A DNA stretch of 64,000 nucleotides. Source: Monocercomonoides exilis PA203. Its lineage: Eukaryota > Protista > Preaxostyla. The notes below the pieces were generated by a model. It made no database searches. It saw only the letters and a list, made by a program, of their open reading frames with translations, and was not told where the DNA came from. Made by a program: the position numbers and the translations under genes. This document shows, piece by piece, positions 1-64,000 of this stretch (positions are counted from its first letter, which is position 1; every line of letters starts with the position of its first letter). Where the stretch lies: positions 1,364,001 to 1,428,000 of the forward strand of contig LSRY02000019.1 of the NCBI GenBank assembly GCA_001643675.2, read 5' to 3'.

Positions 1-3000
1 ATTCGCAGCTTCCCGCCCAAAATGAGCAAAGCACCTGCAGAAGGTACCAAAAGAAAGGAGGAAGAGAAAGATGCACATGGCGCGAGCAGTGATGATTCAG
101 GCAGCAACGCGGAAGAAAACGAAGAGAAGACAGAGGAGGAAGAAATGAACGAAAGGCTGGGCATTCTGAAGCACGAAGACGACGACTTGATTGATGTGCC
201 GAACTCCATCAACAGAGTGCTCTACTGCTCAACACCCAGCGCGCCAAAGCTGATTGTGATTTGTGGCTCAGGAAAGATGATCAGGACGCTGGAGGAGTTT
301 CCCAAAGACGGCGGAGACATCAACGAAAGGATGATCCACACGTGGAACATGAACAGGCACGGTGAGAACATCCTCACCGCTGCCTTTGAAGCACCCCACA
401 CTCTTGTCGCAGCTGGTGACGATGGCTCTCTTGTTGCGTGGAATCTGCAGACAGGAATGGAATTGATGACACTGAAGCCGTCGCTCAGCAGACTCAATTC
501 GGTCAACCGTCAAGCAAAGGGAGCATCCAACACATTGGGTGCGTCTTCATCGCGCGAGTCGCTTCATTCTCCGCCTCCAGTTGCTGTCAACAGATCGACA
601 AGAACACCCACGCTATTCCAGCACTCCTCATCCACTGTCTCTACATCACATGCACAATCAACTCCTAAAATAACCTTTGATCTCCAATCCTCGTATTCAA
701 AGAAGCAAAATGCAGAGCCGGTTGTTGGTGCGCCAATTGATGGTGAAGAAGGAACAATGGGGCAGTGCATGTTTCTGCCTGGACATCCAGGCATTGTGAT
801 TACACATGGCGTGGACGGATATCTGCGTTTGTGGAGTGTGGAATTTGGGCACATTCTTGTTTCTGTGCAGACTCGACAGAACACAGCAATATGTGTGATT
901 GACAAGACGGGGACTTACCTCTGCCTGGCCTGCTCTGATGGTTCTGTACAAATATACAAGCTGTCAATTCTGATGGCATTCGCCTCAGTCACATTGGAGC
1001 TGCTGCAGAAGAAGAAGAAGCAGCTTCGCCGGATAAAAGACGCTTCAGCAATTAATTTACCCACGCTGACATTGTCTCCAACCTCTCGAAACATCACCCC
1101 GCCAACAGCATCTCCGACAGGCGTTCATCCTTTCCTTCAGTCTCCGCCTGCTTCTCCTGGGCAGCATTCAGCAATGTCATCTCCTCTTTTAGGCTTCCAC
1201 TCCCCTCAGCCTTCGACTATTATGACGAACAGAACAGAGAATCGCTCTGACGACACAGGCCAAGAAGAATCGAGAGACGAGCTTTTCAGACAAGACTCTG
1301 ATTCCTCGTTGGAGTTGCTGCCCACTCCACGAAATGGCAATGAGGCAAACAACCAGCTTCCATTTCAATTTTCTCAGTCGCCGTTCATCAGACAACGCCC
1401 ATCAACACCTGTTTATCCATCTCTAGTGACTTCACCGCGCCATCAGCAGCCAGCCGATCAGTCAACCAGTTCTACAACTCCACCATTTGGAACTCCGCTT
1501 TTCTCTTCTGCTCCTTTGAGGGAATCTGTTGGCTCTATTTCTCGCAACATGAGCGGGGCTTTTCCATCGAATACACTTGCTTCTCTTGGAGGGAATGGGG
1601 TGGCTGTGATTGGGCAAAGATCGAACCTAAATGACACGGCCTCTGTTGCTTCATTCATGAGACAGCAGTTGCGCCCGCCTCCGCTTTTCCGCCAAAGCAG
1701 CGCATCTCAAATGAGCTCATCAACGAGTCAACGACTTGATCTGCAGAAAGACAAAGAAAGAGAGAAAGATGCAAGGCCTCTGACCGTGAAGTTCCCAGTG
1801 GTGAATCAATCAGATGTGATGATGTACCATTGGCGTGCGACGTTTGACGAGATCAGCGCAGCTACGTTTGTCAACATCCCTGAAGAGACAGTCAAGCGAG
1901 GGAGACTTTACACCTCGCACGCAGTTCAAAGCGGAGGTGTTGATACAGACAAGCAGATTGAAGATGCCGAGAAACAAAATAGTGCACTTTCATCTTCACC
2001 ATCTCCAAATTCATCTCAATCTCCGACGATTCAATTTAGTTCGGCTCCCACTAAACCTGTTGTCAATAACACATTGTTCATCTGCTTATCGTTTTCCAAG
2101 AACATCGCTTTGTTTTCTTTAGAAGGAGCACTCATTGGCACTTATGGTGTTTACATCTCAAAGGAGCAAAAGCCACTGGATGTTGTGCTTAGTCGCAATC
2201 CTCTGATTCCTGTGGAGGAGCCAGCCCCGCTGCCTTTTCCAGTTTCTTCACAAACTTCGTCGTCCAACGAAACACTCTTAAAGAGCAAAAGGAAGAAGCA
2301 CAAGAGAGAGAAAAGCTTGATTCCTGGTGGAAGCAATCTGAATGCTTCGATTCGCTCCATGCAAGAACTGAAAGGCGGAGAAGAAGGAGAAGCAAAAGCT
2401 GATGAAAGAGGAGATGAATCCAGCGTTGGTGCTCAAGAGCGGCTTTTGAGTGAGCTGCAAGCAATTCGTTTTTCTGTCGATGAAGACGACAACGACGAGG
2501 AAGACGCTTTGACGAGCGAAGACGAAGACTCTTCTCATCCAACCCGGCTGAAGCAGATGCTATCAGCACACAGAAGATCGTCCTCCAATCTCTCTGTCAT
2601 GCTTTCTTCTTCTTCCCGCACGCCAAGCGATACGCCTTCTCCTCGGCAGCCCGCGACGGAAGACTTTGCTGCTGACGGTGCGCGTTTCATGGATGTGCAG
2701 CACAGCTTCATTCGGAATGTGCAAAGTCGGCGTGGCTCAGGAGCTGTCCCTTCGCACTTCTCTTCTCCTCCGCAGAGCAAGCAGCATCGCGAGAGGGTTC
2801 CCCAACTGCCCATTCCTGTCCACCACTCGCCGTCGCATTCGCAGATCGAGGATGCTTCGCCGGTTCCGCTCAATTCGACTTCTTCTTCCTCAAACTTGCT
2901 GATGCCTTCTCCGCTTTCAGCCAATCCTCCTCCTCCTCCGTCTGTGCTGATGCTGACCAGGCGGCAGCGGCTGAACATCTCCACACTTCCAAAGGAGTCG

Positions 3001-3294
3001 CCGAGGCTACCGCCGCCTACGCTGGCTGTCACATCTCCTTTCTCAAAGGCTCGAGCACTTAATCCGTCTCCCTTTTCTACGCATCCAAGAGGCACAGAGA
3101 CGAAAAGGAATAATGTCGTTCTACGAACTGATGTATCTGTTGCTGAGCAGTTAGATCAACTCGTTCCATCGCCACTGCACACTGAGCGTCAATCAACACT
3201 TGGGGGAACACAATATCATTCAACAACGATATATCACACTCCAATGGTCCCCGCCACACCACAGATATGGCAACCAACTCATAATTCGTTATGA
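1..3294 (+). CDS. WD40-repeat protein, WDR49/CFAP337-like, with long Ser/Pro-rich inserts; probably 5' truncated by the window edge
   Basis: Frame is open from base 1. WD-like blades: HGENILTAAFEAPHTLVAAGDDGSLVAWNLQTG, GIVITHGVDGYLRLWSVEFG, DKTGTYLCLACSDGSVQIYKL and terminal ALFSLEGALIGTYG. The last resembles the WDR49/WDR64 family end motif (family assignment by recall). Confidence 0.7.
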   Translation: MRSFPPKMSKAPAEGTKRKEEEKDAHGASSDDSGSNAEENEEKTEEEEMNERLGILKHEDDDLIDVPNSINRVLYCSTPSAPKLIVICGSGKMIRTLEEFPKDGGDINERMIHTWNMNRHGENILTAAFEAPHTLVAAGDDGSLVAWNLQTGMELMTLKPSLSRLNSVNRQAKGASNTLGASSSRESLHSPPPVAVNRSTRTPTLFQHSSSTVSTSHAQSTPKITFDLQSSYSKKQNAEPVVGAPIDGEEGTMGQCMFLPGHPGIVITHGVDGYLRLWSVEFGHILVSVQTRQNTAICVIDKTGTYLCLACSDGSVQIYKLSILMAFASVTLELLQKKKKQLRRIKDASAINLPTLTLSPTSRNITPPTASPTGVHPFLQSPPASPGQHSAMSSPLLGFHSPQPSTIMTNRTENRSDDTGQEESRDELFRQDSDSSLELLPTPRNGNEANNQLPFQFSQSPFIRQRPSTPVYPSLVTSPRHQQPADQSTSSTTPPFGTPLFSSAPLRESVGSISRNMSGAFPSNTLASLGGNGVAVIGQRSNLNDTASVASFMRQQLRPPPLFRQSSASQMSSSTSQRLDLQKDKEREKDARPLTVKFPVVNQSDVMMYHWRATFDEISAATFVNIPEETVKRGRLYTSHAVQSGGVDTDKQIEDAEKQNSALSSSPSPNSSQSPTIQFSSAPTKPVVNNTLFICLSFSKNIALFSLEGALIGTYGVYISKEQKPLDVVLSRNPLIPVEEPAPLPFPVSSQTSSSNETLLKSKRKKHKREKSLIPGGSNLNASIRSMQELKGGEEGEAKADERGDESSVGAQERLLSELQAIRFSVDEDDNDEEDALTSEDEDSSHPTRLKQMLSAHRRSSSNLSVMLSSSSRTPSDTPSPRQPATEDFAADGARFMDVQHSFIRNVQSRRGSGAVPSHFSSPPQSKQHRERVPQLPIPVHHSPSHSQIEDASPVPLNSTSSSSNLLMPSPLSANPPPPPSVLMLTRRQRLNISTLPKESPRLPPPTLAVTSPFSKARALNPSPFSTHPRGTETKRNNVVLRTDVSVAEQLDQLVPSPLHTERQSTLGGTQYHSTTIYHTPMVPATPQIWQPTHNSL

Positions 3295-3463
3295 CACATA
3301 TTTCGAATTTCCTCTTATTTAATTAAAATTAATGTTATATTTATATATATTGTTTTGATTATTTTTATATTGTGAGGTTAGAGTTTTATAATTTTTTATT
3401 TTTTTTTTACAAATTTTCTGAAGTTTTTTTTCAAAGAAAAATGTGATCAATTTCCATAATAAA

Positions 3464-4917
3464 ATGACGAACTCAAAATTTGATTATGTGAAATCTTTTG
3501 AGACGAGTGTGATTCTTGTCTGTGTTGATCAGTAATTAACGTTATTTTTATTTTAAAGATGACGCACTATTGCCGGAAATGTATCTCGTCGTTAGGGTTG
3601 ATGGACATGGATTTACAAAGTTGATTGTTTTTTCTTAAATTTTCGGTGAAGCTCTGTAATTTATTTTTCTACAAGATTTTGTGATAAATACTCATTTTTA
3701 AAGCCAAATGACGATCGGGCAATTGATCTTATGAATGCGTGCGCAGTTGCTGTTATGGAAGAATTCAATGATATTATTTTAGCATATGGACAAAGTGATG
3801 AATATAGCTTTCTTTTCCAAAGAGATGCAAAATGCTTTTTGCGACGTTCCAGGTTTTCATATTTATTTTTAAAAAATTTGTTGGTTATGAGTATTTATTT
3901 TAATTCAGTAAAATCACATCTCTTGTTGCCGCTTGCTTTTCATCAAACTATGTTTTAAAATGGAGTCATTTCTTTGAAATGCCTCTTGACAAAGCACCTT
4001 TTTTTGATGGGCGCGTTGTTGCCTATCCTCGTCCTGAAGTTGTCCGTGATTATTTTTCTTGGAGGCAAGTTGACTGTCATATTAACAACATGTATAACAC
4101 AACATTTTGGGCTTTAGTTAAAAAAGGTGTTGATCAGCAATCAGCCGAGAAATTTACAAATCGTATTTTTACAGTTCCATCAGAAAAGCAGACATCTGAG
4201 CAGAAGGAAAATAAAAAACATCTTCAACATGAAACTTTAGTTAGCATTCTGAGTCTTTTATCGTTTCCAAAGGAAGAAATTGAAAAAGTATTTCCATCAA
4301 TAATAGTTAAGGACATTGCGTCTCCATCAACCAGTACATTTTCTGAAATAACTGCTCGGATAGCTTCACTGAGTAATATTTCAACTAATTCAACATCTCC
4401 AGCAAAAGAAGAATCGCAACATCAAACGCTGGGTGTCCGTGAATATCTTACGCATCCGTCTCCAGTATTTTTCAAGAATGAAACGCTTTTCAGACTCGGA
4501 ATAAATTATAATTTTCTTTCTGAAAAACACAAAAAGGGAACAGTTGTAATACGAAGATCAAGTGAATGGGAAAAAATTCAACAAAAACATAAATTAAATG
4601 TGCATGATTGCACTGAAAGCGCGAAATGTGAACAAAAACTACAAGAAGAGTTAAGTGATGATTCTCTGAATAAGTCAAATTTTGTGAAAGATTTCCCTTT
4701 TGATGGGAAAGAACATTTGGAATTATTACATGTCGATATTATAAAAGATGATTTCTGGAACGCTCATCCATATATTCTTGGCTTTTTTGATCATGGATTA
4801 TTTGATCCTTTTCATCCTGTTGAAAAAGCTGTGGAGCGCGAGTCAGTTTGGAAAAAGGGAAAGATGAAGAGAGAAGAAAAAGAAAAACAATTGGAAAAGC
4901 AAAATTCTAAACAATAA
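3464..4917 (+). CDS. THG1: tRNA(His) guanylyltransferase Thg1, 3 introns
   Basis: Spliced translation MTNSKFDYVKSFET-NDALLPEMYLVVRVDGHGFTK-FCDKYSFLKPNDDRAIDLMNACA...AYGQSDEYSF...FDGRVVAYP...DYFSWRQVDCHINNMYNTTFW...KNETLFRLGINYN...KKGT...LHVDII matches Thg1 motifs. GT-AG introns at about 3507-3558, 3620-3675 and 3853-3908. Confidence 0.95.
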
Positions 4918-5029
4918 TAAAATATTTTCTCAAAACATTTTGTCAAGAAGAAAAGAAAAATAATTTATTTGATGTTAATGAGTGTATTTCTTCTCATTCT
5001 TTTTTTATGATAAAAACATTTCAATCTGA

Positions 5030-5031
<2 letters not shown>

Positions 5032-5083
<52 letters not shown>
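5032..5083 (+). repeat. Poly(A) homopolymer, about 52 nt
   Basis: Directly visible run of A. Confidence 0.95.
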
Positions 5084-5085
<2 letters not shown>

Positions 5086-5329
5086 GCGAATCAATTCTTC
5101 TTATTTTCCTCCCTTTTCCATGTTTTCTTTTTATCTCTTCATTTTCATCTTCGTTTTAGATCATCAAAAATAACAGCAGAGCGTTTTCTATTGATTTTGT
5201 GCTTGAATTCAAAAACTTCACACTTTTCAATTTCTTTCTCTTTTTTCGACTTTTTTTTTTTATTTCTTCATTTTGTTTCAAAAACAGTTCCCAATCATCG
5301 AGAAGTGCTTTTTTCAAGAATTAATTTCC

Positions 5330-6642
5330 CTAAATTATCAAAATAATTGTTGTGATAATGAAGAAAGGATTATGATGTTTTAGGAAGTTTGTGGAGAACA
5401 GGACAGAATGAATTTTGAAGGATTCAGATTTCTTTAAAAGCTTTATTGATGACAGAAAGAGTTTAAGCGGAGTGGATTGCTTGAGGAAGCACATCAGGAA
5501 GCGCTTTTTTTGGAGAAGAAGATGAGTTTGATGAAAAAACATCAAATGAAGATGAGAGGAAAGTCTTGAGTATTGTAAACACTCCTTTATCGAGCGGTCG
5601 GGACAGATAATAGCTGTGCGGGATATGTTTGATGACGCTAAAGATATTCTTTGAAGAAAATCTCCAAATAGAAGGAGCTCCTCGTGAAGAATGAGGAATC
5701 AAAGAAAAGGTGATATTTCTTTGTTTCAAAAAATATACGCTAACTTCTTTCATGGAAAAAGAGAGTAGAATTGTTTCAACATATTTTTTGTTGTGAGTTT
5801 AGTCCATTTATCCTCTTTTATTGGACCAAATTTCAAGAGTTGGCGAGAGAAGCGGAACAAATTCGTCCGGTTGTTTAATATTTGCCTTGAGAATGATGCA
5901 AAGTCATGAATAATTACCTACAGCCACGGCAGCAACGAGTATCGCGGTGTCTGTTTTTTGTGCTTTCAAACAGCACTCAGCGCTTTGGACAGATGAATGG
6001 ATAACTTTGATATTAGCAGCCGGTGGTACATAGAAAGAAGATTCATCTCCATAACAAATAACTGAAATTTTGTTGTTATTATTTTCGTGTGATTTTGAGA
6101 TCATTTGATACCAATGCTTCATTATTCTCTTGCAAGACATTGCAAGCCGATTTATATCCAAACTTTATGGTTTGCTCTTCGTCAACTCAGGATGCCACTT
6201 CAAAAACCCATACGCCGAAGCATTTGAAACTGTTATATGTGGCTCGTTTTCTTCTTTTGTATCGTTTATAGCATTTTCCATCAAAAGAAAAAATGTTATT
6301 GTTGCAATAAAAAACTTGAGCAAATCAATTCTCTTGTTTTCTTCATTGTCAAACTGCTCCCACAAATAGAATCAATTTTGATCATATCCAGAACTGTTTC
6401 TTCTTTCTCTTTGCTGATTGCCTGCGGTCTTCCAAGTTTTCATACTGCCCTTTTAGCTCGAAACGCACGAACTGTGCTTTTGATGCTGCTGCGGCAAACT
6501 GCTTTGAATTGATGGAATCTGTGATCTTGACGACGCCATCGTATACAAAGATTGTTATTCTCTCCTGTTTGTTTTTGTATTTTCTGTTAAGCATGAAATC
6601 ATGAAGTGTGAATGTTTCTTTTGTCCTTTTTTTATTCTTCAA
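5330..6642 (-). mobile_element. Decayed pogo/Fot1-type (DDE_1, Tc1/mariner superfamily) transposase pseudogene
   Basis: Fragments broken by stops and frameshifts: GFLKWHPEL...DINRLAM...WYQ...ICYGDESSF (F.RHP / I.N.DE motifs), TAILVAAVAVG, and HSSR...IPHSYYLSRPLDKGVFTILK (cf. P.HSSH..QPLD.GVF..LK). Confidence 0.8.
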
Positions 6643-8155
6643 GAATTTTTGGTTTTTTATTATAAGGTTTAAATCTTATTTTTTATTTTTTGCAATAAAC
6701 TTGTTCTTTTTATAAATTTTCTTTTTAAGTTGAAAACTGAATAAAAAAATTTCTTTGTATGAATTGATAAGTTGATCCCCTCTCACCATACTGATTTTTC
6801 CAAAACTGAAAATCCCGCAATTAATGTTAGAGAATGAGTCGACACACCTTATCTTTCACTCCATTTGAAATATTCACGAAAAAATGAAAAACTCCTTTGT
6901 TTTCATTTCTTTCTATATTCTTTGAATATGACATAGGACTTTTGTTTCGATGGATCGTTTCTGAGTGTAACTTTTTTTAAAAATAATATGATGGAAAAGT
7001 TCATTCCATCAATTTCAAACATATACGAATCACTTTCATCAAAAAAGAACTCGTTCTGTTTTGCTATATTCTGCAACTTGTTTTTAATAGTATTTTTAAA
7101 AATATCTCTTTCAAAATTTATTATATTTGTTATATTTTTTTGTCAAAACAAAGAAATCCGATCATTGATTCCTTTCAGAAAAACATGTTTATCGTTACCA
7201 AGTCCTGTAGCAACTGTGTGTTCACCAAACCAAATTTTATTCTTCATTTCTCTTCGGAAAGAATATTTCCTTCTCTTCCATTTCTTTTTTCAAAATAATG
7301 GAAAATGCTTTTTCTGAATCCAGACAGCTGCAACATTTATGTTAATTTAAAAAAACATCGTTCAAAAAAACTGAAGTGATTTTAACGTTGTTGCAACGGT
7401 TTTTTCACGAATTATGGTTCTTCCTTTTGTTTGAAGATTCAATTTTTACACATTTGTTGATTGAATATTAAAAGAAAATCCGAATAAAAGATTTTTTCTT
7501 CTTATGGAAAAATAATTATAATTGATATTGACATTTCACGGGGAGTGTGTTTCTTTTCGGAAAAATGAACTTATTGCAAATAACTTGCAGTTATTATGGA
7601 TAAGAAGCAATTGCAAAGAGAATAACTCATGATATCTGTCAAAGTCTAATTCTTAGAATGGAAACCATAGCTTTTTTTTTTCGGAATATTGATATTTCGG
7701 CAGATTTTTTAATTTTCAATTAAACAAACGAATAAACAAACAAACTTAAAAAAAAAAAAAAGAACATTCACACATTTGTTGAATAACTTATGCAATTATG
7801 AATAAAACAAAGATTTATTCCAAACATTTTCTTCAATAAAATCATTATGCATAAACTGAAACAATGCAAAGAAATACTGAAAAATTCTCAAATTGAGAAA
7901 TAAATTTGGAAATGATGGAATGGATCATAATTCATATGGAGCATAATATTTACTATTATAAAAAAATCAGAGATTTGTTCCAGACTTATTCTGCAATTAT
8001 TTCACGACATGTCTTCCAACAAAGTGAAAAAAAAAAAAAAAAAAAACTCGATATTTTTAAAAAATTGAGAAAAATATTTGAAAATAATATTTGGAACAAA
8101 ATTCATAAAACAAAAAATTTCGTCCCATATATCCTCCTAAGGAATATAATGCACG

Positions 8156-11100
8156 ATGAAAAAAACACTTCAACAAACATTATTTATATTTATTGTTTTG
8201 TTAAACTGTTTATTTTCAGCAGATGATTGCAAGCAAACAATTAAAAACATATATTCTCAAATTATCACAAAAGATAATACATTCAAAAATCAACAAGATA
8301 CTGCCATTTCACCTTCTTTCAAAAATGAAGAGATTTTTTCGTCAAACAAAATACAATTCTCTTCATCAGAGACAAATGATATCCAAAAATTTTTTGAAAC
8401 AGAAAACACTTTAACAATTGGCTATTTTAGTCAGTTCAGAATAAATGATTGTTTGAAATCAAACACATATGAAAGCATGATGTTGAGTTGCGTGAGAGGA
8501 GAAATGATCTTGCTGAATTCTTCATTATTTGTCAGAGAAATTATTCTTGTCCAAACAAGCACTCCTTCTTTACTGATTAAAAGAGATGCATCGAAACTGT
8601 CAATGAATAATTGCTTTCTTGAATTATTCCCAACGCTTGCTGTCTCTCCTTTTGAGTGTTCAAATGGAATTGTCAATTTGATTAATATTTCCATCATAAA
8701 CACATTGCAAAGTGGTGCTTTGCCTTCTCTTGTCTCAACAAGCTCCTCTTCAATTTCTTCAACAGGATTAGTTCTCATTTCTTTCAGCTCGTTTTCATCA
8801 TTTTCAACCTCATTCGAGAATCCATTTATTGCAGATATCAATTTATCATTTTCTTCTGCTTCACATTGTTGTTTCCACAACATTTCCACTCAAAACAATA
8901 ACATGCACTCAAAACACTTGCGTTCTAATCAAGAAAGCAAAATTGAAAACTGCTTCATCACAGTTTGCATTTGTCCGTTTTATGGAGTGATTATTTCAGG
9001 TTCACTAGGCTATGGTGATTTCTCCTCCACAAACACTTCCTTTATTCGTTCGAGAAACACCTATTCTCACAAAAATTATTCAAATACAACACAATCATTT
9101 ACAGAAGGTGATATCGCATTTGAAGATTGCTCTTTTTCTGAATGCAGCGCTCTTCATGGAGGTGCAATTGCGGTAAGCGAAAATGCCAAGCTCACTGTTG
9201 AAAAATGTATTTTTTCAGAATGCATTGATACGTTTAATGGTCAATATGGATATGGAGGAGCTGTTTTCATCAATGGAAGCAATTGCGAAATTTCGAATTC
9301 TTCTTTTTCCAAGTGTGCAGGAACAGGATTGAGTTCAATTGGTGGTGCATTTGCACATATTTCAAGCAATATTTCTTTGATTGTTTGCTGTTCTTTTGAT
9401 AATTGTTCATCAAAATTAGGAGGAAGTGTTGCATGGTATATGGGAGGAAGTGGATCAATTTTAGATTCAGTGTTCAAGTGTTCTTATGCATCTGTTTACG
9501 CAGGAACGGTATTTCTTCAACTTCAGAAATATGATTTTGTCATATCGAATTGTTATTTGAATAAAGGGGATACTCAATGCGGAGCAGGAGGATTTGACAC
9601 TTCAGAAAATAACAATAATAAGAGTCTTGAAATACAGTTTTGCCTATTTGAAAACAATACAGTGCAGAAACTATCACATGGTGCGGATATTTTTATCGGA
9701 AAGGGATATAGCCTAAACAATCACACAGTCCAGATCTTATACTGTCTTTCTTATTCAACAGCTCCAAGAAAAGTTGTTCAATGTGCTCAATATGCTTTGG
9801 ATTGCGGAGATGATAAAGGTGTTGCATATGACTCATATCTTCCATCTCCCCAGTCAGAAATACACATTAGCAATTCGGGAAACGATGTGAACACTTGCGG
9901 AGGAGTTGGTTCGGAATGCAAATCGATTGAATATGGAGTGACGAGGTGGAGAGAACAACTGAATCAAAATGTGTATATGGGCGAAGAAGTATTTGTTGAA
10001 GACATAATTGAAATTGATTGGATGAACATTGTTCTCAACGGAATAACAAACAGCAAATCAGCAATAAAATGCCATGAGGCTTCGCTCACAGATCATCTCA
10101 TCTCCATCGGCAATGGTTCGCTGAATGCAAAAAGGATTTCTTTTGTTTGCGTGTTCAATCGATCTGCCATTACAATCGGGTCATCTGGTTCTCTGCAGCT
10201 TGAATTGTGCTCTTTCACAAAAAGTGCTCAATCGAATCAGCCGTCAATTCAACCTCTAATCAATGCTGAAAATGGATATATGACAATAGAGTTCGTAAAT
10301 GTGTCACAGTTTGTTTTTTCACAAGGATGTGCTTTTGCAACTTCCGACTGCAAATCCATCATTATTTCGAACACTTCTTTTTCAGATATCGAATGTGCGC
10401 AAAATGGTGGATGCTTGAGTGCATCATGGAGTAAAATATCAGAAGGCACCTTTTCAACTTCAATAAACAATTGCATCTTTAAGCGTTGCAGGGTGGTTGC
10501 AGATGGAAATGGAGGAGGTGCATTGTTCCTCTCACTTCAAAATACATGCTCTGCAACCATTTCGTCATGCTCATTTGAAGAATGCGAGGCACCTTTTAAT
10601 TCGCAAGTGGGATTTGGAGGAGGAATCTTTCTGGATCTTGTTCATTCAAATGCTACATTTGCCATCACCACTCCTTCTTTTTCTGTGGAAAAGCCAAACA
10701 AAGCGAAACATGGAAATGACTTGTTTGTGAAATCACCAAATCTCAGAGAATCTATCACAAACGAAACACTTCCGCTTGCCTATGCATTGGGGCACAGCTC
10801 CTTCGGCAGTTTGCAAGGGTTCACTGGGAATGACCATGAGCATTCAATTCCGTTGGTTTTGTTTTTGGAGGATGTTGGGCAAACAATCCATGTTAGGAGC
10901 AATGACGGTGTTGATACTGTGGTGTGTGGATTCTCGGATTATCCGTGCCACTCGCTCAATTACTGTGTGGAGAGGTTGGATGAAGAAAACGCAAAGACAG
11001 TAGCTGTTCTTGCCTCAGCAACAATTGAAAACGAAACGACATTGCACAATTTGGATTTGAAATCATCAAATACATCAAAAGCCGAAATCACTTGCATCAA

Positions 11101-14100
11101 GTCGCTGCAGGCCTCAACACGAAAAGTGATGGCTTCAACAGGGGATGTGTCTGTCGAATTGATCCACTTTTTGCTTCCTTCTTCATTTGATACTGAGATT
11201 GAGGCCTTGATATTCTTGTCTTCTGAAGGCATGCTGACGATGAAATCTTGCTCATTCGGGATGCAACAAGGCGAGCTTGGCCAGATGGGTTACTGGTTGT
11301 TTCAGATTTGTGGAGGAATACTAAATATCGACAGCTGCACCTTGAGTTCAGACTGCCTTCAGCACGCGCCCATAGCCGTGTGCGAGAGCGACACAAGCAC
11401 TCAAGCAACAATCATTTCATTGAATGTGAAAAACACAGATATTGGTAATCATCCTCTTATCCATGTGATTCCATCATCAGCAGCAAAACTCCTGAATGGT
11501 GCCACAACGAGCAGTGGGATCATATCTCTTGTTTCATGTTCTTTCGAAGGGATGGTCCGTGCAAATGCAAACAGTGCAGTGCTGTTTTCATCCCATATTT
11601 CAAGCTGTGTTGAGTGCTCCCATTGGAATGTCACGAATGTCAAAAGCACTCAGAGCATCGAGGGAGGCGCGATGAAAGTGGTTGCTGATATTGATGGCCA
11701 ATTCAAGATGGAAAACATCACATTCACAAAATGCTGCGCGGAATGTGAAACAGCTGGAAAAGGAGGAGGCATCTATTTTGACTGTTCGGCTTCCAATGCA
11801 TTCTCCTTCCAGCAGATGACCTTTGATCAGTGCTCTGCAAAACACGGGGAAAACATGTTCTTTCTTTCATCAGACCTAAATGTTTCCATCACAAACCAGT
11901 CTTTAGCGCTTGAAGTGAGTGAGACAGCAGATGATACAAATCTGTTTATCGGAAGCGACTCCACAAAAACAAACTTCGATCTGGGCAGATTTCTGATTGG
12001 ATTTGCTTCTCAAGAAATCCATCTCAGCAAGAACAGCGGCTGGGATGTTCTTCGCTGCGGAAGCGAGAGAGAGCCATGCGCAACAATGCAGTACGGCCAG
12101 AAGCATTTCTGTGCTTCAGATAATCCAGCACAAGCAAACATGAGTATTTTCCTCGTTGTCGATGAAGTTCAAGTGGATTGCGAAGTCGACATTTCAAACA
12201 ATACTCTGACCTCTTCCGATATTGACTCTCACTCTGCTCTGTTATTTGCAGCAGCCATTTCGCAACAACCAGGAAAGCAGCAACATACAGACTCTGTGCT
12301 GACAAACATTGGCACATGCTCCCTCTTGAGCATCGATATCTGTTGTGACCATGGCTCGGGATGGAGCCAAACATATTTGATAAGCACTGCTGCTGGCGCT
12401 TTCTCTGCTCAAAGTTGCTTGTTTACCAGCACCTCTGGCACAGTGATTCCTTATTGTTTCGTTGCCTGCTTTTCTGGTACTTGCGAATTGTCGCTTTGCT
12501 CATTTCAGTCCATCAAATGCGAAGGTCGCATCTTCATTGCATCGTGCGGAAGCAATTCTATCTTATCAAATGTCTCAATGAGTAATGTTGAACTCATGGG
12601 CAAAAGCATTGTGGAAGTGTTACCGCAAGTGATGCCACCAGCAATGGCACAGGAAATCAACGAAGACATTTGCCCAACAGTGCAACTCAAATACTGCACC
12701 CTTCACTCGCTTCTTCAAAGCACTCCTTCTGAGCCCTCCATCATCAGCTCCTCTGGCAGCCAGCCTTTTAGCGTGTCTGTCCAAAACACTTCCATAAAGA
12801 ACTGTGGAAGCAGCCAAAGTGAGAGCGGAGGATGCATAACCATGAGGTTAGATGAAAAAGCATCTTTTCGCTGCACTTTATCCACAATCTCGGAGTGCTT
12901 CTGCTCAACAACTGGAAGGGGAGGCGCAATATTCCTGGATTGCTCATCAATTGCAAGCGATAGCGCGCTGCCTTTCCTCTTCAAAAATATCACATTCTTG
13001 GAGAACAAGGCGTTCAGAGGAAGAGACATATATGTGAGATGCTCCAATGTGGAATCCCAAATAAGGAACGAGCTATTCCAGCTCGACTTCAGGCCACCAT
13101 TCAACCAGGAGCTCGCCATTTGGGGATGCACTGCACAAAACTATGCTGACGAGCAAGATCTCTTGCTCCTCGTAATTGTGTATCAGAGTGAGACAATATT
13201 TACCTCTTCTTCAGCAGACAACACCTCAGATTCACGCCAGTGCGGAGCTATCAATGCGCCCTGCTCTTCCTTGAATATTGCATTGTCTCACATCATTCCT
13301 TCTGTTTACAGCAACTTGCTTGTCGACAAGGTTTCTCTGGTTTGTGGTGAAGCAAGCATCCATGATGTCTCGATCAAGTCGCTGGAGCAGGAAAGCAACA
13401 GAGGGACAATCCTCCTGAACAGGAGCATTGAGAGCAGGATGAACAGCCTTCTCACGTGTGCATCCAGAGTGAAAATCGAGTTTCTGAAGTTCATGTTCGG
13501 AAGCGCGTTTTCTTCTCCACACTCCAGCTTATTATCCCTGACTGATGGCAGCTTGTCAATTACAGATGCACTCTTCTCCCAAGATGATTCGAATGATTAT
13601 CCTGAAATGAGGTTGAATTGCTCTATCATTCTCGTGGAGAATGGCAGGCTGCTGATCAACGAATGCACTTTTGCTTCCCTCCATCTTGGTTCTCCATGCG
13701 TAGCAGCAAAAGGGGGACAATATTGCTCATTTATGAACTTGAACATTTCTGATGTGAATTCTGATCTCTTGTTTGATTTTCGCAATCTTGTGAACCTCTC
13801 CATGCTGCAGGTGCTTATTTCCAGTTGTGAACTTGAACAATCCGCTCTGATCCTTCACAACTGCAAAGACTCCCAGCTCCAAAAAATTCAAGTCAGAAAT
13901 GTTGAGAGCAAAGCAAGCTTGATTGTATTTTCCTCAGATGGCTCTGGTGCTTGCTCGAACATCCAGTGCTATCATTCCGAATTTGATGCCATATCTGTGC
14001 TGTCTGGCTCCTTGCTTTCCATCGAATGCCAAGATGCAAATGTCGAGATGAACAATCTTTCATCAACAAAAATAGTGCTGACAAATGGTTGTGCTGTGAA

Positions 14101-16438
14101 CCTTGTATATGCAAATTCCTCATTAAGTATCAGGCAATCATCGTTTCAAAACATATCCAGAGATTCAATGGGCCCATGCTGCATGGCTGCTTCACTTTCA
14201 TCACCATCGTTCGAATTGGAGAACTGCTCATTCAGAAAATGCGTCTCTCCCTCAGATAAAGGGAGCATCTCTGCTTTATCTGGCCAATCCAATGCAAGCA
14301 TAACTTCGTGTGCATTTGATGGAGAAACTGACCCGCAACAACTCAGATCCAACGCAGATTCATTCAAAGATTTGTGCAAGTGGAATGGCTCCATGATCGA
14401 TCTTCTCAATTGCTCGGGAGCAATAAAAGACACCACAATCGCCAATTCGTCCAAGGGAGGACTGTCGATCTCTGGCGGAAACATTTCCATTCAGTTTGGA
14501 CTCTTTTCCGGCAACAATCCAAACGCTGCTGGATACCCATCCATCAGAAACAACGTTATCTGCTCACACAACGCACTCCTGAACATCATCAGCCTCAAGG
14601 GAGGAGATGGCTTTCTCCCCAACACCTCAATGTGGATTGCAGGAGACGATTGCACGCTTGCAGGCTTGGCCTCAGAAAGGCTTTCCCCATTCTTCATCCC
14701 ACAGCTGCACTCAGTTAACTCACATATCCAAGGCGATGCACTTTCTCTGGATCTCATCGGCTCTTTACTCCTCCCCTGCCACCTGCTCCTCCAGATTGAT
14801 TCCATCGACGGCTCCCTCCATCAACTCAAGACATATCCGCTGCAAGCAGAACTCTTTGAAAATGAAACAGAAATCCATGCAGTTATCCCAGCCTCAATCG
14901 TGACTTCGGTACCTGACACCACAGAAGTGTCAGTGCGCATTCTGTTTGGAAGCCTAAATGCTACAGCATCTACAGCACAATTTCTTTTGAAGAACAGGAG
15001 CGAGATTGTGCAAAAAGAAGATGAAAGAATCGTTGAAGGAGGAAAAGAAGGGAAAACATTTTGGCTATTGATTGTTTGCGTTGTGGTTGTTGTAATACTG
15101 CTTGTGGTCATAATTGTTCTGGTTGTTCGGTGGAAGAAAGTGAAGGAAAGAAAAGAGGAATTGGAAGAGATTGTGAATGACAACATCAGAAAGGATCCAA
15201 AAGCATTTGAGATGGTGACGATGGAGATGTCTCCAGAGGAGCAGTGGAGGAGAGCAGAAAGGGAGGCAGAGAAGAAGAATGAAGAGAGGATTAAAAAAAG
15301 GGTGTATGCGAAAAGCTTGGGACATTCCGAATCATCAGAGCATCTTCTGTCAGAGAGTGGATCAACCGAATACATTCTGGGGAGAGATTCAGACAAGATT
15401 CCTGAATGGATGTTGGAGAAGGTTGATGATGAGGAAGAGACAAGAAAGAGAACACCATCTCCATCCATCTCATCCACTTCAACAACAGACACTTCAGACA
15501 CTGAATCCACTTTTGTTCGAAGGGAAGATCTGTGTCCAACCACTTCGTCAATGTCGAATCTGGTGGATGCAATGGCCTGCTCCTCACCTCATGAAAAGTT
15601 GATTGTGGATCTGAGGGATTCGCTGTTCATGCTGCTGCATGGAAGAAATGAGAAGAAAGAGATGGCGATTGGGAGTCTTCAGCAAAGAGAGCAGACAGCT
15701 GCCCAGATCCTGTTCTGGGCGGCTAATCTTGCGCTTTACTCCTTTGAAGACGAGGAAGATGAACTCTCTTCGCTGGCCAATCTCAGCCCTCACATTGTCC
15801 TGTTCTCTGAGCACATGGTCATCTGCATTGCACTTCATTCGGATTGCTCTTCTTCAGACTCAGACACTTCATCCATCTCTTCATCAACCGTTGTCACATC
15901 AACATCTGATTGCTCCACTGTGAACAGAAATGGGAAAGACTCGCCACCGCCATCATCAGCATTTGAGGATGAGGATGACAATAGAAAAGAGTGTATGAGG
16001 TGGAAGGCACCTGAGATGCTGATCAACAAAAAGATGGGAGCAACAAAGGAATCAGTTGTGTTCTCGATCGGGATAATGCTGTGGGAGTGTCTGACGCTGG
16101 AGATCCCGTTTGGGGAGTATGAGGCAGAGGTGGCGGGGCAGAAGATTGTGAATGGGGAGAGGCCAAATATCGACAGGATCTGCAGTTCGTCTTTTGCCAG
16201 CGTGGCAAAGGAATGCTGGTCGCGTGCACCTGGAGACAGACCATCGCTCGAAAGCCTCAAGAGGATCTTCATTCAGCACTTCCCTGCAGGCGCTGTCATG
16301 CTCACAATGTCTGATGCTGTCGACTTCGAGGCTGACACCGATTATGGATACAGTGGCAGCTTCATTCCCCAATCTGCCACTGCTTCATCAGATGCAACAG
16401 CAACAACAACACACAGAAACACACAACACAATTGCTAA
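8156..16438 (+). CDS. Giant intronless type I membrane protein (2760 aa): signal peptide, Cys-rich beta-helix/PMP-like ectodomain, TM helix, degenerate tyrosine-kinase-like C-lobe
   Basis: Hydrophobic N-terminus; repeated F..C.A..GGAI / GGG(I/L)F motifs and CG....PC modules; TM FWLLIVCVVVVVILLVVIIVLVV followed by RWKK; kinase C-lobe RWKAPEML...VFSIGIMLWECLTLEIPF...GERP...CW...PGDRPS. Confidence 0.85.
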   Translation: MKKTLQQTLFIFIVLLNCLFSADDCKQTIKNIYSQIITKDNTFKNQQDTAISPSFKNEEIFSSNKIQFSSSETNDIQKFFETENTLTIGYFSQFRINDCLKSNTYESMMLSCVRGEMILLNSSLFVREIILVQTSTPSLLIKRDASKLSMNNCFLELFPTLAVSPFECSNGIVNLINISIINTLQSGALPSLVSTSSSSISSTGLVLISFSSFSSFSTSFENPFIADINLSFSSASHCCFHNISTQNNNMHSKHLRSNQESKIENCFITVCICPFYGVIISGSLGYGDFSSTNTSFIRSRNTYSHKNYSNTTQSFTEGDIAFEDCSFSECSALHGGAIAVSENAKLTVEKCIFSECIDTFNGQYGYGGAVFINGSNCEISNSSFSKCAGTGLSSIGGAFAHISSNISLIVCCSFDNCSSKLGGSVAWYMGGSGSILDSVFKCSYASVYAGTVFLQLQKYDFVISNCYLNKGDTQCGAGGFDTSENNNNKSLEIQFCLFENNTVQKLSHGADIFIGKGYSLNNHTVQILYCLSYSTAPRKVVQCAQYALDCGDDKGVAYDSYLPSPQSEIHISNSGNDVNTCGGVGSECKSIEYGVTRWREQLNQNVYMGEEVFVEDIIEIDWMNIVLNGITNSKSAIKCHEASLTDHLISIGNGSLNAKRISFVCVFNRSAITIGSSGSLQLELCSFTKSAQSNQPSIQPLINAENGYMTIEFVNVSQFVFSQGCAFATSDCKSIIISNTSFSDIECAQNGGCLSASWSKISEGTFSTSINNCIFKRCRVVADGNGGGALFLSLQNTCSATISSCSFEECEAPFNSQVGFGGGIFLDLVHSNATFAITTPSFSVEKPNKAKHGNDLFVKSPNLRESITNETLPLAYALGHSSFGSLQGFTGNDHEHSIPLVLFLEDVGQTIHVRSNDGVDTVVCGFSDYPCHSLNYCVERLDEENAKTVAVLASATIENETTLHNLDLKSSNTSKAEITCIKSLQASTRKVMASTGDVSVELIHFLLPSSFDTEIEALIFLSSEGMLTMKSCSFGMQQGELGQMGYWLFQICGGILNIDSCTLSSDCLQHAPIAVCESDTSTQATIISLNVKNTDIGNHPLIHVIPSSAAKLLNGATTSSGIISLVSCSFEGMVRANANSAVLFSSHISSCVECSHWNVTNVKSTQSIEGGAMKVVADIDGQFKMENITFTKCCAECETAGKGGGIYFDCSASNAFSFQQMTFDQCSAKHGENMFFLSSDLNVSITNQSLALEVSETADDTNLFIGSDSTKTNFDLGRFLIGFASQEIHLSKNSGWDVLRCGSEREPCATMQYGQKHFCASDNPAQANMSIFLVVDEVQVDCEVDISNNTLTSSDIDSHSALLFAAAISQQPGKQQHTDSVLTNIGTCSLLSIDICCDHGSGWSQTYLISTAAGAFSAQSCLFTSTSGTVIPYCFVACFSGTCELSLCSFQSIKCEGRIFIASCGSNSILSNVSMSNVELMGKSIVEVLPQVMPPAMAQEINEDICPTVQLKYCTLHSLLQSTPSEPSIISSSGSQPFSVSVQNTSIKNCGSSQSESGGCITMRLDEKASFRCTLSTISECFCSTTGRGGAIFLDCSSIASDSALPFLFKNITFLENKAFRGRDIYVRCSNVESQIRNELFQLDFRPPFNQELAIWGCTAQNYADEQDLLLLVIVYQSETIFTSSSADNTSDSRQCGAINAPCSSLNIALSHIIPSVYSNLLVDKVSLVCGEASIHDVSIKSLEQESNRGTILLNRSIESRMNSLLTCASRVKIEFLKFMFGSAFSSPHSSLLSLTDGSLSITDALFSQDDSNDYPEMRLNCSIILVENGRLLINECTFASLHLGSPCVAAKGGQYCSFMNLNISDVNSDLLFDFRNLVNLSMLQVLISSCELEQSALILHNCKDSQLQKIQVRNVESKASLIVFSSDGSGACSNIQCYHSEFDAISVLSGSLLSIECQDANVEMNNLSSTKIVLTNGCAVNLVYANSSLSIRQSSFQNISRDSMGPCCMAASLSSPSFELENCSFRKCVSPSDKGSISALSGQSNASITSCAFDGETDPQQLRSNADSFKDLCKWNGSMIDLLNCSGAIKDTTIANSSKGGLSISGGNISIQFGLFSGNNPNAAGYPSIRNNVICSHNALLNIISLKGGDGFLPNTSMWIAGDDCTLAGLASERLSPFFIPQLHSVNSHIQGDALSLDLIGSLLLPCHLLLQIDSIDGSLHQLKTYPLQAELFENETEIHAVIPASIVTSVPDTTEVSVRILFGSLNATASTAQFLLKNRSEIVQKEDERIVEGGKEGKTFWLLIVCVVVVVILLVVIIVLVVRWKKVKERKEELEEIVNDNIRKDPKAFEMVTMEMSPEEQWRRAEREAEKKNEERIKKRVYAKSLGHSESSEHLLSESGSTEYILGRDSDKIPEWMLEKVDDEEETRKRTPSPSISSTSTTDTSDTESTFVRREDLCPTTSSMSNLVDAMACSSPHEKLIVDLRDSLFMLLHGRNEKKEMAIGSLQQREQTAAQILFWAANLALYSFEDEEDELSSLANLSPHIVLFSEHMVICIALHSDCSSSDSDTSSISSSTVVTSTSDCSTVNRNGKDSPPPSSAFEDEDDNRKECMRWKAPEMLINKKMGATKESVVFSIGIMLWECLTLEIPFGEYEAEVAGQKIVNGERPNIDRICSSSFASVAKECWSRAPGDRPSLESLKRIFIQHFPAGAVMLTMSDAVDFEADTDYGYSGSFIPQSATASSDATATTTHRNTQHNC
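14983..16155 (+). repeat. Copy A of a ~1.15 kb near-identical cassette (TM + cytoplasmic tail) shared with 32626-33798
   Basis: 15061-15575 reads identical by eye to 32704-33218 (offset 17643); the remainder differs only at scattered positions. Alternative-frame ORFs are duplicated too (15065 vs 32708; 15279 vs 32922). Confidence 0.95.
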
Positions 16439-19223
16439 GCAAGCATGCTCCTAATGATTCATCGATTCAGTAACACTCATGAGCCTTGCTAACAGGAAAA
16501 TGCTTATTTTCTGTTGTTCGCTCATAGGATTCAAAATGATACAATTCCCAAGAATGTTTCAAATCAAGTCTTTGAAGAGACTGAAATTACAAATTCGCCA
16601 AAACACAGCCAGATATATAGTAGTATCAGATCATTCATCTTTCAGTGCGTTCCATTGGGTATTTGAATTATCAACAGCAATCTGCAAGTGCAAATCAACA
16701 GCTTTTGTTTTGAAAAATGAAGTTGATAGTTAAAAATGAAGCGCTGTCAGAACACTTCCAATCAAAAAAGAAGGAAAGTCATGCATATGAATGAAACGAT
16801 CACAATTATTGTGAAAGAAAAGTCAATTCTGAAACAGGTGAAAAAAACCGTTGAAAATTCTGTTGTTGCAGCCGAGATGCTGCACGCCAGTTGTTGGAAT
16901 ATCCTCGATTCATTTGTTGTGTTTTGTTGAAAGTTTCATCGCTATTATAATAATTATTATTATTTTCGAATTATTTTTCTTTTGAGTATTTTTTGATGTT
17001 GGGCATCGAGTTGCTTGCTGCTCCATCTCATCAACTTGCTGGACTCTTTGCTCAATTTCCAATTCAGATCAATTTATAAAAAAAACTTTCTGCAATATGC
17101 CTATCATATTTGCCTTTATCTCTTGACTCAACAATCCATGAAACTGCGTAGCTTCTTCTTCAAATGGCTGCAATCCACAATTTCATTGACCTCTCAAAAC
17201 TTCCCTTCAATTTTTCTTTTCCCATAATATGTCTTTCTTTTGTTTTGGCTTTTTCTTCCAATAAGCAGCTGAAAGCACCTCTCCTTCTCGATCTCACTCG
17301 TGCCATCGCAAAATCTCTGGCCAATTGCTTTCGAACTGTTAGAAATTGAAGTGAAGGCTGGTGTCTGATGGGGCACATCCGTTGCAAGATGTTTTCCTTT
17401 TTATTCATTTTTGAATTAAAAGAAGAGGCGAGGCAGCATCGAAATGATTAAAAAAGAATTTCTATTCTTGGTATGATAAATTTCATTTGCTTTTTTTTTC
17501 TGAGTAACACTTTCAAATCAAAAATCCAAACTCAAACAAGAAGATACTCCAGCCTGATTTCGGCACTAATATCACCGCTGGTCTTTCATTTTATTTTTCT
17601 CTCTTTCGGAACTCCTCCCATTGGATGTTTTTTCCCCCTGCTTTCTTCAAGTATTTTTTTTTTCCTCTTCAAGATCGAAGGAGCTGAAATGCTTCTGTAT
17701 CTTGCACTGGTTTCACAAATAATCCAGGATTGCACGCCCTTGAACTGCTTATCATATTTCCCGCAAAACGCAGCATATTCTCTCGCGTCATGAATCAGCT
17801 TTGAACTACAGCCATCCTTCAAATCATCTTATCCGTTCCAATAAAAAATTATAATCGTGAAGTTCGCTCGCACCTTCTGTGATTTCTAGCTCATTCAAAA
17901 GTTGTATTTCTCTGAAAAATGCAATTTCTGCTGCCATTTTGATCTGAGTTTGGCATTCTAATGGTGATCCATTGACTCTGATGTGGCAGATCAAAGCAAA
18001 AGAACGACTGCTTCCACACATATTATTTGGTTGTTTTTTTGTGTAAATTGAAAGATGTTGTTGCTTCTGTAACCAATTTGGTAACTTCGTTAAGTCTTGG
18101 CAAAGCCTTCTTCTTACATAAGTTTATATCTGTTAAAAAATAATTTATTCATTCATTCTGCCTTCTACTCCGGTTCGATTACCAAATAGAAAAAATCGTA
18201 CATGCAATATGTAAAGGATTCCAGAATAAGAATATATTTGACCGCCTTATGAGCACGATAACTCCAGGTTAAAGAACCAAAACAGAAAATAATAAATAGT
18301 GGGTGACGAAGGAAAATTGAAATGAAGATTAGGAGAAACCCACAGCACAATGAATATATTATTCTACACAGTGATCCATGGGTTTTCAAACCGAGAATGT
18401 ATTGGATGGATCACAATATTCATATTTATTAGCTTCTATAAATTCTGCTGCCAAAATCCGCTTTCTATTTGAAATCCATTTAAATCGAACAACAAAATGA
18501 ACGTATAGGATATGTTGTGCTCTAAATGCGAAGACTTGCCTTCAAAAGGAAAAAGCATTGCTAAGTTTGGATCTTCAACCATATTTCATCGCATTCAAAA
18601 AAACAATATTTGAAACATCCTGAGACCAAATGGTTATATGAGATTATTCCATGACAAAGATAATCTTCAAAAAACTGATTCTCAGAAAGCACTTTCAAAT
18701 AAATTCTTCGTGATTTATTGATAACAATTTGGTAATGTTAAAATCTGCATAGCTTTTGCTCAAATTTATGTGTACCATGCTTTAACATCAATATGTTATA
18801 AATTCAGATATTTTTTTATTTATTAAGAAAAATTTGCAATCAACAAAATCAATGACTTTCTGAAGTAATTCTCAAAAAACATTGAAAACAAAATCAGTGA
18901 TTAAAAATCCTTAATAAACTCAGATCTCTGATCTGGCAAATGTTTAAACTTATAAATAGATTGAAAAGAAAGAATATGAAGATTTCATTTCTTAAAATGC
19001 ATACAGAAATCAATAAAACTTTTTACAAAAATTTCTCAATCTATTAGCCAATGCATCAATCTCAAATAAAAAAACTGTGATGATATCATTACATATTTGT
19101 TAAAAGCAAATATCTAAGTTACAAATTTCAAAATGTCAAATCGCAAAAATTTCAAAGCAATACATACAACCACCAGGGGAAATGTTTGCTTATTTAATGA
19201 ATAAAAACTACAAACGATGTCAA

Positions 19224-22113
19224 TTAAAGTCCCATAAGTAATCCAGTTCCGTAAAACACTGTGTTGATTATGATATATGAAACTATTGTAACAGTTCCTC
19301 CGTACTTAAAGAAGTCTCCAGTAGTCAAATATGGCTGATGATCGTCATCTTCCACTCCATAACAGCACATATTCGGAAATGACGCAACAGCAAGAAGCAT
19401 TGGAGGAGACACATGCAGCGCACAAGCAAAAAGCTATACGAATTTCAAAAAAAAGAATGAAAAAAGTTTAATAGAAGTAAAACAAAGATAAAATTCGAAT
19501 AATAAAAATATAATTTCATACAATCAACTCCACATGTGCAGCAGAATTTGCTAGAACTGAATTGACAATAGGAATTAGAACAATCGCTGCGACAGTGTGC
19601 GAAACAAAAATAGAGACAAAAGCCACAATCGCAGTGAGAATAAGAAGTTGCACAAAAGCATGCAGCTGACTGAACGTTGGACCGAACAGCTCAGAAATAA
19701 GTTGCAGAAGCTTCGAGTCTTTGATGGCTTCTCCCAAGGCACCTCCGCCCATCACCAGGAGGATCATATTCCATGGGAGTTCGGTAATGTCTGTCCGAGG
19801 GACCAAGTTAAACCCGAAGAAAATACAAAACGGAATCAACCCCACAATTGCCTCATTTCCCAAGAACGGTGCATACGGAATGATAAACCAGAACACTGTG
19901 GTGATGAGTGAAACGACAGCCACAAATATCATTTTCCATGTCCACGGGTTGGGTGTGGTTGGTGGTGAGAAGGGAACCTCCTTCACATCGATCTTGTAGA
20001 AGCACCACAAAAAGAAGAAGCATACGAGCGTAGACACAACTGTAACAGGAAGTGCACCTACTGTCCTAAAAATGCAAAAAAGTATTCAGAATTCATCATT
20101 TTTAAAATCGTCGGAGATAATATTCATTAAAAAAAATATTTAAAGAAAATACAAAAATAGTCAAAAACTCCAAACCATGTTCCAAATGATGTTTTCGCAT
20201 GATAGTTCATAGCAGCTTGAATGGCTTCAAGACCAACCATACTTTGAGGCGAAGCCAGTGGAGTGGCCATACCAGCCAAGTTGCCTGTCATTGCAATCGT
20301 CATAAGCAGCATCTTTGAGAAGCCGCCTCGCACAGGAACTTCCCGCAACACAGGAAGCACAAGCGAAATCACAAGGACAGTAGAAGAGATGTTGGAGATG
20401 ACCATCGTCAGCAAGTATTGAAGTGCTGTTGCAATTAGCAAGAACACCACAGGCTTCCTGGCAACACGGAATTGAAGCAGGCCGTATGCGATTTTCTTGT
20501 CTAATCCCGTGTGCCGCATAGCGAGTGCGATAGAATATCCTCCAATAGCCAAATACGGTGTGTCTGAAATTGTCGATGTAACCAGCTGCTTTGCACCATC
20601 ATGAAAGGTCTTTCCTACAATGTTCAAAAATGTTGCTAGAATTGGAATAAACAATGCAACAACATGTGCTGGAAGCGCATCAAATGCCCACAATATTGAA
20701 GCCCACACGAGAAGCCCCAGGCAGCGCATCTGCCTCGCAATAGAAGATGGCCACGGTACCACACCCATTGCAATGAGCACAATGAAAGAGATGATCACCC
20801 AGTGCATCTTGACCTTGAAGTAGTATGACACCTCACCTTTTGATGTTGAAGACGACGATGACGAATCTGTCGCAACTCCAGACGGAGTGATGCCTGATCG
20901 ACCGCTCTCTTCAGTTTGTTGCGTGGCGTTCCCATGCTCGTCTATCCCAGCTGTCACGGCCCCCAGGTTCACTTGCGCCTTCTGCTGATGGGTAATATAC
21001 TCACCCAAAATTGTGTTCTTCTTCCAAGCAATTTGAGCTTCTGTTGAACTTTTGATATCGTTCATCAGTTCAAGTTGTCTCCGCAGTTGAATCTCTTCTG
21101 CACCTTCTACTGCAACGCTAGCTGAACCCTGTGCCTCCAATGCAAGAAACTTACCCAAAGAAAAAGTGGCCACATATAAATTTTGCACCTGCTCCACAAG
21201 CATCGAAGCAGATGGGAGACTATCGAACATCTCCTTTGTCTCTTGCTCCATGACAGCTTTTTCTTCTCCTACAAGTGTTTGTGGATCCCCTGTTTCTTCA
21301 TCATTCACTGAAACCATCTTCGCCAATTTCTTCAGGATTTTTCGAAAACCTTCTTTATTCACCTTTATAAAATTGTCCATTTCGGAACAATCGACGGAAA
21401 GATCAAGAAATTCTCTTTTGAGCTCAAACATTGCACCTTTTGTTGCAGGACAACTTTCGGATTGCTTTTGCAACTCTGTTATTCTCCCTAACATTGCAGA
21501 AATTCCATCACGAGCGAAAGAGTGCACTTTTTCCAATTCAGTATCATAGCATTTTTTCCACATTTCAACTCCTTTTACAATTTGTTGGCGATCTTCTTCA
21601 GTCAAATTTGAAGCCATTATTCCTTCGTTTAGTTCCCTGTTTCTTTTAACATCACTTGTAGAAAAAGAAGAGCGTTCAATTGGAGGTGAAATAGATGATG
21701 AAGATTCTTCCTCAAGAGCAGGAGATGGCGCACGTAAAATTGATGCTGTCTCCGTTGAATCGGAAAAGCCAGCCTTTTTAGGGAAACCTTTTTTCGATTC
21801 AACCATTTCAATTTCTTTTTTCTTCATGTGCGGAGATGTTGGAGCTTGATCGGAAGAGGGTGGAGTAAAAAACATAGAATTATTTCCAACAAGTGAGGGT
21901 CTTGGTTTCTGTCCATCTGGCTTGACTTTAACTGTAACAAAACGGGAATTAAGATATGATCTAAACATGAGTTTCATTTGCTTTTTAAGATCTCGATACT
22001 AAAAGATAAATAAAAATAATTGAAGAAAAATCATTACAACTTAACAATACATTTATATAATGCTTCCTCCACCGATCCACGGCAATAAATTGAAGTTGTC
22101 TGCTAAACTTCAT
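19224..22113 (-). CDS. SPX-domain low-affinity phosphate transporter (Pho87/Pho90/Pho91-like, SLC13/DASS), about 3 introns
   Basis: Exon 1 MKFSRQLQFIAVDRWRKHYIN spliced to YRDLKKQ (SPX start); ELEKVHSF and NFIKVNKEGFRKILKK (SPX); multi-TM region ISNISSTVL, GNLAGMATPLASPQS, LPWNMILLVMGGGALG, FVSHTVAAIVLIPI, VASFPN, YLTTGDFFKYG. Confidence 0.92.
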
Positions 22114-23402
22114 TTTTTGATACTTTCAGTGAACAATGTAACAATCCACAAACAGAAATAGTTGAAAATTCAAACTATGGTATACGATCGAGTTAATAAT
22201 TTGGATTGATTTGCTTTTTTTTAAATGAATTAAAACTTTTTAATTCAATAACCGTTTATGATAAATAAACTAATTTCGAGATTTGTTATGAAATGAACTT
22301 CTTTTTCTGAATTATTTGAAACATTTGTTGATGAAAAAAAAATACTTTTCTTGATAAAATATATTTGCTGATTTTATGTATTTAATTTTCTCTTTTTCAA
22401 GTTGTTCATAACTTATAAATTTTTTCTCAGAAAATTAATTTTTTTCTAAGATGATGCTGAGCAGAGAAAAACGTTAAATCAATGATTGGATAATATTTTG
22501 AATAAACATGCATTAAAAGCGTTCTCATTGTGCATAACATGTACATGTGGAAATGTGAAAAATATTTAATATTTTTTATATGCTTTCTTTCGTATCTTAT
22601 GTTGCCACAACGCTGTTTTTCACCTCTTTTAAATAAAATTCTGTTTCTGACGATTTTTTAATCCTTTTTCGATGTAATTATTAAACTTTCAATTAACTTT
22701 TTTTTCTCTTTCCACACATGATAACAGCTGGATCGTTGATGACTGCACACACAAAACTGAACAGAGGCTTCGAATCTCCTTCCGAATCGTTATCTCCTTC
22801 TCCAAGTGCATTAATGTCACCTTCAATAGCAACAATGGAAGACTGTGGGGAAAAAGGTGATAGAAATGAACGCTTTAATAATTTTTCGGAGAAAGAAAAG
22901 ATGAAAACAAGAAGTGAAGCAATCGAAAAAGAAGACAAAGCGTAGGAAGAGAAAATAAAGTTACAAAAAGATTATTTGAATATAATGCAAATGGAAGGGT
23001 GAAGAAAACGTTGAAACACGACGATTGAAGAAAGATAAAGCATTGCAAAATTTTTGTGATGAAATGATTTAAAGCATTGTTCTTAATGTTATTTGTTGTA
23101 ATTCCTCCCACATTAAAATTTTCTTTCCAAAGAAGAACAAACCTTTTTGAAAAGACAAATTATAAATTGAATGAAAGAAAACGAAATTTTTTATTTTTAT
23201 TTCAACTTATATTCTTTCTTTAGTAACTTTAAGCTTCCAAATAAAAGATTATTAGTGATAAAATATTCAAAAAATTTTATAAAATAAATTAAACAAAATT
23301 TAAATAAAATAACTTCAATGCAACCAAAAAACCAATTCATCATATGGGAAAATCTATTTGTTTCACAAAGCAAAATTTTTTTCAATATAAAATGCATACT
23401 GT

Positions 23403-25634
23403 CTAATAATATAGCATGTTTTCTCCTGGATTTATAACTTTCTTCGATTGAAGAGGCAAAAGAGGATTATGTTCAAACATCTTTTCCTTCAAACAACTTA
23501 TTGATTTTCTCAACTTCTCCATCTTCTCCCATCGCTTCTGTCTTTGCCAACAGTTCGGCCCTCCGCTCCTCTCTTCCTCCGTCCACAAAGGAGAAGCAAA
23601 GACAACAACAATCTGCGCCTCCTTTCCAATCTCCTTTCTCTTATCATCTGTGTTGGCTTTTCTTCCTTCCCCTCCTTTTCCCTTTCTTCTCTCCCGCCTC
23701 ATCTGCCTCATCCCACTTCCTGCATCATAAAATCTTCGCAGCATCTCCTCTGTATCTCTAACTCCAAGTATCTGCGATTCTCCTTCTCCTCCCTTTTCTT
23801 CTCCATCTCCAGTAAGCACCCTCAAACACTTCTTCCCGCTATTCTTTATTTTATCGCAACCATCATTCTTACAGCATTCATCATCTTCATTTCCGTCTTC
23901 TTCCTTTTCATCCTCTCTCTCCGAGCCTATCATCAGCCAATCTTCATGCTCTTCTTTGACATTTCCGCTTATTCCCTCTTTTTGTTCATTAAAAATTAAT
24001 CTTCCGGCTTCAAGCTCCTTTCCCAATATCATCCATCCGCTTAACTCTTCTACGAAACTTTGAATATGCTGTATCCATGCATTCCTTCTATTAGCATTCA
24101 TTACAAAAGATCCTTCTCCTATTGTTTCCTTTCCTCTCATCTCCACTTCACTCTTCCCATCTTCTTCGATCTCCTGTTCATCTGCCACTTCATCTGGCTC
24201 TCCAAATTGCAGCGGATCCAATAATCTCATTGAATGCTTCAAATCCTTTTGGAGAATATCTTCTTCATCGCCTTCCACTCTCCATCCTATTTCTTCCAAA
24301 ATTTTCTGCGAAAGTAGATTTGATGAAAACATTACTGCCGATGCTTCTTCCTCTTGCTTTCTCTTTTTGTTATCTCTTCCGCTCCTTCTGCTTCTTCTCA
24401 TCCCTCCATATCCTCCATATCTCAGATCTGGATTCTCTGTGTTTGCATCCAAGTCTTCGACACTTGCTCCTTTTCTCTTTGCTCGCTCATATCGCTCCAC
24501 CTGCCATTCCTCCCTTTCCATTCCCTCATTTCCTTCGCTCTCCTCTTTCTCCTCTCGCTCAACTTCCTTTTCTAAAACTCGCCTCTCGGCCTCTTCCCAC
24601 ATCCGAACCTCCTCCTCTATCTCTTCTCCGTTCTCCTTCTCCTCTGTATCACCAATCTTTCTTTCTGTCCCTCCTCCTGCACCTGCCCATTCCTTCCGCA
24701 CCCATACCCCAAACACCTTCCAATGCTTCACTGCATCTTCAATCTGCCTTCTCCATCGCAATATACGCTCTTTCCTCTTCTCTTGCCTTCCTCTCGTTCC
24801 AGATTCGCTTGATGCCTTCCAATCTTCCCATCTCCAGCGCTTCATCATCTCCCCTCGCTTCCTCTCTTCAAGCTCCCATCCTTTTTCTCTTCTTATCCCT
24901 TCCATCATTTCTCCTTCATTCATCTCCTTCTTTATCTCTTTCTTCTCCTCTTCTCTAGCCCACTCTTCTCCTTCCTCTTCATTGCTCATTCCTTTTATTG
25001 CTTCATCTGTGCTTTTTGCAAGTAGATTCTCTAATGTGTACTGATTCCTGCAACGACAATCCTCACTTTTGAAGCTTTTTCTTTTAAATCTGCTCCATTC
25101 CGTTCTTTCTGTCTCTGTATTTTTTTCTTCCAACTCTTCCAGCTTTCGCCCTTCGTCATATTCAATTCTCCCTTCTTCCTCTTTCCCATCCAATCCTTCC
25201 TCGCTTTCTATCAACGCGTGAATATTCCTTTCTGTCCCTTCCCTTGATATTGTTTCTGATGTGTTCATTTCCACCCAGAACGGAATAGACGATTCGCACT
25301 TCCCCCGCCACTCACTGCCAAGTCCAACGCATGTCGAACTCCAACCACTTTTCATGCCGCTTGTGCTTGTACTTGTACCACTCCAGCTGCTGCCCAACCA
25401 CCTACTGCTGCTTGCTTGCCATTTCGGAGAAAACAACTTTGTTGTCTGACGCTTTGCATACGCCCTTTCTGCTGCATCTCCATATGATTTTTTCTTTATT
25501 TCTTGATCTTTGTTTTTTGTACTTGAAAATTGTAAGCTGTGAGCAAGATCCTTTTGCATAAGCCAGAATCTTCCGCTTTCTTTTCTTTCTGGGTTCTCTG
25601 TCAATTTTCTTCGCAAATAATCAACTGTTATCAA
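23403..25634 (-). CDS. Hypothetical Glu/Arg/Gly/Trp-rich protein (743 aa ORF; true start uncertain)
   Basis: 2.2 kb open frame in an AT-rich background with an extremely purine-rich coding strand. No recognisable domain. The listed start is TTG, so a 5' exon may be missing. Confidence 0.5.
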   Translation of the reverse strand: MITVDYLRRKLTENPERKESGRFWLMQKDLAHSLQFSSTKNKDQEIKKKSYGDAAERAYAKRQTTKLFSPKWQASSSRWLGSSWSGTSTSTSGMKSGWSSTCVGLGSEWRGKCESSIPFWVEMNTSETISREGTERNIHALIESEEGLDGKEEEGRIEYDEGRKLEELEEKNTETERTEWSRFKRKSFKSEDCRCRNQYTLENLLAKSTDEAIKGMSNEEEGEEWAREEEKKEIKKEMNEGEMMEGIRREKGWELEERKRGEMMKRWRWEDWKASSESGTRGRQEKRKERILRWRRQIEDAVKHWKVFGVWVRKEWAGAGGGTERKIGDTEEKENGEEIEEEVRMWEEAERRVLEKEVEREEKEESEGNEGMEREEWQVERYERAKRKGASVEDLDANTENPDLRYGGYGGMRRSRRSGRDNKKRKQEEEASAVMFSSNLLSQKILEEIGWRVEGDEEDILQKDLKHSMRLLDPLQFGEPDEVADEQEIEEDGKSEVEMRGKETIGEGSFVMNANRRNAWIQHIQSFVEELSGWMILGKELEAGRLIFNEQKEGISGNVKEEHEDWLMIGSEREDEKEEDGNEDDECCKNDGCDKIKNSGKKCLRVLTGDGEEKGGEGESQILGVRDTEEMLRRFYDAGSGMRQMRRERRKGKGGEGRKANTDDKRKEIGKEAQIVVVFASPLWTEEERSGGPNCWQRQKRWEKMEKLRKSISCLKEKMFEHNPLLPLQSKKVINPGENMLYY

Positions 25635-26773
25635 ATATCAGATTATTTGTTTTATTTTTCTATTGTTCCGTCTGCGATACTTGAAGTTTCTGTTCTGTAA
25701 CAATCGATTCCGTTTTTTATTTTATTTCAAGTTGCATAATAAATTTTTTCATTGACTGTGGTTTTTTCAGCAATTAATCTTGTGAATCCTATATTTTTGA
25801 TTTCAAAAGAAATGGATATGTTGCCTTTTATCGAGAATGCAAACAGCAAAAAACAGTGTTTTTGTGGTTTCATTTTCATTTGGCCGAGATATTTTTACAG
25901 CAAAATTAAAGTGAAAATAAAAATAAGAAAAAATGATAAAGCAAATGATTTTTGATTGTTTCATTGTTGCATTTTTCCCATGTGCTATTATTTAATGTAT
26001 TCGAGGTAATTATGTTAAAAATTTTAGTGTTTTTTATGAGTTGGATTTATTTGTGTAAATTTTATGTTCAAATGGCTTTAAGAGAATGAATATTGTTAAT
26101 TTCAATTGATAAAAAATAGTTAACCAATTATTTTCATGTTGGAAATTTTTCTTTCAAAAATGTCCCAGGTTTTTGTGTTTTTTTGGTATTTGTTTTCATT
26201 CAGAGCTTGTTGCTTGAATTGAAGCTTTTTTTTGACTTGTCAAATTTATTTTTTTAATTTTTAATTTTTTATGAAGCTTTTAAGCAAACCAAAAAATGAT
26301 TTTTTAAATGAAAAGAGTATTCCAGAATTATGTTGACACTTTTAAACAAATTATTTTATTTCTACTCTCAAAGCTTTAAAGTGCCTTTTGACTTCACTAA
26401 TCTCAGAATTAATATGCTTCATTAAGGAAAACGTTGAACCAATCTTTTCTTCAATTTTTTTTTTTTTTGAAATATTGTTCTTTGACTAATTTTTTCATTT
26501 TGATTATTAATTAATATTGGTTTTTAATTGTCAATTTTCAACTCTTTAATTCATTGATGTATTTGTAACTTTTTATATGTTAACATTCCGATAATCTCAT
26601 TTATTTGTTTGCCAAATTGATCTTTTTTAAACTATTATTGAATTTTTTTTTTTTAATTTTTATTTTTAATCTTTTTAAAATTGCATCTTTAATTTTTTTG
26701 AAAGCCAAAAAATGGGATTAATGGGGCAGGAAGCAAAAGAAAGATATCTAATGGGTCAATATGATCTGGAAAG

Positions 26774-29700
26774 ATGATTCTTTCTCCATGTTATCTGCTG
26801 ATTGTTTCCTTTTTGGCAGCGAGTGTTTCATGTGAGCTCAAAGGCGATATGCTTCTTGATGGAGAAGATGCGAAGGGAAAAATCAAAGAGAGACAGGAAG
26901 GAAAAGAAAACACTTGGTGGGAAGAAAAGGGCGTGGAATGCTGGAAAAAGGAGGGAAAAGAGAAATGGCTTCAAACAGGAAGTGTGCGTTTCATAAGCAG
27001 GGATCTGGATGGAGTTTGGGTGAAGAGTGTGAATGCGTCTGTTTGTCTGAAGCGGCTGAAGATATTTGTGAGTGAAAACGTGGAAGTGATGAATGTGGGC
27101 CTTGGAAGTTTGGGGGAGATGAGCGAGTGCTGTGTGGTTGCAGAAAGTGGTGTGATGGGAAGTGTTGCAGGATCAGATGGTGGAATGGTTGTGTTGAGGA
27201 ATGTGAGTGTGGAAGGTGCGAAGAAAGGGATTGTTTTCGTTGGGAGTTTGGTGAGGGTTGGGAGATGTGATGGGAGTGACTGTGGATGTGTGGATTTGAG
27301 AGAAGGGGTTGTGAGGGATGTGAAGGTGATGATGGAAGGAACCCTCGTTGCCAGTTGCAGCGGAATACACACAGTTATGGAACAGATGGCGTTTGTGAAT
27401 GTGAGCAGAGCGGCGATGAAGAGGCAGATGACAGGAGAAGAGAAGAGAGAGAAGTGGAAGAAAGAAGAAAGGAAAAGTCAGCGTTTGGGGAATGGGAATG
27501 GAGAAAAGATGATTGGGTGTGTTGTGGAAGGAGTGGAATGGCCTTTGGATGGAGGCATTGTTTATGGAGCGAGCAGAAGCGGGCAGTACTTGTGGTGTGA
27601 AAACACAACAATGGAGAGGTGCGAAAGAAATGGAGTGAAGAGCAATTATGAAGAGGAGAAGAACATGGAAAGAAAAACAGTGAGCAGTGGAGACGAAACA
27701 TTTGTTGATTGCTCATTTTTTGAAACCTCAGCGACAAGTAGTCAATCAAATTCAGGAGGAGCGATCTTGTTCACATCAACTGGAAAATTGACTGTTGTGA
27801 GAACATCGTTTGAGAAATGTCATGCAGTTTATTGCGGAGGAGCAATATCCAGTCGCTTTGACGAATATTGCAAGATGGAAGTGGAAGAGTGCAACTTCAC
27901 ACATTGTTGGAGTGTGGCATCCGGAGGAGCGATTGATGCTCGGTATGTGAGTGAAGGGAGATGGGTAAAATGTCGATATGTTGAGGGAAACGTAACTCAC
28001 ATGGGAGGAGGATTGTTTTTGGAATTTGAATCAACAAGCAATATTGTCAATGAAAATGAGTTTGTGGGAAATAAAAAAATTGGGCAAACATATTACGGAG
28101 GGGCAGGATTAGTAATTCATGAAAACAGCTTTGCCTTTGTGACAGACTGTATTTTTATGAATGGGCACAGTGAAAAAAATGGGGGAGGGATATGTTGGGA
28201 TAACAAAACTGGACAAGCTGAATCAAAAGTGTTGTTTTGCTTCTTTGGAAACAACAGTGCAGCAAATGGAGGATCGGATGTGTACATCTGTGATGGATGG
28301 ACAAGCATTGATGAAAGCAGTTTTGTGTTGTGTCGGACGATATCTGAAGGCGAGGAAATGAGAGTTGTGAAAGGAAGCACATGTTACAGCGGTTGGGTGT
28401 TGAAAGGATATTTCAGCAAGATCCACATTGATGGAGAGGAAGGGATCGACCATTTGGGATGCGGGTCTGGTGGAGTGGAAGGAGAAGAGCGGAAGGGGAG
28501 GGGATGCAAAAGGATTGGGTATTTCAGAATGGTTGCAGATTTGACAAGAGAAGTGAATGTTATTGTGGGGAGAGGAAGATGCAAAGAGGAGAAAGTGGAG
28601 ATTGGAGACTTGTCTGTGAGTTTGAAGGGGGTGGGGAAGGAGGAGACATCCGTTGTTTTGAGAGGGAGGAGCGAAGAGGAAGAGGTGGTGCTGATTGGGA
28701 GTGGGAGCGGGATGTTTGAGGGGATGAGTTTTGCTCGAGTGGGGAAGGGGAAGAGGAGGAAGGAGGAGTTTGTTGTTGGAAAGAATGGAGGAGAGCTGCA
28801 GTTGGTGAAGTGCCAAGTGAGAGAGGCGAGTGCAGAGGAAAAGCTAAATGAAGAAGAAGGAGAAGGGGAAGGAGAAAGAAGAGAGGGAGAAGGGGAAGCA
28901 TTTTTGAGTGGGTTTGTATTGATTGTTGGAGGGAGAGTGGTGATGGAGTCAGTTGAGATGAGTGGGATGAGGGAGGATGGGTGTGGAGTGGTGGAGATGG
29001 GAGGGGTGAACGGAGAGTGGGTGGAGATGAAGAACACAGTGGTGAAAGAGGTTGTGCGGGAGAGAGGGAATGGGAGTGTTGTGGGAGGGAGAGTGGGAGA
29101 AGGAGGAGGAGTGGTGGTGGAGGGAGGGACATATCGGAATTGTGGGTGCTTGTCGGGGAGCGGGGGTTGGATGTGGATTGGTGTTGGGGAAGGAGGGGTT
29201 GTGTCGATAGGCAACACCACAGGCAGCGAGGGAGGAGAAAGCGAGAGTGCTGTGAGTGTGGAGGGATGCAGCTGTGGAGGAGAAGGAGAAGGAGAAGGGT
29301 TTGGAGGAGGGCTGTTTGTGGAAGTGGGGAAGGGGTGGAGAGGGTTAGAGATTATGAATGCGATATTCAGTGGATGTGTGGTTGGGGAAGGGAAAGAAGA
29401 GCTTGGAAGGGGAGGAGGGTTGTATATTGATGTTGTAGATGGTGGAGAAGGAGGGAAAGCGTTAGATGGAGTGGATGTGTTCCAGATTGGAAAAGTGAGA
29501 TTTGAGGGAAACCGTGGATGGGAAGGGAGAGATGTGTTTGTCAGGTGCAGTGTTCTTGGAGAAGTGGCAGACAGAGCTCATTTGGGGGATTGGTTTGTTC
29601 CATCAGAGGAGGAAAGAGAAGAGGATTGGAAGGAAGAGGAAGGGAAATGGGGAGGAGTGTGGGGTTGTGAGCGAAGCACCGCAGGAGATGAATTCGGGAT

Positions 29701-32700
29701 TCCGATTGTGGTGTATTTGTGGGAAGGAGCGAGAGAGCGGATGCATGTGGATGGGGTTGGAGGAGGGGATTTTGGGAGGTGTGGATTTGCAGTTGCACCA
29801 TGTGAGACAATCGCACAAGCAATCAGACTGCATGCAGCATTGATGAAGGAGCAAGGGATGGAAGAGATCCGAGTGAGCCATTCCTCTTTGATTGAAGAGG
29901 CGATGGTTCTGAGTGAAAATGAGATGCCAAATGGATTGGTTATCGTTGGTGATGAAGAAGGAAGCGAAGTGGCGTTTGGAGGAGAAAAGAGGAAACAGGA
30001 TTGTGGAGAAGGAATAAAGTGGAGAACAAAAGTGAATGAAATTGAAGAGAAGATAGGTTTTGTCAGGTCAAGTGTTCCATTTTCGTTGACAAACATCAAG
30101 ATTATGTTTGGAGAAGGGATGCTGGGATACCGATCATTTGTTCTGATGGAGGATGAGAAGTGTGTTTTGATGATGAAAGGATGCAGAATGGAGGGGAGAG
30201 GCGGAGAAGAAGGGGGAGAGATTGGATTTGTGTTTGTTGAAGGGATGATGGGAGAGCTGAAGGTTGAGGAATGTGTGTTCAAGGACTGTCTGTTGGGAAG
30301 GGAGCATTTGGTGGTGGGTGAGGGAATGAAGAGTGTGGTGATAAATGGAACACTGTTCTCTGGAATAGAAATGGGCAGCTCCAGTCTGATTGGGATATGT
30401 GGAGGAAGTGTTGGCGGAGCAAAGGGAAATGAAAGAAATGAAGAGAGAAAGAGGTTGTGGAGAGAGAATGGAGAAGAGAAGGCAAGAGTGAAAGTGTGGA
30501 TGGAGAAGTCGAACTTCACAAACATAACCTCGAGAGGCGAGAGCGGGGCGGTGATTGGAAGCAGAACAGGAGAAGTGATGGGGGTGGTGGATGTGAGAAT
30601 TGAGGGGTGTGAAATGAGAGTGTGCGTGAATGAAGGGTCTGAGGAAGGAGGAGGGGTGAAGTGGCGAGGAGGGTGGGAAGAGAATGGAGAAGGGCTGGTG
30701 ATGGAGAGCTGCACAGTTGCAGGATGCGAATGCTGTCGAACAAGTGGAAGGGGAGGGGGAATAATGCTGGACTGTGTTGGAAGGGCTGAGGGGAAAGAAG
30801 GAAATGGAGCAAATGGGATTGGAGGGTTTGCGATGAGGGGCATCTCATTCCTGTGGAATGAAGCATTTGTTGGGAAAGACATGTTTGTGAGGTGCTTGTC
30901 AATTGAGGAGCAGATGAAGCGGAGTGTGCTTGAGCTTGACACAGAGCAGGATTCTCTGTTGCGGAGGGATGCAGCGAATGCGAGCGATGAGGAAGAGAAG
31001 GATGTGGATCTGCTGGAGTGGCTGAGGGGGTATCAGTCTGTGTGGGTGTATGTTGCTGAGTCTGGGAAGGATGGGAGGCTGTGTGGATCAGATAGTGAGG
31101 CGTGTCGGAGTGTTTCAGGTGGGATGAGGCACATGGAAAGAGGAGCAGGGAGCACGATGTGGATTGTGGAGAAAGGGGTTGTGATGGAGAAGACGACTGT
31201 GGGAGATGTGTGCATCCGATCTTGGAAGCGGGGAAAGAAGTGCATTGTGAGTTTGGATAAGGTGGATGAAGCAAAAGTGCAGGAGGAGGGGGTTGTTTGC
31301 TTTGTGAATGAGAGCGAGGTGGTGGACTGTGTGTTTGAAATCGGGAAGCATTTTGAAGGGAGAGATGGAAGCGTGCTTCTTCAAGTGAATGGAACACTTG
31401 TGATGACAGGGTGCACAGTGAGGTTTGCTGAGCAAAGGGGAGTCCTGATGTGTGATGTGATGAGGATATGTGGAGGAGTGCTTGAGATGCGTGGGTGTGT
31501 GGTGGAGCAAATGGAGTGTGGGAAGGGTGTGCTGGTGTTTGGGAGTGGATGTAATGGAGTGTTGCGGGAGTGTATGATTGGGGATGTGGAGAGTGAGGGA
31601 GATGTTGCGAGGGTGGATGGTGGAGGGAGAGTGGAGATGAAGGAGATTGTCATGAAAGATGTGAGATTGCGGGGAGGAGCGAGCTGTGTGAGTGTGACAG
31701 GAAATGGGGCATTGAATGGAGAAGGAGAAGGAGGGAAGATGAGGATGTGGTGTGTGGAGCTTGTGAATGTGAGTGTTTCGAAGAGTGAGGGAAGTGTGCT
31801 ACATGGAGAAGGGCGAGGAGCAAAGACAGAGTGTGTGAACTGTTCGTTTGGGAGATGGGGGAGGAGGAGTGGAGAAGGAAGTGCAGTGCGTGTGAAAGGA
31901 GGATGTGAGCTTGAGATGGAAGCATGCATGGTGGATGGGACAGGGCATGAGGAGAAGGATGAAAGAGAGGAGTGGATGAATGTAGGAGGAGAAGGAGAAG
32001 GAAATGAGAAAGGGGTGTGCAGGTGGAATGAGTCAGCTGTGGAGGTGAGAAAGAGCGCAGGGGTTGTGATGGAGACGAGGATTGCGAACTGTGGTGAGGG
32101 AGGGATGAGCTTCAGTGGAGGGAGTGTGAAGATTGCGAAGAGTGAGTTTGAAGGGAATGGGGAAGGAGTTGCGAAGTATCCGTCTGCTCGGAGAAACATG
32201 TGGTGCAGAGAGGGAGGGAAGGTTGAAGTGGTGAGCCTTCGCGGGGGAGATGGGATGGAGAAGGGATCATCTATGTGGATGGTGAATGAAGGGTGTGAGA
32301 TGGGAGGAATTCTGGCAGCGAGAGAGTCTGTGCTGTTCATTCCGCAAGTAGAGAAAGTGGAGGTTGAGGAAGTTGGGGAGAGAGAGAAAGTGGTGTTTGT
32401 GGGGGAGTTGTTGCTTCCATGCAACTTATCATTCAAAGTGGAGAAGAGAATGGGTGAAGAAGCTCATGTGGAGAAAGGGGTGTTTGAGGAAGAGGGATAT
32501 ATTTCTGAGGGGATGGTGTTAGGGTGGACAAGCACTGCAGGAATCGGAAATGAAAACGAAAATGCAGAAGTGAGTGTGTGCATCCTGTTTGGGAATGCTG
32601 AATCTCCTTCTTCAACAAAGGAATTTATTTTGAAGAACGGAAGCGAGATTGCGCAAAAAGAAGATGAAAGAATCGTTGAAAAAGGAAAAGAAGGAAAATC

Positions 32701-34039
32701 ATATTGGCTATTGATTGTTTGCGTTGTGGTTGTTGTAATACTGCTTGTGGTCATAATTGTTCTGGTTGTTCGGTGGAAGAAAGTGAAGGAAAGAAAAGAG
32801 GAATTGGAAGAGATTGTGAATGACAACATCAGAAAGGATCCAAAAGCATTTGAGATGGTGACGATGGAGATGTCTCCAGAGGAGCAGTGGAGGAGAGCAG
32901 AAAGGGAGGCAGAGAAGAAGAATGAAGAGAGGATTAAAAAAAGGGTGTATGCGAAAAGCTTGGGACATTCCGAATCATCAGAGCATCTTCTGTCAGAGAG
33001 TGGATCAACCGAATACATTCTGGGGAGAGATTCAGACAAGATTCCTGAATGGATGTTGGAGAAGGTTGATGATGAGGAAGAGACAAGAAAGAGAACACCA
33101 TCTCCATCCATCTCATCCACTTCAACAACAGACACTTCAGACACTGAATCCACTTTTGTTCGAAGGGAAGATCTGTGTCCAACCACTTCGTCAATGTCGA
33201 ATCTGGTGGATGCAATGGCATGTTCGTCTCCCCATGAGAAGCTGATTGTGGATTTGAGGGATTCGCTGTTCATGCTGCTGCATGGAAGAAATGAGAAGAA
33301 AGAGATGGCGATTGGCACTCTCCAAGAAAGAGAGATGACAGCTGCCCAAATTCTGTTCTGGGTGGCTAATCTTGCGCTTCACTCCTTTGAAGACGAGGAA
33401 GATGAACTCTCTTCGCTGGCCAATCTCAGCCCTCACATTGTCCTGTTCTCTGAGCACATGGTCATCTGCATTGCACTTCATTCCGATTGCTCTTCTTCAG
33501 ACTCAGATTCTTCATCCATCTCTTCATCAACTGTTGTCACATCAACATCTGATTGCTCCACTGTGAACAGAAATGGGAAAGACTCGCCACCGCCATCATC
33601 AGCATTTGAGGATGAGGATGACAATAGAAAAGAGTGTATGAGGTGGAAGGCACCTGAGATGCTGATCAACAAAAAGATGGGAGCAACAAAGGAATCAGTT
33701 GTGTTCTCGATCGGGATAATGCTGTGGGAGTGTCTGACGCTGGAGATCCCGTTTGGGGAGTATGAGGCAGAGGTGGCGGGACAGAAGATTGTGAATGGAG
33801 AACGTCCTGATCAAGAAAGAGTTGGTAGGAGCAAGTGGAAGGAAGCTGTGAAGGCATGTGTGTCAAGCAGAGCATGCGATCGGCCGACTCTGATGAATGT
33901 GAAGCGAGCATGCGTTGAGCATTTTCCAGCGAATGCAGCAATATTGACTGTGTCTGATGCAATTGGGGTGAATATAAGTGGAGGTACAGCTGATGAAGAA
34001 GAAAGCGAAGATGAGATTGGAGAAAGATCGATGGAATAG
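26774..34039 (+). CDS. Giant intronless type I membrane protein (2421 aa), paralog of 8156-16438: beta-helix/PMP-like ectodomain, TM, degenerate tyrosine-kinase-like domain
   Basis: Signal peptide MILSPCYLLIVSFLAASVSC; SGGAILF, CGGAIS, SGGAID motifs; TM and cytoplasmic tail nearly identical to the 2760 aa protein; Gly/Glu/Val-rich ectodomain. Confidence 0.85.
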   Translation: MILSPCYLLIVSFLAASVSCELKGDMLLDGEDAKGKIKERQEGKENTWWEEKGVECWKKEGKEKWLQTGSVRFISRDLDGVWVKSVNASVCLKRLKIFVSENVEVMNVGLGSLGEMSECCVVAESGVMGSVAGSDGGMVVLRNVSVEGAKKGIVFVGSLVRVGRCDGSDCGCVDLREGVVRDVKVMMEGTLVASCSGIHTVMEQMAFVNVSRAAMKRQMTGEEKREKWKKEERKSQRLGNGNGEKMIGCVVEGVEWPLDGGIVYGASRSGQYLWCENTTMERCERNGVKSNYEEEKNMERKTVSSGDETFVDCSFFETSATSSQSNSGGAILFTSTGKLTVVRTSFEKCHAVYCGGAISSRFDEYCKMEVEECNFTHCWSVASGGAIDARYVSEGRWVKCRYVEGNVTHMGGGLFLEFESTSNIVNENEFVGNKKIGQTYYGGAGLVIHENSFAFVTDCIFMNGHSEKNGGGICWDNKTGQAESKVLFCFFGNNSAANGGSDVYICDGWTSIDESSFVLCRTISEGEEMRVVKGSTCYSGWVLKGYFSKIHIDGEEGIDHLGCGSGGVEGEERKGRGCKRIGYFRMVADLTREVNVIVGRGRCKEEKVEIGDLSVSLKGVGKEETSVVLRGRSEEEEVVLIGSGSGMFEGMSFARVGKGKRRKEEFVVGKNGGELQLVKCQVREASAEEKLNEEEGEGEGERREGEGEAFLSGFVLIVGGRVVMESVEMSGMREDGCGVVEMGGVNGEWVEMKNTVVKEVVRERGNGSVVGGRVGEGGGVVVEGGTYRNCGCLSGSGGWMWIGVGEGGVVSIGNTTGSEGGESESAVSVEGCSCGGEGEGEGFGGGLFVEVGKGWRGLEIMNAIFSGCVVGEGKEELGRGGGLYIDVVDGGEGGKALDGVDVFQIGKVRFEGNRGWEGRDVFVRCSVLGEVADRAHLGDWFVPSEEEREEDWKEEEGKWGGVWGCERSTAGDEFGIPIVVYLWEGARERMHVDGVGGGDFGRCGFAVAPCETIAQAIRLHAALMKEQGMEEIRVSHSSLIEEAMVLSENEMPNGLVIVGDEEGSEVAFGGEKRKQDCGEGIKWRTKVNEIEEKIGFVRSSVPFSLTNIKIMFGEGMLGYRSFVLMEDEKCVLMMKGCRMEGRGGEEGGEIGFVFVEGMMGELKVEECVFKDCLLGREHLVVGEGMKSVVINGTLFSGIEMGSSSLIGICGGSVGGAKGNERNEERKRLWRENGEEKARVKVWMEKSNFTNITSRGESGAVIGSRTGEVMGVVDVRIEGCEMRVCVNEGSEEGGGVKWRGGWEENGEGLVMESCTVAGCECCRTSGRGGGIMLDCVGRAEGKEGNGANGIGGFAMRGISFLWNEAFVGKDMFVRCLSIEEQMKRSVLELDTEQDSLLRRDAANASDEEEKDVDLLEWLRGYQSVWVYVAESGKDGRLCGSDSEACRSVSGGMRHMERGAGSTMWIVEKGVVMEKTTVGDVCIRSWKRGKKCIVSLDKVDEAKVQEEGVVCFVNESEVVDCVFEIGKHFEGRDGSVLLQVNGTLVMTGCTVRFAEQRGVLMCDVMRICGGVLEMRGCVVEQMECGKGVLVFGSGCNGVLRECMIGDVESEGDVARVDGGGRVEMKEIVMKDVRLRGGASCVSVTGNGALNGEGEGGKMRMWCVELVNVSVSKSEGSVLHGEGRGAKTECVNCSFGRWGRRSGEGSAVRVKGGCELEMEACMVDGTGHEEKDEREEWMNVGGEGEGNEKGVCRWNESAVEVRKSAGVVMETRIANCGEGGMSFSGGSVKIAKSEFEGNGEGVAKYPSARRNMWCREGGKVEVVSLRGGDGMEKGSSMWMVNEGCEMGGILAARESVLFIPQVEKVEVEEVGEREKVVFVGELLLPCNLSFKVEKRMGEEAHVEKGVFEEEGYISEGMVLGWTSTAGIGNENENAEVSVCILFGNAESPSSTKEFILKNGSEIAQKEDERIVEKGKEGKSYWLLIVCVVVVVILLVVIIVLVVRWKKVKERKEELEEIVNDNIRKDPKAFEMVTMEMSPEEQWRRAEREAEKKNEERIKKRVYAKSLGHSESSEHLLSESGSTEYILGRDSDKIPEWMLEKVDDEEETRKRTPSPSISSTSTTDTSDTESTFVRREDLCPTTSSMSNLVDAMACSSPHEKLIVDLRDSLFMLLHGRNEKKEMAIGTLQEREMTAAQILFWVANLALHSFEDEEDELSSLANLSPHIVLFSEHMVICIALHSDCSSSDSDSSSISSSTVVTSTSDCSTVNRNGKDSPPPSSAFEDEDDNRKECMRWKAPEMLINKKMGATKESVVFSIGIMLWECLTLEIPFGEYEAEVAGQKIVNGERPDQERVGRSKWKEAVKACVSSRACDRPTLMNVKRACVEHFPANAAILTVSDAIGVNISGGTADEEESEDEIGERSME
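32626..33798 (+). repeat. Copy B of the shared TM + cytoplasmic cassette
   Basis: Direct sequence match to 14983-16155. Confidence 0.95.
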
Positions 34040-35099
34040 AAATGCACAAAGACAATAAAGTTCAGAATCTGGATGTGAATGGAAACAAGATAATATCTTA
34101 TTAAAAAATTGTGTGAAATTTATGTCAAGCTGTTTATATTATTATTTTGGTTGTTATTATTGTATATTCATTTCTTTTTTATACTCTTTCATTAATTTGA
34201 TTTAGTTCGAGTAAATTTATTGGTGGTGTTTGATGAGCTACATTTGTAATTATTCCTCGAGAACGGCAATTGCAGCACTCCATCATCAAAATGAAGTTAA
34301 GTTTGGAAATTTCAAATATTGTGGTCAGATTAACGAATGAAATTCACTTCTGTTCAGTCACTTTTCTCAATGAAACTTTTTCTTTGTTGTTGTTCACGTT
34401 ATCATCATTCTAAATTCAACAAATCATTGAATAATTTCCACATCAAACAAAAATGTCCCTGAAAAATATAGATTCTTTTCTCAAACAATTAATTTATCGT
34501 GAAAAAAAATTAAGTTGTATCGTTCACGTGAACAAAGTTATCAGTATCTTTCAATAAAAAGTTCAATCATTTATGGAATTTTTGTTGTTGATTTTATTTA
34601 ATATCTCAAAGCAAACGCAATGAGTAAAAAACCACTCCAAATTGTTTAAAACCCTGATGGTTAAAAATGATAACTGAATTTTTGTCACATTCAAATACTT
34701 TCAACTGGTCTGTTTGTCTTATGTTTTGAACAATAATAAATGAACATCAGATGATATAAAGAATTGTGAAATGTTTTAATGCTGTTTAATGTTTTCAACC
34801 AATTTTTTATGAATATGAAAAATGATATCTCGCAAATTGATTTAATTATTTATGTGATATTCTTTTTTAAAAAATGAAAGTTGTCATCGACATAACCAAA
34901 ATTATTTCCTGTCCAATGCTCAGTTGATTCCATTTATTGCCTTTTCTTCATACAACGAACAAATAATGAAAGATTAATAAAATTTTTAAATAAAACATTC
35001 AATACAAGACAAACAATAAATTTCAAGCCAAGTTATATATTCTAATGCAAAAAAAGAAAAAGATTTTCAAAAAAATGATTATTGACCAAATATGGTAGT

Positions 35100-36290
35100 G
35101 TTTCCATCCATTGATAATCATCGTGTTGTATTTTCTTTTTTCTTTTTTCTTTCTTTCTTTTTTTTTTTTTTTAGCTTTTGCTTTTGGATTGAATTGTCTC
35201 TTCTCTTCTCTTCTTTCCTTTCGCTCACTGTTCTTCTTATCTTTTTCGTAATCTTCGCCTTCTTCATATGCAATGCAGTTGTCAAGTTTTTTCTTTCTTA
35301 TTCTGACGATTCTTTAAAAAAAATCCATGTTGTCAGTATTGTTGTGGTAATCTTCGAAAATGATTAAATTGTCTTTTGTTAGAGTCCATCCATCAATAGT
35401 TTGTCTTTCATAGATTTTCACATTTGTTTTGCACTTTCTTTTCGATTCACCTTTTTCGTTTTTGGGACAAAGAATCGAATAGTACCATTTAGCTTCATTT
35501 GAAATTGTTCCGAAAGAAGATTTTGACTGTGATCCACTTATTTTTTATGGAACTTGCGAAGCTGTTAATGGCCAGATTCCTGTATTCAGAAAAGCAGTTT
35601 TAATTGCTGAAGGAGTGGTTGCTGCGGAGATTGCGTCTTGTTAAACCTCAGCAAGTGCCCTTCTTAAAGAAAAAGATGAATCATATGAAGGCACTTTAAA
35701 TTTTTGTTTGATGTTTTTTTTATCTAACCAAAATTTCATTATCACAAGGTTGATGGAAATGGGTCATGATAAGAGGAAACTTTTTGATGAAGATTCAACT
35801 GTTTTCTTCCTCACGAATAATGTTTGAATATGTGAAAGTTGTATGATTATCAAGAAGAAGAGCTTTTTAAGAAGATATTGATTGGATTTTCCGATGGAAG
35901 ATTAAAATGCAATTTTGAAGCTAGACAATTACGAAAAATTCTATTTCGATACATCTTTAAGGAGGAAAAATTAAATTAATATAATAATATTTCAAATTTG
36001 AAAACTCTTCTGGTATTTTCTTCTTTGGATAAAGCAAAAAAGGAGGAAGAAAAGAACCATTGGAACACGCGCAAATACATCATGTCGCGTTTGAAGAATA
36101 TTCAGCCGCAGGAGGAAAAGTTCTGCGAAGCTTTTGTTCTTCAAACAGATCACCAGCTTCTCAGAACTTAATTCGATTTTAACTGGAAATTCGTTAAAAT
36201 TTATAATTTCGATGACTTTAAGATTGCTCTCTTCAACAATGCACTTCACTTCCTCAAACAAAATTGTCACACTTTCTGAACTATGTAATT
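35100..36290 (-). mobile_element. Second decayed pogo-like (DDE_1) transposase remnant
   Basis: IINFNEFP (cf. I.N.DE) in ORF 35992-36270. The reverse strand at about 35565-35637 reads DAISAATTPSAIKTAFLNTGIWPLT, the typical DDE_1 C-terminal I..AF..TGI.P motif, followed by a Lys-rich tail. Confidence 0.65.
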
Positions 36291-36606
36291 AAATTTTTAT
36301 GTTTTTATTTGTCTCACTTGGGCAGATTTCCAAATAGACCTTCTTTGAACTAATTACTGTCTTAACTGAATTTTATCACATCGAATATAATCATATTTTT
36401 TTTATGTCACATTTTTTGGATCAAAATTTTATTGCATATTTCCATTTATTTTCCATCACATATAATTACTGTGCCAAATATTCATTATCACAAGTTATTC
36501 AAAAATATATGTGCTATTTTCAATTTTTAATCGTTTTTTTTTTTGATTGAAAATTTCAACAATTTGATATTCCAAAACGATGTTTAAATAAGTTTAATAA
36601 TGAATA

Positions 36607-36914
36607 CAGTTAGTGTTAATAATGGTGGACACTTTCAATAACTGTGGACAGTGGAATTATCTCAACAATCGTTGATAGTTGCTTTTTGAAAATTAACCCA
36701 ATTGTTCCCTCAATGAATATGAACTTATATATCTTTCAAAAATGAATCTTTCTTTATTCCTGGGAGCAAGTTGTAACATTACAGTACGTCTCATAAGTTC
36801 ATATTCAATGAGGGAATAATTGGGTTAATTGTCAAAAAGCAACTGTCAACGGTGGTTGAGATAAAGCCACTGTCCACAGTTATTGAAAGTGTCCACCATT
36901 ATTAACACTAACTA
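36607..36914. mobile_element. MITE / foldback element, ~120 bp inverted arms, TA-flanked, CAGT terminus (Tc1/pogo-like)
   Basis: TA|CAGTTAGTGTTAATAATGGTGGACACTTTCAATAACTGTGGACAGTGG... matches the reverse complement of ...CCACTGTCCACAGTTATTGAAAGTGTCCACCATTATTAACACTAACTA|TA. Confidence 0.9.
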
Positions 36915-37307
36915 TATCAGACATTATCACAAACTGATTTAGTCACAAATATGTTGAATAAAACCAGATAGGATGATGTCCGTTTTTAAATTTTGTGGAA
37001 TATCCTTTTTTGTTGTGTTGTTCACAAGCAAACATATTTGTTAACCTTTTTATTTTAATTTATTTTAATTTATTATTATTATTATTATTATTATTTTATT
37101 ACTTTTTTTTGGTGAAAAATTTTACTTAAAATTGATAAATCTTGGTTATTTCCGAATTATTAATCAAAATTCGTGAGGTTGATTCATGATAAATTTATTA
37201 AGATAAATTTGTTGTAATACTAATATAATGCATTTTGTTTTAATTAGAATTTTGAGTAACCGAACTAATCTGTTTTCAAGGATAAAGTAAGGAAACAGAT
37301 CATTCTC

Positions 37308-39419
37308 ATGGAATTTATTATTTTACTCCTGATTCATTTTTGCCTTTCAATAAATCAGAAAGATCTCCTGCTTTCATTTTACACAGCCACTGAAGGAGAA
37401 AAATGGTTTGACCATTCAGGATGGGCGACTGAGGAAGATTACTGTACTTGGAAGGGGATAACTTGTGATGAGAATAAATTTGTAACTGGAATTGCTCTTC
37501 AAGGAAACAATCTTGGGGGAACACTACCCTCAAATTTTGGCTATTTATCAAGCATTTCAAGTTTGGATTTGAGTCATAACCATATTTCTGGTCCTCTTCC
37601 AATCTCGATGGTCAACATGAAAAGCTTAGCTGCAATGTGTGCAATTTTTTTTTTTGAAAATTCGAATTATTTGAATATGCAACCTTTTTTGTTTGCTTTA
37701 GAGGACTGAGACAAAATAATTTTTCTGGACCATTTCCTCTTCATTTAAGAGAAGCAAAAAATCTTATGTTTGCCCATCTTGACTTCAACAATTTTGAAGG
37801 TCCTCTTCCAGAAGGAATCTTGCATATGAAGCAATTAAAAGTTCTGGGATTAACAAATAATAAATTGAAGGGTCCAATCCCCGCAACTATCAGTGAACTT
37901 ACAGGGCTTACTGTTCTTGGTCTTGGAGGAAATGAATTGACGGGTAAAATTCCAATTCAACTTCGACGATTAACACAATTGGTGAGTTTGGACCTATCAA
38001 ACAACAAACTCAGTGGAACAATTCCGGATATTTTCAAGTCGATGCACAATCTTGCTGATTTGAGTTTGTTCAGCAACCAACTGGAAGGAGAGATTCCAGA
38101 ATCCATAACAAATTTGCCAAAGTTATCAGTTTTGTCAGTGAATGACAACAAATTTACAAAGATACCTTCAACAATAGGGGCATCAAAGTCATTGTTTCTT
38201 ATTGATGCAAAAAACAACAAAATTGATATAGAACCTCCACAGTCGCTGAGAGACGATAAAACATCTGTGGTCATTGCAGATCTCTCAGGAAATCCATGGA
38301 AGTGCAACGGACAACTTGATGAACATCTTAAGTGGACTGGTGCAGAATGTCACAATAATGCTCAAAATGGAAAGATCAGAATGGAAACGAAGAACGTTAC
38401 CGAAAAAATACATGTGACTCGTAACGTTTCTTCAGTTAAGAACGATGATGCGAAAGTTCAAGTTGAATATTGGGGGATTACAAAATGCCCTGATCTTATT
38501 AAAATGGAAAATGTTTGCTAACTTATGATTCCATTTGAAGAGATAAATAATTTGAAAATTTATTTTAATCAAATTTATGTCTTTTCTTATTTCACTGCAT
38601 TTCACCGTGACATTTATATGAAATAGACTTTGTTTGATCTCTCTCCAGAGATTCAAGACATTTATGAGATTCGTCCTTACATGCTGTCTCTGCCAGCCCC
38701 AGCCTACCGCACAAAGCGATGGAGCATGCACGGTCAGAGCGAGGTGTATGGCAACATCTTGTATTTGTGTGCTTACGAGACAGAAGAGCCAGAGAACCCG
38801 GGAGATCCAAAGACGAAATGGAAGGAATTTGCAAAATGTGAAGGAGAGAAAAAGGACGAAATCCCATCTCGTGCTAAAGAATGTACTGAAAAGTGTGATT
38901 TTATTATATATTTGTATTTTTTAAAAAGCATAACTGTGATTTTTGCTGAAAATTGTGCATTATTTCATTATATAAATCTGTAAATTTTAAACATCAATAT
39001 ATTTATATATATATTGAAAAAAAGGGCTGCATTGGATTGGGACAAGATGAAGAAGTGTGTTGTTGAAAGAGGCGCAACTCTCCTTGAAGAGTCTCAGAAT
39101 AAAGCTGACACAGCTGATTATCATGCTGTGTGGTCTCCGACTCTGTACTTCGACAAGAACTTTAAGGTTTGCAAAATTTTGAGTTTTGGCTGGAATATAT
39201 TATTTCTCTCTCTCTTTCTTTCTCTTGCAATCCTTTTAAAATAATCAATGTATATATGCACCTAAATATTTATTGTTATCTACTTATCATTTTTCACATC
39301 AGTGCTTGTACGATTTTAAAGGCATGTGTGATTGCCAAGATAACAAGAATATGATGGAGAAACACATATGCGATTCTTACAAAGGAGAAAACAAGCCAGC
39401 TTACTGCAACAATGTCTAA
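37308..39419 (+). CDS. Secreted plant-type LRR protein (LRRNT_2 cap) fused to a C-terminal GILT-like thiol-reductase domain, about 4 introns
   Basis: Signal peptide; LL.FY.AT.G..W....GW....YCTWKGITC cap; repeats of LxxLxLxxNxLxGxIP; then VQVEYWGITKCPDL...SMHGQSEVYGNILYLC...AKEC...MKKCVVERGATLL...WSPTLYF...HICDSYKGENKPAYC, matching the GILT layout. Stop TAA at 39417-39419. Confidence 0.85.
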
Positions 39420-40118
39420 AGCAGTAAGTATTTCTTTTTATATGTTGATAAATCTGACTAATTATAACTCTATGTTATCAATGGAATAGATATTTAGAAG
39501 AATTCCATTTTTCCTTCATACTTTCTCAGAGGTTTTCTTGTTGATATATTTTTATTTTCATTTCACATTCACTTTCGATTCAATTGAATGACTGGAAAGT
39601 GAAGCTGAAGTTGTTTCAACAATTTTCTAACAATGAAGAGAGAACACATTTCCTGTTTAAGTGTTAGCAAATTTTGATTTAACTTTATTCCCTTTTTCAT
39701 GAACATTACGTAAAGATAGACAGGAAGAAATACTAGTTTATTCAAATGAGTGTTTCATGGTTTTATCCAATATGGTGAAACTGATTTTGACTGAATGTGA
39801 GAGAAGTGAAACAAAATGTTTCTTGATTTTAATGGTCAAAAATATCTTCTAATCATCAATAACATTAGAAAGAATTGTATTCACATAAAAAATGAACAAA
39901 ATATCGAAAACAAAAACTATTTGAAAAAGAAAAATCAACTATGAAATGAAATTTCCAAAACAAACATAAAAAATTAAAAATCGAAGCTCTTTCGTAATAA
40001 ATATTCCACAACAAAAACTTATTTAAAAGAGAAAATAAAAAATCAGAATTGCAAAACATAACAACAAAAATAAATGATTAAACAACAAATTTTTACATAC
40101 GCAAAGACCCGAAACAAA

Positions 40119-41600
40119 TCAATTGAATTTTTCTTTTGAAAGAAGCGAAGGCGGAGGAGAAGGAGAAAAAAGAGTCGGACGGCTGAGAACAGAAGGAGAG
40201 CGATATTCAGCCAAAGGACGAGAAATTGGCAGCAAAGACGATGATGAGTCAGATGAAATTCCAGATGACGAGATAAGATCATTTGAATCGAATGAAGGCT
40301 TCGAAGAAGAGGAAGAAGAGGAAGAAGTGAAATGTTTATTAGAAGCAGAACTTTCATCTAACTTTACCGAAGAATCAGGCAAAATATTTGATGAACCTGT
40401 TGAAGGGGAACTCTTTTCAGGTAAAGCAGATGACATCTGCAAGCAAGTTTCAGCTCTTTTCTCTTTCTCTTTTCTCTTTTCGCTCTCTTTAACCTCATCA
40501 GACCTCGCTTTGATCAAGTTCTTTAGCAGCAAGATAAATCGTTTAAACCAACTTACATTAAGTACAAAAACAGTGAAGCAGAAGAATAGCGTTGTAATCC
40601 ACAAAGACTTGCTTGCTCTGCCATCAGCAACCATGTGTCTGTAGCAATCAACAGCAGTTGATCGAATTGCAAATAATGGGAAATACACCAACCGACACAC
40701 AAACCAAGTTATCTTGTTATTAGTTAAAAATGAATGAAAAAAAAATTTTTTTGAAAGAAAATTCTAACATTGTAAAGCACTTCATGCATACCAGTACGAG
40801 TACAAATCCCACAATTGCAGCATCAATATATGCCAAGTCGAGCATTGCTTTTGCGAAGCAAACAAATATTTCTGAGAAATTATGGATAAGAAACATGACA
40901 ATGCCCATATGATACGAACTTTAAATATTTCAAACAAAACTTTGAGAAAAAACTTCAAAGACGAATGAGTACACAAACCTCATGATATATGAAAAAGCCA
41001 AGAGAGATAATGTGACAATATGATGAACAATTAGTTCGACTTGAGTCTGGAAAAAGAAATTTCTTGAAAAATAAAACAAAACAAAAAAGTTATAAACCTT
41101 TGCAGATGTATATATGAGGATTGAATAGAAAGTTGCTGACAAATAGTAAACCATTTCAGTTTGGTAAATACGATTTGCATCAAAAGATATGACATCAATA
41201 TAATCAATCTAAAATCAAACAATTAAGAAAAAATAGTTGGAAAATAATAAATCATTATATCAAACCCAACATAGCTCCAAGTTTTTGAGAATTCCATGCT
41301 TAATACAATAAGTGAACTCCATTGCACATGCAATTGAGTAATATAAAAAGCTTGTAATTTCTCTGAATAGCTTTCGCGTTTGCCTCGTTTGAAAATAAGG
41401 ATGCTTCACGAAATGCTTTTAAAATAAAGCAAATGGTATAAACACAAAAATTAACAATTATTAAAAACAAAAAAGAACAATTTAATGTCTTTTTTCTTTC
41501 AAACTTTTGCCAGCATTTTTTCAATCGAAAAGCGAGATAACGCAATAAATATTGAAAGCAATAAAAACTGCGGTATCACTTTCCATGGAATACAAGGCAT
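40119..41600 (-). CDS. TLC-domain (TRAM/LAG1/CLN8) membrane protein, Lag1/ceramide-synthase-like, about 5 introns
   Basis: Spliced segments RKLFREITSFLYYS...LELCW, ELIVHHIVTLSLLAFSYIM-SYHMGIVMFLIHNFSEIFVCFAK and WFVCRLVYFP match the Lag1 motif spacing; Ser-rich C-terminal tail. Start codon uncertain. Confidence 0.8.
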
Positions 41601-41702
41601 AAGCCTTTTTAAGAACAAAAAAAAGAAAACGATCAATTCTTTCCATATTTATTTAAAAAGGATCGTATCGATTATTAACCATTACTTTTTTTGAAATATT
41701 TT

Positions 41703-44700
41703 ATGACTGATTTAAAAGCTTCAGAACAAAATGTTGAAAGCAGTCACATCAATGAAAATTCAGTCATAAATTCACAGGCTCATTTTATGGAGGAAAATGT
41801 TGGACTTACAACACAGCGAAAAACAGAAACGTTTATACTTGATTCGATTATATCTTGTGAAGAAGACAGAAACACTGAATTTAAGGCAGTTCAAGTCGCT
41901 AAGAAATTAATTGAATATATATTGAAATTGGCTACAGAATATATGAATGCGTTTTTAAACACTGATGGAGGATCTATTTATTTCGGTATAAATCAAATCA
42001 CCTTCTTATTTTTGATAATATTTGGATTTTCTTAATAAATTTCAGGAGTCGAAGACGATGGTGCTATAAAAGGAATTGAGCTAAACAGAAAAGATCGCGA
42101 TCAACTACGCCAAGGGATTGATCAAATAATCAATCGTTATCGCCCACAAGTCGACCCTTCTCTTTACCGTCTAGATTTTATTTCAGTTATAGATCCAAAA
42201 TCTGGTGTGCAGTTAATCCTTTCAAGTGCTTAACTTGTAACTATAAAATTATTCATGCTTCAGAGCACCAAAATTTGAATTTGTGTGTTGTCAGAATAAC
42301 CGTACAAAAGGGAACTGCCCCAGTATACTTTGTTGGTGGAGGAAAATTTAGTGCTTATCTTCGAAGAGACGGGGGGACCAAAAAGATGGAGCCATCACTG
42401 ATCGAAGAACGACTTCGTATAGCTTCTTATGAACAGAACATGACAGAAATGTTTGCATACAACGTAGCAGAGCCATACACAAGCTTCCAGCAGCAATTTA
42501 ACGATGCTGATAACTGGAAAGATGGGGATGGAGAGTATGATGCAAACCCAAACACACCAGAAATTGGTAGCCCATCGTCTTTTTCTCTTGCAGATGTGGC
42601 ACAATCTGCAGGGCAAAGTAGAATGATGGGGCTGGTGCCTTTGTCTTCTGCATCTGCGTCTGCATCTTCTTCGTTTGCTCCGCCTGTTGCGAGTTCTTAC
42701 TCCTCGTCTGGAATTTCTCCTTCCATGTTGAACATGACGTCCTCGTCTTTCTCTGCACACACGATGTTCCATCAGAGCAGGCCGCGGGAGTTTATCGGGC
42801 GGCAGATGGAAATCAAGCTCATTTCAGCATTCATTTCGCAGACAGCTGGCGAGTGCCGAGTGATTACCATCTTCGGCGGCCTGGCGATGGGGAAATCTGC
42901 ACTGGCGAGGCAGCTCTTCTTCCTGTTTGGAGGAAAAGACCCATCGAGAGGCATAATAATTGACTTAAAATCGGGCGAGGATGGGAAGAAGACTTCGCCT
43001 GTGGATGCGATGAGGGCGGTGATTGTGGAGAGGATTGAGGGAGTGGCTGCACTGACTCAATGGTCCGTTTTTATTTTATTCATTTGAATTAATCATTTAT
43101 TTTTTATTGAATTTTTCACTTGCTATTTTACAATGTAATGCATGCAATAATTCTTTATTTTTTAATTAAACAATTTTCCATTTTAACTTATAACATTTCA
43201 GTGCCGATTCGTATGTGAAGTCGTTGTATCAGTCGCTGTTCAACCAGCAGGCCTCTCCGCACAACCACACTCCCTTTAGCGCCCAGTCTCGCTCTCCTTC
43301 CTCCTCAAGTCTCTCTTCTCTCACCAGCCCTGCTCTTCCTCTTTCCCTTCCTCCTTCTCTTCCCCTTCCCCTCCCTCCGCCTCCGCTTCCACAGACATCG
43401 TCATTTGTATGCCCTTCATCGCCAAGAGACTCTCTTTCATTCGGCCCCATCCCACTAAACGCTCAGAGCTCAAACACGACAAATGCTCCATCATCTCAAA
43501 ACAATCTTTCTGGTGCGCTTAATCTCTCCCACATTCATCTGCCGCCTCCTCCCTCACACACATCAGCCTCTCCAATGCCTATTCCTCTTCCACTCTCACA
43601 GTCGTCTTCTCCTCAGTCTCATTCATATCATCCATCTTCTTCATCAAATTCTTCATTTCACATGTCTGAAAATTCATCCTCATCTGAACTACAATCCAAC
43701 ACATCAAACACACAAATCAACCAAATCGATTCCAACAGCGCTGTTTCATCACAGCACACTCAATTCACTCCTCCCGTCACACCGCCTCTTCCTCCCTCGT
43801 CCTCTCTTTCGCCCTCGCTGCATCCGCTTTCTCTTTCACCCACAGTGCGAACCAGAAAGCAGCAGATGCTGCCTTCTTTCCTCACATCGCCTGTGGTCTG
43901 CGCACAGAACACGACGCCTGGTGCTTCTCAAACACAGCCAAACAGCCAGCTGTCGTCTTCGGCTGAGCCGTCGCTGCATCTGAGGGAAGCCATACAGCTG
44001 CAGCTGAAAGTCCCTCATTTGACACACAACTCAAGTCTGCCGCCACCTCCGCCGCTGTCTCCAAGCTGTGTGCACCCATCGAATGAGCCATTTGCACTCG
44101 ACAGCAATTCGAATCAGCAGTCTCAGCAGTCTCAACAGTCTCAGCAACAACAACAACAGCTGCAGCAGCATATTCATTCACTTCCACATTCTCTTTCTCT
44201 GTCTCCGAGGCATTCTATGCTTTCGCTCAGCCTTGAGCCTCTTTCTCCTCTGCCTTCTTCTTCGTTCTTCCCTTCTTCCATTTCTCCTTCATCCTCAGAT
44301 TCGTCCTCATCAAAACGAACAAGATCCATTTCTGCATCATCATCTTCTTCTCCTTCTGCGTCCTCATCATCATCTTGTTCTTCCTCAAATGGCAGCTCAT
44401 CCAACGCCTTCTCTGCCTCTCCTGTGTCTTCTGTGCGTGTCCTCTCTCGCCCCACATCACCAACACCCACGCCAACCACGCCCACATCTTCATCCATCGG
44501 CCATTCGCTTCTCCCGTCGCATGTGCTGCTGATTGAGAACGCATCTCATTTTGAGCAGATCCACCCGCTCATTCCGAAGCAGTCTGACACCGTTGTGTTT
44601 GTCACGTCACACAGACACATCCACATCGACACGCCTATCAGATTGTATGAAATGCGCCTGGCTCCGCTGAAACGAAGCGATAGCATATCACTTTTAACAT

Positions 44701-47700
44701 CTTCAATGGGTATGAATTTGTTAAGTTTTAGCATCTTTTTATAAATTTATTTATTTATTCATTTGACAAATAATCTATCATGAATTTGTTATCAAAAATA
44801 TCATTTTTGCTCTCTTTAAAACATCCATCAATAATTTCCCCTCTTTCTCAGATCTGTCACACAGCCCCATCACGCGCCAAGAGGCCGACATGCTGGCTGC
44901 TGTGTGTGGCGATCTCCCCCACTCTCTCATCTCAGCAGCTGCTCTTCTGCGCCGCCGGCCGAACCTGTCTGTGGAGTCGCTCTGTTCGCAGCTGGCTGCC
45001 CATTCGCGTGTGCCGCTGCACATCTCCTCGTTCCGGGCGCTGCTGAGCGGGGCGAGTGAGAAGATGCCGCTGAAAGAGGAGCCGCTGCGGGACCTGATGT
45101 GCCTGGCGCCGTGCCGCGGGTCGTTCCGGATGGACGAGGCGGAGGTGCTGCTACGGAAGAACGAGGAGTGGACGAGCCAGATCATCGGCTATCTACACGA
45201 GCACTCCCTCGTCGAGTTCGAGCCTATGACGCGGAGGTGCCACGTGAACACGCTCGTGCGGAGCTATCTGCTGCGAGAAGCACAGGAAAGAGAGGGCGTG
45301 CTGGAGGATATTATGAGCCGGTTCATAACATGCTACACGAACTATCTCAGAGCGATCGTGAATGGGACGGTGAAGGAGAAGGAGAAAGAGAAGGAGAGAG
45401 AAAGAGAAGAACGAAGGCAGTGGGTGGAGATGCAGACGGCTGGCGACTCGGCTACCGAGAAAGGAGGAGAGTCACAAACAGGCGGAGACACGCCAGCGTC
45501 GCAGCTGGCGAGTCCTTCTTCGCAATCTGCTTCTGTTTCTTCTTCGTCTCCATCGACTCCTGCTGAACTGGCTTCTCCATCTCCACTTGCGGCCTCTGCT
45601 TCAGCTTCATCATCATCATCATCTTCTTCTTCTCAACCTCCACATTCTCCTTCAGCTTCAACGCCTTCACATCAGTTTGCAAGCACTCCTTCGATGAAGA
45701 GGGAAAAGAAGATTGCTCTTCTCGAGGCAGACATGCACAACTTTGAGGAGGTCGTGACGAGGCTGGAAAAGGGTTATGCGCCTTATTTCCGTCCGTATGT
45801 TTATTCATTTATAAAATTATATTCGATAATTATGAATTAATATTCAATATTTCTTTCTTTCTTTCTTTCTTTCTTGTTATTTGCCTTAAAATTCTTATCT
45901 ATTGCAACTTTATTCTCAGCTCCTACAAGAAGCTGCAAGTGGTTGCAGCTCTTCTGGAGCCCTTTGCGGATGTTCTGCGTCCGTGTGTTGTGGAGTCGAT
46001 CAAGCTGTTCTTCAAGTCAAGCAGCAGCCAAAATGATCAGTCTTCTGTCGCCCCGTCAATGTCACCACCACCTCCACCGTCGATGCTGCTGATGAGAAGC
46101 AGGCACAAAAACGAGGCACACACAGACGATCTCTCTTTCTCGAACTACACTGAAGATTTGACTGGCCCGGGGACTTCAAAAGTTCAGCTGCCGAGCGGCT
46201 TCTGCAGCATTGCTGAGTCTCACAGTGAAGACGGAGGAGGAAAAGAGAACTCGTCTTGCGAAGAGGAAGACGCAGACAGCGACAGCTGCACAGCGTGTGT
46301 CAGCACAAGCTATTCAGATGCAGACAGCAGCGAGGATGATAATGATGATCATGACGATGAGGAGGATGATGAGGACGAAGAAAGAGCAAAAGATGAAGAT
46401 GGAAATGAAGTACAAACGAAAAGAGTAGCAATTCCACGGCCAGCACAACCGAAAGTGTTTGCTGCACCTGCTCAGAGAAATGCAAAAGCAGGCAAAAAAA
46501 GGAAAGAAAACCAAAACATCCCTGCAAATGCGGATGCTGATGACAAGAATCCTTCCAGCAAATGGAAGTGGAGAAAAGCAAAAGGCACATCTTCACGACG
46601 TCCGAAGCGTAAGGACTCTATCTCAGGAACTCTGCCACCGCCCATCCCGATCTTTCAGGAATCCACTTCATCCAAAACGTTTTCGGAAGGTGGGCTGTCT
46701 TTTTATGATTACGACAGAACCGCCCCTTCACACGAACGCTTTTCAGCACGTTCTGTTTCTCCTTCCACTTCTGTGTTTTCGTCTTCCATTTCGCCATCAT
46801 CGCTTTCTCCTTCTTTCTATTCTTCTTATATGAAATATCCTTCGACATCATCTTCTTCTGATTCTTCATCGTCTTTCTCATCATCGTCATCATCGTCGTC
46901 GTCCGTTCCTCCTTCTGATTATCAACCGCCTTTTGTTTCGTGCTCTGTAGACTCTTCCTTTCTTCCGTCTGTGCAGAATGCGCTTATCAGCGACCAGCTC
47001 TCGTCTGCAGCGTCTGGAATACACAACGTGTTTTCTGTAACCGCCGTGCATCCGCTTTCTCCTCAAAAGGCTTCAGCTGGCTCGTCTTCCTCTCTTTCTT
47101 CCTCTGTCTCGGCGGAAGAGCCTGCCTCTTCTCCTTCTCCTTCTCCTTCTCACTCTCCGTCTCCGGCTGTCTCTTCGCAGCACATTCCGACTCCTGTTGT
47201 GCCAGCATTATCGCGTACTTCTCCTATCCAGAAGGCCTCCTTCGCTTCGCTTCCTTCGCAGGGAAGCAACAGAGAGGCTGAGCGGCAAGGCAGCGCACAT
47301 GAAGGCAGTAAAAGAGGGCAGAGCAAACAGTCGATGAACTCGAGACTGAAGGAAAAGGCGCTGGAACGGATCAGAAAACTGATTAGATTGCGAGAAGAGG
47401 TGAATTCGAAGCGTATGAGGTACGAAAAAGAGAGAGAAGAAACAGAAAAAGATGGGAGAAAGAGCAAGCAAAAAGAGAGGAGTAAGAAGGCAGATCCATT
47501 TCATTATTTAGGCCAATTAAAAGAGAGGAAGAAGGGTAAGAGGAGCAGCGAAGATCCGCGAAGCGAAGAAGCATATGAGGCAATCGCAAGAAAATACTCA
47601 ACTGAATCTGTTCCTTCGAAATATGCTTCTTCAGCAACCTCTCTCGATGGAGCTGCAAACACAGACTCTGAAAGCAATGCGCCTCAGACAAACGAACCGA

Positions 47701-47795
47701 AAATGCATGAGAAAGACGCATTGGAACTTGCTCCTTCATCGAGATTTGACGACTCTGCTGTTGGTGCAGCTCCGATTATCATCCCGAAGCACTGA
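41703..47795 (+). CDS. Schlafen (AlbA_2, SLFNL1-like) domain + NB-ARC/STAND NTPase + winged helix, with long low-complexity regions; about 5 introns
   Basis: EEDRNTEFK...YMNAFLNTDGGSIYF|GVEDDGAIKGI...RPQVDP...AYLRRDGG (Schlafen); EFIGRQME...IFGGLAMGKSALARQL (Walker A); VLLIENAS...LIP...VFVTSHR; LAPLKRSDSISLL; LAAVCGDLPHSLISAAALLRRRP; SF....AEVLL...LHEHSLVEF...VNTLVRSY. Confidence 0.88.
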
Positions 47796-48817
47796 ATAAA
47801 TGGAGTGAAAATGTTTGCTTCGAATACTTCATCCGCTGGCAAAACAATTCTTTATTTTTTTTTCAAATTTGTTTTTGCAGATTGAATTTGAAATTTTGAG
47901 GTCCATTCATAAAAATTGGTAATTGTGCCTGTTGGGTCAGAAATTTAAATGCGGAAAAAATGAGGAAAAAACAAACAGAACTTTTGTGTTTTTCATTACT
48001 GTTATTAAATATTGAAATATGTTTTGATATGTCATCTCAAAATTAAATGTTTAACATTTTGTTGCTCTGAATTTTTTGCTCAATTTCTTTAAATGTTCAG
48101 ATTTATCGTTATTTCTGATTTCAAAAAAAAGTTCATAAAACAAGAAATTCTTATTATCAAAGAAAACATTTTTCAATAAGTATTTTTTTTTTGAAGTGGT
48201 TGTGGTAAAATGTTTATCAAAGGCTTTTGAATAACAACAGTGAGCAATAAAGATGAAGTGGTAAAAAAAAAAAGCTTTATTAATGAAGCAAAATCATTAA
48301 AGGAAATTATTTGAATATGGAAAATTTTTGATAGATACTTGTTTTGAAAGTGTAAATCACAGTTGAAAGGAAAATAAAAATAAATTCTGAAAAAAAGATA
48401 CTCATATGTTAATTTCAAGAAATCACTATAAATGTTAATTAAAAATGTCTACAAAAGTCAATCTTCGAATTGCATTTCCTTTGATATCACGTATTCCTTT
48501 TAATTGAAAAATGCACATGCGAATTTTTACCAAACAGATTCTGTATCGAATCTTAATGCAGCGGACGCTTTCTTAATCGTAAGAATAGTCTTCAAACAGA
48601 AAGCATGCTCACAAAATTATTTGAATTAGTGGAACAAGATGCAGCCTGACCGATTTCGAATGCATTTTGATTCTAATCATGATCAGTTATTTGCGAAGAA
48701 CAAGTATAGAATTCCTTTCAACTAACTTCCTTCCAGATTGGTGTCATTCCCATCGCGATTTCATCTTTTTTTGAAAGCGAATGAAAAATCTTTCAAGTTG
48801 GGTTATCCTTTCAAATC

Positions 48818-51800
48818 TCACAATTTAACTGCAGCCTTTTGATTAGAACTCCTCTTTTTTGCAAATAATTGTCCAATTACTACGGATATGACAATGAAAC
48901 CAGCAGCAGCAACAAATACAATCCACCATGGAAATATATTTGATGTGGATTTTGTTTGACTAACTTTTTCATCACTGTTCGTAACTACATCTTGCAACAA
49001 AACAGGATCTGTCTTCACCACTTGGGTCATTCTTCGCCGGGAATCATAAACTTCGTCCTCCTTCAATTTCAATACTGCTTGCACAAAAATCTGGCCTTTT
49101 AATGAGTTTAAAGTGAATTTAAGTTGAGATTTTGATGCTTCCACAACAAATTCCTCTTGGCTCATAAATTCACAAGTTATGAACGGAAAAGATATTATTT
49201 CTTTCTCAGAAGAAGAACTTGAGCTATTTAAAATTGAAACTTCATAAGATACGAGGCACGGAAGAAGATTATTCCCAACAAAATGAATCATCATTTTGTC
49301 TCCCTTTTCGCTTCTTGTAATCTCAGAAATATGAGGTCTGCAAAACAGATAGGCTTTTTGTGGAAATTCTCGCAACACTGTATCTGCTGTTTCAACATCT
49401 TCCATCTGACTCCAATTCATCAGTCCACTAACTGTGCACCCTCTGTTTTGCATCCAGAGTTCCAGATACTCTCCTTCCCGAAGATTATCAGGATTTCGAT
49501 TCCCGGATTCATCTGAAAATGAAGCAATTGACAGTGAACTATTTTCACATAAAATGTTTCTTCGAACAGAATTGTACAGTGAAGAGTTTGCTGTGTTGTT
49601 AAGAAAAGTTATATTCTTCAGATTAATTTTTCCATCTCTTACAGACAAGGCACCAGCAGAAGAATTTGCAAAAGTTGTTGATTCAATTGAAGAGCTACAA
49701 TTACTGAGATATAAAAGCGATCCTTCAAACTGACAACAAATTTGTAGTTCATTTTGATTTTCTCCGTTGCAAACAATGCTCCGCAAATTGCCGATTCCAG
49801 ACATTGTGCAATTAGACATTTTCACAGTGCTGTTTGAGACGTTGACAATAATTCCATAAGCAGCAAAATCATTATTGACACAAAGCATTGAATCTGAAAT
49901 TGATACATTAACGAACTCCATCCTCAAAAGCGAATCATGTCCAACTTTTGAAACATTTCTAAAAAAGAAACTTGAAATTGTTATATGTGGTTTGATCGAA
50001 GGAATTGAATATGTTCGATTGATTATCAAAGATGAATTAAATGATACATTTGCAAAGAAAACATTTTCAGCTTGAAATGCATTGAATTCCTTATCAAAAG
50101 CAAAAGCTGAGATTAACTGAAATTTTGAATCAATGCAATTGAACGTGCTGACTTTGAATGTGCCACCTTGGATATAAAAAATGCAATTATTGCTTGCCGA
50201 AGATAATTGCTCAATGCCAGATTTAAAAACAGAACTCAAAATAGCATTAGAATTTGCGGTTGCAAATCCGCATGCTCCACTAAAAATAGTTTTATGAAAT
50301 GTGACATTCTCAAGCATGGTTTCACCAGCTTTTACTGTAGCAAAAGTGAAGCTGACAGCTTGAGATAATGATGAGATTGTAACATTCTCCAACAAAAATT
50401 TGTGATACGATTCAAAAACAGCATTGTATCCCTTAATTCTTGAAGGAAGAATAAATTGAATGCCACAAAATTCAGTATCAACGTCCAATTTAATTAAGCT
50501 TCCATTTGCAGATTCATTCACAGCAGCAATATTTATTACTGCTTGGTTTTCATTAAGCCCTTCAATTCGAACACGATTCCTTTCAAATAACGCAGTGTCT
50601 GTCAGGCTAGATTGATTACAGACGCCGATAACAGGAGTATCGCCTCGTTTCATAAGAGCATATTCAATTGTTTTACATGCAAACTTCAATAACCCGCAAT
50701 GAGGATGGTCTGTACCTTTCCCTCTGCCTCCATCAACAATTACTGCGGATTCCGTTTCATATAAATACACAAACAAAGGGAATATGTTTTCTTCATTTCC
50801 ATTTTCAGTTCCGCACAATCTCCTCGGATCCAAAAGAATGGTTGAAGCGTCAAAGAATTCAAATGAATCTCTGCTTATCTTCGTTTCAAGCAATATTCCT
50901 GTGCCACATTTAACAAATACATCTTTTCCAAACATCGCTTCGTTTTGATTTTCCTCTGAAAATCTCACTTGCCACCCAATCATCAATTTGCATGCTTCGC
51001 TATCCAAATATGCCATCATCCCTCCTCCTCTTCCTCCCAACATTGCTCTGCCAGCTGAAACACATCCTTCAAATCTTGCTGTTCCGTTAACAGTTGCTAT
51101 TCCACTCTCTTGCACATCAACATACACCCCACCTCCATTTCCTTCTTTGCATGAACACCCTTCCATCGTTGTGTTCCATACAATAAATGCTTCTCTTGCC
51201 TTCACACTCTTTGCAATTACAACTCCATCACCTGTTGTCCGATTCACATTCCGAACTGTCACATTTGCTAAAACACTATCTCCTGCTATTGAACCAGCTG
51301 ATGATGGCTCTGCAAACAGAGGTTGACTCACTTTCATGTTTTTGATCTCAACATCAATCATCTTCAACTGTCTCAGCGCTACTTCAAACACAGATGCTGA
51401 TATAACACTCCCTCCTGATATTGAAGAATCAATCATCACATCCTCCAGCGAAAGAGCCCCGCTCCCCACAGACACCACAAACACACTCGGTGATGGACTT
51501 CTAATCGAGTTGTGATCGATCCTCAAATACTTCACTTCTAATTTACCACTTGTAAGACTGAAAAGCGTTGTTGAAGATGAAGAAAGAGCTCCTGTTTCAA
51601 TCGAACTCTCCATCCTTCCCTTCCCAATGACTGAAATCTTCTTTTCTCCAATCTTAATAGTTGTTGCCTCACTCACATGATCCCCTTCCATCAGTGTGAT
51701 TGTCAAGCTAATATGTGTCTCACACATTTCAAACGCTTTACTCACTGTCAGACAAGGAAATGTTTCATTTGACCCGCATAGCTCATATCCATCACTCCCA

Positions 51801-53686
51801 TTCACAGAAACATATATCGTCTTGTCCTTCAACCATTCCTTCTTATCAGTGTGATGATACGCCCAATTACCATCAATATAACATACTCTCATCTCATCGC
51901 TACTCGTTGTATACGATTCATAGAACGGATTTCTCAACAAAAAAATACTGTATTGATCTTGGAGGCACACATCGTGGCCATACGGAGTGGAATCACTGCA
52001 GCTGCAATTGTGGAAAAAGAAGAAATAGCAATAAAGGTTGTTGCTTGGAGCTGCTGGTTGATATAACAAGAAACCTAATCCTCCACCATGTGACAATGCG
52101 TTGCACGAAATGAATTGGAGGCTCCTCATTTTGAATTTTTCAGGAACATTGAAACAGCACATCCCTCCACCCCATGTGCTAGTTATTGAGCACGAAGTGA
52201 AAATGCAGTCAAATACACAAGCGCTCTCCCCTTTCCCACTTTCTGTTCCATTACAGTCAGATCCAGAAACGAGAACAGAATCAAGACAAAGTCCTCCTCC
52301 ATAATTCTTCGCTTTGCAACTCTTGAATTCGCACCCACTGATCCTGACACATGAAATAATATCAAAAGCACACATCCCTCCTCCACCATAATTTTGAGCA
52401 GTGCAAGAATTGAATGAGTTGTTCTCAACCTTGATTGAACCGAACGAACTGCAAAAAATACCTCCCCCAGCATAATAAGCATAACAGCTGCTGAAAGTGC
52501 AATGAGAAACAGACACAGAGGCAGATGATTGTCTGTACATATAAATTGCTCCACCATTCGAAGAGCCATCGGCGTATGAGTTTCTTTCTCCTGTTGCCCT
52601 CGATCCGTTCCACTCGCACCAAATAAATGAATTTGCTCCATTCTCTGTTGTATTCTGTCTCCCTGGAGTCAACTTTCTGTCTGAAGTTCCATTACATTCA
52701 ACATTTCTTGTCCGATAACACCTGACAAATGAGGCGTTTGAGACTGTCAAAGAAGCAAAGGGACTGTTCAGCGAAGGCACAATCCCATCATCATACACAT
52801 CACAAACTGATGAAAATGAGCAGCAGCTCATCAAAGTCGAACTTGTAGTTTCACCAATATTGGTGAAGTTTTGTGATAGAGGGAAAATAGAAATGTTGAA
52901 GAAGTTTATTTGAGTTAAAGAAATCCTCTCAAAGAATAAGGATGATAAAAATGGAGCAGATGAAACAAAATACGAAGAGAAATGCGAAGAACTCACGCAA
53001 ACACTCCCAAGATCTGGCGAATTGTTGGAAGATGGTTTAAACGTAAAAAGAGGATGCAATATTTGAATATACGAATTTGATGGTTGAAGCGAAATGTTTT
53101 TGAATATTCCGAATCCCCCTTGAATATCAAATGGCGAAAAATAGTTTCTTTCAACAGCTGTGCACTGGTTAACAACAACATAGCTCCACTTATCTGCAAG
53201 GATGTAATGCGGACTTTCTGAAAAACTTGAAAATTCTAACTTCTTCCAAAAAACAGATGAATTCTTTAATTCCATCTCTCCTTTGATTTTGCTTTCTTCA
53301 TTTTCGTTCTTATATATATTTGTAAAATAACTAAATCGCACTTTCACTTCTGCTCTTTTCAGTATATGCATCTGAGAAGTTCTACTCCTTAAAACAGAGT
53401 AATTGTCGTTTTTTGCTAATGAATCTTCATCCTTGTCAGATCCTTCTATAATAGCATTTTCTGTTGCGAAATTTGGATGTATTAAATAATCTTTTGTAAG
53501 GGTTACGGATGTTTTATTTTTTAGCAACGCAGTTTTTTGAAAAAAAGATTCCGTTTTGTTACGAAAATTGGCAAAATCAGAAAGGCTGTCCGCTGTTGTA
53601 TCTCTGCTTGAAATATCACACTGTAAATTGCAAATCAGAATATTAATAGTTAACACGAAAATACACATGCTACACGCAATATGCAA
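48818..53686 (-). CDS. Giant intronless surface protein (1622 aa) of the same beta-helix/PMP-like family; C-terminal TM, short tail, no kinase domain
   Basis: Signal peptide; NGGAIY, GGGIF, YGGGGM motifs; CGSNETFPC module; juxtamembrane G.NLLPC motif shared with the two other receptors; TM WWIVFVAAAGFIVISVVIGQLF followed by AKKR. Confidence 0.85.
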   Translation of the reverse strand: MHIACSMCIFVLTINILICNLQCDISSRDTTADSLSDFANFRNKTESFFQKTALLKNKTSVTLTKDYLIHPNFATENAIIEGSDKDEDSLAKNDNYSVLRSRTSQMHILKRAEVKVRFSYFTNIYKNENEESKIKGEMELKNSSVFWKKLEFSSFSESPHYILADKWSYVVVNQCTAVERNYFSPFDIQGGFGIFKNISLQPSNSYIQILHPLFTFKPSSNNSPDLGSVCVSSSHFSSYFVSSAPFLSSLFFERISLTQINFFNISIFPLSQNFTNIGETTSSTLMSCCSFSSVCDVYDDGIVPSLNSPFASLTVSNASFVRCYRTRNVECNGTSDRKLTPGRQNTTENGANSFIWCEWNGSRATGERNSYADGSSNGGAIYMYRQSSASVSVSHCTFSSCYAYYAGGGIFCSSFGSIKVENNSFNSCTAQNYGGGGMCAFDIISCVRISGCEFKSCKAKNYGGGLCLDSVLVSGSDCNGTESGKGESACVFDCIFTSCSITSTWGGGMCCFNVPEKFKMRSLQFISCNALSHGGGLGFLLYQPAAPSNNLYCYFFFFHNCSCSDSTPYGHDVCLQDQYSIFLLRNPFYESYTTSSDEMRVCYIDGNWAYHHTDKKEWLKDKTIYVSVNGSDGYELCGSNETFPCLTVSKAFEMCETHISLTITLMEGDHVSEATTIKIGEKKISVIGKGRMESSIETGALSSSSTTLFSLTSGKLEVKYLRIDHNSIRSPSPSVFVVSVGSGALSLEDVMIDSSISGGSVISASVFEVALRQLKMIDVEIKNMKVSQPLFAEPSSAGSIAGDSVLANVTVRNVNRTTGDGVVIAKSVKAREAFIVWNTTMEGCSCKEGNGGGVYVDVQESGIATVNGTARFEGCVSAGRAMLGGRGGGMMAYLDSEACKLMIGWQVRFSEENQNEAMFGKDVFVKCGTGILLETKISRDSFEFFDASTILLDPRRLCGTENGNEENIFPLFVYLYETESAVIVDGGRGKGTDHPHCGLLKFACKTIEYALMKRGDTPVIGVCNQSSLTDTALFERNRVRIEGLNENQAVINIAAVNESANGSLIKLDVDTEFCGIQFILPSRIKGYNAVFESYHKFLLENVTISSLSQAVSFTFATVKAGETMLENVTFHKTIFSGACGFATANSNAILSSVFKSGIEQLSSASNNCIFYIQGGTFKVSTFNCIDSKFQLISAFAFDKEFNAFQAENVFFANVSFNSSLIINRTYSIPSIKPHITISSFFFRNVSKVGHDSLLRMEFVNVSISDSMLCVNNDFAAYGIIVNVSNSTVKMSNCTMSGIGNLRSIVCNGENQNELQICCQFEGSLLYLSNCSSSIESTTFANSSAGALSVRDGKINLKNITFLNNTANSSLYNSVRRNILCENSSLSIASFSDESGNRNPDNLREGEYLELWMQNRGCTVSGLMNWSQMEDVETADTVLREFPQKAYLFCRPHISEITRSEKGDKMMIHFVGNNLLPCLVSYEVSILNSSSSSSEKEIISFPFITCEFMSQEEFVVEASKSQLKFTLNSLKGQIFVQAVLKLKEDEVYDSRRRMTQVVKTDPVLLQDVVTNSDEKVSQTKSTSNIFPWWIVFVAAAGFIVISVVIGQLFAKKRSSNQKAAVKL

Positions 53687-53929
53687 ACAGAAAAGCTTAT
53701 CAATTAAAATTTTATTTTTTATGGTTTATGAATCTTTAGAAAAGAACAAACAACCACAACACCTCTTGTAATAGAAGTTAGGGGTCTATATTAAGGGATC
53801 AATCGTTTACAAATTGAAGTAAAAATTGTGGATGTGAGAAAAGATGAAAATATTGAACTTATGATAAAGAAACAAGGAAATTGCACAAAAACAAAGTGCA
53901 CAGAGGTTGTTGTGGTTAAAACAAGTGCA

Positions 53930-56900
53930 AATTTTAAAAGGAAAAATAATTATAAAAAATGAAAGGGTGGGAAGAGTTTAAGTCGGTACGGGAAAAAGTG
54001 GTGTTGTTTTGTTTGTTCTTTTCGTATAAAAGTGCAGAGTACCTAAATTTTCCAGAACAAACGATCAACAACAACACCTCTTGAGATGGAAGTGTAAATA
54101 ATTGTGAGCTTCTTTGAGTCCGTCTGAAAGAGCCTGACTTCGCTTGTTTGAATTGTGCAAATTGAAGTGATTTCCACGTGGTTGCAAGCATTGATCGTAT
54201 TGATTCCTGCTGAATGTTCTTCAGGAGTTCTTTCATCCGATGTGGAAAGAGGAGAGATATGATAAGCGCTGATTGCGTGTTTGCAACTGGATTTGCAGTT
54301 TCCTGAGTGTTAAATGTCTGTGATTGGAATCCTGTTGAGTTGGTTGGGGAAGTTAAAGAAGTCTGTTGTGGGTGTGGAGTCTGATATGATATATGTTGTT
54401 GTGGTGGAGCAAGAAGCCTGTTTGCAAGATTTGTTGCGATAATGGAATGGAAATAAGAATGCGACTGGGTATAGACACTTGGTGAAAGTCAGGCATATTT
54501 CTCAATAAGAACTTCCGGCTCTCTTTTATGGGCGAGGGCAGATAAAGCTGTATGATTAATTGATAAAGGCCTAAATACTTTCGGGATCCTCGCCTGAGTC
54601 ATGCCTAGCCTTACAAGCTTCCTGATTCCCAATGTCTTCAGAACTGTGTGATGAGTTGTGTTCAAAAAGAAAGTGTCTTTTGATTCGCAGGTCCTCTTCA
54701 CTCTTACACTAGGCAAATAATGACACTTGTTGGATACACCTTCACACCTTCTTTCTTTGAATATAAAACAATGAGGTATTTTGGTGGTAATGATGTCTTT
54801 ATCTTTGTTTGAAAATGAATGGCATCGCTCTCAAGGATTGACTGCATCGTTGATGTTTGTTCTTGTTCATCGAAACGACATGCGATTAGTAAAATGCAGA
54901 GAAGGATGCGCTCACCGTAAGGTCGAAGAACGACAGGTTAATGTTGTCTTGTTGGAAGTTATGTTTATTGAAAATTTGTGCAGGAAACCACATGAAAGTG
55001 TATGGTTTACGCGGTATGTGGGATCTGTGGAACGATCGAAACAGCATTATGATATTTAAAACCTTTCCGATGTCCTCTCCATGTACCATGTGAGTGAAAA
55101 TAAAAATTGATAACCTCATTGTGCAAAGGCAGGAGTTAGGGAAACCCTTCTCTTAGAGCTTTGGAAAAATCGAAGCACATTTCTTTGTTCATTCGGTAAA
55201 GTTTTCCGGAAACTCCCCACAGTTATCTTCCATTTAGGCTTTGCAAAGTGTGCAAAGCCAAATGCGTATGTCGTCCACGTTGATGGAGCCACAGTGTTTT
55301 TTGACTCATCAGTTATGTTTTGTGAGATATTGCTCTTTAGAAAACTGCTCCTCCACTAATGTTCTCCTTTTGGGGATGCTAATTCAGTCTGGCTTCAAAA
55401 AATGTTTCTGGTGGTAATGATGATCCTGTCTTCTTCATCCTGGGCCCACCTTCAGTGTTCTTCGTGAATCGTTCCATATCAGGTTGTGTGTTTTCATTTT
55501 CCTGAGAAGTGGCGGCCAGATATGATCCCTCCAAGCTTGTAGAAGAATAACTGCTCTTTCGTGTTCATCTTCGATTATCCTTAGAGCTTGGAGTATTAGA
55601 GGAACTGGAGGGTGTTTCATAGTGACTGCTTTTCGCCAGTCTGTAAAAAGACTGCCTATGTGATGGGGCTTCCTGGCATAAAATATGTCGATGAATTTTT
55701 GCTTCGTTTTGATGCATGTGTGTCTTGTTCTCTCTTTAAATCAAGTTCTCGTTCCACGTTTGTTGGAGTATCTTCCGTAACCTAGTAGTTCCCAGCTTTC
55801 TGTAATCATTTTAAGACGTCTTCTGTTGTGTTCTTCGTTGATGGAAGATGAACTGCCTTTTGTTGAATGTTCCATTTTCTTCATATCCTCTGAAACTTCC
55901 TGAGAAGAGAGAGTAGGTTCACTTCCACTGACTTTCGTTTGAAATGGAAGACGGCTGTTTTATTGTCTGATCTCACAAAGATGTTTTGGATCTTGTATTT
56001 GATGAAGAGGTTATCGAACTGGTTGATAGCCAGAATATTTTCCTTCATCTCCTTGAAGCTGGAAGATTGATTGTGGAACGTTGGAACGAAAGCCTGATAA
56101 AAGTTGAATAAAGTGTTATCTTCTCGAAGAGTGGCACAACAAAGTCGAGAAGAAGCATCTGTGGTCAGTATTGCATTTGATTTGGTGAAAGAAATCCAAG
56201 GCCTCTCCTCCATCCTCCTTAGTCTCACCTTCCAGTACTGCAGTTTGTTCATATTTGAATGATTGATTCTCATAGTCCCTATCCATCCTGTCTTCCTAAC
56301 CGCATTTTTAAGTTCCTTGGATTATTTTTTTATATGAAGAAAATTATCTGTGGTTGCGAATCGAGTTGCGCTAATTGCTCTGACAAGTGATGTGAACTCT
56401 TTTGTTTTGATTGCTGTTTCTTTTGATATCATGTTCATCCACCGTTTTATTTTCTTCTACAGGGATGCACTACGCTTCGTTTCCAATGCTACATTCATGA
56501 CTTTTGTCTTCTATGTCCAACCAAGGAAGGAAAAGGTTTTTCAGGGAATTAACTTGCTTTTCTCTTTGTTGACAACGACAGAAATTGTTGAACCAGTGAA
56601 CGATCCCTTTTGTTGCTTCCTGTAAGGCTCTTATGTTCTTGTGCACCAGGATAACATTGTTGAGATAATTCAAACATCTGACCTTTCATCTCCCCCGAAA
56701 CTCTTGCACAATTTTCCTCTTTAGCTTTGTGAATATTCGTGGAGCGTCTTTGCAGCACAAAGTGGAGAACTCTAAAGACGTGAATCCTTTCTCTGAATCC
56801 AAAAGCAAGGAAGAGGGTGAAGTCTGGGTGCACTGAGATATGAAAGCAGGCTTGAGAAAGATCGATTTTCACCTTATAGTCGAACTTGTGAAAATGCTTC

Positions 56901-56933
56901 TCCAATGTCTGATGATTTTCGGATTTGAAGTGT
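53930..56933 (-). mobile_element. Decayed DIRS-type (tyrosine recombinase) retrotransposon: RT, RNase H, Dam-like methyltransferase, YR; 5' part missing
   Basis: RT: HFKSE...KIDLSQACFHISVHP...FLAFGF; RNase H: LTTDASS...SSSFKEM...VRSDNKTAV; MT: W....KHPPVPLI...AVILLQAW...WPPLL; YR: FRPLSINHTALSAL...IEKYA. Domains are in DIRS order with many stops and frameshifts. The 3' boundary is approximate. Confidence 0.85.
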
Positions 56934-57174
56934 CAATATTTTTTTTTTAGATGTTCCTTTTGTTTAATTTTCAAATAGAATAAAAATTTCATATTTCGAT
57001 CATATTTCTGTTTCCACTCACCAAATTTCTCTGTCATGAAAACAAAATCTTGACATTTGTATTATTTCTATTTTTGTGAAGTTTCATGAGAGAGAACAGA
57101 AAATTTATTGAAATATGACATTTTTATTTTATTTGATAATTAAACAAAAGGAACTTTTCAAAAAAATTTAGACA
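56931..57174. repeat. Imperfect inverted repeat (~80 bp arms), probable MITE abutting the DIRS RT
   Basis: TGTC...GTTCCTTTTGTTTAATTTTCAAATAGAATAAAAATTTCATATTTC pairs with GAAATATGACATTTTTATTTTATTTGATAATTAAACAAAAGGAAC...GACA. Confidence 0.75.
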
Positions 57175-57261
57175 TATGAAAAAGAAGATGAGGCATTTTT
57201 TTAAATTCACTTTTCAATGATACTTTATGAATGTTATTTACAATTTTTCTAATCAAAATAT

Positions 57262-57529
57262 GGGGAAAAATATTTCACTTCAGGCATTTTCATTGAAGAA
57301 TTATGCACTTTTCAATGACTTTTATAGATCAAAAAACACAATAAAAATGTGTCCATTTTTTGACATTCATTAAATGTTGGATAACTTTGTGTTTTGATTT
57401 AAACGATGCATGTTTGCAGATGTGAGAATCAAATTTATTTCAAAATCTGAGTATGCGTAATAAAGTTATGAGTGAAGAAATTTTTCAATGCTTTGTGCAA
57501 AAAAAGCTTGAAAGTCCGTATTTTCCCCC
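57262..57529. mobile_element. MITE copy 1 (268 bp), GGGG...CCCC termini, ATAT target-site duplication
   Basis: ATAT|GGGGAAAAATATTTCACTTCAGGCATTTT ... AAAAAGCTTGAAAGTCCGTATTTTCCCCC|ATAT; homologous over its full length to 57962-58230. Confidence 0.88.
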
Positions 57530-57961
57530 ATATGAGAAAAAAATATTTTGATTTTGAAAAATATCACCCTAATCCTATTTTTTTCATAAACGTGTTGGTG
57601 TCGAAGATTGTGGTTTTTACTAGGCCTCTGTGACAGACCGACATTTTCAAAACAACTTGACAACTCGACCAACGATTTTATCGAGTTTATATTTTTTGGT
57701 TATTTAAAAATCCAGAAATATAAATTTTATTTTTTAAAGAAAAAAACGAAAAAAAATCTTTTTCAATGTTTTTTTATCTATAAATATTAATAATTTAAGA
57801 AGGAAATGAATAATCATAATTTTTTTTTCTGAAATTCTTTTAATAATAATGGGTTATCGACAGATCTTTATCGAGATCAGTCGAACGACAAAGATCAGTC
57901 ATTTGACAAAGATCAGTCGAGTTGTTGGATATTAATGTTAATAAATGATTTTTTAACAATT

Positions 57962-58230
57962 GGGGCAAAATATTTTGCTTCAAGCATTTTCATTGAAAAA
58001 TTATGCACTTTTCATTGACTTTTTCACATCAAAAAACACAATAAAAATTGATCCATTTTTTGATGTTCGTGAAATGTTGGAAAACTTCATTTTTTTGATT
58101 TCAACGGCACTTGTTTACGGATATGAAAATCAAAATTTTAAAGAAATCTGAGAAAGCGAAATAAAGTTATGAGCGAAACAATTTATTAATGCTTTATGCA
58201 TAAAAAGCTTGAAAGTCAGTATATTCCCCC
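57962..58230. mobile_element. MITE copy 2 (269 bp), same family, AATT target-site duplication
   Basis: AATT|GGGGCAAAATATTTTGCTTCAAGCATTTT ... AAAAAGCTTGAAAGTCAGTATATTCCCCC|AATT. Confidence 0.88.
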
Positions 58231-58596
58231 AATTGTCTATTATTATTTTATTTTAAGACTTTCACTCACTTTTTGATTTCACTTTTTATTATTTTTTGAA
58301 TCATGTTTGCATTGATTTCTTGTTTTGAAATTCAATGATTTCGTGAAATTTTTTTCAAATGAAGCATTGTTCAGCCAAGACTTTTTGATCAAAATTAATG
58401 AGATGGGATGAATATTAGGAAACAACAATGATAATGAAGGAGCAGATGGAGCTGCATGAGTAGCCGAAGAGTTCGGTGGAAAAGAAGGTTGCTGAAATGA
58501 TAAAATAGTCTGATGGAGTGAAGAACATCGCATTTATCGAAAAGATATTGTTTGAAAGAAGAGAGAAGGCAAAAGGGGGAAGAATGAGAATGAGAA

Positions 58597-58662
58597 GAAG
58601 AGGAAGAAGAGGAAGAAGAGGAAGAAGAGGAAGAAGAGGAAGAAGAGGAAGAAGAGGAAGAA
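58597..58662 (+). repeat. Tandem repeat (GAAGAGGAA)n, about 7 units
   Basis: Directly visible 9-bp periodicity. Confidence 0.9.
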
Positions 58663-59016
58663 TGGATAAATTCTTATGAATGAGTTATTTTTCTTCGAGC
58701 ATTATAATTAACAATGTTGAAATTTTCACTAATAATCAAATCCACATCGGCAGCAAAGATATCTTAAACACTTACATTCAAAATCATGGTGTTTAATACC
58801 AAACAACAATCTTTTTGATTCCTTTCATATATCTTCTCCATTTTTTCACAATTTTCTCATTTGTTTTCAAAACACAAAATATATTATTATAATGGTAAAA
58901 AGAAAAAAGTGAAGAAAAGGAAACAAAGATATATTCATGAATTGAAAAATTGGTGTATATTCACAGAGAACCGGGCAAAAAAATATCAAAGAAAAAAATA
59001 ATAAAAAACACAGAAG

Positions 59017-59111
59017 AAAAGAGCTTTAGCAGGAGTCGAACCCCCGACCTTTGACCAACGGAATATCAACGGTGGAGGTAGCCACTGCTTGCGTTTCTCG
59101 AGCCAAAGCCC
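59017..59111 (-). ncRNA. tRNA-like Pol III small RNA candidate (non-canonical; vault-like RNA or tRNA-derived element)
   Basis: GC-rich island reading GGGCTTTGGCTC...AGGTCGGGGGTTCGACTCCTGCTAAAGCTCTTTT: B-box GGTTCGACTCC, 10-bp terminal stem, TTTT terminator, no canonical anticodon arm. Confidence 0.5.
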
Positions 59112-60109
59112 AGCTTTAGAACTTAAACGAATTTTCATCGTCGCTTCGATCTGACAGAGTCGAATCAATTTTTAATCGTATTATTTGGAGTGACTCAATC
59201 ATATCGAATGTTTCTCAATCTTAGTTTGGTCGAAATTGTTATTTTCTTGATCAAAGTTTTTGATCAAACATTTTGTTATTTTGTTCGTAATTAACCTTTA
59301 AACAGTTAATATTTGATGATTTTTTGATATGTTGTTGTCCGTTAGACAGTTTTTTCATTTTCAGGTGAATTTTTTCATGCACATTTGTTTAGTTCGGATT
59401 TTTATTAACCTTTTATTTTTTGCAATTGTGATGTGGTTTTCAACTTCCTCTTTTCAAATCGTTCGATATTAGATTTCATTTTGTGTGAATAACGTTTTTA
59501 TATTCGATTTATTTATCATTTTTTTATTTCATTGAGAATTTTAAACTTTTTTGGTTTTCGTATTTGTTGTATTTTCTTAACCTGATCATTTTTTGATATT
59601 TCAAATGATTTGATAATAAATAGCAAACAAAAGGCTTTATGTGATATTGTTTTATGTTTTTTTTTGTTATTCTCAGAAAAATCGAAAAATATTTTAAAAA
59701 ACATAATTCTTGTCTGTGCCTTTATTATGAAGTGAAAATAGGAAAAGAAGTTCAAATATGATTTAAAAATTAACCAGTTCAATTTCAAACAAAGAAATAA
59801 ACATTAATCTTGAAATTTTTTATAATTTATTCTATTTCTTAAAAAAAAGTCTTTGAAATGCCAAATGAACGACATTTATTTTATTATAATTGATATTGAA
59901 AAAAAGAAAATTAGAGAATTTGAAAGATAAAAATTATTGTTAATATCTGATCATGGGAACCAGAATTGGAAGGATCGGATGTGACTCAGTCACATTGAAT
60001 TTGATAAATGGAACTTGTTTTATATCTATCTTTATAAGCCTTTTTTCATCTTATTGTATATGAGTGAATAAATTCGTACAAGTTCTTTTTCTTTCTTATG
60101 ACTCAACTT

Positions 60110-60240
60110 AAACCTGGACAAACCCTAACCCAAAAAATACAACAAAGATCAAGATTTTTTGAGTGCTAACCCTAAAAAGAAGAGCATAAACTTAACCCTA
60201 AACCCAAGATCTGTTACGCTAACCCTAAAACCTAAACCAA
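60110..60240 (+). repeat. Degenerate telomere-like (CCCTAA) repeat cluster
   Basis: AAACCCTAACCC, CTAACCCTAAAA, TTAACCCTAAACCC and CTAACCCTAAAACCTAAACC within 130 bp. Confidence 0.7.
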
Positions 60241-60554
60241 GCAATTAATAATGTGATTATTTTGTTATATAAACCTTGAAAGTTAAAAAATACTGTGTCA
60301 GATCAGAGCTGCCCCGTTCTCTGTGAATGTGCCATATTTTGTCATATTTTTCGAATATCAAAAATTGAACTAACTTTATTTTTCTGATCTCGAAAATAAA
60401 ATGTTTAGTGAATCATTTTTCATTGAATATTTTTGAATATGCATTTTTATCCCCAAATGTTAATGAAATGTCGAAGTTTTTAATCGAATATTTTAAAAAA
60501 AATTCTTTGATATTGTTATTAATGACTTTTTATTTGTAAATAAATTTCACATAT

Positions 60555-60810
60555 GGGTGATTATTTTTGAAATCATAACTTTTTTCGGTGTGTGCATTAT
60601 TATGAAAGTTTTATGAATTCGTAAATATTATTTTTGTAAAAATGTTTTGTTCACTCAATTGAATCAAAAGACATTGTTTGATATTAAAGAAAGACAGAGA
60701 TGATTTTTGTTGCGCTATTTCTTTTCTGTGTTCATTGATATTTATTCAAAAAATAAACTTTTTTACCGAAATATTTTTTCGAAAAAATATAATTTCAAAA
60801 ATAATTACCC
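60555..60810. mobile_element. MITE (256 bp), GGGT...ACCC termini, ATAT target-site duplication
   Basis: ATAT|GGGTGATTATTTTTGAAATCATAACTTTTTTCG ... CGAAAAAATATAATTTCAAAAATAATTACCC|ATAT. Confidence 0.85.
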
Positions 60811-61015
60811 ATATGCACCAAAAATAACTTCATTTTAGAAAAATAACAAATTAGTTTCGAAATAGAAATAATATCATTCATGATGAGAATGACTTGTGTT
60901 TTGTATTTGTTATACTTAAATTAAAATCTCATCAAAACACTTTGATTATCAATCCGGTTCGATATTTTTGAAATCAAATTTTTTTTGCCGGTCGTTATCT
61001 GCCCACTTTCGGCAT

Positions 61016-61662
61016 TAGTAGATTAGATCGACACCCAAAAATATTCAAGAATTTGGATTTCTTTTTGATAGAAATTACAAACATATAATAATAATTGTGT
61101 TTTGTAGCATTTGAGTTTTGAAATTAGGGTTTGAAGCGGGAAAAGGAGCAATTAACTAATATAACTTAGGGATTGACTTAGTTATCTTATTCGTCAAAAT
61201 TTCTTTTTTAACAATATTAACAAATGATATTTCGTCTGTTTAATCAAAAAATAAATCAACCATGCCTTCAGATTCTTTTTATTTTTGATTTCTTTATTCG
61301 ATCAGCTCTCCCCTTATAATATTTTCTCAATTAATGAAAACAGCCAATGCTGTTCACTTCTCTCATTCAGAATTTTACAAGTCTATTTCTGTTACTGTTA
61401 TCATATTCATAATGTTTCTTCAATGTGAAAATAGTAAATTGGGTTGAGAATTCCTTTTTTAAACAAATCAGATTCAAACTTGATTATTGAAATGATCATA
61501 ATTCCCTTTTTTATGTATAACTCCTCGTTTTTCGGAAAAAAAAACAAGAAAATTGAATTTTGTTAAAAGTTTGTCAATAAACTTCTATTTGCAAAATAAG
61601 TAGATTTTTCCAAATATTAAGTTGACTGAACGATTTTTTTTGGGTGTCGATCTAATCGACTA
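61016..61662. mobile_element. Non-autonomous TIR element (~650 bp) with ~25 bp TIRs
   Basis: TAGTAGATTAGATCGACACCCAAAA versus TTTTGGGTGTCGATCTAATCGACTA (one mismatch). Confidence 0.8.
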
Positions 61663-61763
61663 TTTCCCCACTTTCCAGCAAAATTATCAAATATAAAAAA
61701 ATATAATGTGATTTTCGAATTTTTTTAAAAAACGAAAAATGTAACCATAACATATAAATAAAA

Positions 61764-63779
61764 ATGCCAAAGATTAAGCAGGTTCCTTTCAAAAAAATGA
61801 AGAAGGATCCAGGATTGCCAAATCTATTAAAGCAAAAAGAGCAGTTATCAAGACAAATGGAAAATCATAAAAAAATACAACAACAACGTGATGGCTCTTA
61901 TTCTGATGAAATACATTTTGGAGAAAAACATAAAGGAAAGACTTTAAATTATAATATCATTGCAAAAGATGCAAAAAAGAAGCAAAGTTTGTATCATGAT
62001 AAAATGCGCGAAGGAGTTCTGAAGGATTTAGCAGAAAATACGGAAAAAGTTTCATCAAAAGGTTTATTTACTTTTTGTTTTTTGAAATCTTGCATCAACG
62101 AAAATGAATTTACTCAGCGGTACAAATTAATAGAAGACAATTTTTTTCGATGCTTAACAAGGTTGTAGATGCATCTGATATAATTTTGGAAGTTATTGAT
62201 GCAAGAGATCCTTCTGGAACTCGTTGCTCGACTCTGGAGCGATCTGCTTTGGCAAAAGGAAAACAAGTGGTGATTGTTTTAAATAAAATAGGTAAACTTA
62301 ATTTTATACACATGCTTTCTTCAGTCTTTTTTGATGGAATAAACTGGTAAAATTTATTTAGATCTTGTGCCGAGAGATGTTGTGGATGGATGGGTTACTT
62401 ATCTTAATCAATTTTTTCCAACGGTTGCATTCAAGGCAGTCGTTAGTTCATCTGCAACTGGGATTATCCAGTACTCGTCTCCGACTGGGCCTGCGTCTGT
62501 CGAGGTCGAGAATGATGGGTCAATAACTGCTGTTCAATCAAGTGCATATACTACGACAACTTCAGAAATAACTTCTGCAATAAGAATTTCTCATGGAGGT
62601 TTTTATTCTTTGAAAAAGATTTTTTTTTCAATATTTCGATATGCTTATGTAATCACAGAAATTTGGAAATTTCTAAATATATAATTTCTTGTTTAATAGT
62701 CTTAATGCAAATGATGTATTCTTTTTTCACTCTCTTTTGTTTTATTGTTTATTGTTTATTTTTTCTTTTCTTTTCTTTCTCATTTTTATTCCTTATTTTT
62801 CTTTCTTTCTCTCTTTTTTTTGTAAATAATTCACCAAATCTGAATTCACTCCAACAACATCATTCAACCAGACACGTATGGAGGTGATCAGCTGATGCGT
62901 GTATGCAAATCACTTTCTGTGTCTTCGAAGGGGCATGCAATGAAGACGACAGTGGGTGTGGTGGGTTACCCCAACGTGGGAAAGTCCTCGTTGATCAACT
63001 CGCTGAAGCGCCGCCACGCTGTGCAGACCTCGTCGCACGCTGGCTGCACACGCGGCCTTCAGACGGTGGAGATTGAGACAAAGCTGTCGGTGATCGACTC
63101 GCCTGGCGTCGTTATGGACTGGACAGACGAGGCCAACGCGGTGCTGCGGGCAGCGATGCGCGTGGAGGATGTGAAGGACCCACACTCAGCTGTCCTTTCG
63201 CTGGTTATTCGCTCTGACATCAACGTGCTGCTGTCTCTGTACTCGCTGGACCCTACTGCTTTTGCCAAAGTCATCCCTCCTCGCGAGCCTGGTGCTGGCT
63301 TCTCTTCTTCGACTTCTCCTTCTTTTTCCTCTTCCTCTTCCGCTTTTCCTTTGTCGGACGAAGCGCTCTCTCGATACTCTCCGTTCGTTGAGGAGTTCCT
63401 GAAGGCGGTTGCGCAGCGCCATGGCAAGCTTTTGAAGAGCGGCATTCCGAACTACGACGAAGGCGCGCGGATTGTGCTCCGCGACTGGGGGGCAGGCAGA
63501 ATCCCGTTCTGGACGCCAGCCCCGCCAGCGCCGCCGAAGGCAGCTGTTGGCGGGACGGGGGCAGCGACGGTGGTGGATGAGTTTGCAGCTCCGTTTGCGA
63601 TTGAGGGCATGGGAGAGTTTTCGGGCACTGGGAAGGAAGGAGATGAAGGCAGTGAGGCGGATGGAGGGATGGGGGGCAAAGGAGATATGGATGTGGAGGA
63701 GATGGACGAAGGACACAGCAGTGGAGTTGCTGCTGCTATTCAGAGCAATGTCACAGATCCCAGTTACCATATGTGCTGA
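61764..63779 (+). CDS. GNL3: Nucleostemin/GNL3/Nug1-family circularly permuted GTPase (60S ribosome biogenesis), about 3 introns
   Basis: N-terminal KKDPGLPNL..KEQL; NKVVDASDIILEVIDARDPSGTRC; VLNKI|DLVP (G4); VAFKA (G5); VGYPNVGKSSLINSLKR (G1); GCTR (G2); DSPG (G3); ARIVLRDW..GRIPFWT.PP. Confidence 0.92.
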
Positions 63780-64000
63780 GATATTGCAGACATTTTTTAT
63801 TTACGTTCTGAAAAGGTGAATAAATTGAAAGTTGATATTTGAACGGACAATCATATTTGCGGTGATATGAAATTAAAAAATTAAGGATTTAACAAGTTTG
63901 CTAATTGTTACAAGAAAAACTTTGAATCAGTCAAAAAGAAGCTTTTATTTAAACAGTGTTCTCATTTTGTTTATTTTTGAAAAATTTGATGTGCAATCAC

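Follow-up and report, generated by a model that had tools for sequence, protein, structure and literature searches.

The window analysed here, a stretch of 64,000 nucleotides from Monocercomonoides exilis, a flagellate that lives in the gut and lacks mitochondria, contains a six-exon gene on its forward (+) strand, MONOS_2961 (41703–47795), which is publicly annotated as a "putative ATP-binding protein". The gene has 1855 codons when counted from its first ATG at 41703 and 1827 from the second one at 41787, where the public protein model (P0001, 1827 residues, the numbering used below) begins; both starts are candidates. Exon 1 (41703–41985) codes for the N-terminus and the first third of an AlbA_2 domain, including the codons of the catalytic glutamates E26 (41862–41864) and E31 (41877–41879). 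Exon 2 (42046–42204) provides the middle of this domain, with the motifs GVEDDG and RPQVDP and the codon of the catalytic D70 (42054–42056), and exon 3 (42264–43062) provides its end (to about 42388), a linker of about 130 residues, and the start of an NB-ARC-type ATPase with the Walker A motif GGLAMGKS (42875–42898). In exon 4 (43202–44709), a disordered insert rich in Ser, Pro and Gln (about 43263–44504) interrupts the ATPase and is followed by the Walker B motif LLIENA (44526–44543) and the sensor-1 motif VTSHR (44601–44615). The GLPL-like motif CGDLP (44905–44919), helical domain 1, the winged helix with VNT at the position equivalent to MHD (45244–45252), a second low-complexity insert, and the first helices of a C-terminal helical domain are all encoded by exon 5 (44852–45794). 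Exon 6 (45920–47795) carries the last conserved helices (to about 46004), a low-complexity tail of about 600 residues and the stop codon TGA (47793–47795). The first-pass annotation had located the motifs EEDRNTEFK (41859–41885) and GGLAMGKS correctly, and it had given the gene an extent of 41703–46030, which the six-exon model replaces with an end at 47795.

MONOS_2961 is expressed, and it is a single spliced gene, as had been proposed. Its five introns are all of the GT..AG type with consistent phases, and the RNA contigs, which stem from four runs of a single study, contain precisely the five corresponding joints, skipping 60, 59, 139, 142 and 125 bases. Intron 1 (41986–42045) is represented by the joint 41984|42045 (cut +1) in runs X1 and X2, and intron 2 (42205–42263) by an RNA contig joint as well. 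Introns 3 (43063–43201, with sides of 128–255 nt), 4 (44710–44851) and 5 (45795–45919) are removed in RNA contigs of all four runs. The low-complexity stretch at 43201–44539 is covered by RNA contigs without any splice, which means that the disordered insert is present in the RNA. Exon 3 codes for both the last part of AlbA_2 and the P-loop. The reading frame is unbroken over 5.5 kb, and roughly 55% of the residues are predicted to be disordered or of low complexity.

The single AlbA_2 domain of P0001 is recognised by the Pfam profile SLFN_AlbA_2 (PF04326, gathering cut-off 25.3 bits) with 55.3 bits and an E value of 1.2e-14, over positions 1–117 of the 118 of the profile. When the exons are searched one by one, two partial matches appear in the correct order, with 17.2 bits (profile 1–37) and 15.2 bits (profile 39–80). 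The catalytic residues of SLFN13, a mammalian Schlafen, are E205/E210/D248. In the alignment with rat SLFN13 (5yd0), E26, E31 and D70 fall on the E..E pair and on the second D of GVDD, which, together with the Pfam score, bears out the earlier claim of an AlbA_2 domain of Schlafen type in which none of the three acidic positions is missing. These residues are conserved in the aligned family (E26 in 23, E31 in 24 and D70 in 21 of 26 members), and most members also retain the lysine of the EFK motif. Thus, judging from the sequence, the catalytic E/E/D site is intact and the nuclease is apparently active. The structure model of the domain (pLDDT 93.3) leads to the same group of proteins, since Foldseek matches it with a probability of 1.00 to SLFN12, 13, 5, 11 and 14 (E values from 4e-10 to 1e-8) and to the tRNase domain of SAMD9 over its whole length (9o0d, TM 0.66/0.59). 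The SAMD9 tRNase domain is also matched by the family profile, with an E value of 1e-6.

The core of mammalian Schlafens consists of two lobes, and some members add a C-terminal helicase. The likeness to SLFN5, 11, 12, 13 and 14 comprises the AlbA_2 fold and the E/E/D site at approximately residues 170–310, the only stretch in each SLFN chain that the family profile matches significantly, and none of the structural matches extends over the whole of the larger SLFN core (TM normalised by target 0.14–0.40). MONOS_2961 has one lobe and no helicase family in Pfam.

The second module is an NB-ARC-type STAND ATPase that includes a winged helix, as judged from structural matches, from motifs and from the Pfam scores of its relatives. 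The Pfam NB-ARC profile (PF00931, gathering cut-off 23.5 bits) gave no match in P0001 or in its separate exons, for which AAA_16 alone was reported at 17.6–22.3 bits, below its own cut-off. The domain is split before Walker B by the disordered insert of about 415 residues, and relatives that lack such an insert pass the NB-ARC cut-off (P0003 with 36.5, P0006 with 34.8 and P0005 with 24.5 bits). The profile check that had been suggested for both domains is therefore positive on P0001 for AlbA_2 and positive for NB-ARC only on the compact relatives. The ordered parts of the ATPase model have pLDDT values above 90 and comprise, in this order, a nucleotide-binding domain, a helical domain and a winged helix, the order found in plant NLRs, Apaf-1 and CED-4. 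The best Foldseek matches are precisely to these proteins (E values from 1e-6 to 1e-4), which occupy the top 31 positions apart from rank 21, where an archaeal STAND-TPR protein stands; the first NACHT domain (NLRP14) appears at rank 48. The alignments with the plant NLRs WRR4A, Roq1, NRC3, RPP1 and ZAR1, Apaf-1 and CED-4 extend over 223–268 columns with identities of 8–17%. Unlike these proteins, MONOS_2961 lacks a CC, TIR or CARD effector, LRR or WD40 repeats and the MHD histidine, and it carries the 415-residue insert.

MONOS_2961 has a Walker A, a TS(H)R and a GLPL-like motif, and a Walker B motif that departs from the usual form but preserves an acidic residue. The glycine and the lysine of Walker A are invariant in the 29 aligned sequences. 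In Walker B (LLIEN), glutamate replaces aspartate in nearly all eukaryotic members, whereas the bacterial relatives have D-N or D-D. The MHD position reads VNT in MONOS_2961 and LNS in both its paralogue and the relative from Blattamonas; most family members have QND, and LHD is confined to those of bacterial type and a small number of others. Nucleotide handling may thus differ from that of a classical NB-ARC, given the asparagine in place of the MHD histidine and the E-N pair of Walker B.

Beyond the ATPase there is a short helical domain and then the disordered tail, in which Pfam detects no domains. LRR, TPR and WD40 repeats were sought in exons 5–6 and in residues 1095–1827 of P0001 and no repeat family was obtained; a search for LRR remnants within the window gave none. 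The Blattamonas protein, the sole oxymonad relative with LRRs, was rejected as an LRR-bearing member, its gene model being a wrong merger of two neighbouring genes. The term NLR-like, which had been applied to MONOS_2961, is therefore an overstatement, because the protein has no repeat sensor. The motif YSTESVPS is common to MONOS_2961 and the Blattamonas relative near the end of the tail.

The genome holds two copies altogether, the second one being a paralogue on contig C47 that has lost the catalytic triad of the nuclease and from which the last exon seems to be missing. In databases, the AlbA_2-NB-ARC architecture is found in at least 45 clusters, from Metamonada, Amoebozoa, Creolimax and Thecamonas as well as from rare bacterial-like AlbA_2-NB-ARC-TPR proteins. 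It had been presented as unfamiliar in unicellular eukaryotes, a view that does not stand, since it occurs in at least four supergroup-level eukaryotic lineages, though the literature searched contained no description of it in protists. The distribution is patchy; the family was not seen in plants, fungi and animals in this survey. In the ATPase tree, the eukaryotic members are united in a single clade (99/96), the inner groups largely track taxonomy, and MONOS_2961 is nested within the oxymonads (100/99) and Preaxostyla (97/94). Any bacterial origin must therefore be ancient, so that the proposed horizontal acquisition with later intronisation fails as a recent event and holds, at best, as an ancient one. 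The suggestion that the ATPase resembles bacterial AfsR/NB-ARC-TPR proteins in its motifs fared better, as the nearest outgroup consists of bacterial NB-ARC-TPR and AfsR/SARP proteins, with identities of 26–33% to P0003, the Cavostelium member. These bacterial proteins have arrays of TPRs, in many cases together with BTAD or HTH domains, none of which is found in MONOS_2961, and they show LHD at the MHD position. Three rare proteins (P0011, P0203 and P0204) combine AlbA_2, NB-ARC and TPR. P0011, called bacterial only from the gene content of its contig, resembles MONOS_2961 in having AlbA_2 ahead of NB-ARC, and its AlbA_2 domain is 40% identical to that of MONOS_2961.

The concept of joining AlbA_2 to a STAND ATPase is already known, because SAMD9/9L in animals and Avs9 and bNACHT34 in bacteria have such a pairing; the protist architecture is an NB-ARC-based variant that is new to the literature searched. 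It had been noted that animal Schlafens have no NB-ARC module, and this needs the qualification that animals do make the combination in SAMD9/9L. Like MONOS_2961, SAMD9/9L have a single N-terminal AlbA_2 nuclease domain ahead of a STAND P-loop NTPase that is Apaf-1-like, and they cleave tRNA-Phe and shut down translation (PMC12680541). MONOS_2961 is not a member of that family: of the family's core (AlbA_2, SIR2-like, P-loop NTPase, TPR and OB-fold) it has no more than AlbA_2 and the NTPase, there is no SAM domain, and the ATPase is of the bacterial AfsR/NB-ARC-TPR type. Avs9 and bNACHT34 also place a Schlafen-type nuclease effector (an RNase in bNACHT34) N-terminal to a STAND switch, and killing by Avs9 requires the acidic site of its AlbA_2 domain (PMC12680541). 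The STAND clades differ, being SAMD9-like in Avs9, NACHT in bNACHT34 and NB-ARC in MONOS_2961, which is eukaryotic and has introns. The PADLOC defence models gave no match to its nuclease and ATPase parts. A single weak PADLOC match to TmtA, on exon 5, is probably driven by low complexity.

We think that the likeliest function of MONOS_2961 is that of a nucleotide-gated RNase activated by oligomerisation for defence or suicide, to which we assign a probability of about one half. In the resting state, an ADP-bound ATPase would hold the molecule monomeric, with a lone and inactive AlbA_2 domain. A trigger, perhaps a foreign molecule or a stress signal, sensed by the C-terminal helical domain, the tail or a partner protein, would cause nucleotide exchange and oligomerisation, bringing the AlbA_2 domains together into an active RNase. 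Cleavage of tRNA or rRNA would then halt translation, resulting in cell-autonomous defence or suicide. The precedent is defensive, as all the AlbA_2-STAND combinations that have been studied (SAMD9/9L, Avs9, bNACHT34) serve in defence. The absence of sensor repeats, the low copy number and a tree that follows taxonomy, the deviating MHD and Walker B motifs, the 415-residue insert inside the ATPase and the lack of a PADLOC match were counted against this mechanism, as was the point that oxymonads are not known to have viruses.

A housekeeping or stress enzyme acting on RNA, for example in tRNA or rRNA turnover or in ribosome quality control, in which the ATPase gates the nuclease with no role against parasites or viruses, seems to us rather unlikely. 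Two copies only, in a family whose tree follows organismal groups and so suggests long vertical inheritance, resemble the pattern of a conserved cellular gene rather than that of receptors that diversify rapidly, and the lack of a variable repeat sensor agrees with this. Besides, the closest AlbA_2 relatives beyond the family are bacterial proteins with a cold-shock domain and AlbA_2, named as RNA-binding by their source. Nevertheless, all characterised AlbA_2 nucleases and AlbA_2-STAND fusions are defensive, bacterial Schlafens cut tRNA upon phage infection (PMC13056530), and in bacteria the genes for AlbA_2 proteins lie in clusters with defence systems (PMC12680541). The patchiness of the family and the loss of the triad in some members, including the M. 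exilis paralogue, would also be unusual for an essential enzyme.

It is improbable that MONOS_2961 is a regulator of gene expression whose AlbA_2 domain binds DNA or RNA uncut and whose NB-ARC module works as in AfsR/SARP. Such a role would fit the nearest ATPase relatives, which include AfsR/SARP proteins, the automatic database name "transcriptional regulator, SARP family" of some relatives, and the binding of double-stranded nucleic acid by the SAMD9 AlbA_2 domain (PDB 7ksp). However, binding alone would not need the E/E/D triad and the EFK lysine that most members keep, and Pfam finds no BTAD or SARP-type winged-helix DNA-binding domain in P0001. Decay into a non-functional gene, with the low-complexity inserts reflecting relaxed constraint, is very improbable: the disordered share of the protein and the degenerate paralogue would suit it, whereas the frame is intact, the transcript is correctly spliced, all catalytic and nucleotide-binding motifs are kept, the ordered parts are modelled with high confidence, and the Blattamonas insert lies at the identical place in the ATPase. 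Recent bacterial transfer or assembly contamination, despite the bacterial-type ATPase motifs and the existence of P0011, is rejected on the five introns spliced in RNA and the nested position in the tree, along with the eukaryotic flanking genes on a large contig of the 82 Mb assembly and an identity to P0011 of just 22–40% or so.

Taking the defensive reading further, we tentatively consider a broader scenario, doubtful as it is, in which AlbA_2-NB-ARC is an ancient eukaryotic defence module that goes back to a single acquisition of a bacterial AlbA_2-NB-ARC-TPR protein, ahead of the Metamonada/Amorphea split. The oxymonad version would act through two partners, with the intact protein and the dead-nuclease paralogue assembling together, either in the manner of a sensor NLR and its helper or as an active and a degenerate lobe do in mammalian Schlafens. 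The SAMD9 survey reported no analogues in protozoa (PMC12680541). If this scenario is true, that gap would be filled, and the protist proteins would represent a third, independent lineage of immunity based on a Schlafen nuclease and a STAND ATPase, beside SAMD9/9L and Avs9.

The product of MONOS_2961 is confirmed as a Schlafen-type nuclease domain fused to an NB-ARC switch. The window is C13:1364001-1428000 (C13 being contig LSRY02000019.1) in an assembly of 82.3 Mb and 101 contigs, and the gene was modelled there from DNA alone as six exons on the forward strand, at 41703-41985, 42046-42204, 42264-43062, 43202-44709, 44852-45794 and 45920-47795. Its five introns are all bounded by GT..AG and have compatible phases. 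RNA contigs from four runs of one study show zero mismatches on the gene and exactly five joints, which skip 60, 59, 139, 142 and 125 bases for introns 1 to 5, the joints of introns 3 to 5 being seen in all four runs. These joints bear out the first-pass annotation in that one intron-containing gene carries both parts, but the gene end that it proposed, 46030, lies inside exon 6, the real end being 47795. Moreover, the RNA contigs run without splicing across the GC-rich, low-complexity stretch 43201-44539, which is therefore coding and not intron.

When the M. exilis paralogue was used as query against 1.84 billion representative proteins, the product of the window's own gene was recovered as a database protein of 1827 residues (P0001; KAH7824777.1 / XP_067728635.1, MONOS_2961, "putative ATP-binding protein", Monocercomonoides exilis). 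Its exon junctions are those of the DNA-based model and its start is the second ATG, at 41787. The RNA cover begins only near 41890, 3' of the ATGs at 41703 and 41787, so that the start may be either of them. Exons were searched singly and whole-protein analyses were performed on P0001, the 28 residues before its start being covered via exon 1 only. Ordinary eukaryotic neighbours are found in the window: a Thg1-like tRNA-His guanylyltransferase C-domain (3979-4917), an SPX plus Na/sulfate-symporter-type transporter (20127-21977, reverse strand) and an MMR_HSR1 GTPase (62895-63779). A sustained and very strong GC skew of 0.57-0.72 was also observed at 27000-33000, within a giant open frame at 26774-34039.

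The Pfam profile SLFN_AlbA_2 matches exon 1 at profile positions 1-37 (17.2 bits), exon 2 at positions 39-80 (15.2 bits) and P0001 at positions 1-117 of 118 (55.3 bits, E 1e-14). AlphaFold modelling of residues 1-190 from a 26-member family alignment gave a mean pLDDT of 93.3, and a Foldseek search with this model retrieved SLFN12, 13, 5, 11 and 14 at E 4e-10 to 1e-8, besides the tRNase domain of SAMD9 (9o0d; 7ksp), which was matched across the whole domain (TM for 9o0d of 0.66 by model and 0.59 by target). Each match to a mammalian SLFN spans only part of a larger nuclease core, whereas the window's protein is single-lobed, like SAMD9 with its single AlbA_2 lobe. In a profile alignment to rat SLFN13 (5yd0), E26 and E31 coincide with the two glutamates of SES..IEFK, and the second aspartate of GVDD is matched by D70; together with the Pfam score, this upholds the Schlafen-type domain with three acidic positions that had been read from the DNA. 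These positions are conserved in 23/26, 24/26 and 21/26 family sequences, respectively, and the EFK lysine in 23/26. The complex prediction for an AlbA_2 homodimer (score 0.17, mark 0.32) speaks neither for nor against a dimer. Outside the STAND family, the nearest AlbA_2 relatives among the matches listed are P0326-P0329, cold-shock-domain plus AlbA_2 proteins of 372-395 aa and metagenomic or bacterial origin, with about 40% identity. SLFNL1, to which the first-pass annotation likened the downstream motifs, was not among the matches listed.

The NB-ARC module shows in relatives and in the fold: on the window's protein itself Pfam gives no NB-ARC match, just a weak AAA_16 one with exons and P0001 alike. 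Within the nucleotide-binding domain, an insert of about 415 disordered residues (P0001 407-820) separates the first part from Walker B, and insert-free relatives exceed the Pfam NB-ARC cut-off of 23.5 bits, namely the Cavostelium member P0003 (36.5 bits), P0006 (34.8) and P0005 (24.5). The model of P0001 285-1245 has ordered stretches at 292-406 and 821-1094, with pLDDT above 90 in most ten-residue blocks, and is disordered in this insert and in a second one at 1096-1159. The ordered part resembles the NB-ARC of plant NLRs (WRR4A, Roq1, NRC3, RPP1, ZAR1), Apaf-1 and CED-4, with E 1e-6 to 1e-4 over 223-268 columns, and MalT and NACHT proteins rank far below in the same structural search. In the family alignment the window's protein has GGLAMGKS as Walker A, LLIEN as Walker B (hhhhEN in the family versus hhhhDN or DD in bacteria), VTSHR as sensor 1 (family TSR), CGDLP as the GLPL-like motif and VNT at the MHD position, the histidine being gone as in most of the family.

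The pairing of a Schlafen-type nuclease with a STAND switch has recently been recognised as a defence design common to bacteria (Avs9, bNACHT34) and animals (SAMD9/9L). In SAMD9/9L, AlbA_2 is found together with an Apaf-1-like STAND NTPase and with SIR2-like, TPR and OB domains (PMC5445408). Their AlbA_2 cuts tRNA-Phe, bacterial Avs9 has a SAMD9/9L-like design and kills E. coli via the AlbA_2 acidic site, and the survey of Avs9 and SAMD9 found protozoa without analogues (PMC12680541). In bNACHT34 a Schlafen effector is placed on a NACHT switch, and bacterial Schlafens that stand alone defend against phage by cutting tRNA (PMC13056530). On computational evidence, the gene represents a third version of the pairing, in which the ATPase is an NB-ARC of the bacterial AfsR/NB-ARC-TPR type. 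Scanning the exons and the paralogue with PADLOC gave no usable match, and a full-text literature search found no description of an AlbA_2-NB-ARC family in protists, which is not proof of novelty. By analogy with SAMD9, Avs9 and the Schlafens, we think that the NB-ARC switch would undergo nucleotide-gated oligomerisation, that this would render the AlbA_2 RNase active and that the activated RNase would arrest translation, a mechanism to which we give about even odds (roughly 0.5). Its main rival is an ATPase-gated RNA enzyme with a non-immune role.

The protein is not a three-part NLR. The helices after the winged helix are conserved with the Blattamonas relative P0002 (38% identity over about 100 residues), and the following 600 residues or so contain no Pfam domain. 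P0002 itself seems by Pfam to end in RNI-type LRRs. This tail was rejected as a merged gene model on the evidence of a separate M. exilis gene, an in-frame ATG and a shared C-terminus. The LRR orthologue of M. exilis is a separate small gene on another contig (C32) with its own start and 48-61% identity from P0002 residue 1171 on, and Blattamonas has an in-frame ATG where that gene starts. Beyond the donor site of P0002 there are 18 further codons and then a stop; they include YSTESVPS, which is also present near the C-terminal end of the window's protein. Thus, the oxymonad proteins are without a repeat sensor. No LRR remnant was found downstream of the stop of the window's gene or beside the paralogue.

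The public model of P0002, KAK2954749.1 (Blattamonas nauphoetae JARBJD010000074.1, fetched locus L011:7015-9223), carries the name 'NLR Family CARD Domain Containing protein' and is apparently a merger of two genes; past the donor at 7809, the AlbA_2-NB-ARC gene continues as far as a stop at 7863. The stand-alone RNI-type gene of C32 (L010:5364-6448, reverse strand) lies immediately 3' of a P-type ATPase gene. In the window, an open frame of 251 codons that contains classical LRR_1/LRR_8 repeats precedes the gene by about 3 kb (37766-38521, forward strand), and the RNA contigs contain no link between the two.

One M. exilis paralogue was found on contig C47 (L002:5598-8720, reverse strand), a single open frame of 1040 residues that shares the architecture and is about 35% identical; the genome search gave no third copy and no other Pfam NB-ARC. 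Its nuclease domain shows T, L and K in place of the three catalytic residues; the frame is without introns 1 to 4 and ends at the point that corresponds to intron 5 of the window's gene. Downstream there is no C-terminal exon, only AT-rich DNA of 16-39% GC. At L002:4191-4550 a weak fragment resembles an IS1595/ISXO2 transposase (19.2 bits, under the cut-off).

The fusion is not unique to this organism. Of the representatives fetched, 47 have both AlbA_2 and the NB-ARC module; the named sources are Preaxostyla (Blattamonas, Paratrimastix), other metamonads (Dysnectes, Spironucleus, Barthelona and two "Eukaryota sp." isolates), Amoebozoa (Mastigamoeba, Mastigella, Pelomyxa, Cavostelium, Stereomyxa, Endostelium, Arcella), the ichthyosporean Creolimax and the apusomonad Thecamonas. 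For two metagenomic members, the neighbouring genes on the contig are eukaryotic. Most are of about 650-700 residues, their C-terminal part being a helical domain only, and some have TPR arrays. P0011, P0203, P0204 and P0025 are AlbA_2-NB-ARC-TPR proteins, and one of the contigs of P0011 has small, densely packed, bacterial-looking genes. A locus search with P0011 alone returned one actinobacterial NB-ARC-TPR locus, without AlbA_2, and no named bacterial genome with the fusion. In Paratrimastix pyriformis, the gene model of P0004 (KAJ4455189.1, 2478 aa) joins a GCN2-like kinase (RWD, kinase, HisRS-like) to AlbA_2-NB-ARC; it is either a merged model or a true fusion of an uncharged-tRNA sensor with a tRNA-nuclease-type module.

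An unrooted IQ-TREE of the ATPase module (51 rows, 348 columns; long rows for Barthelona and P0014) splits 37 eukaryotic-type from 14 bacterial-type rows at 99/96. P0011 and P0025 are on the bacterial side, grouped with Anaerolineae-like NB-ARC-TPR proteins (95/93). The eukaryotic side recovers oxymonads (100/99), Preaxostyla (97/94), a Dysnectes-Spironucleus group (99/96), Archamoebae (100/98) and all metamonad rows (90/88, unstarred). This pattern fits an old, mostly vertical descent among eukaryotes with a sister group in bacteria, and disagrees with a recent transfer into M. exilis.

If the family is defensive, it would offer a testable handle on the cell-autonomous immunity of protists, for which Spironucleus and Creolimax are transfectable hosts, and the gene would bear on the route of NB-ARC switches into eukaryotes. 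Should it prove to be a housekeeping RNase, this would be the first AlbA_2-STAND pairing with a non-immune function, so that the answer would be informative whichever way it falls.
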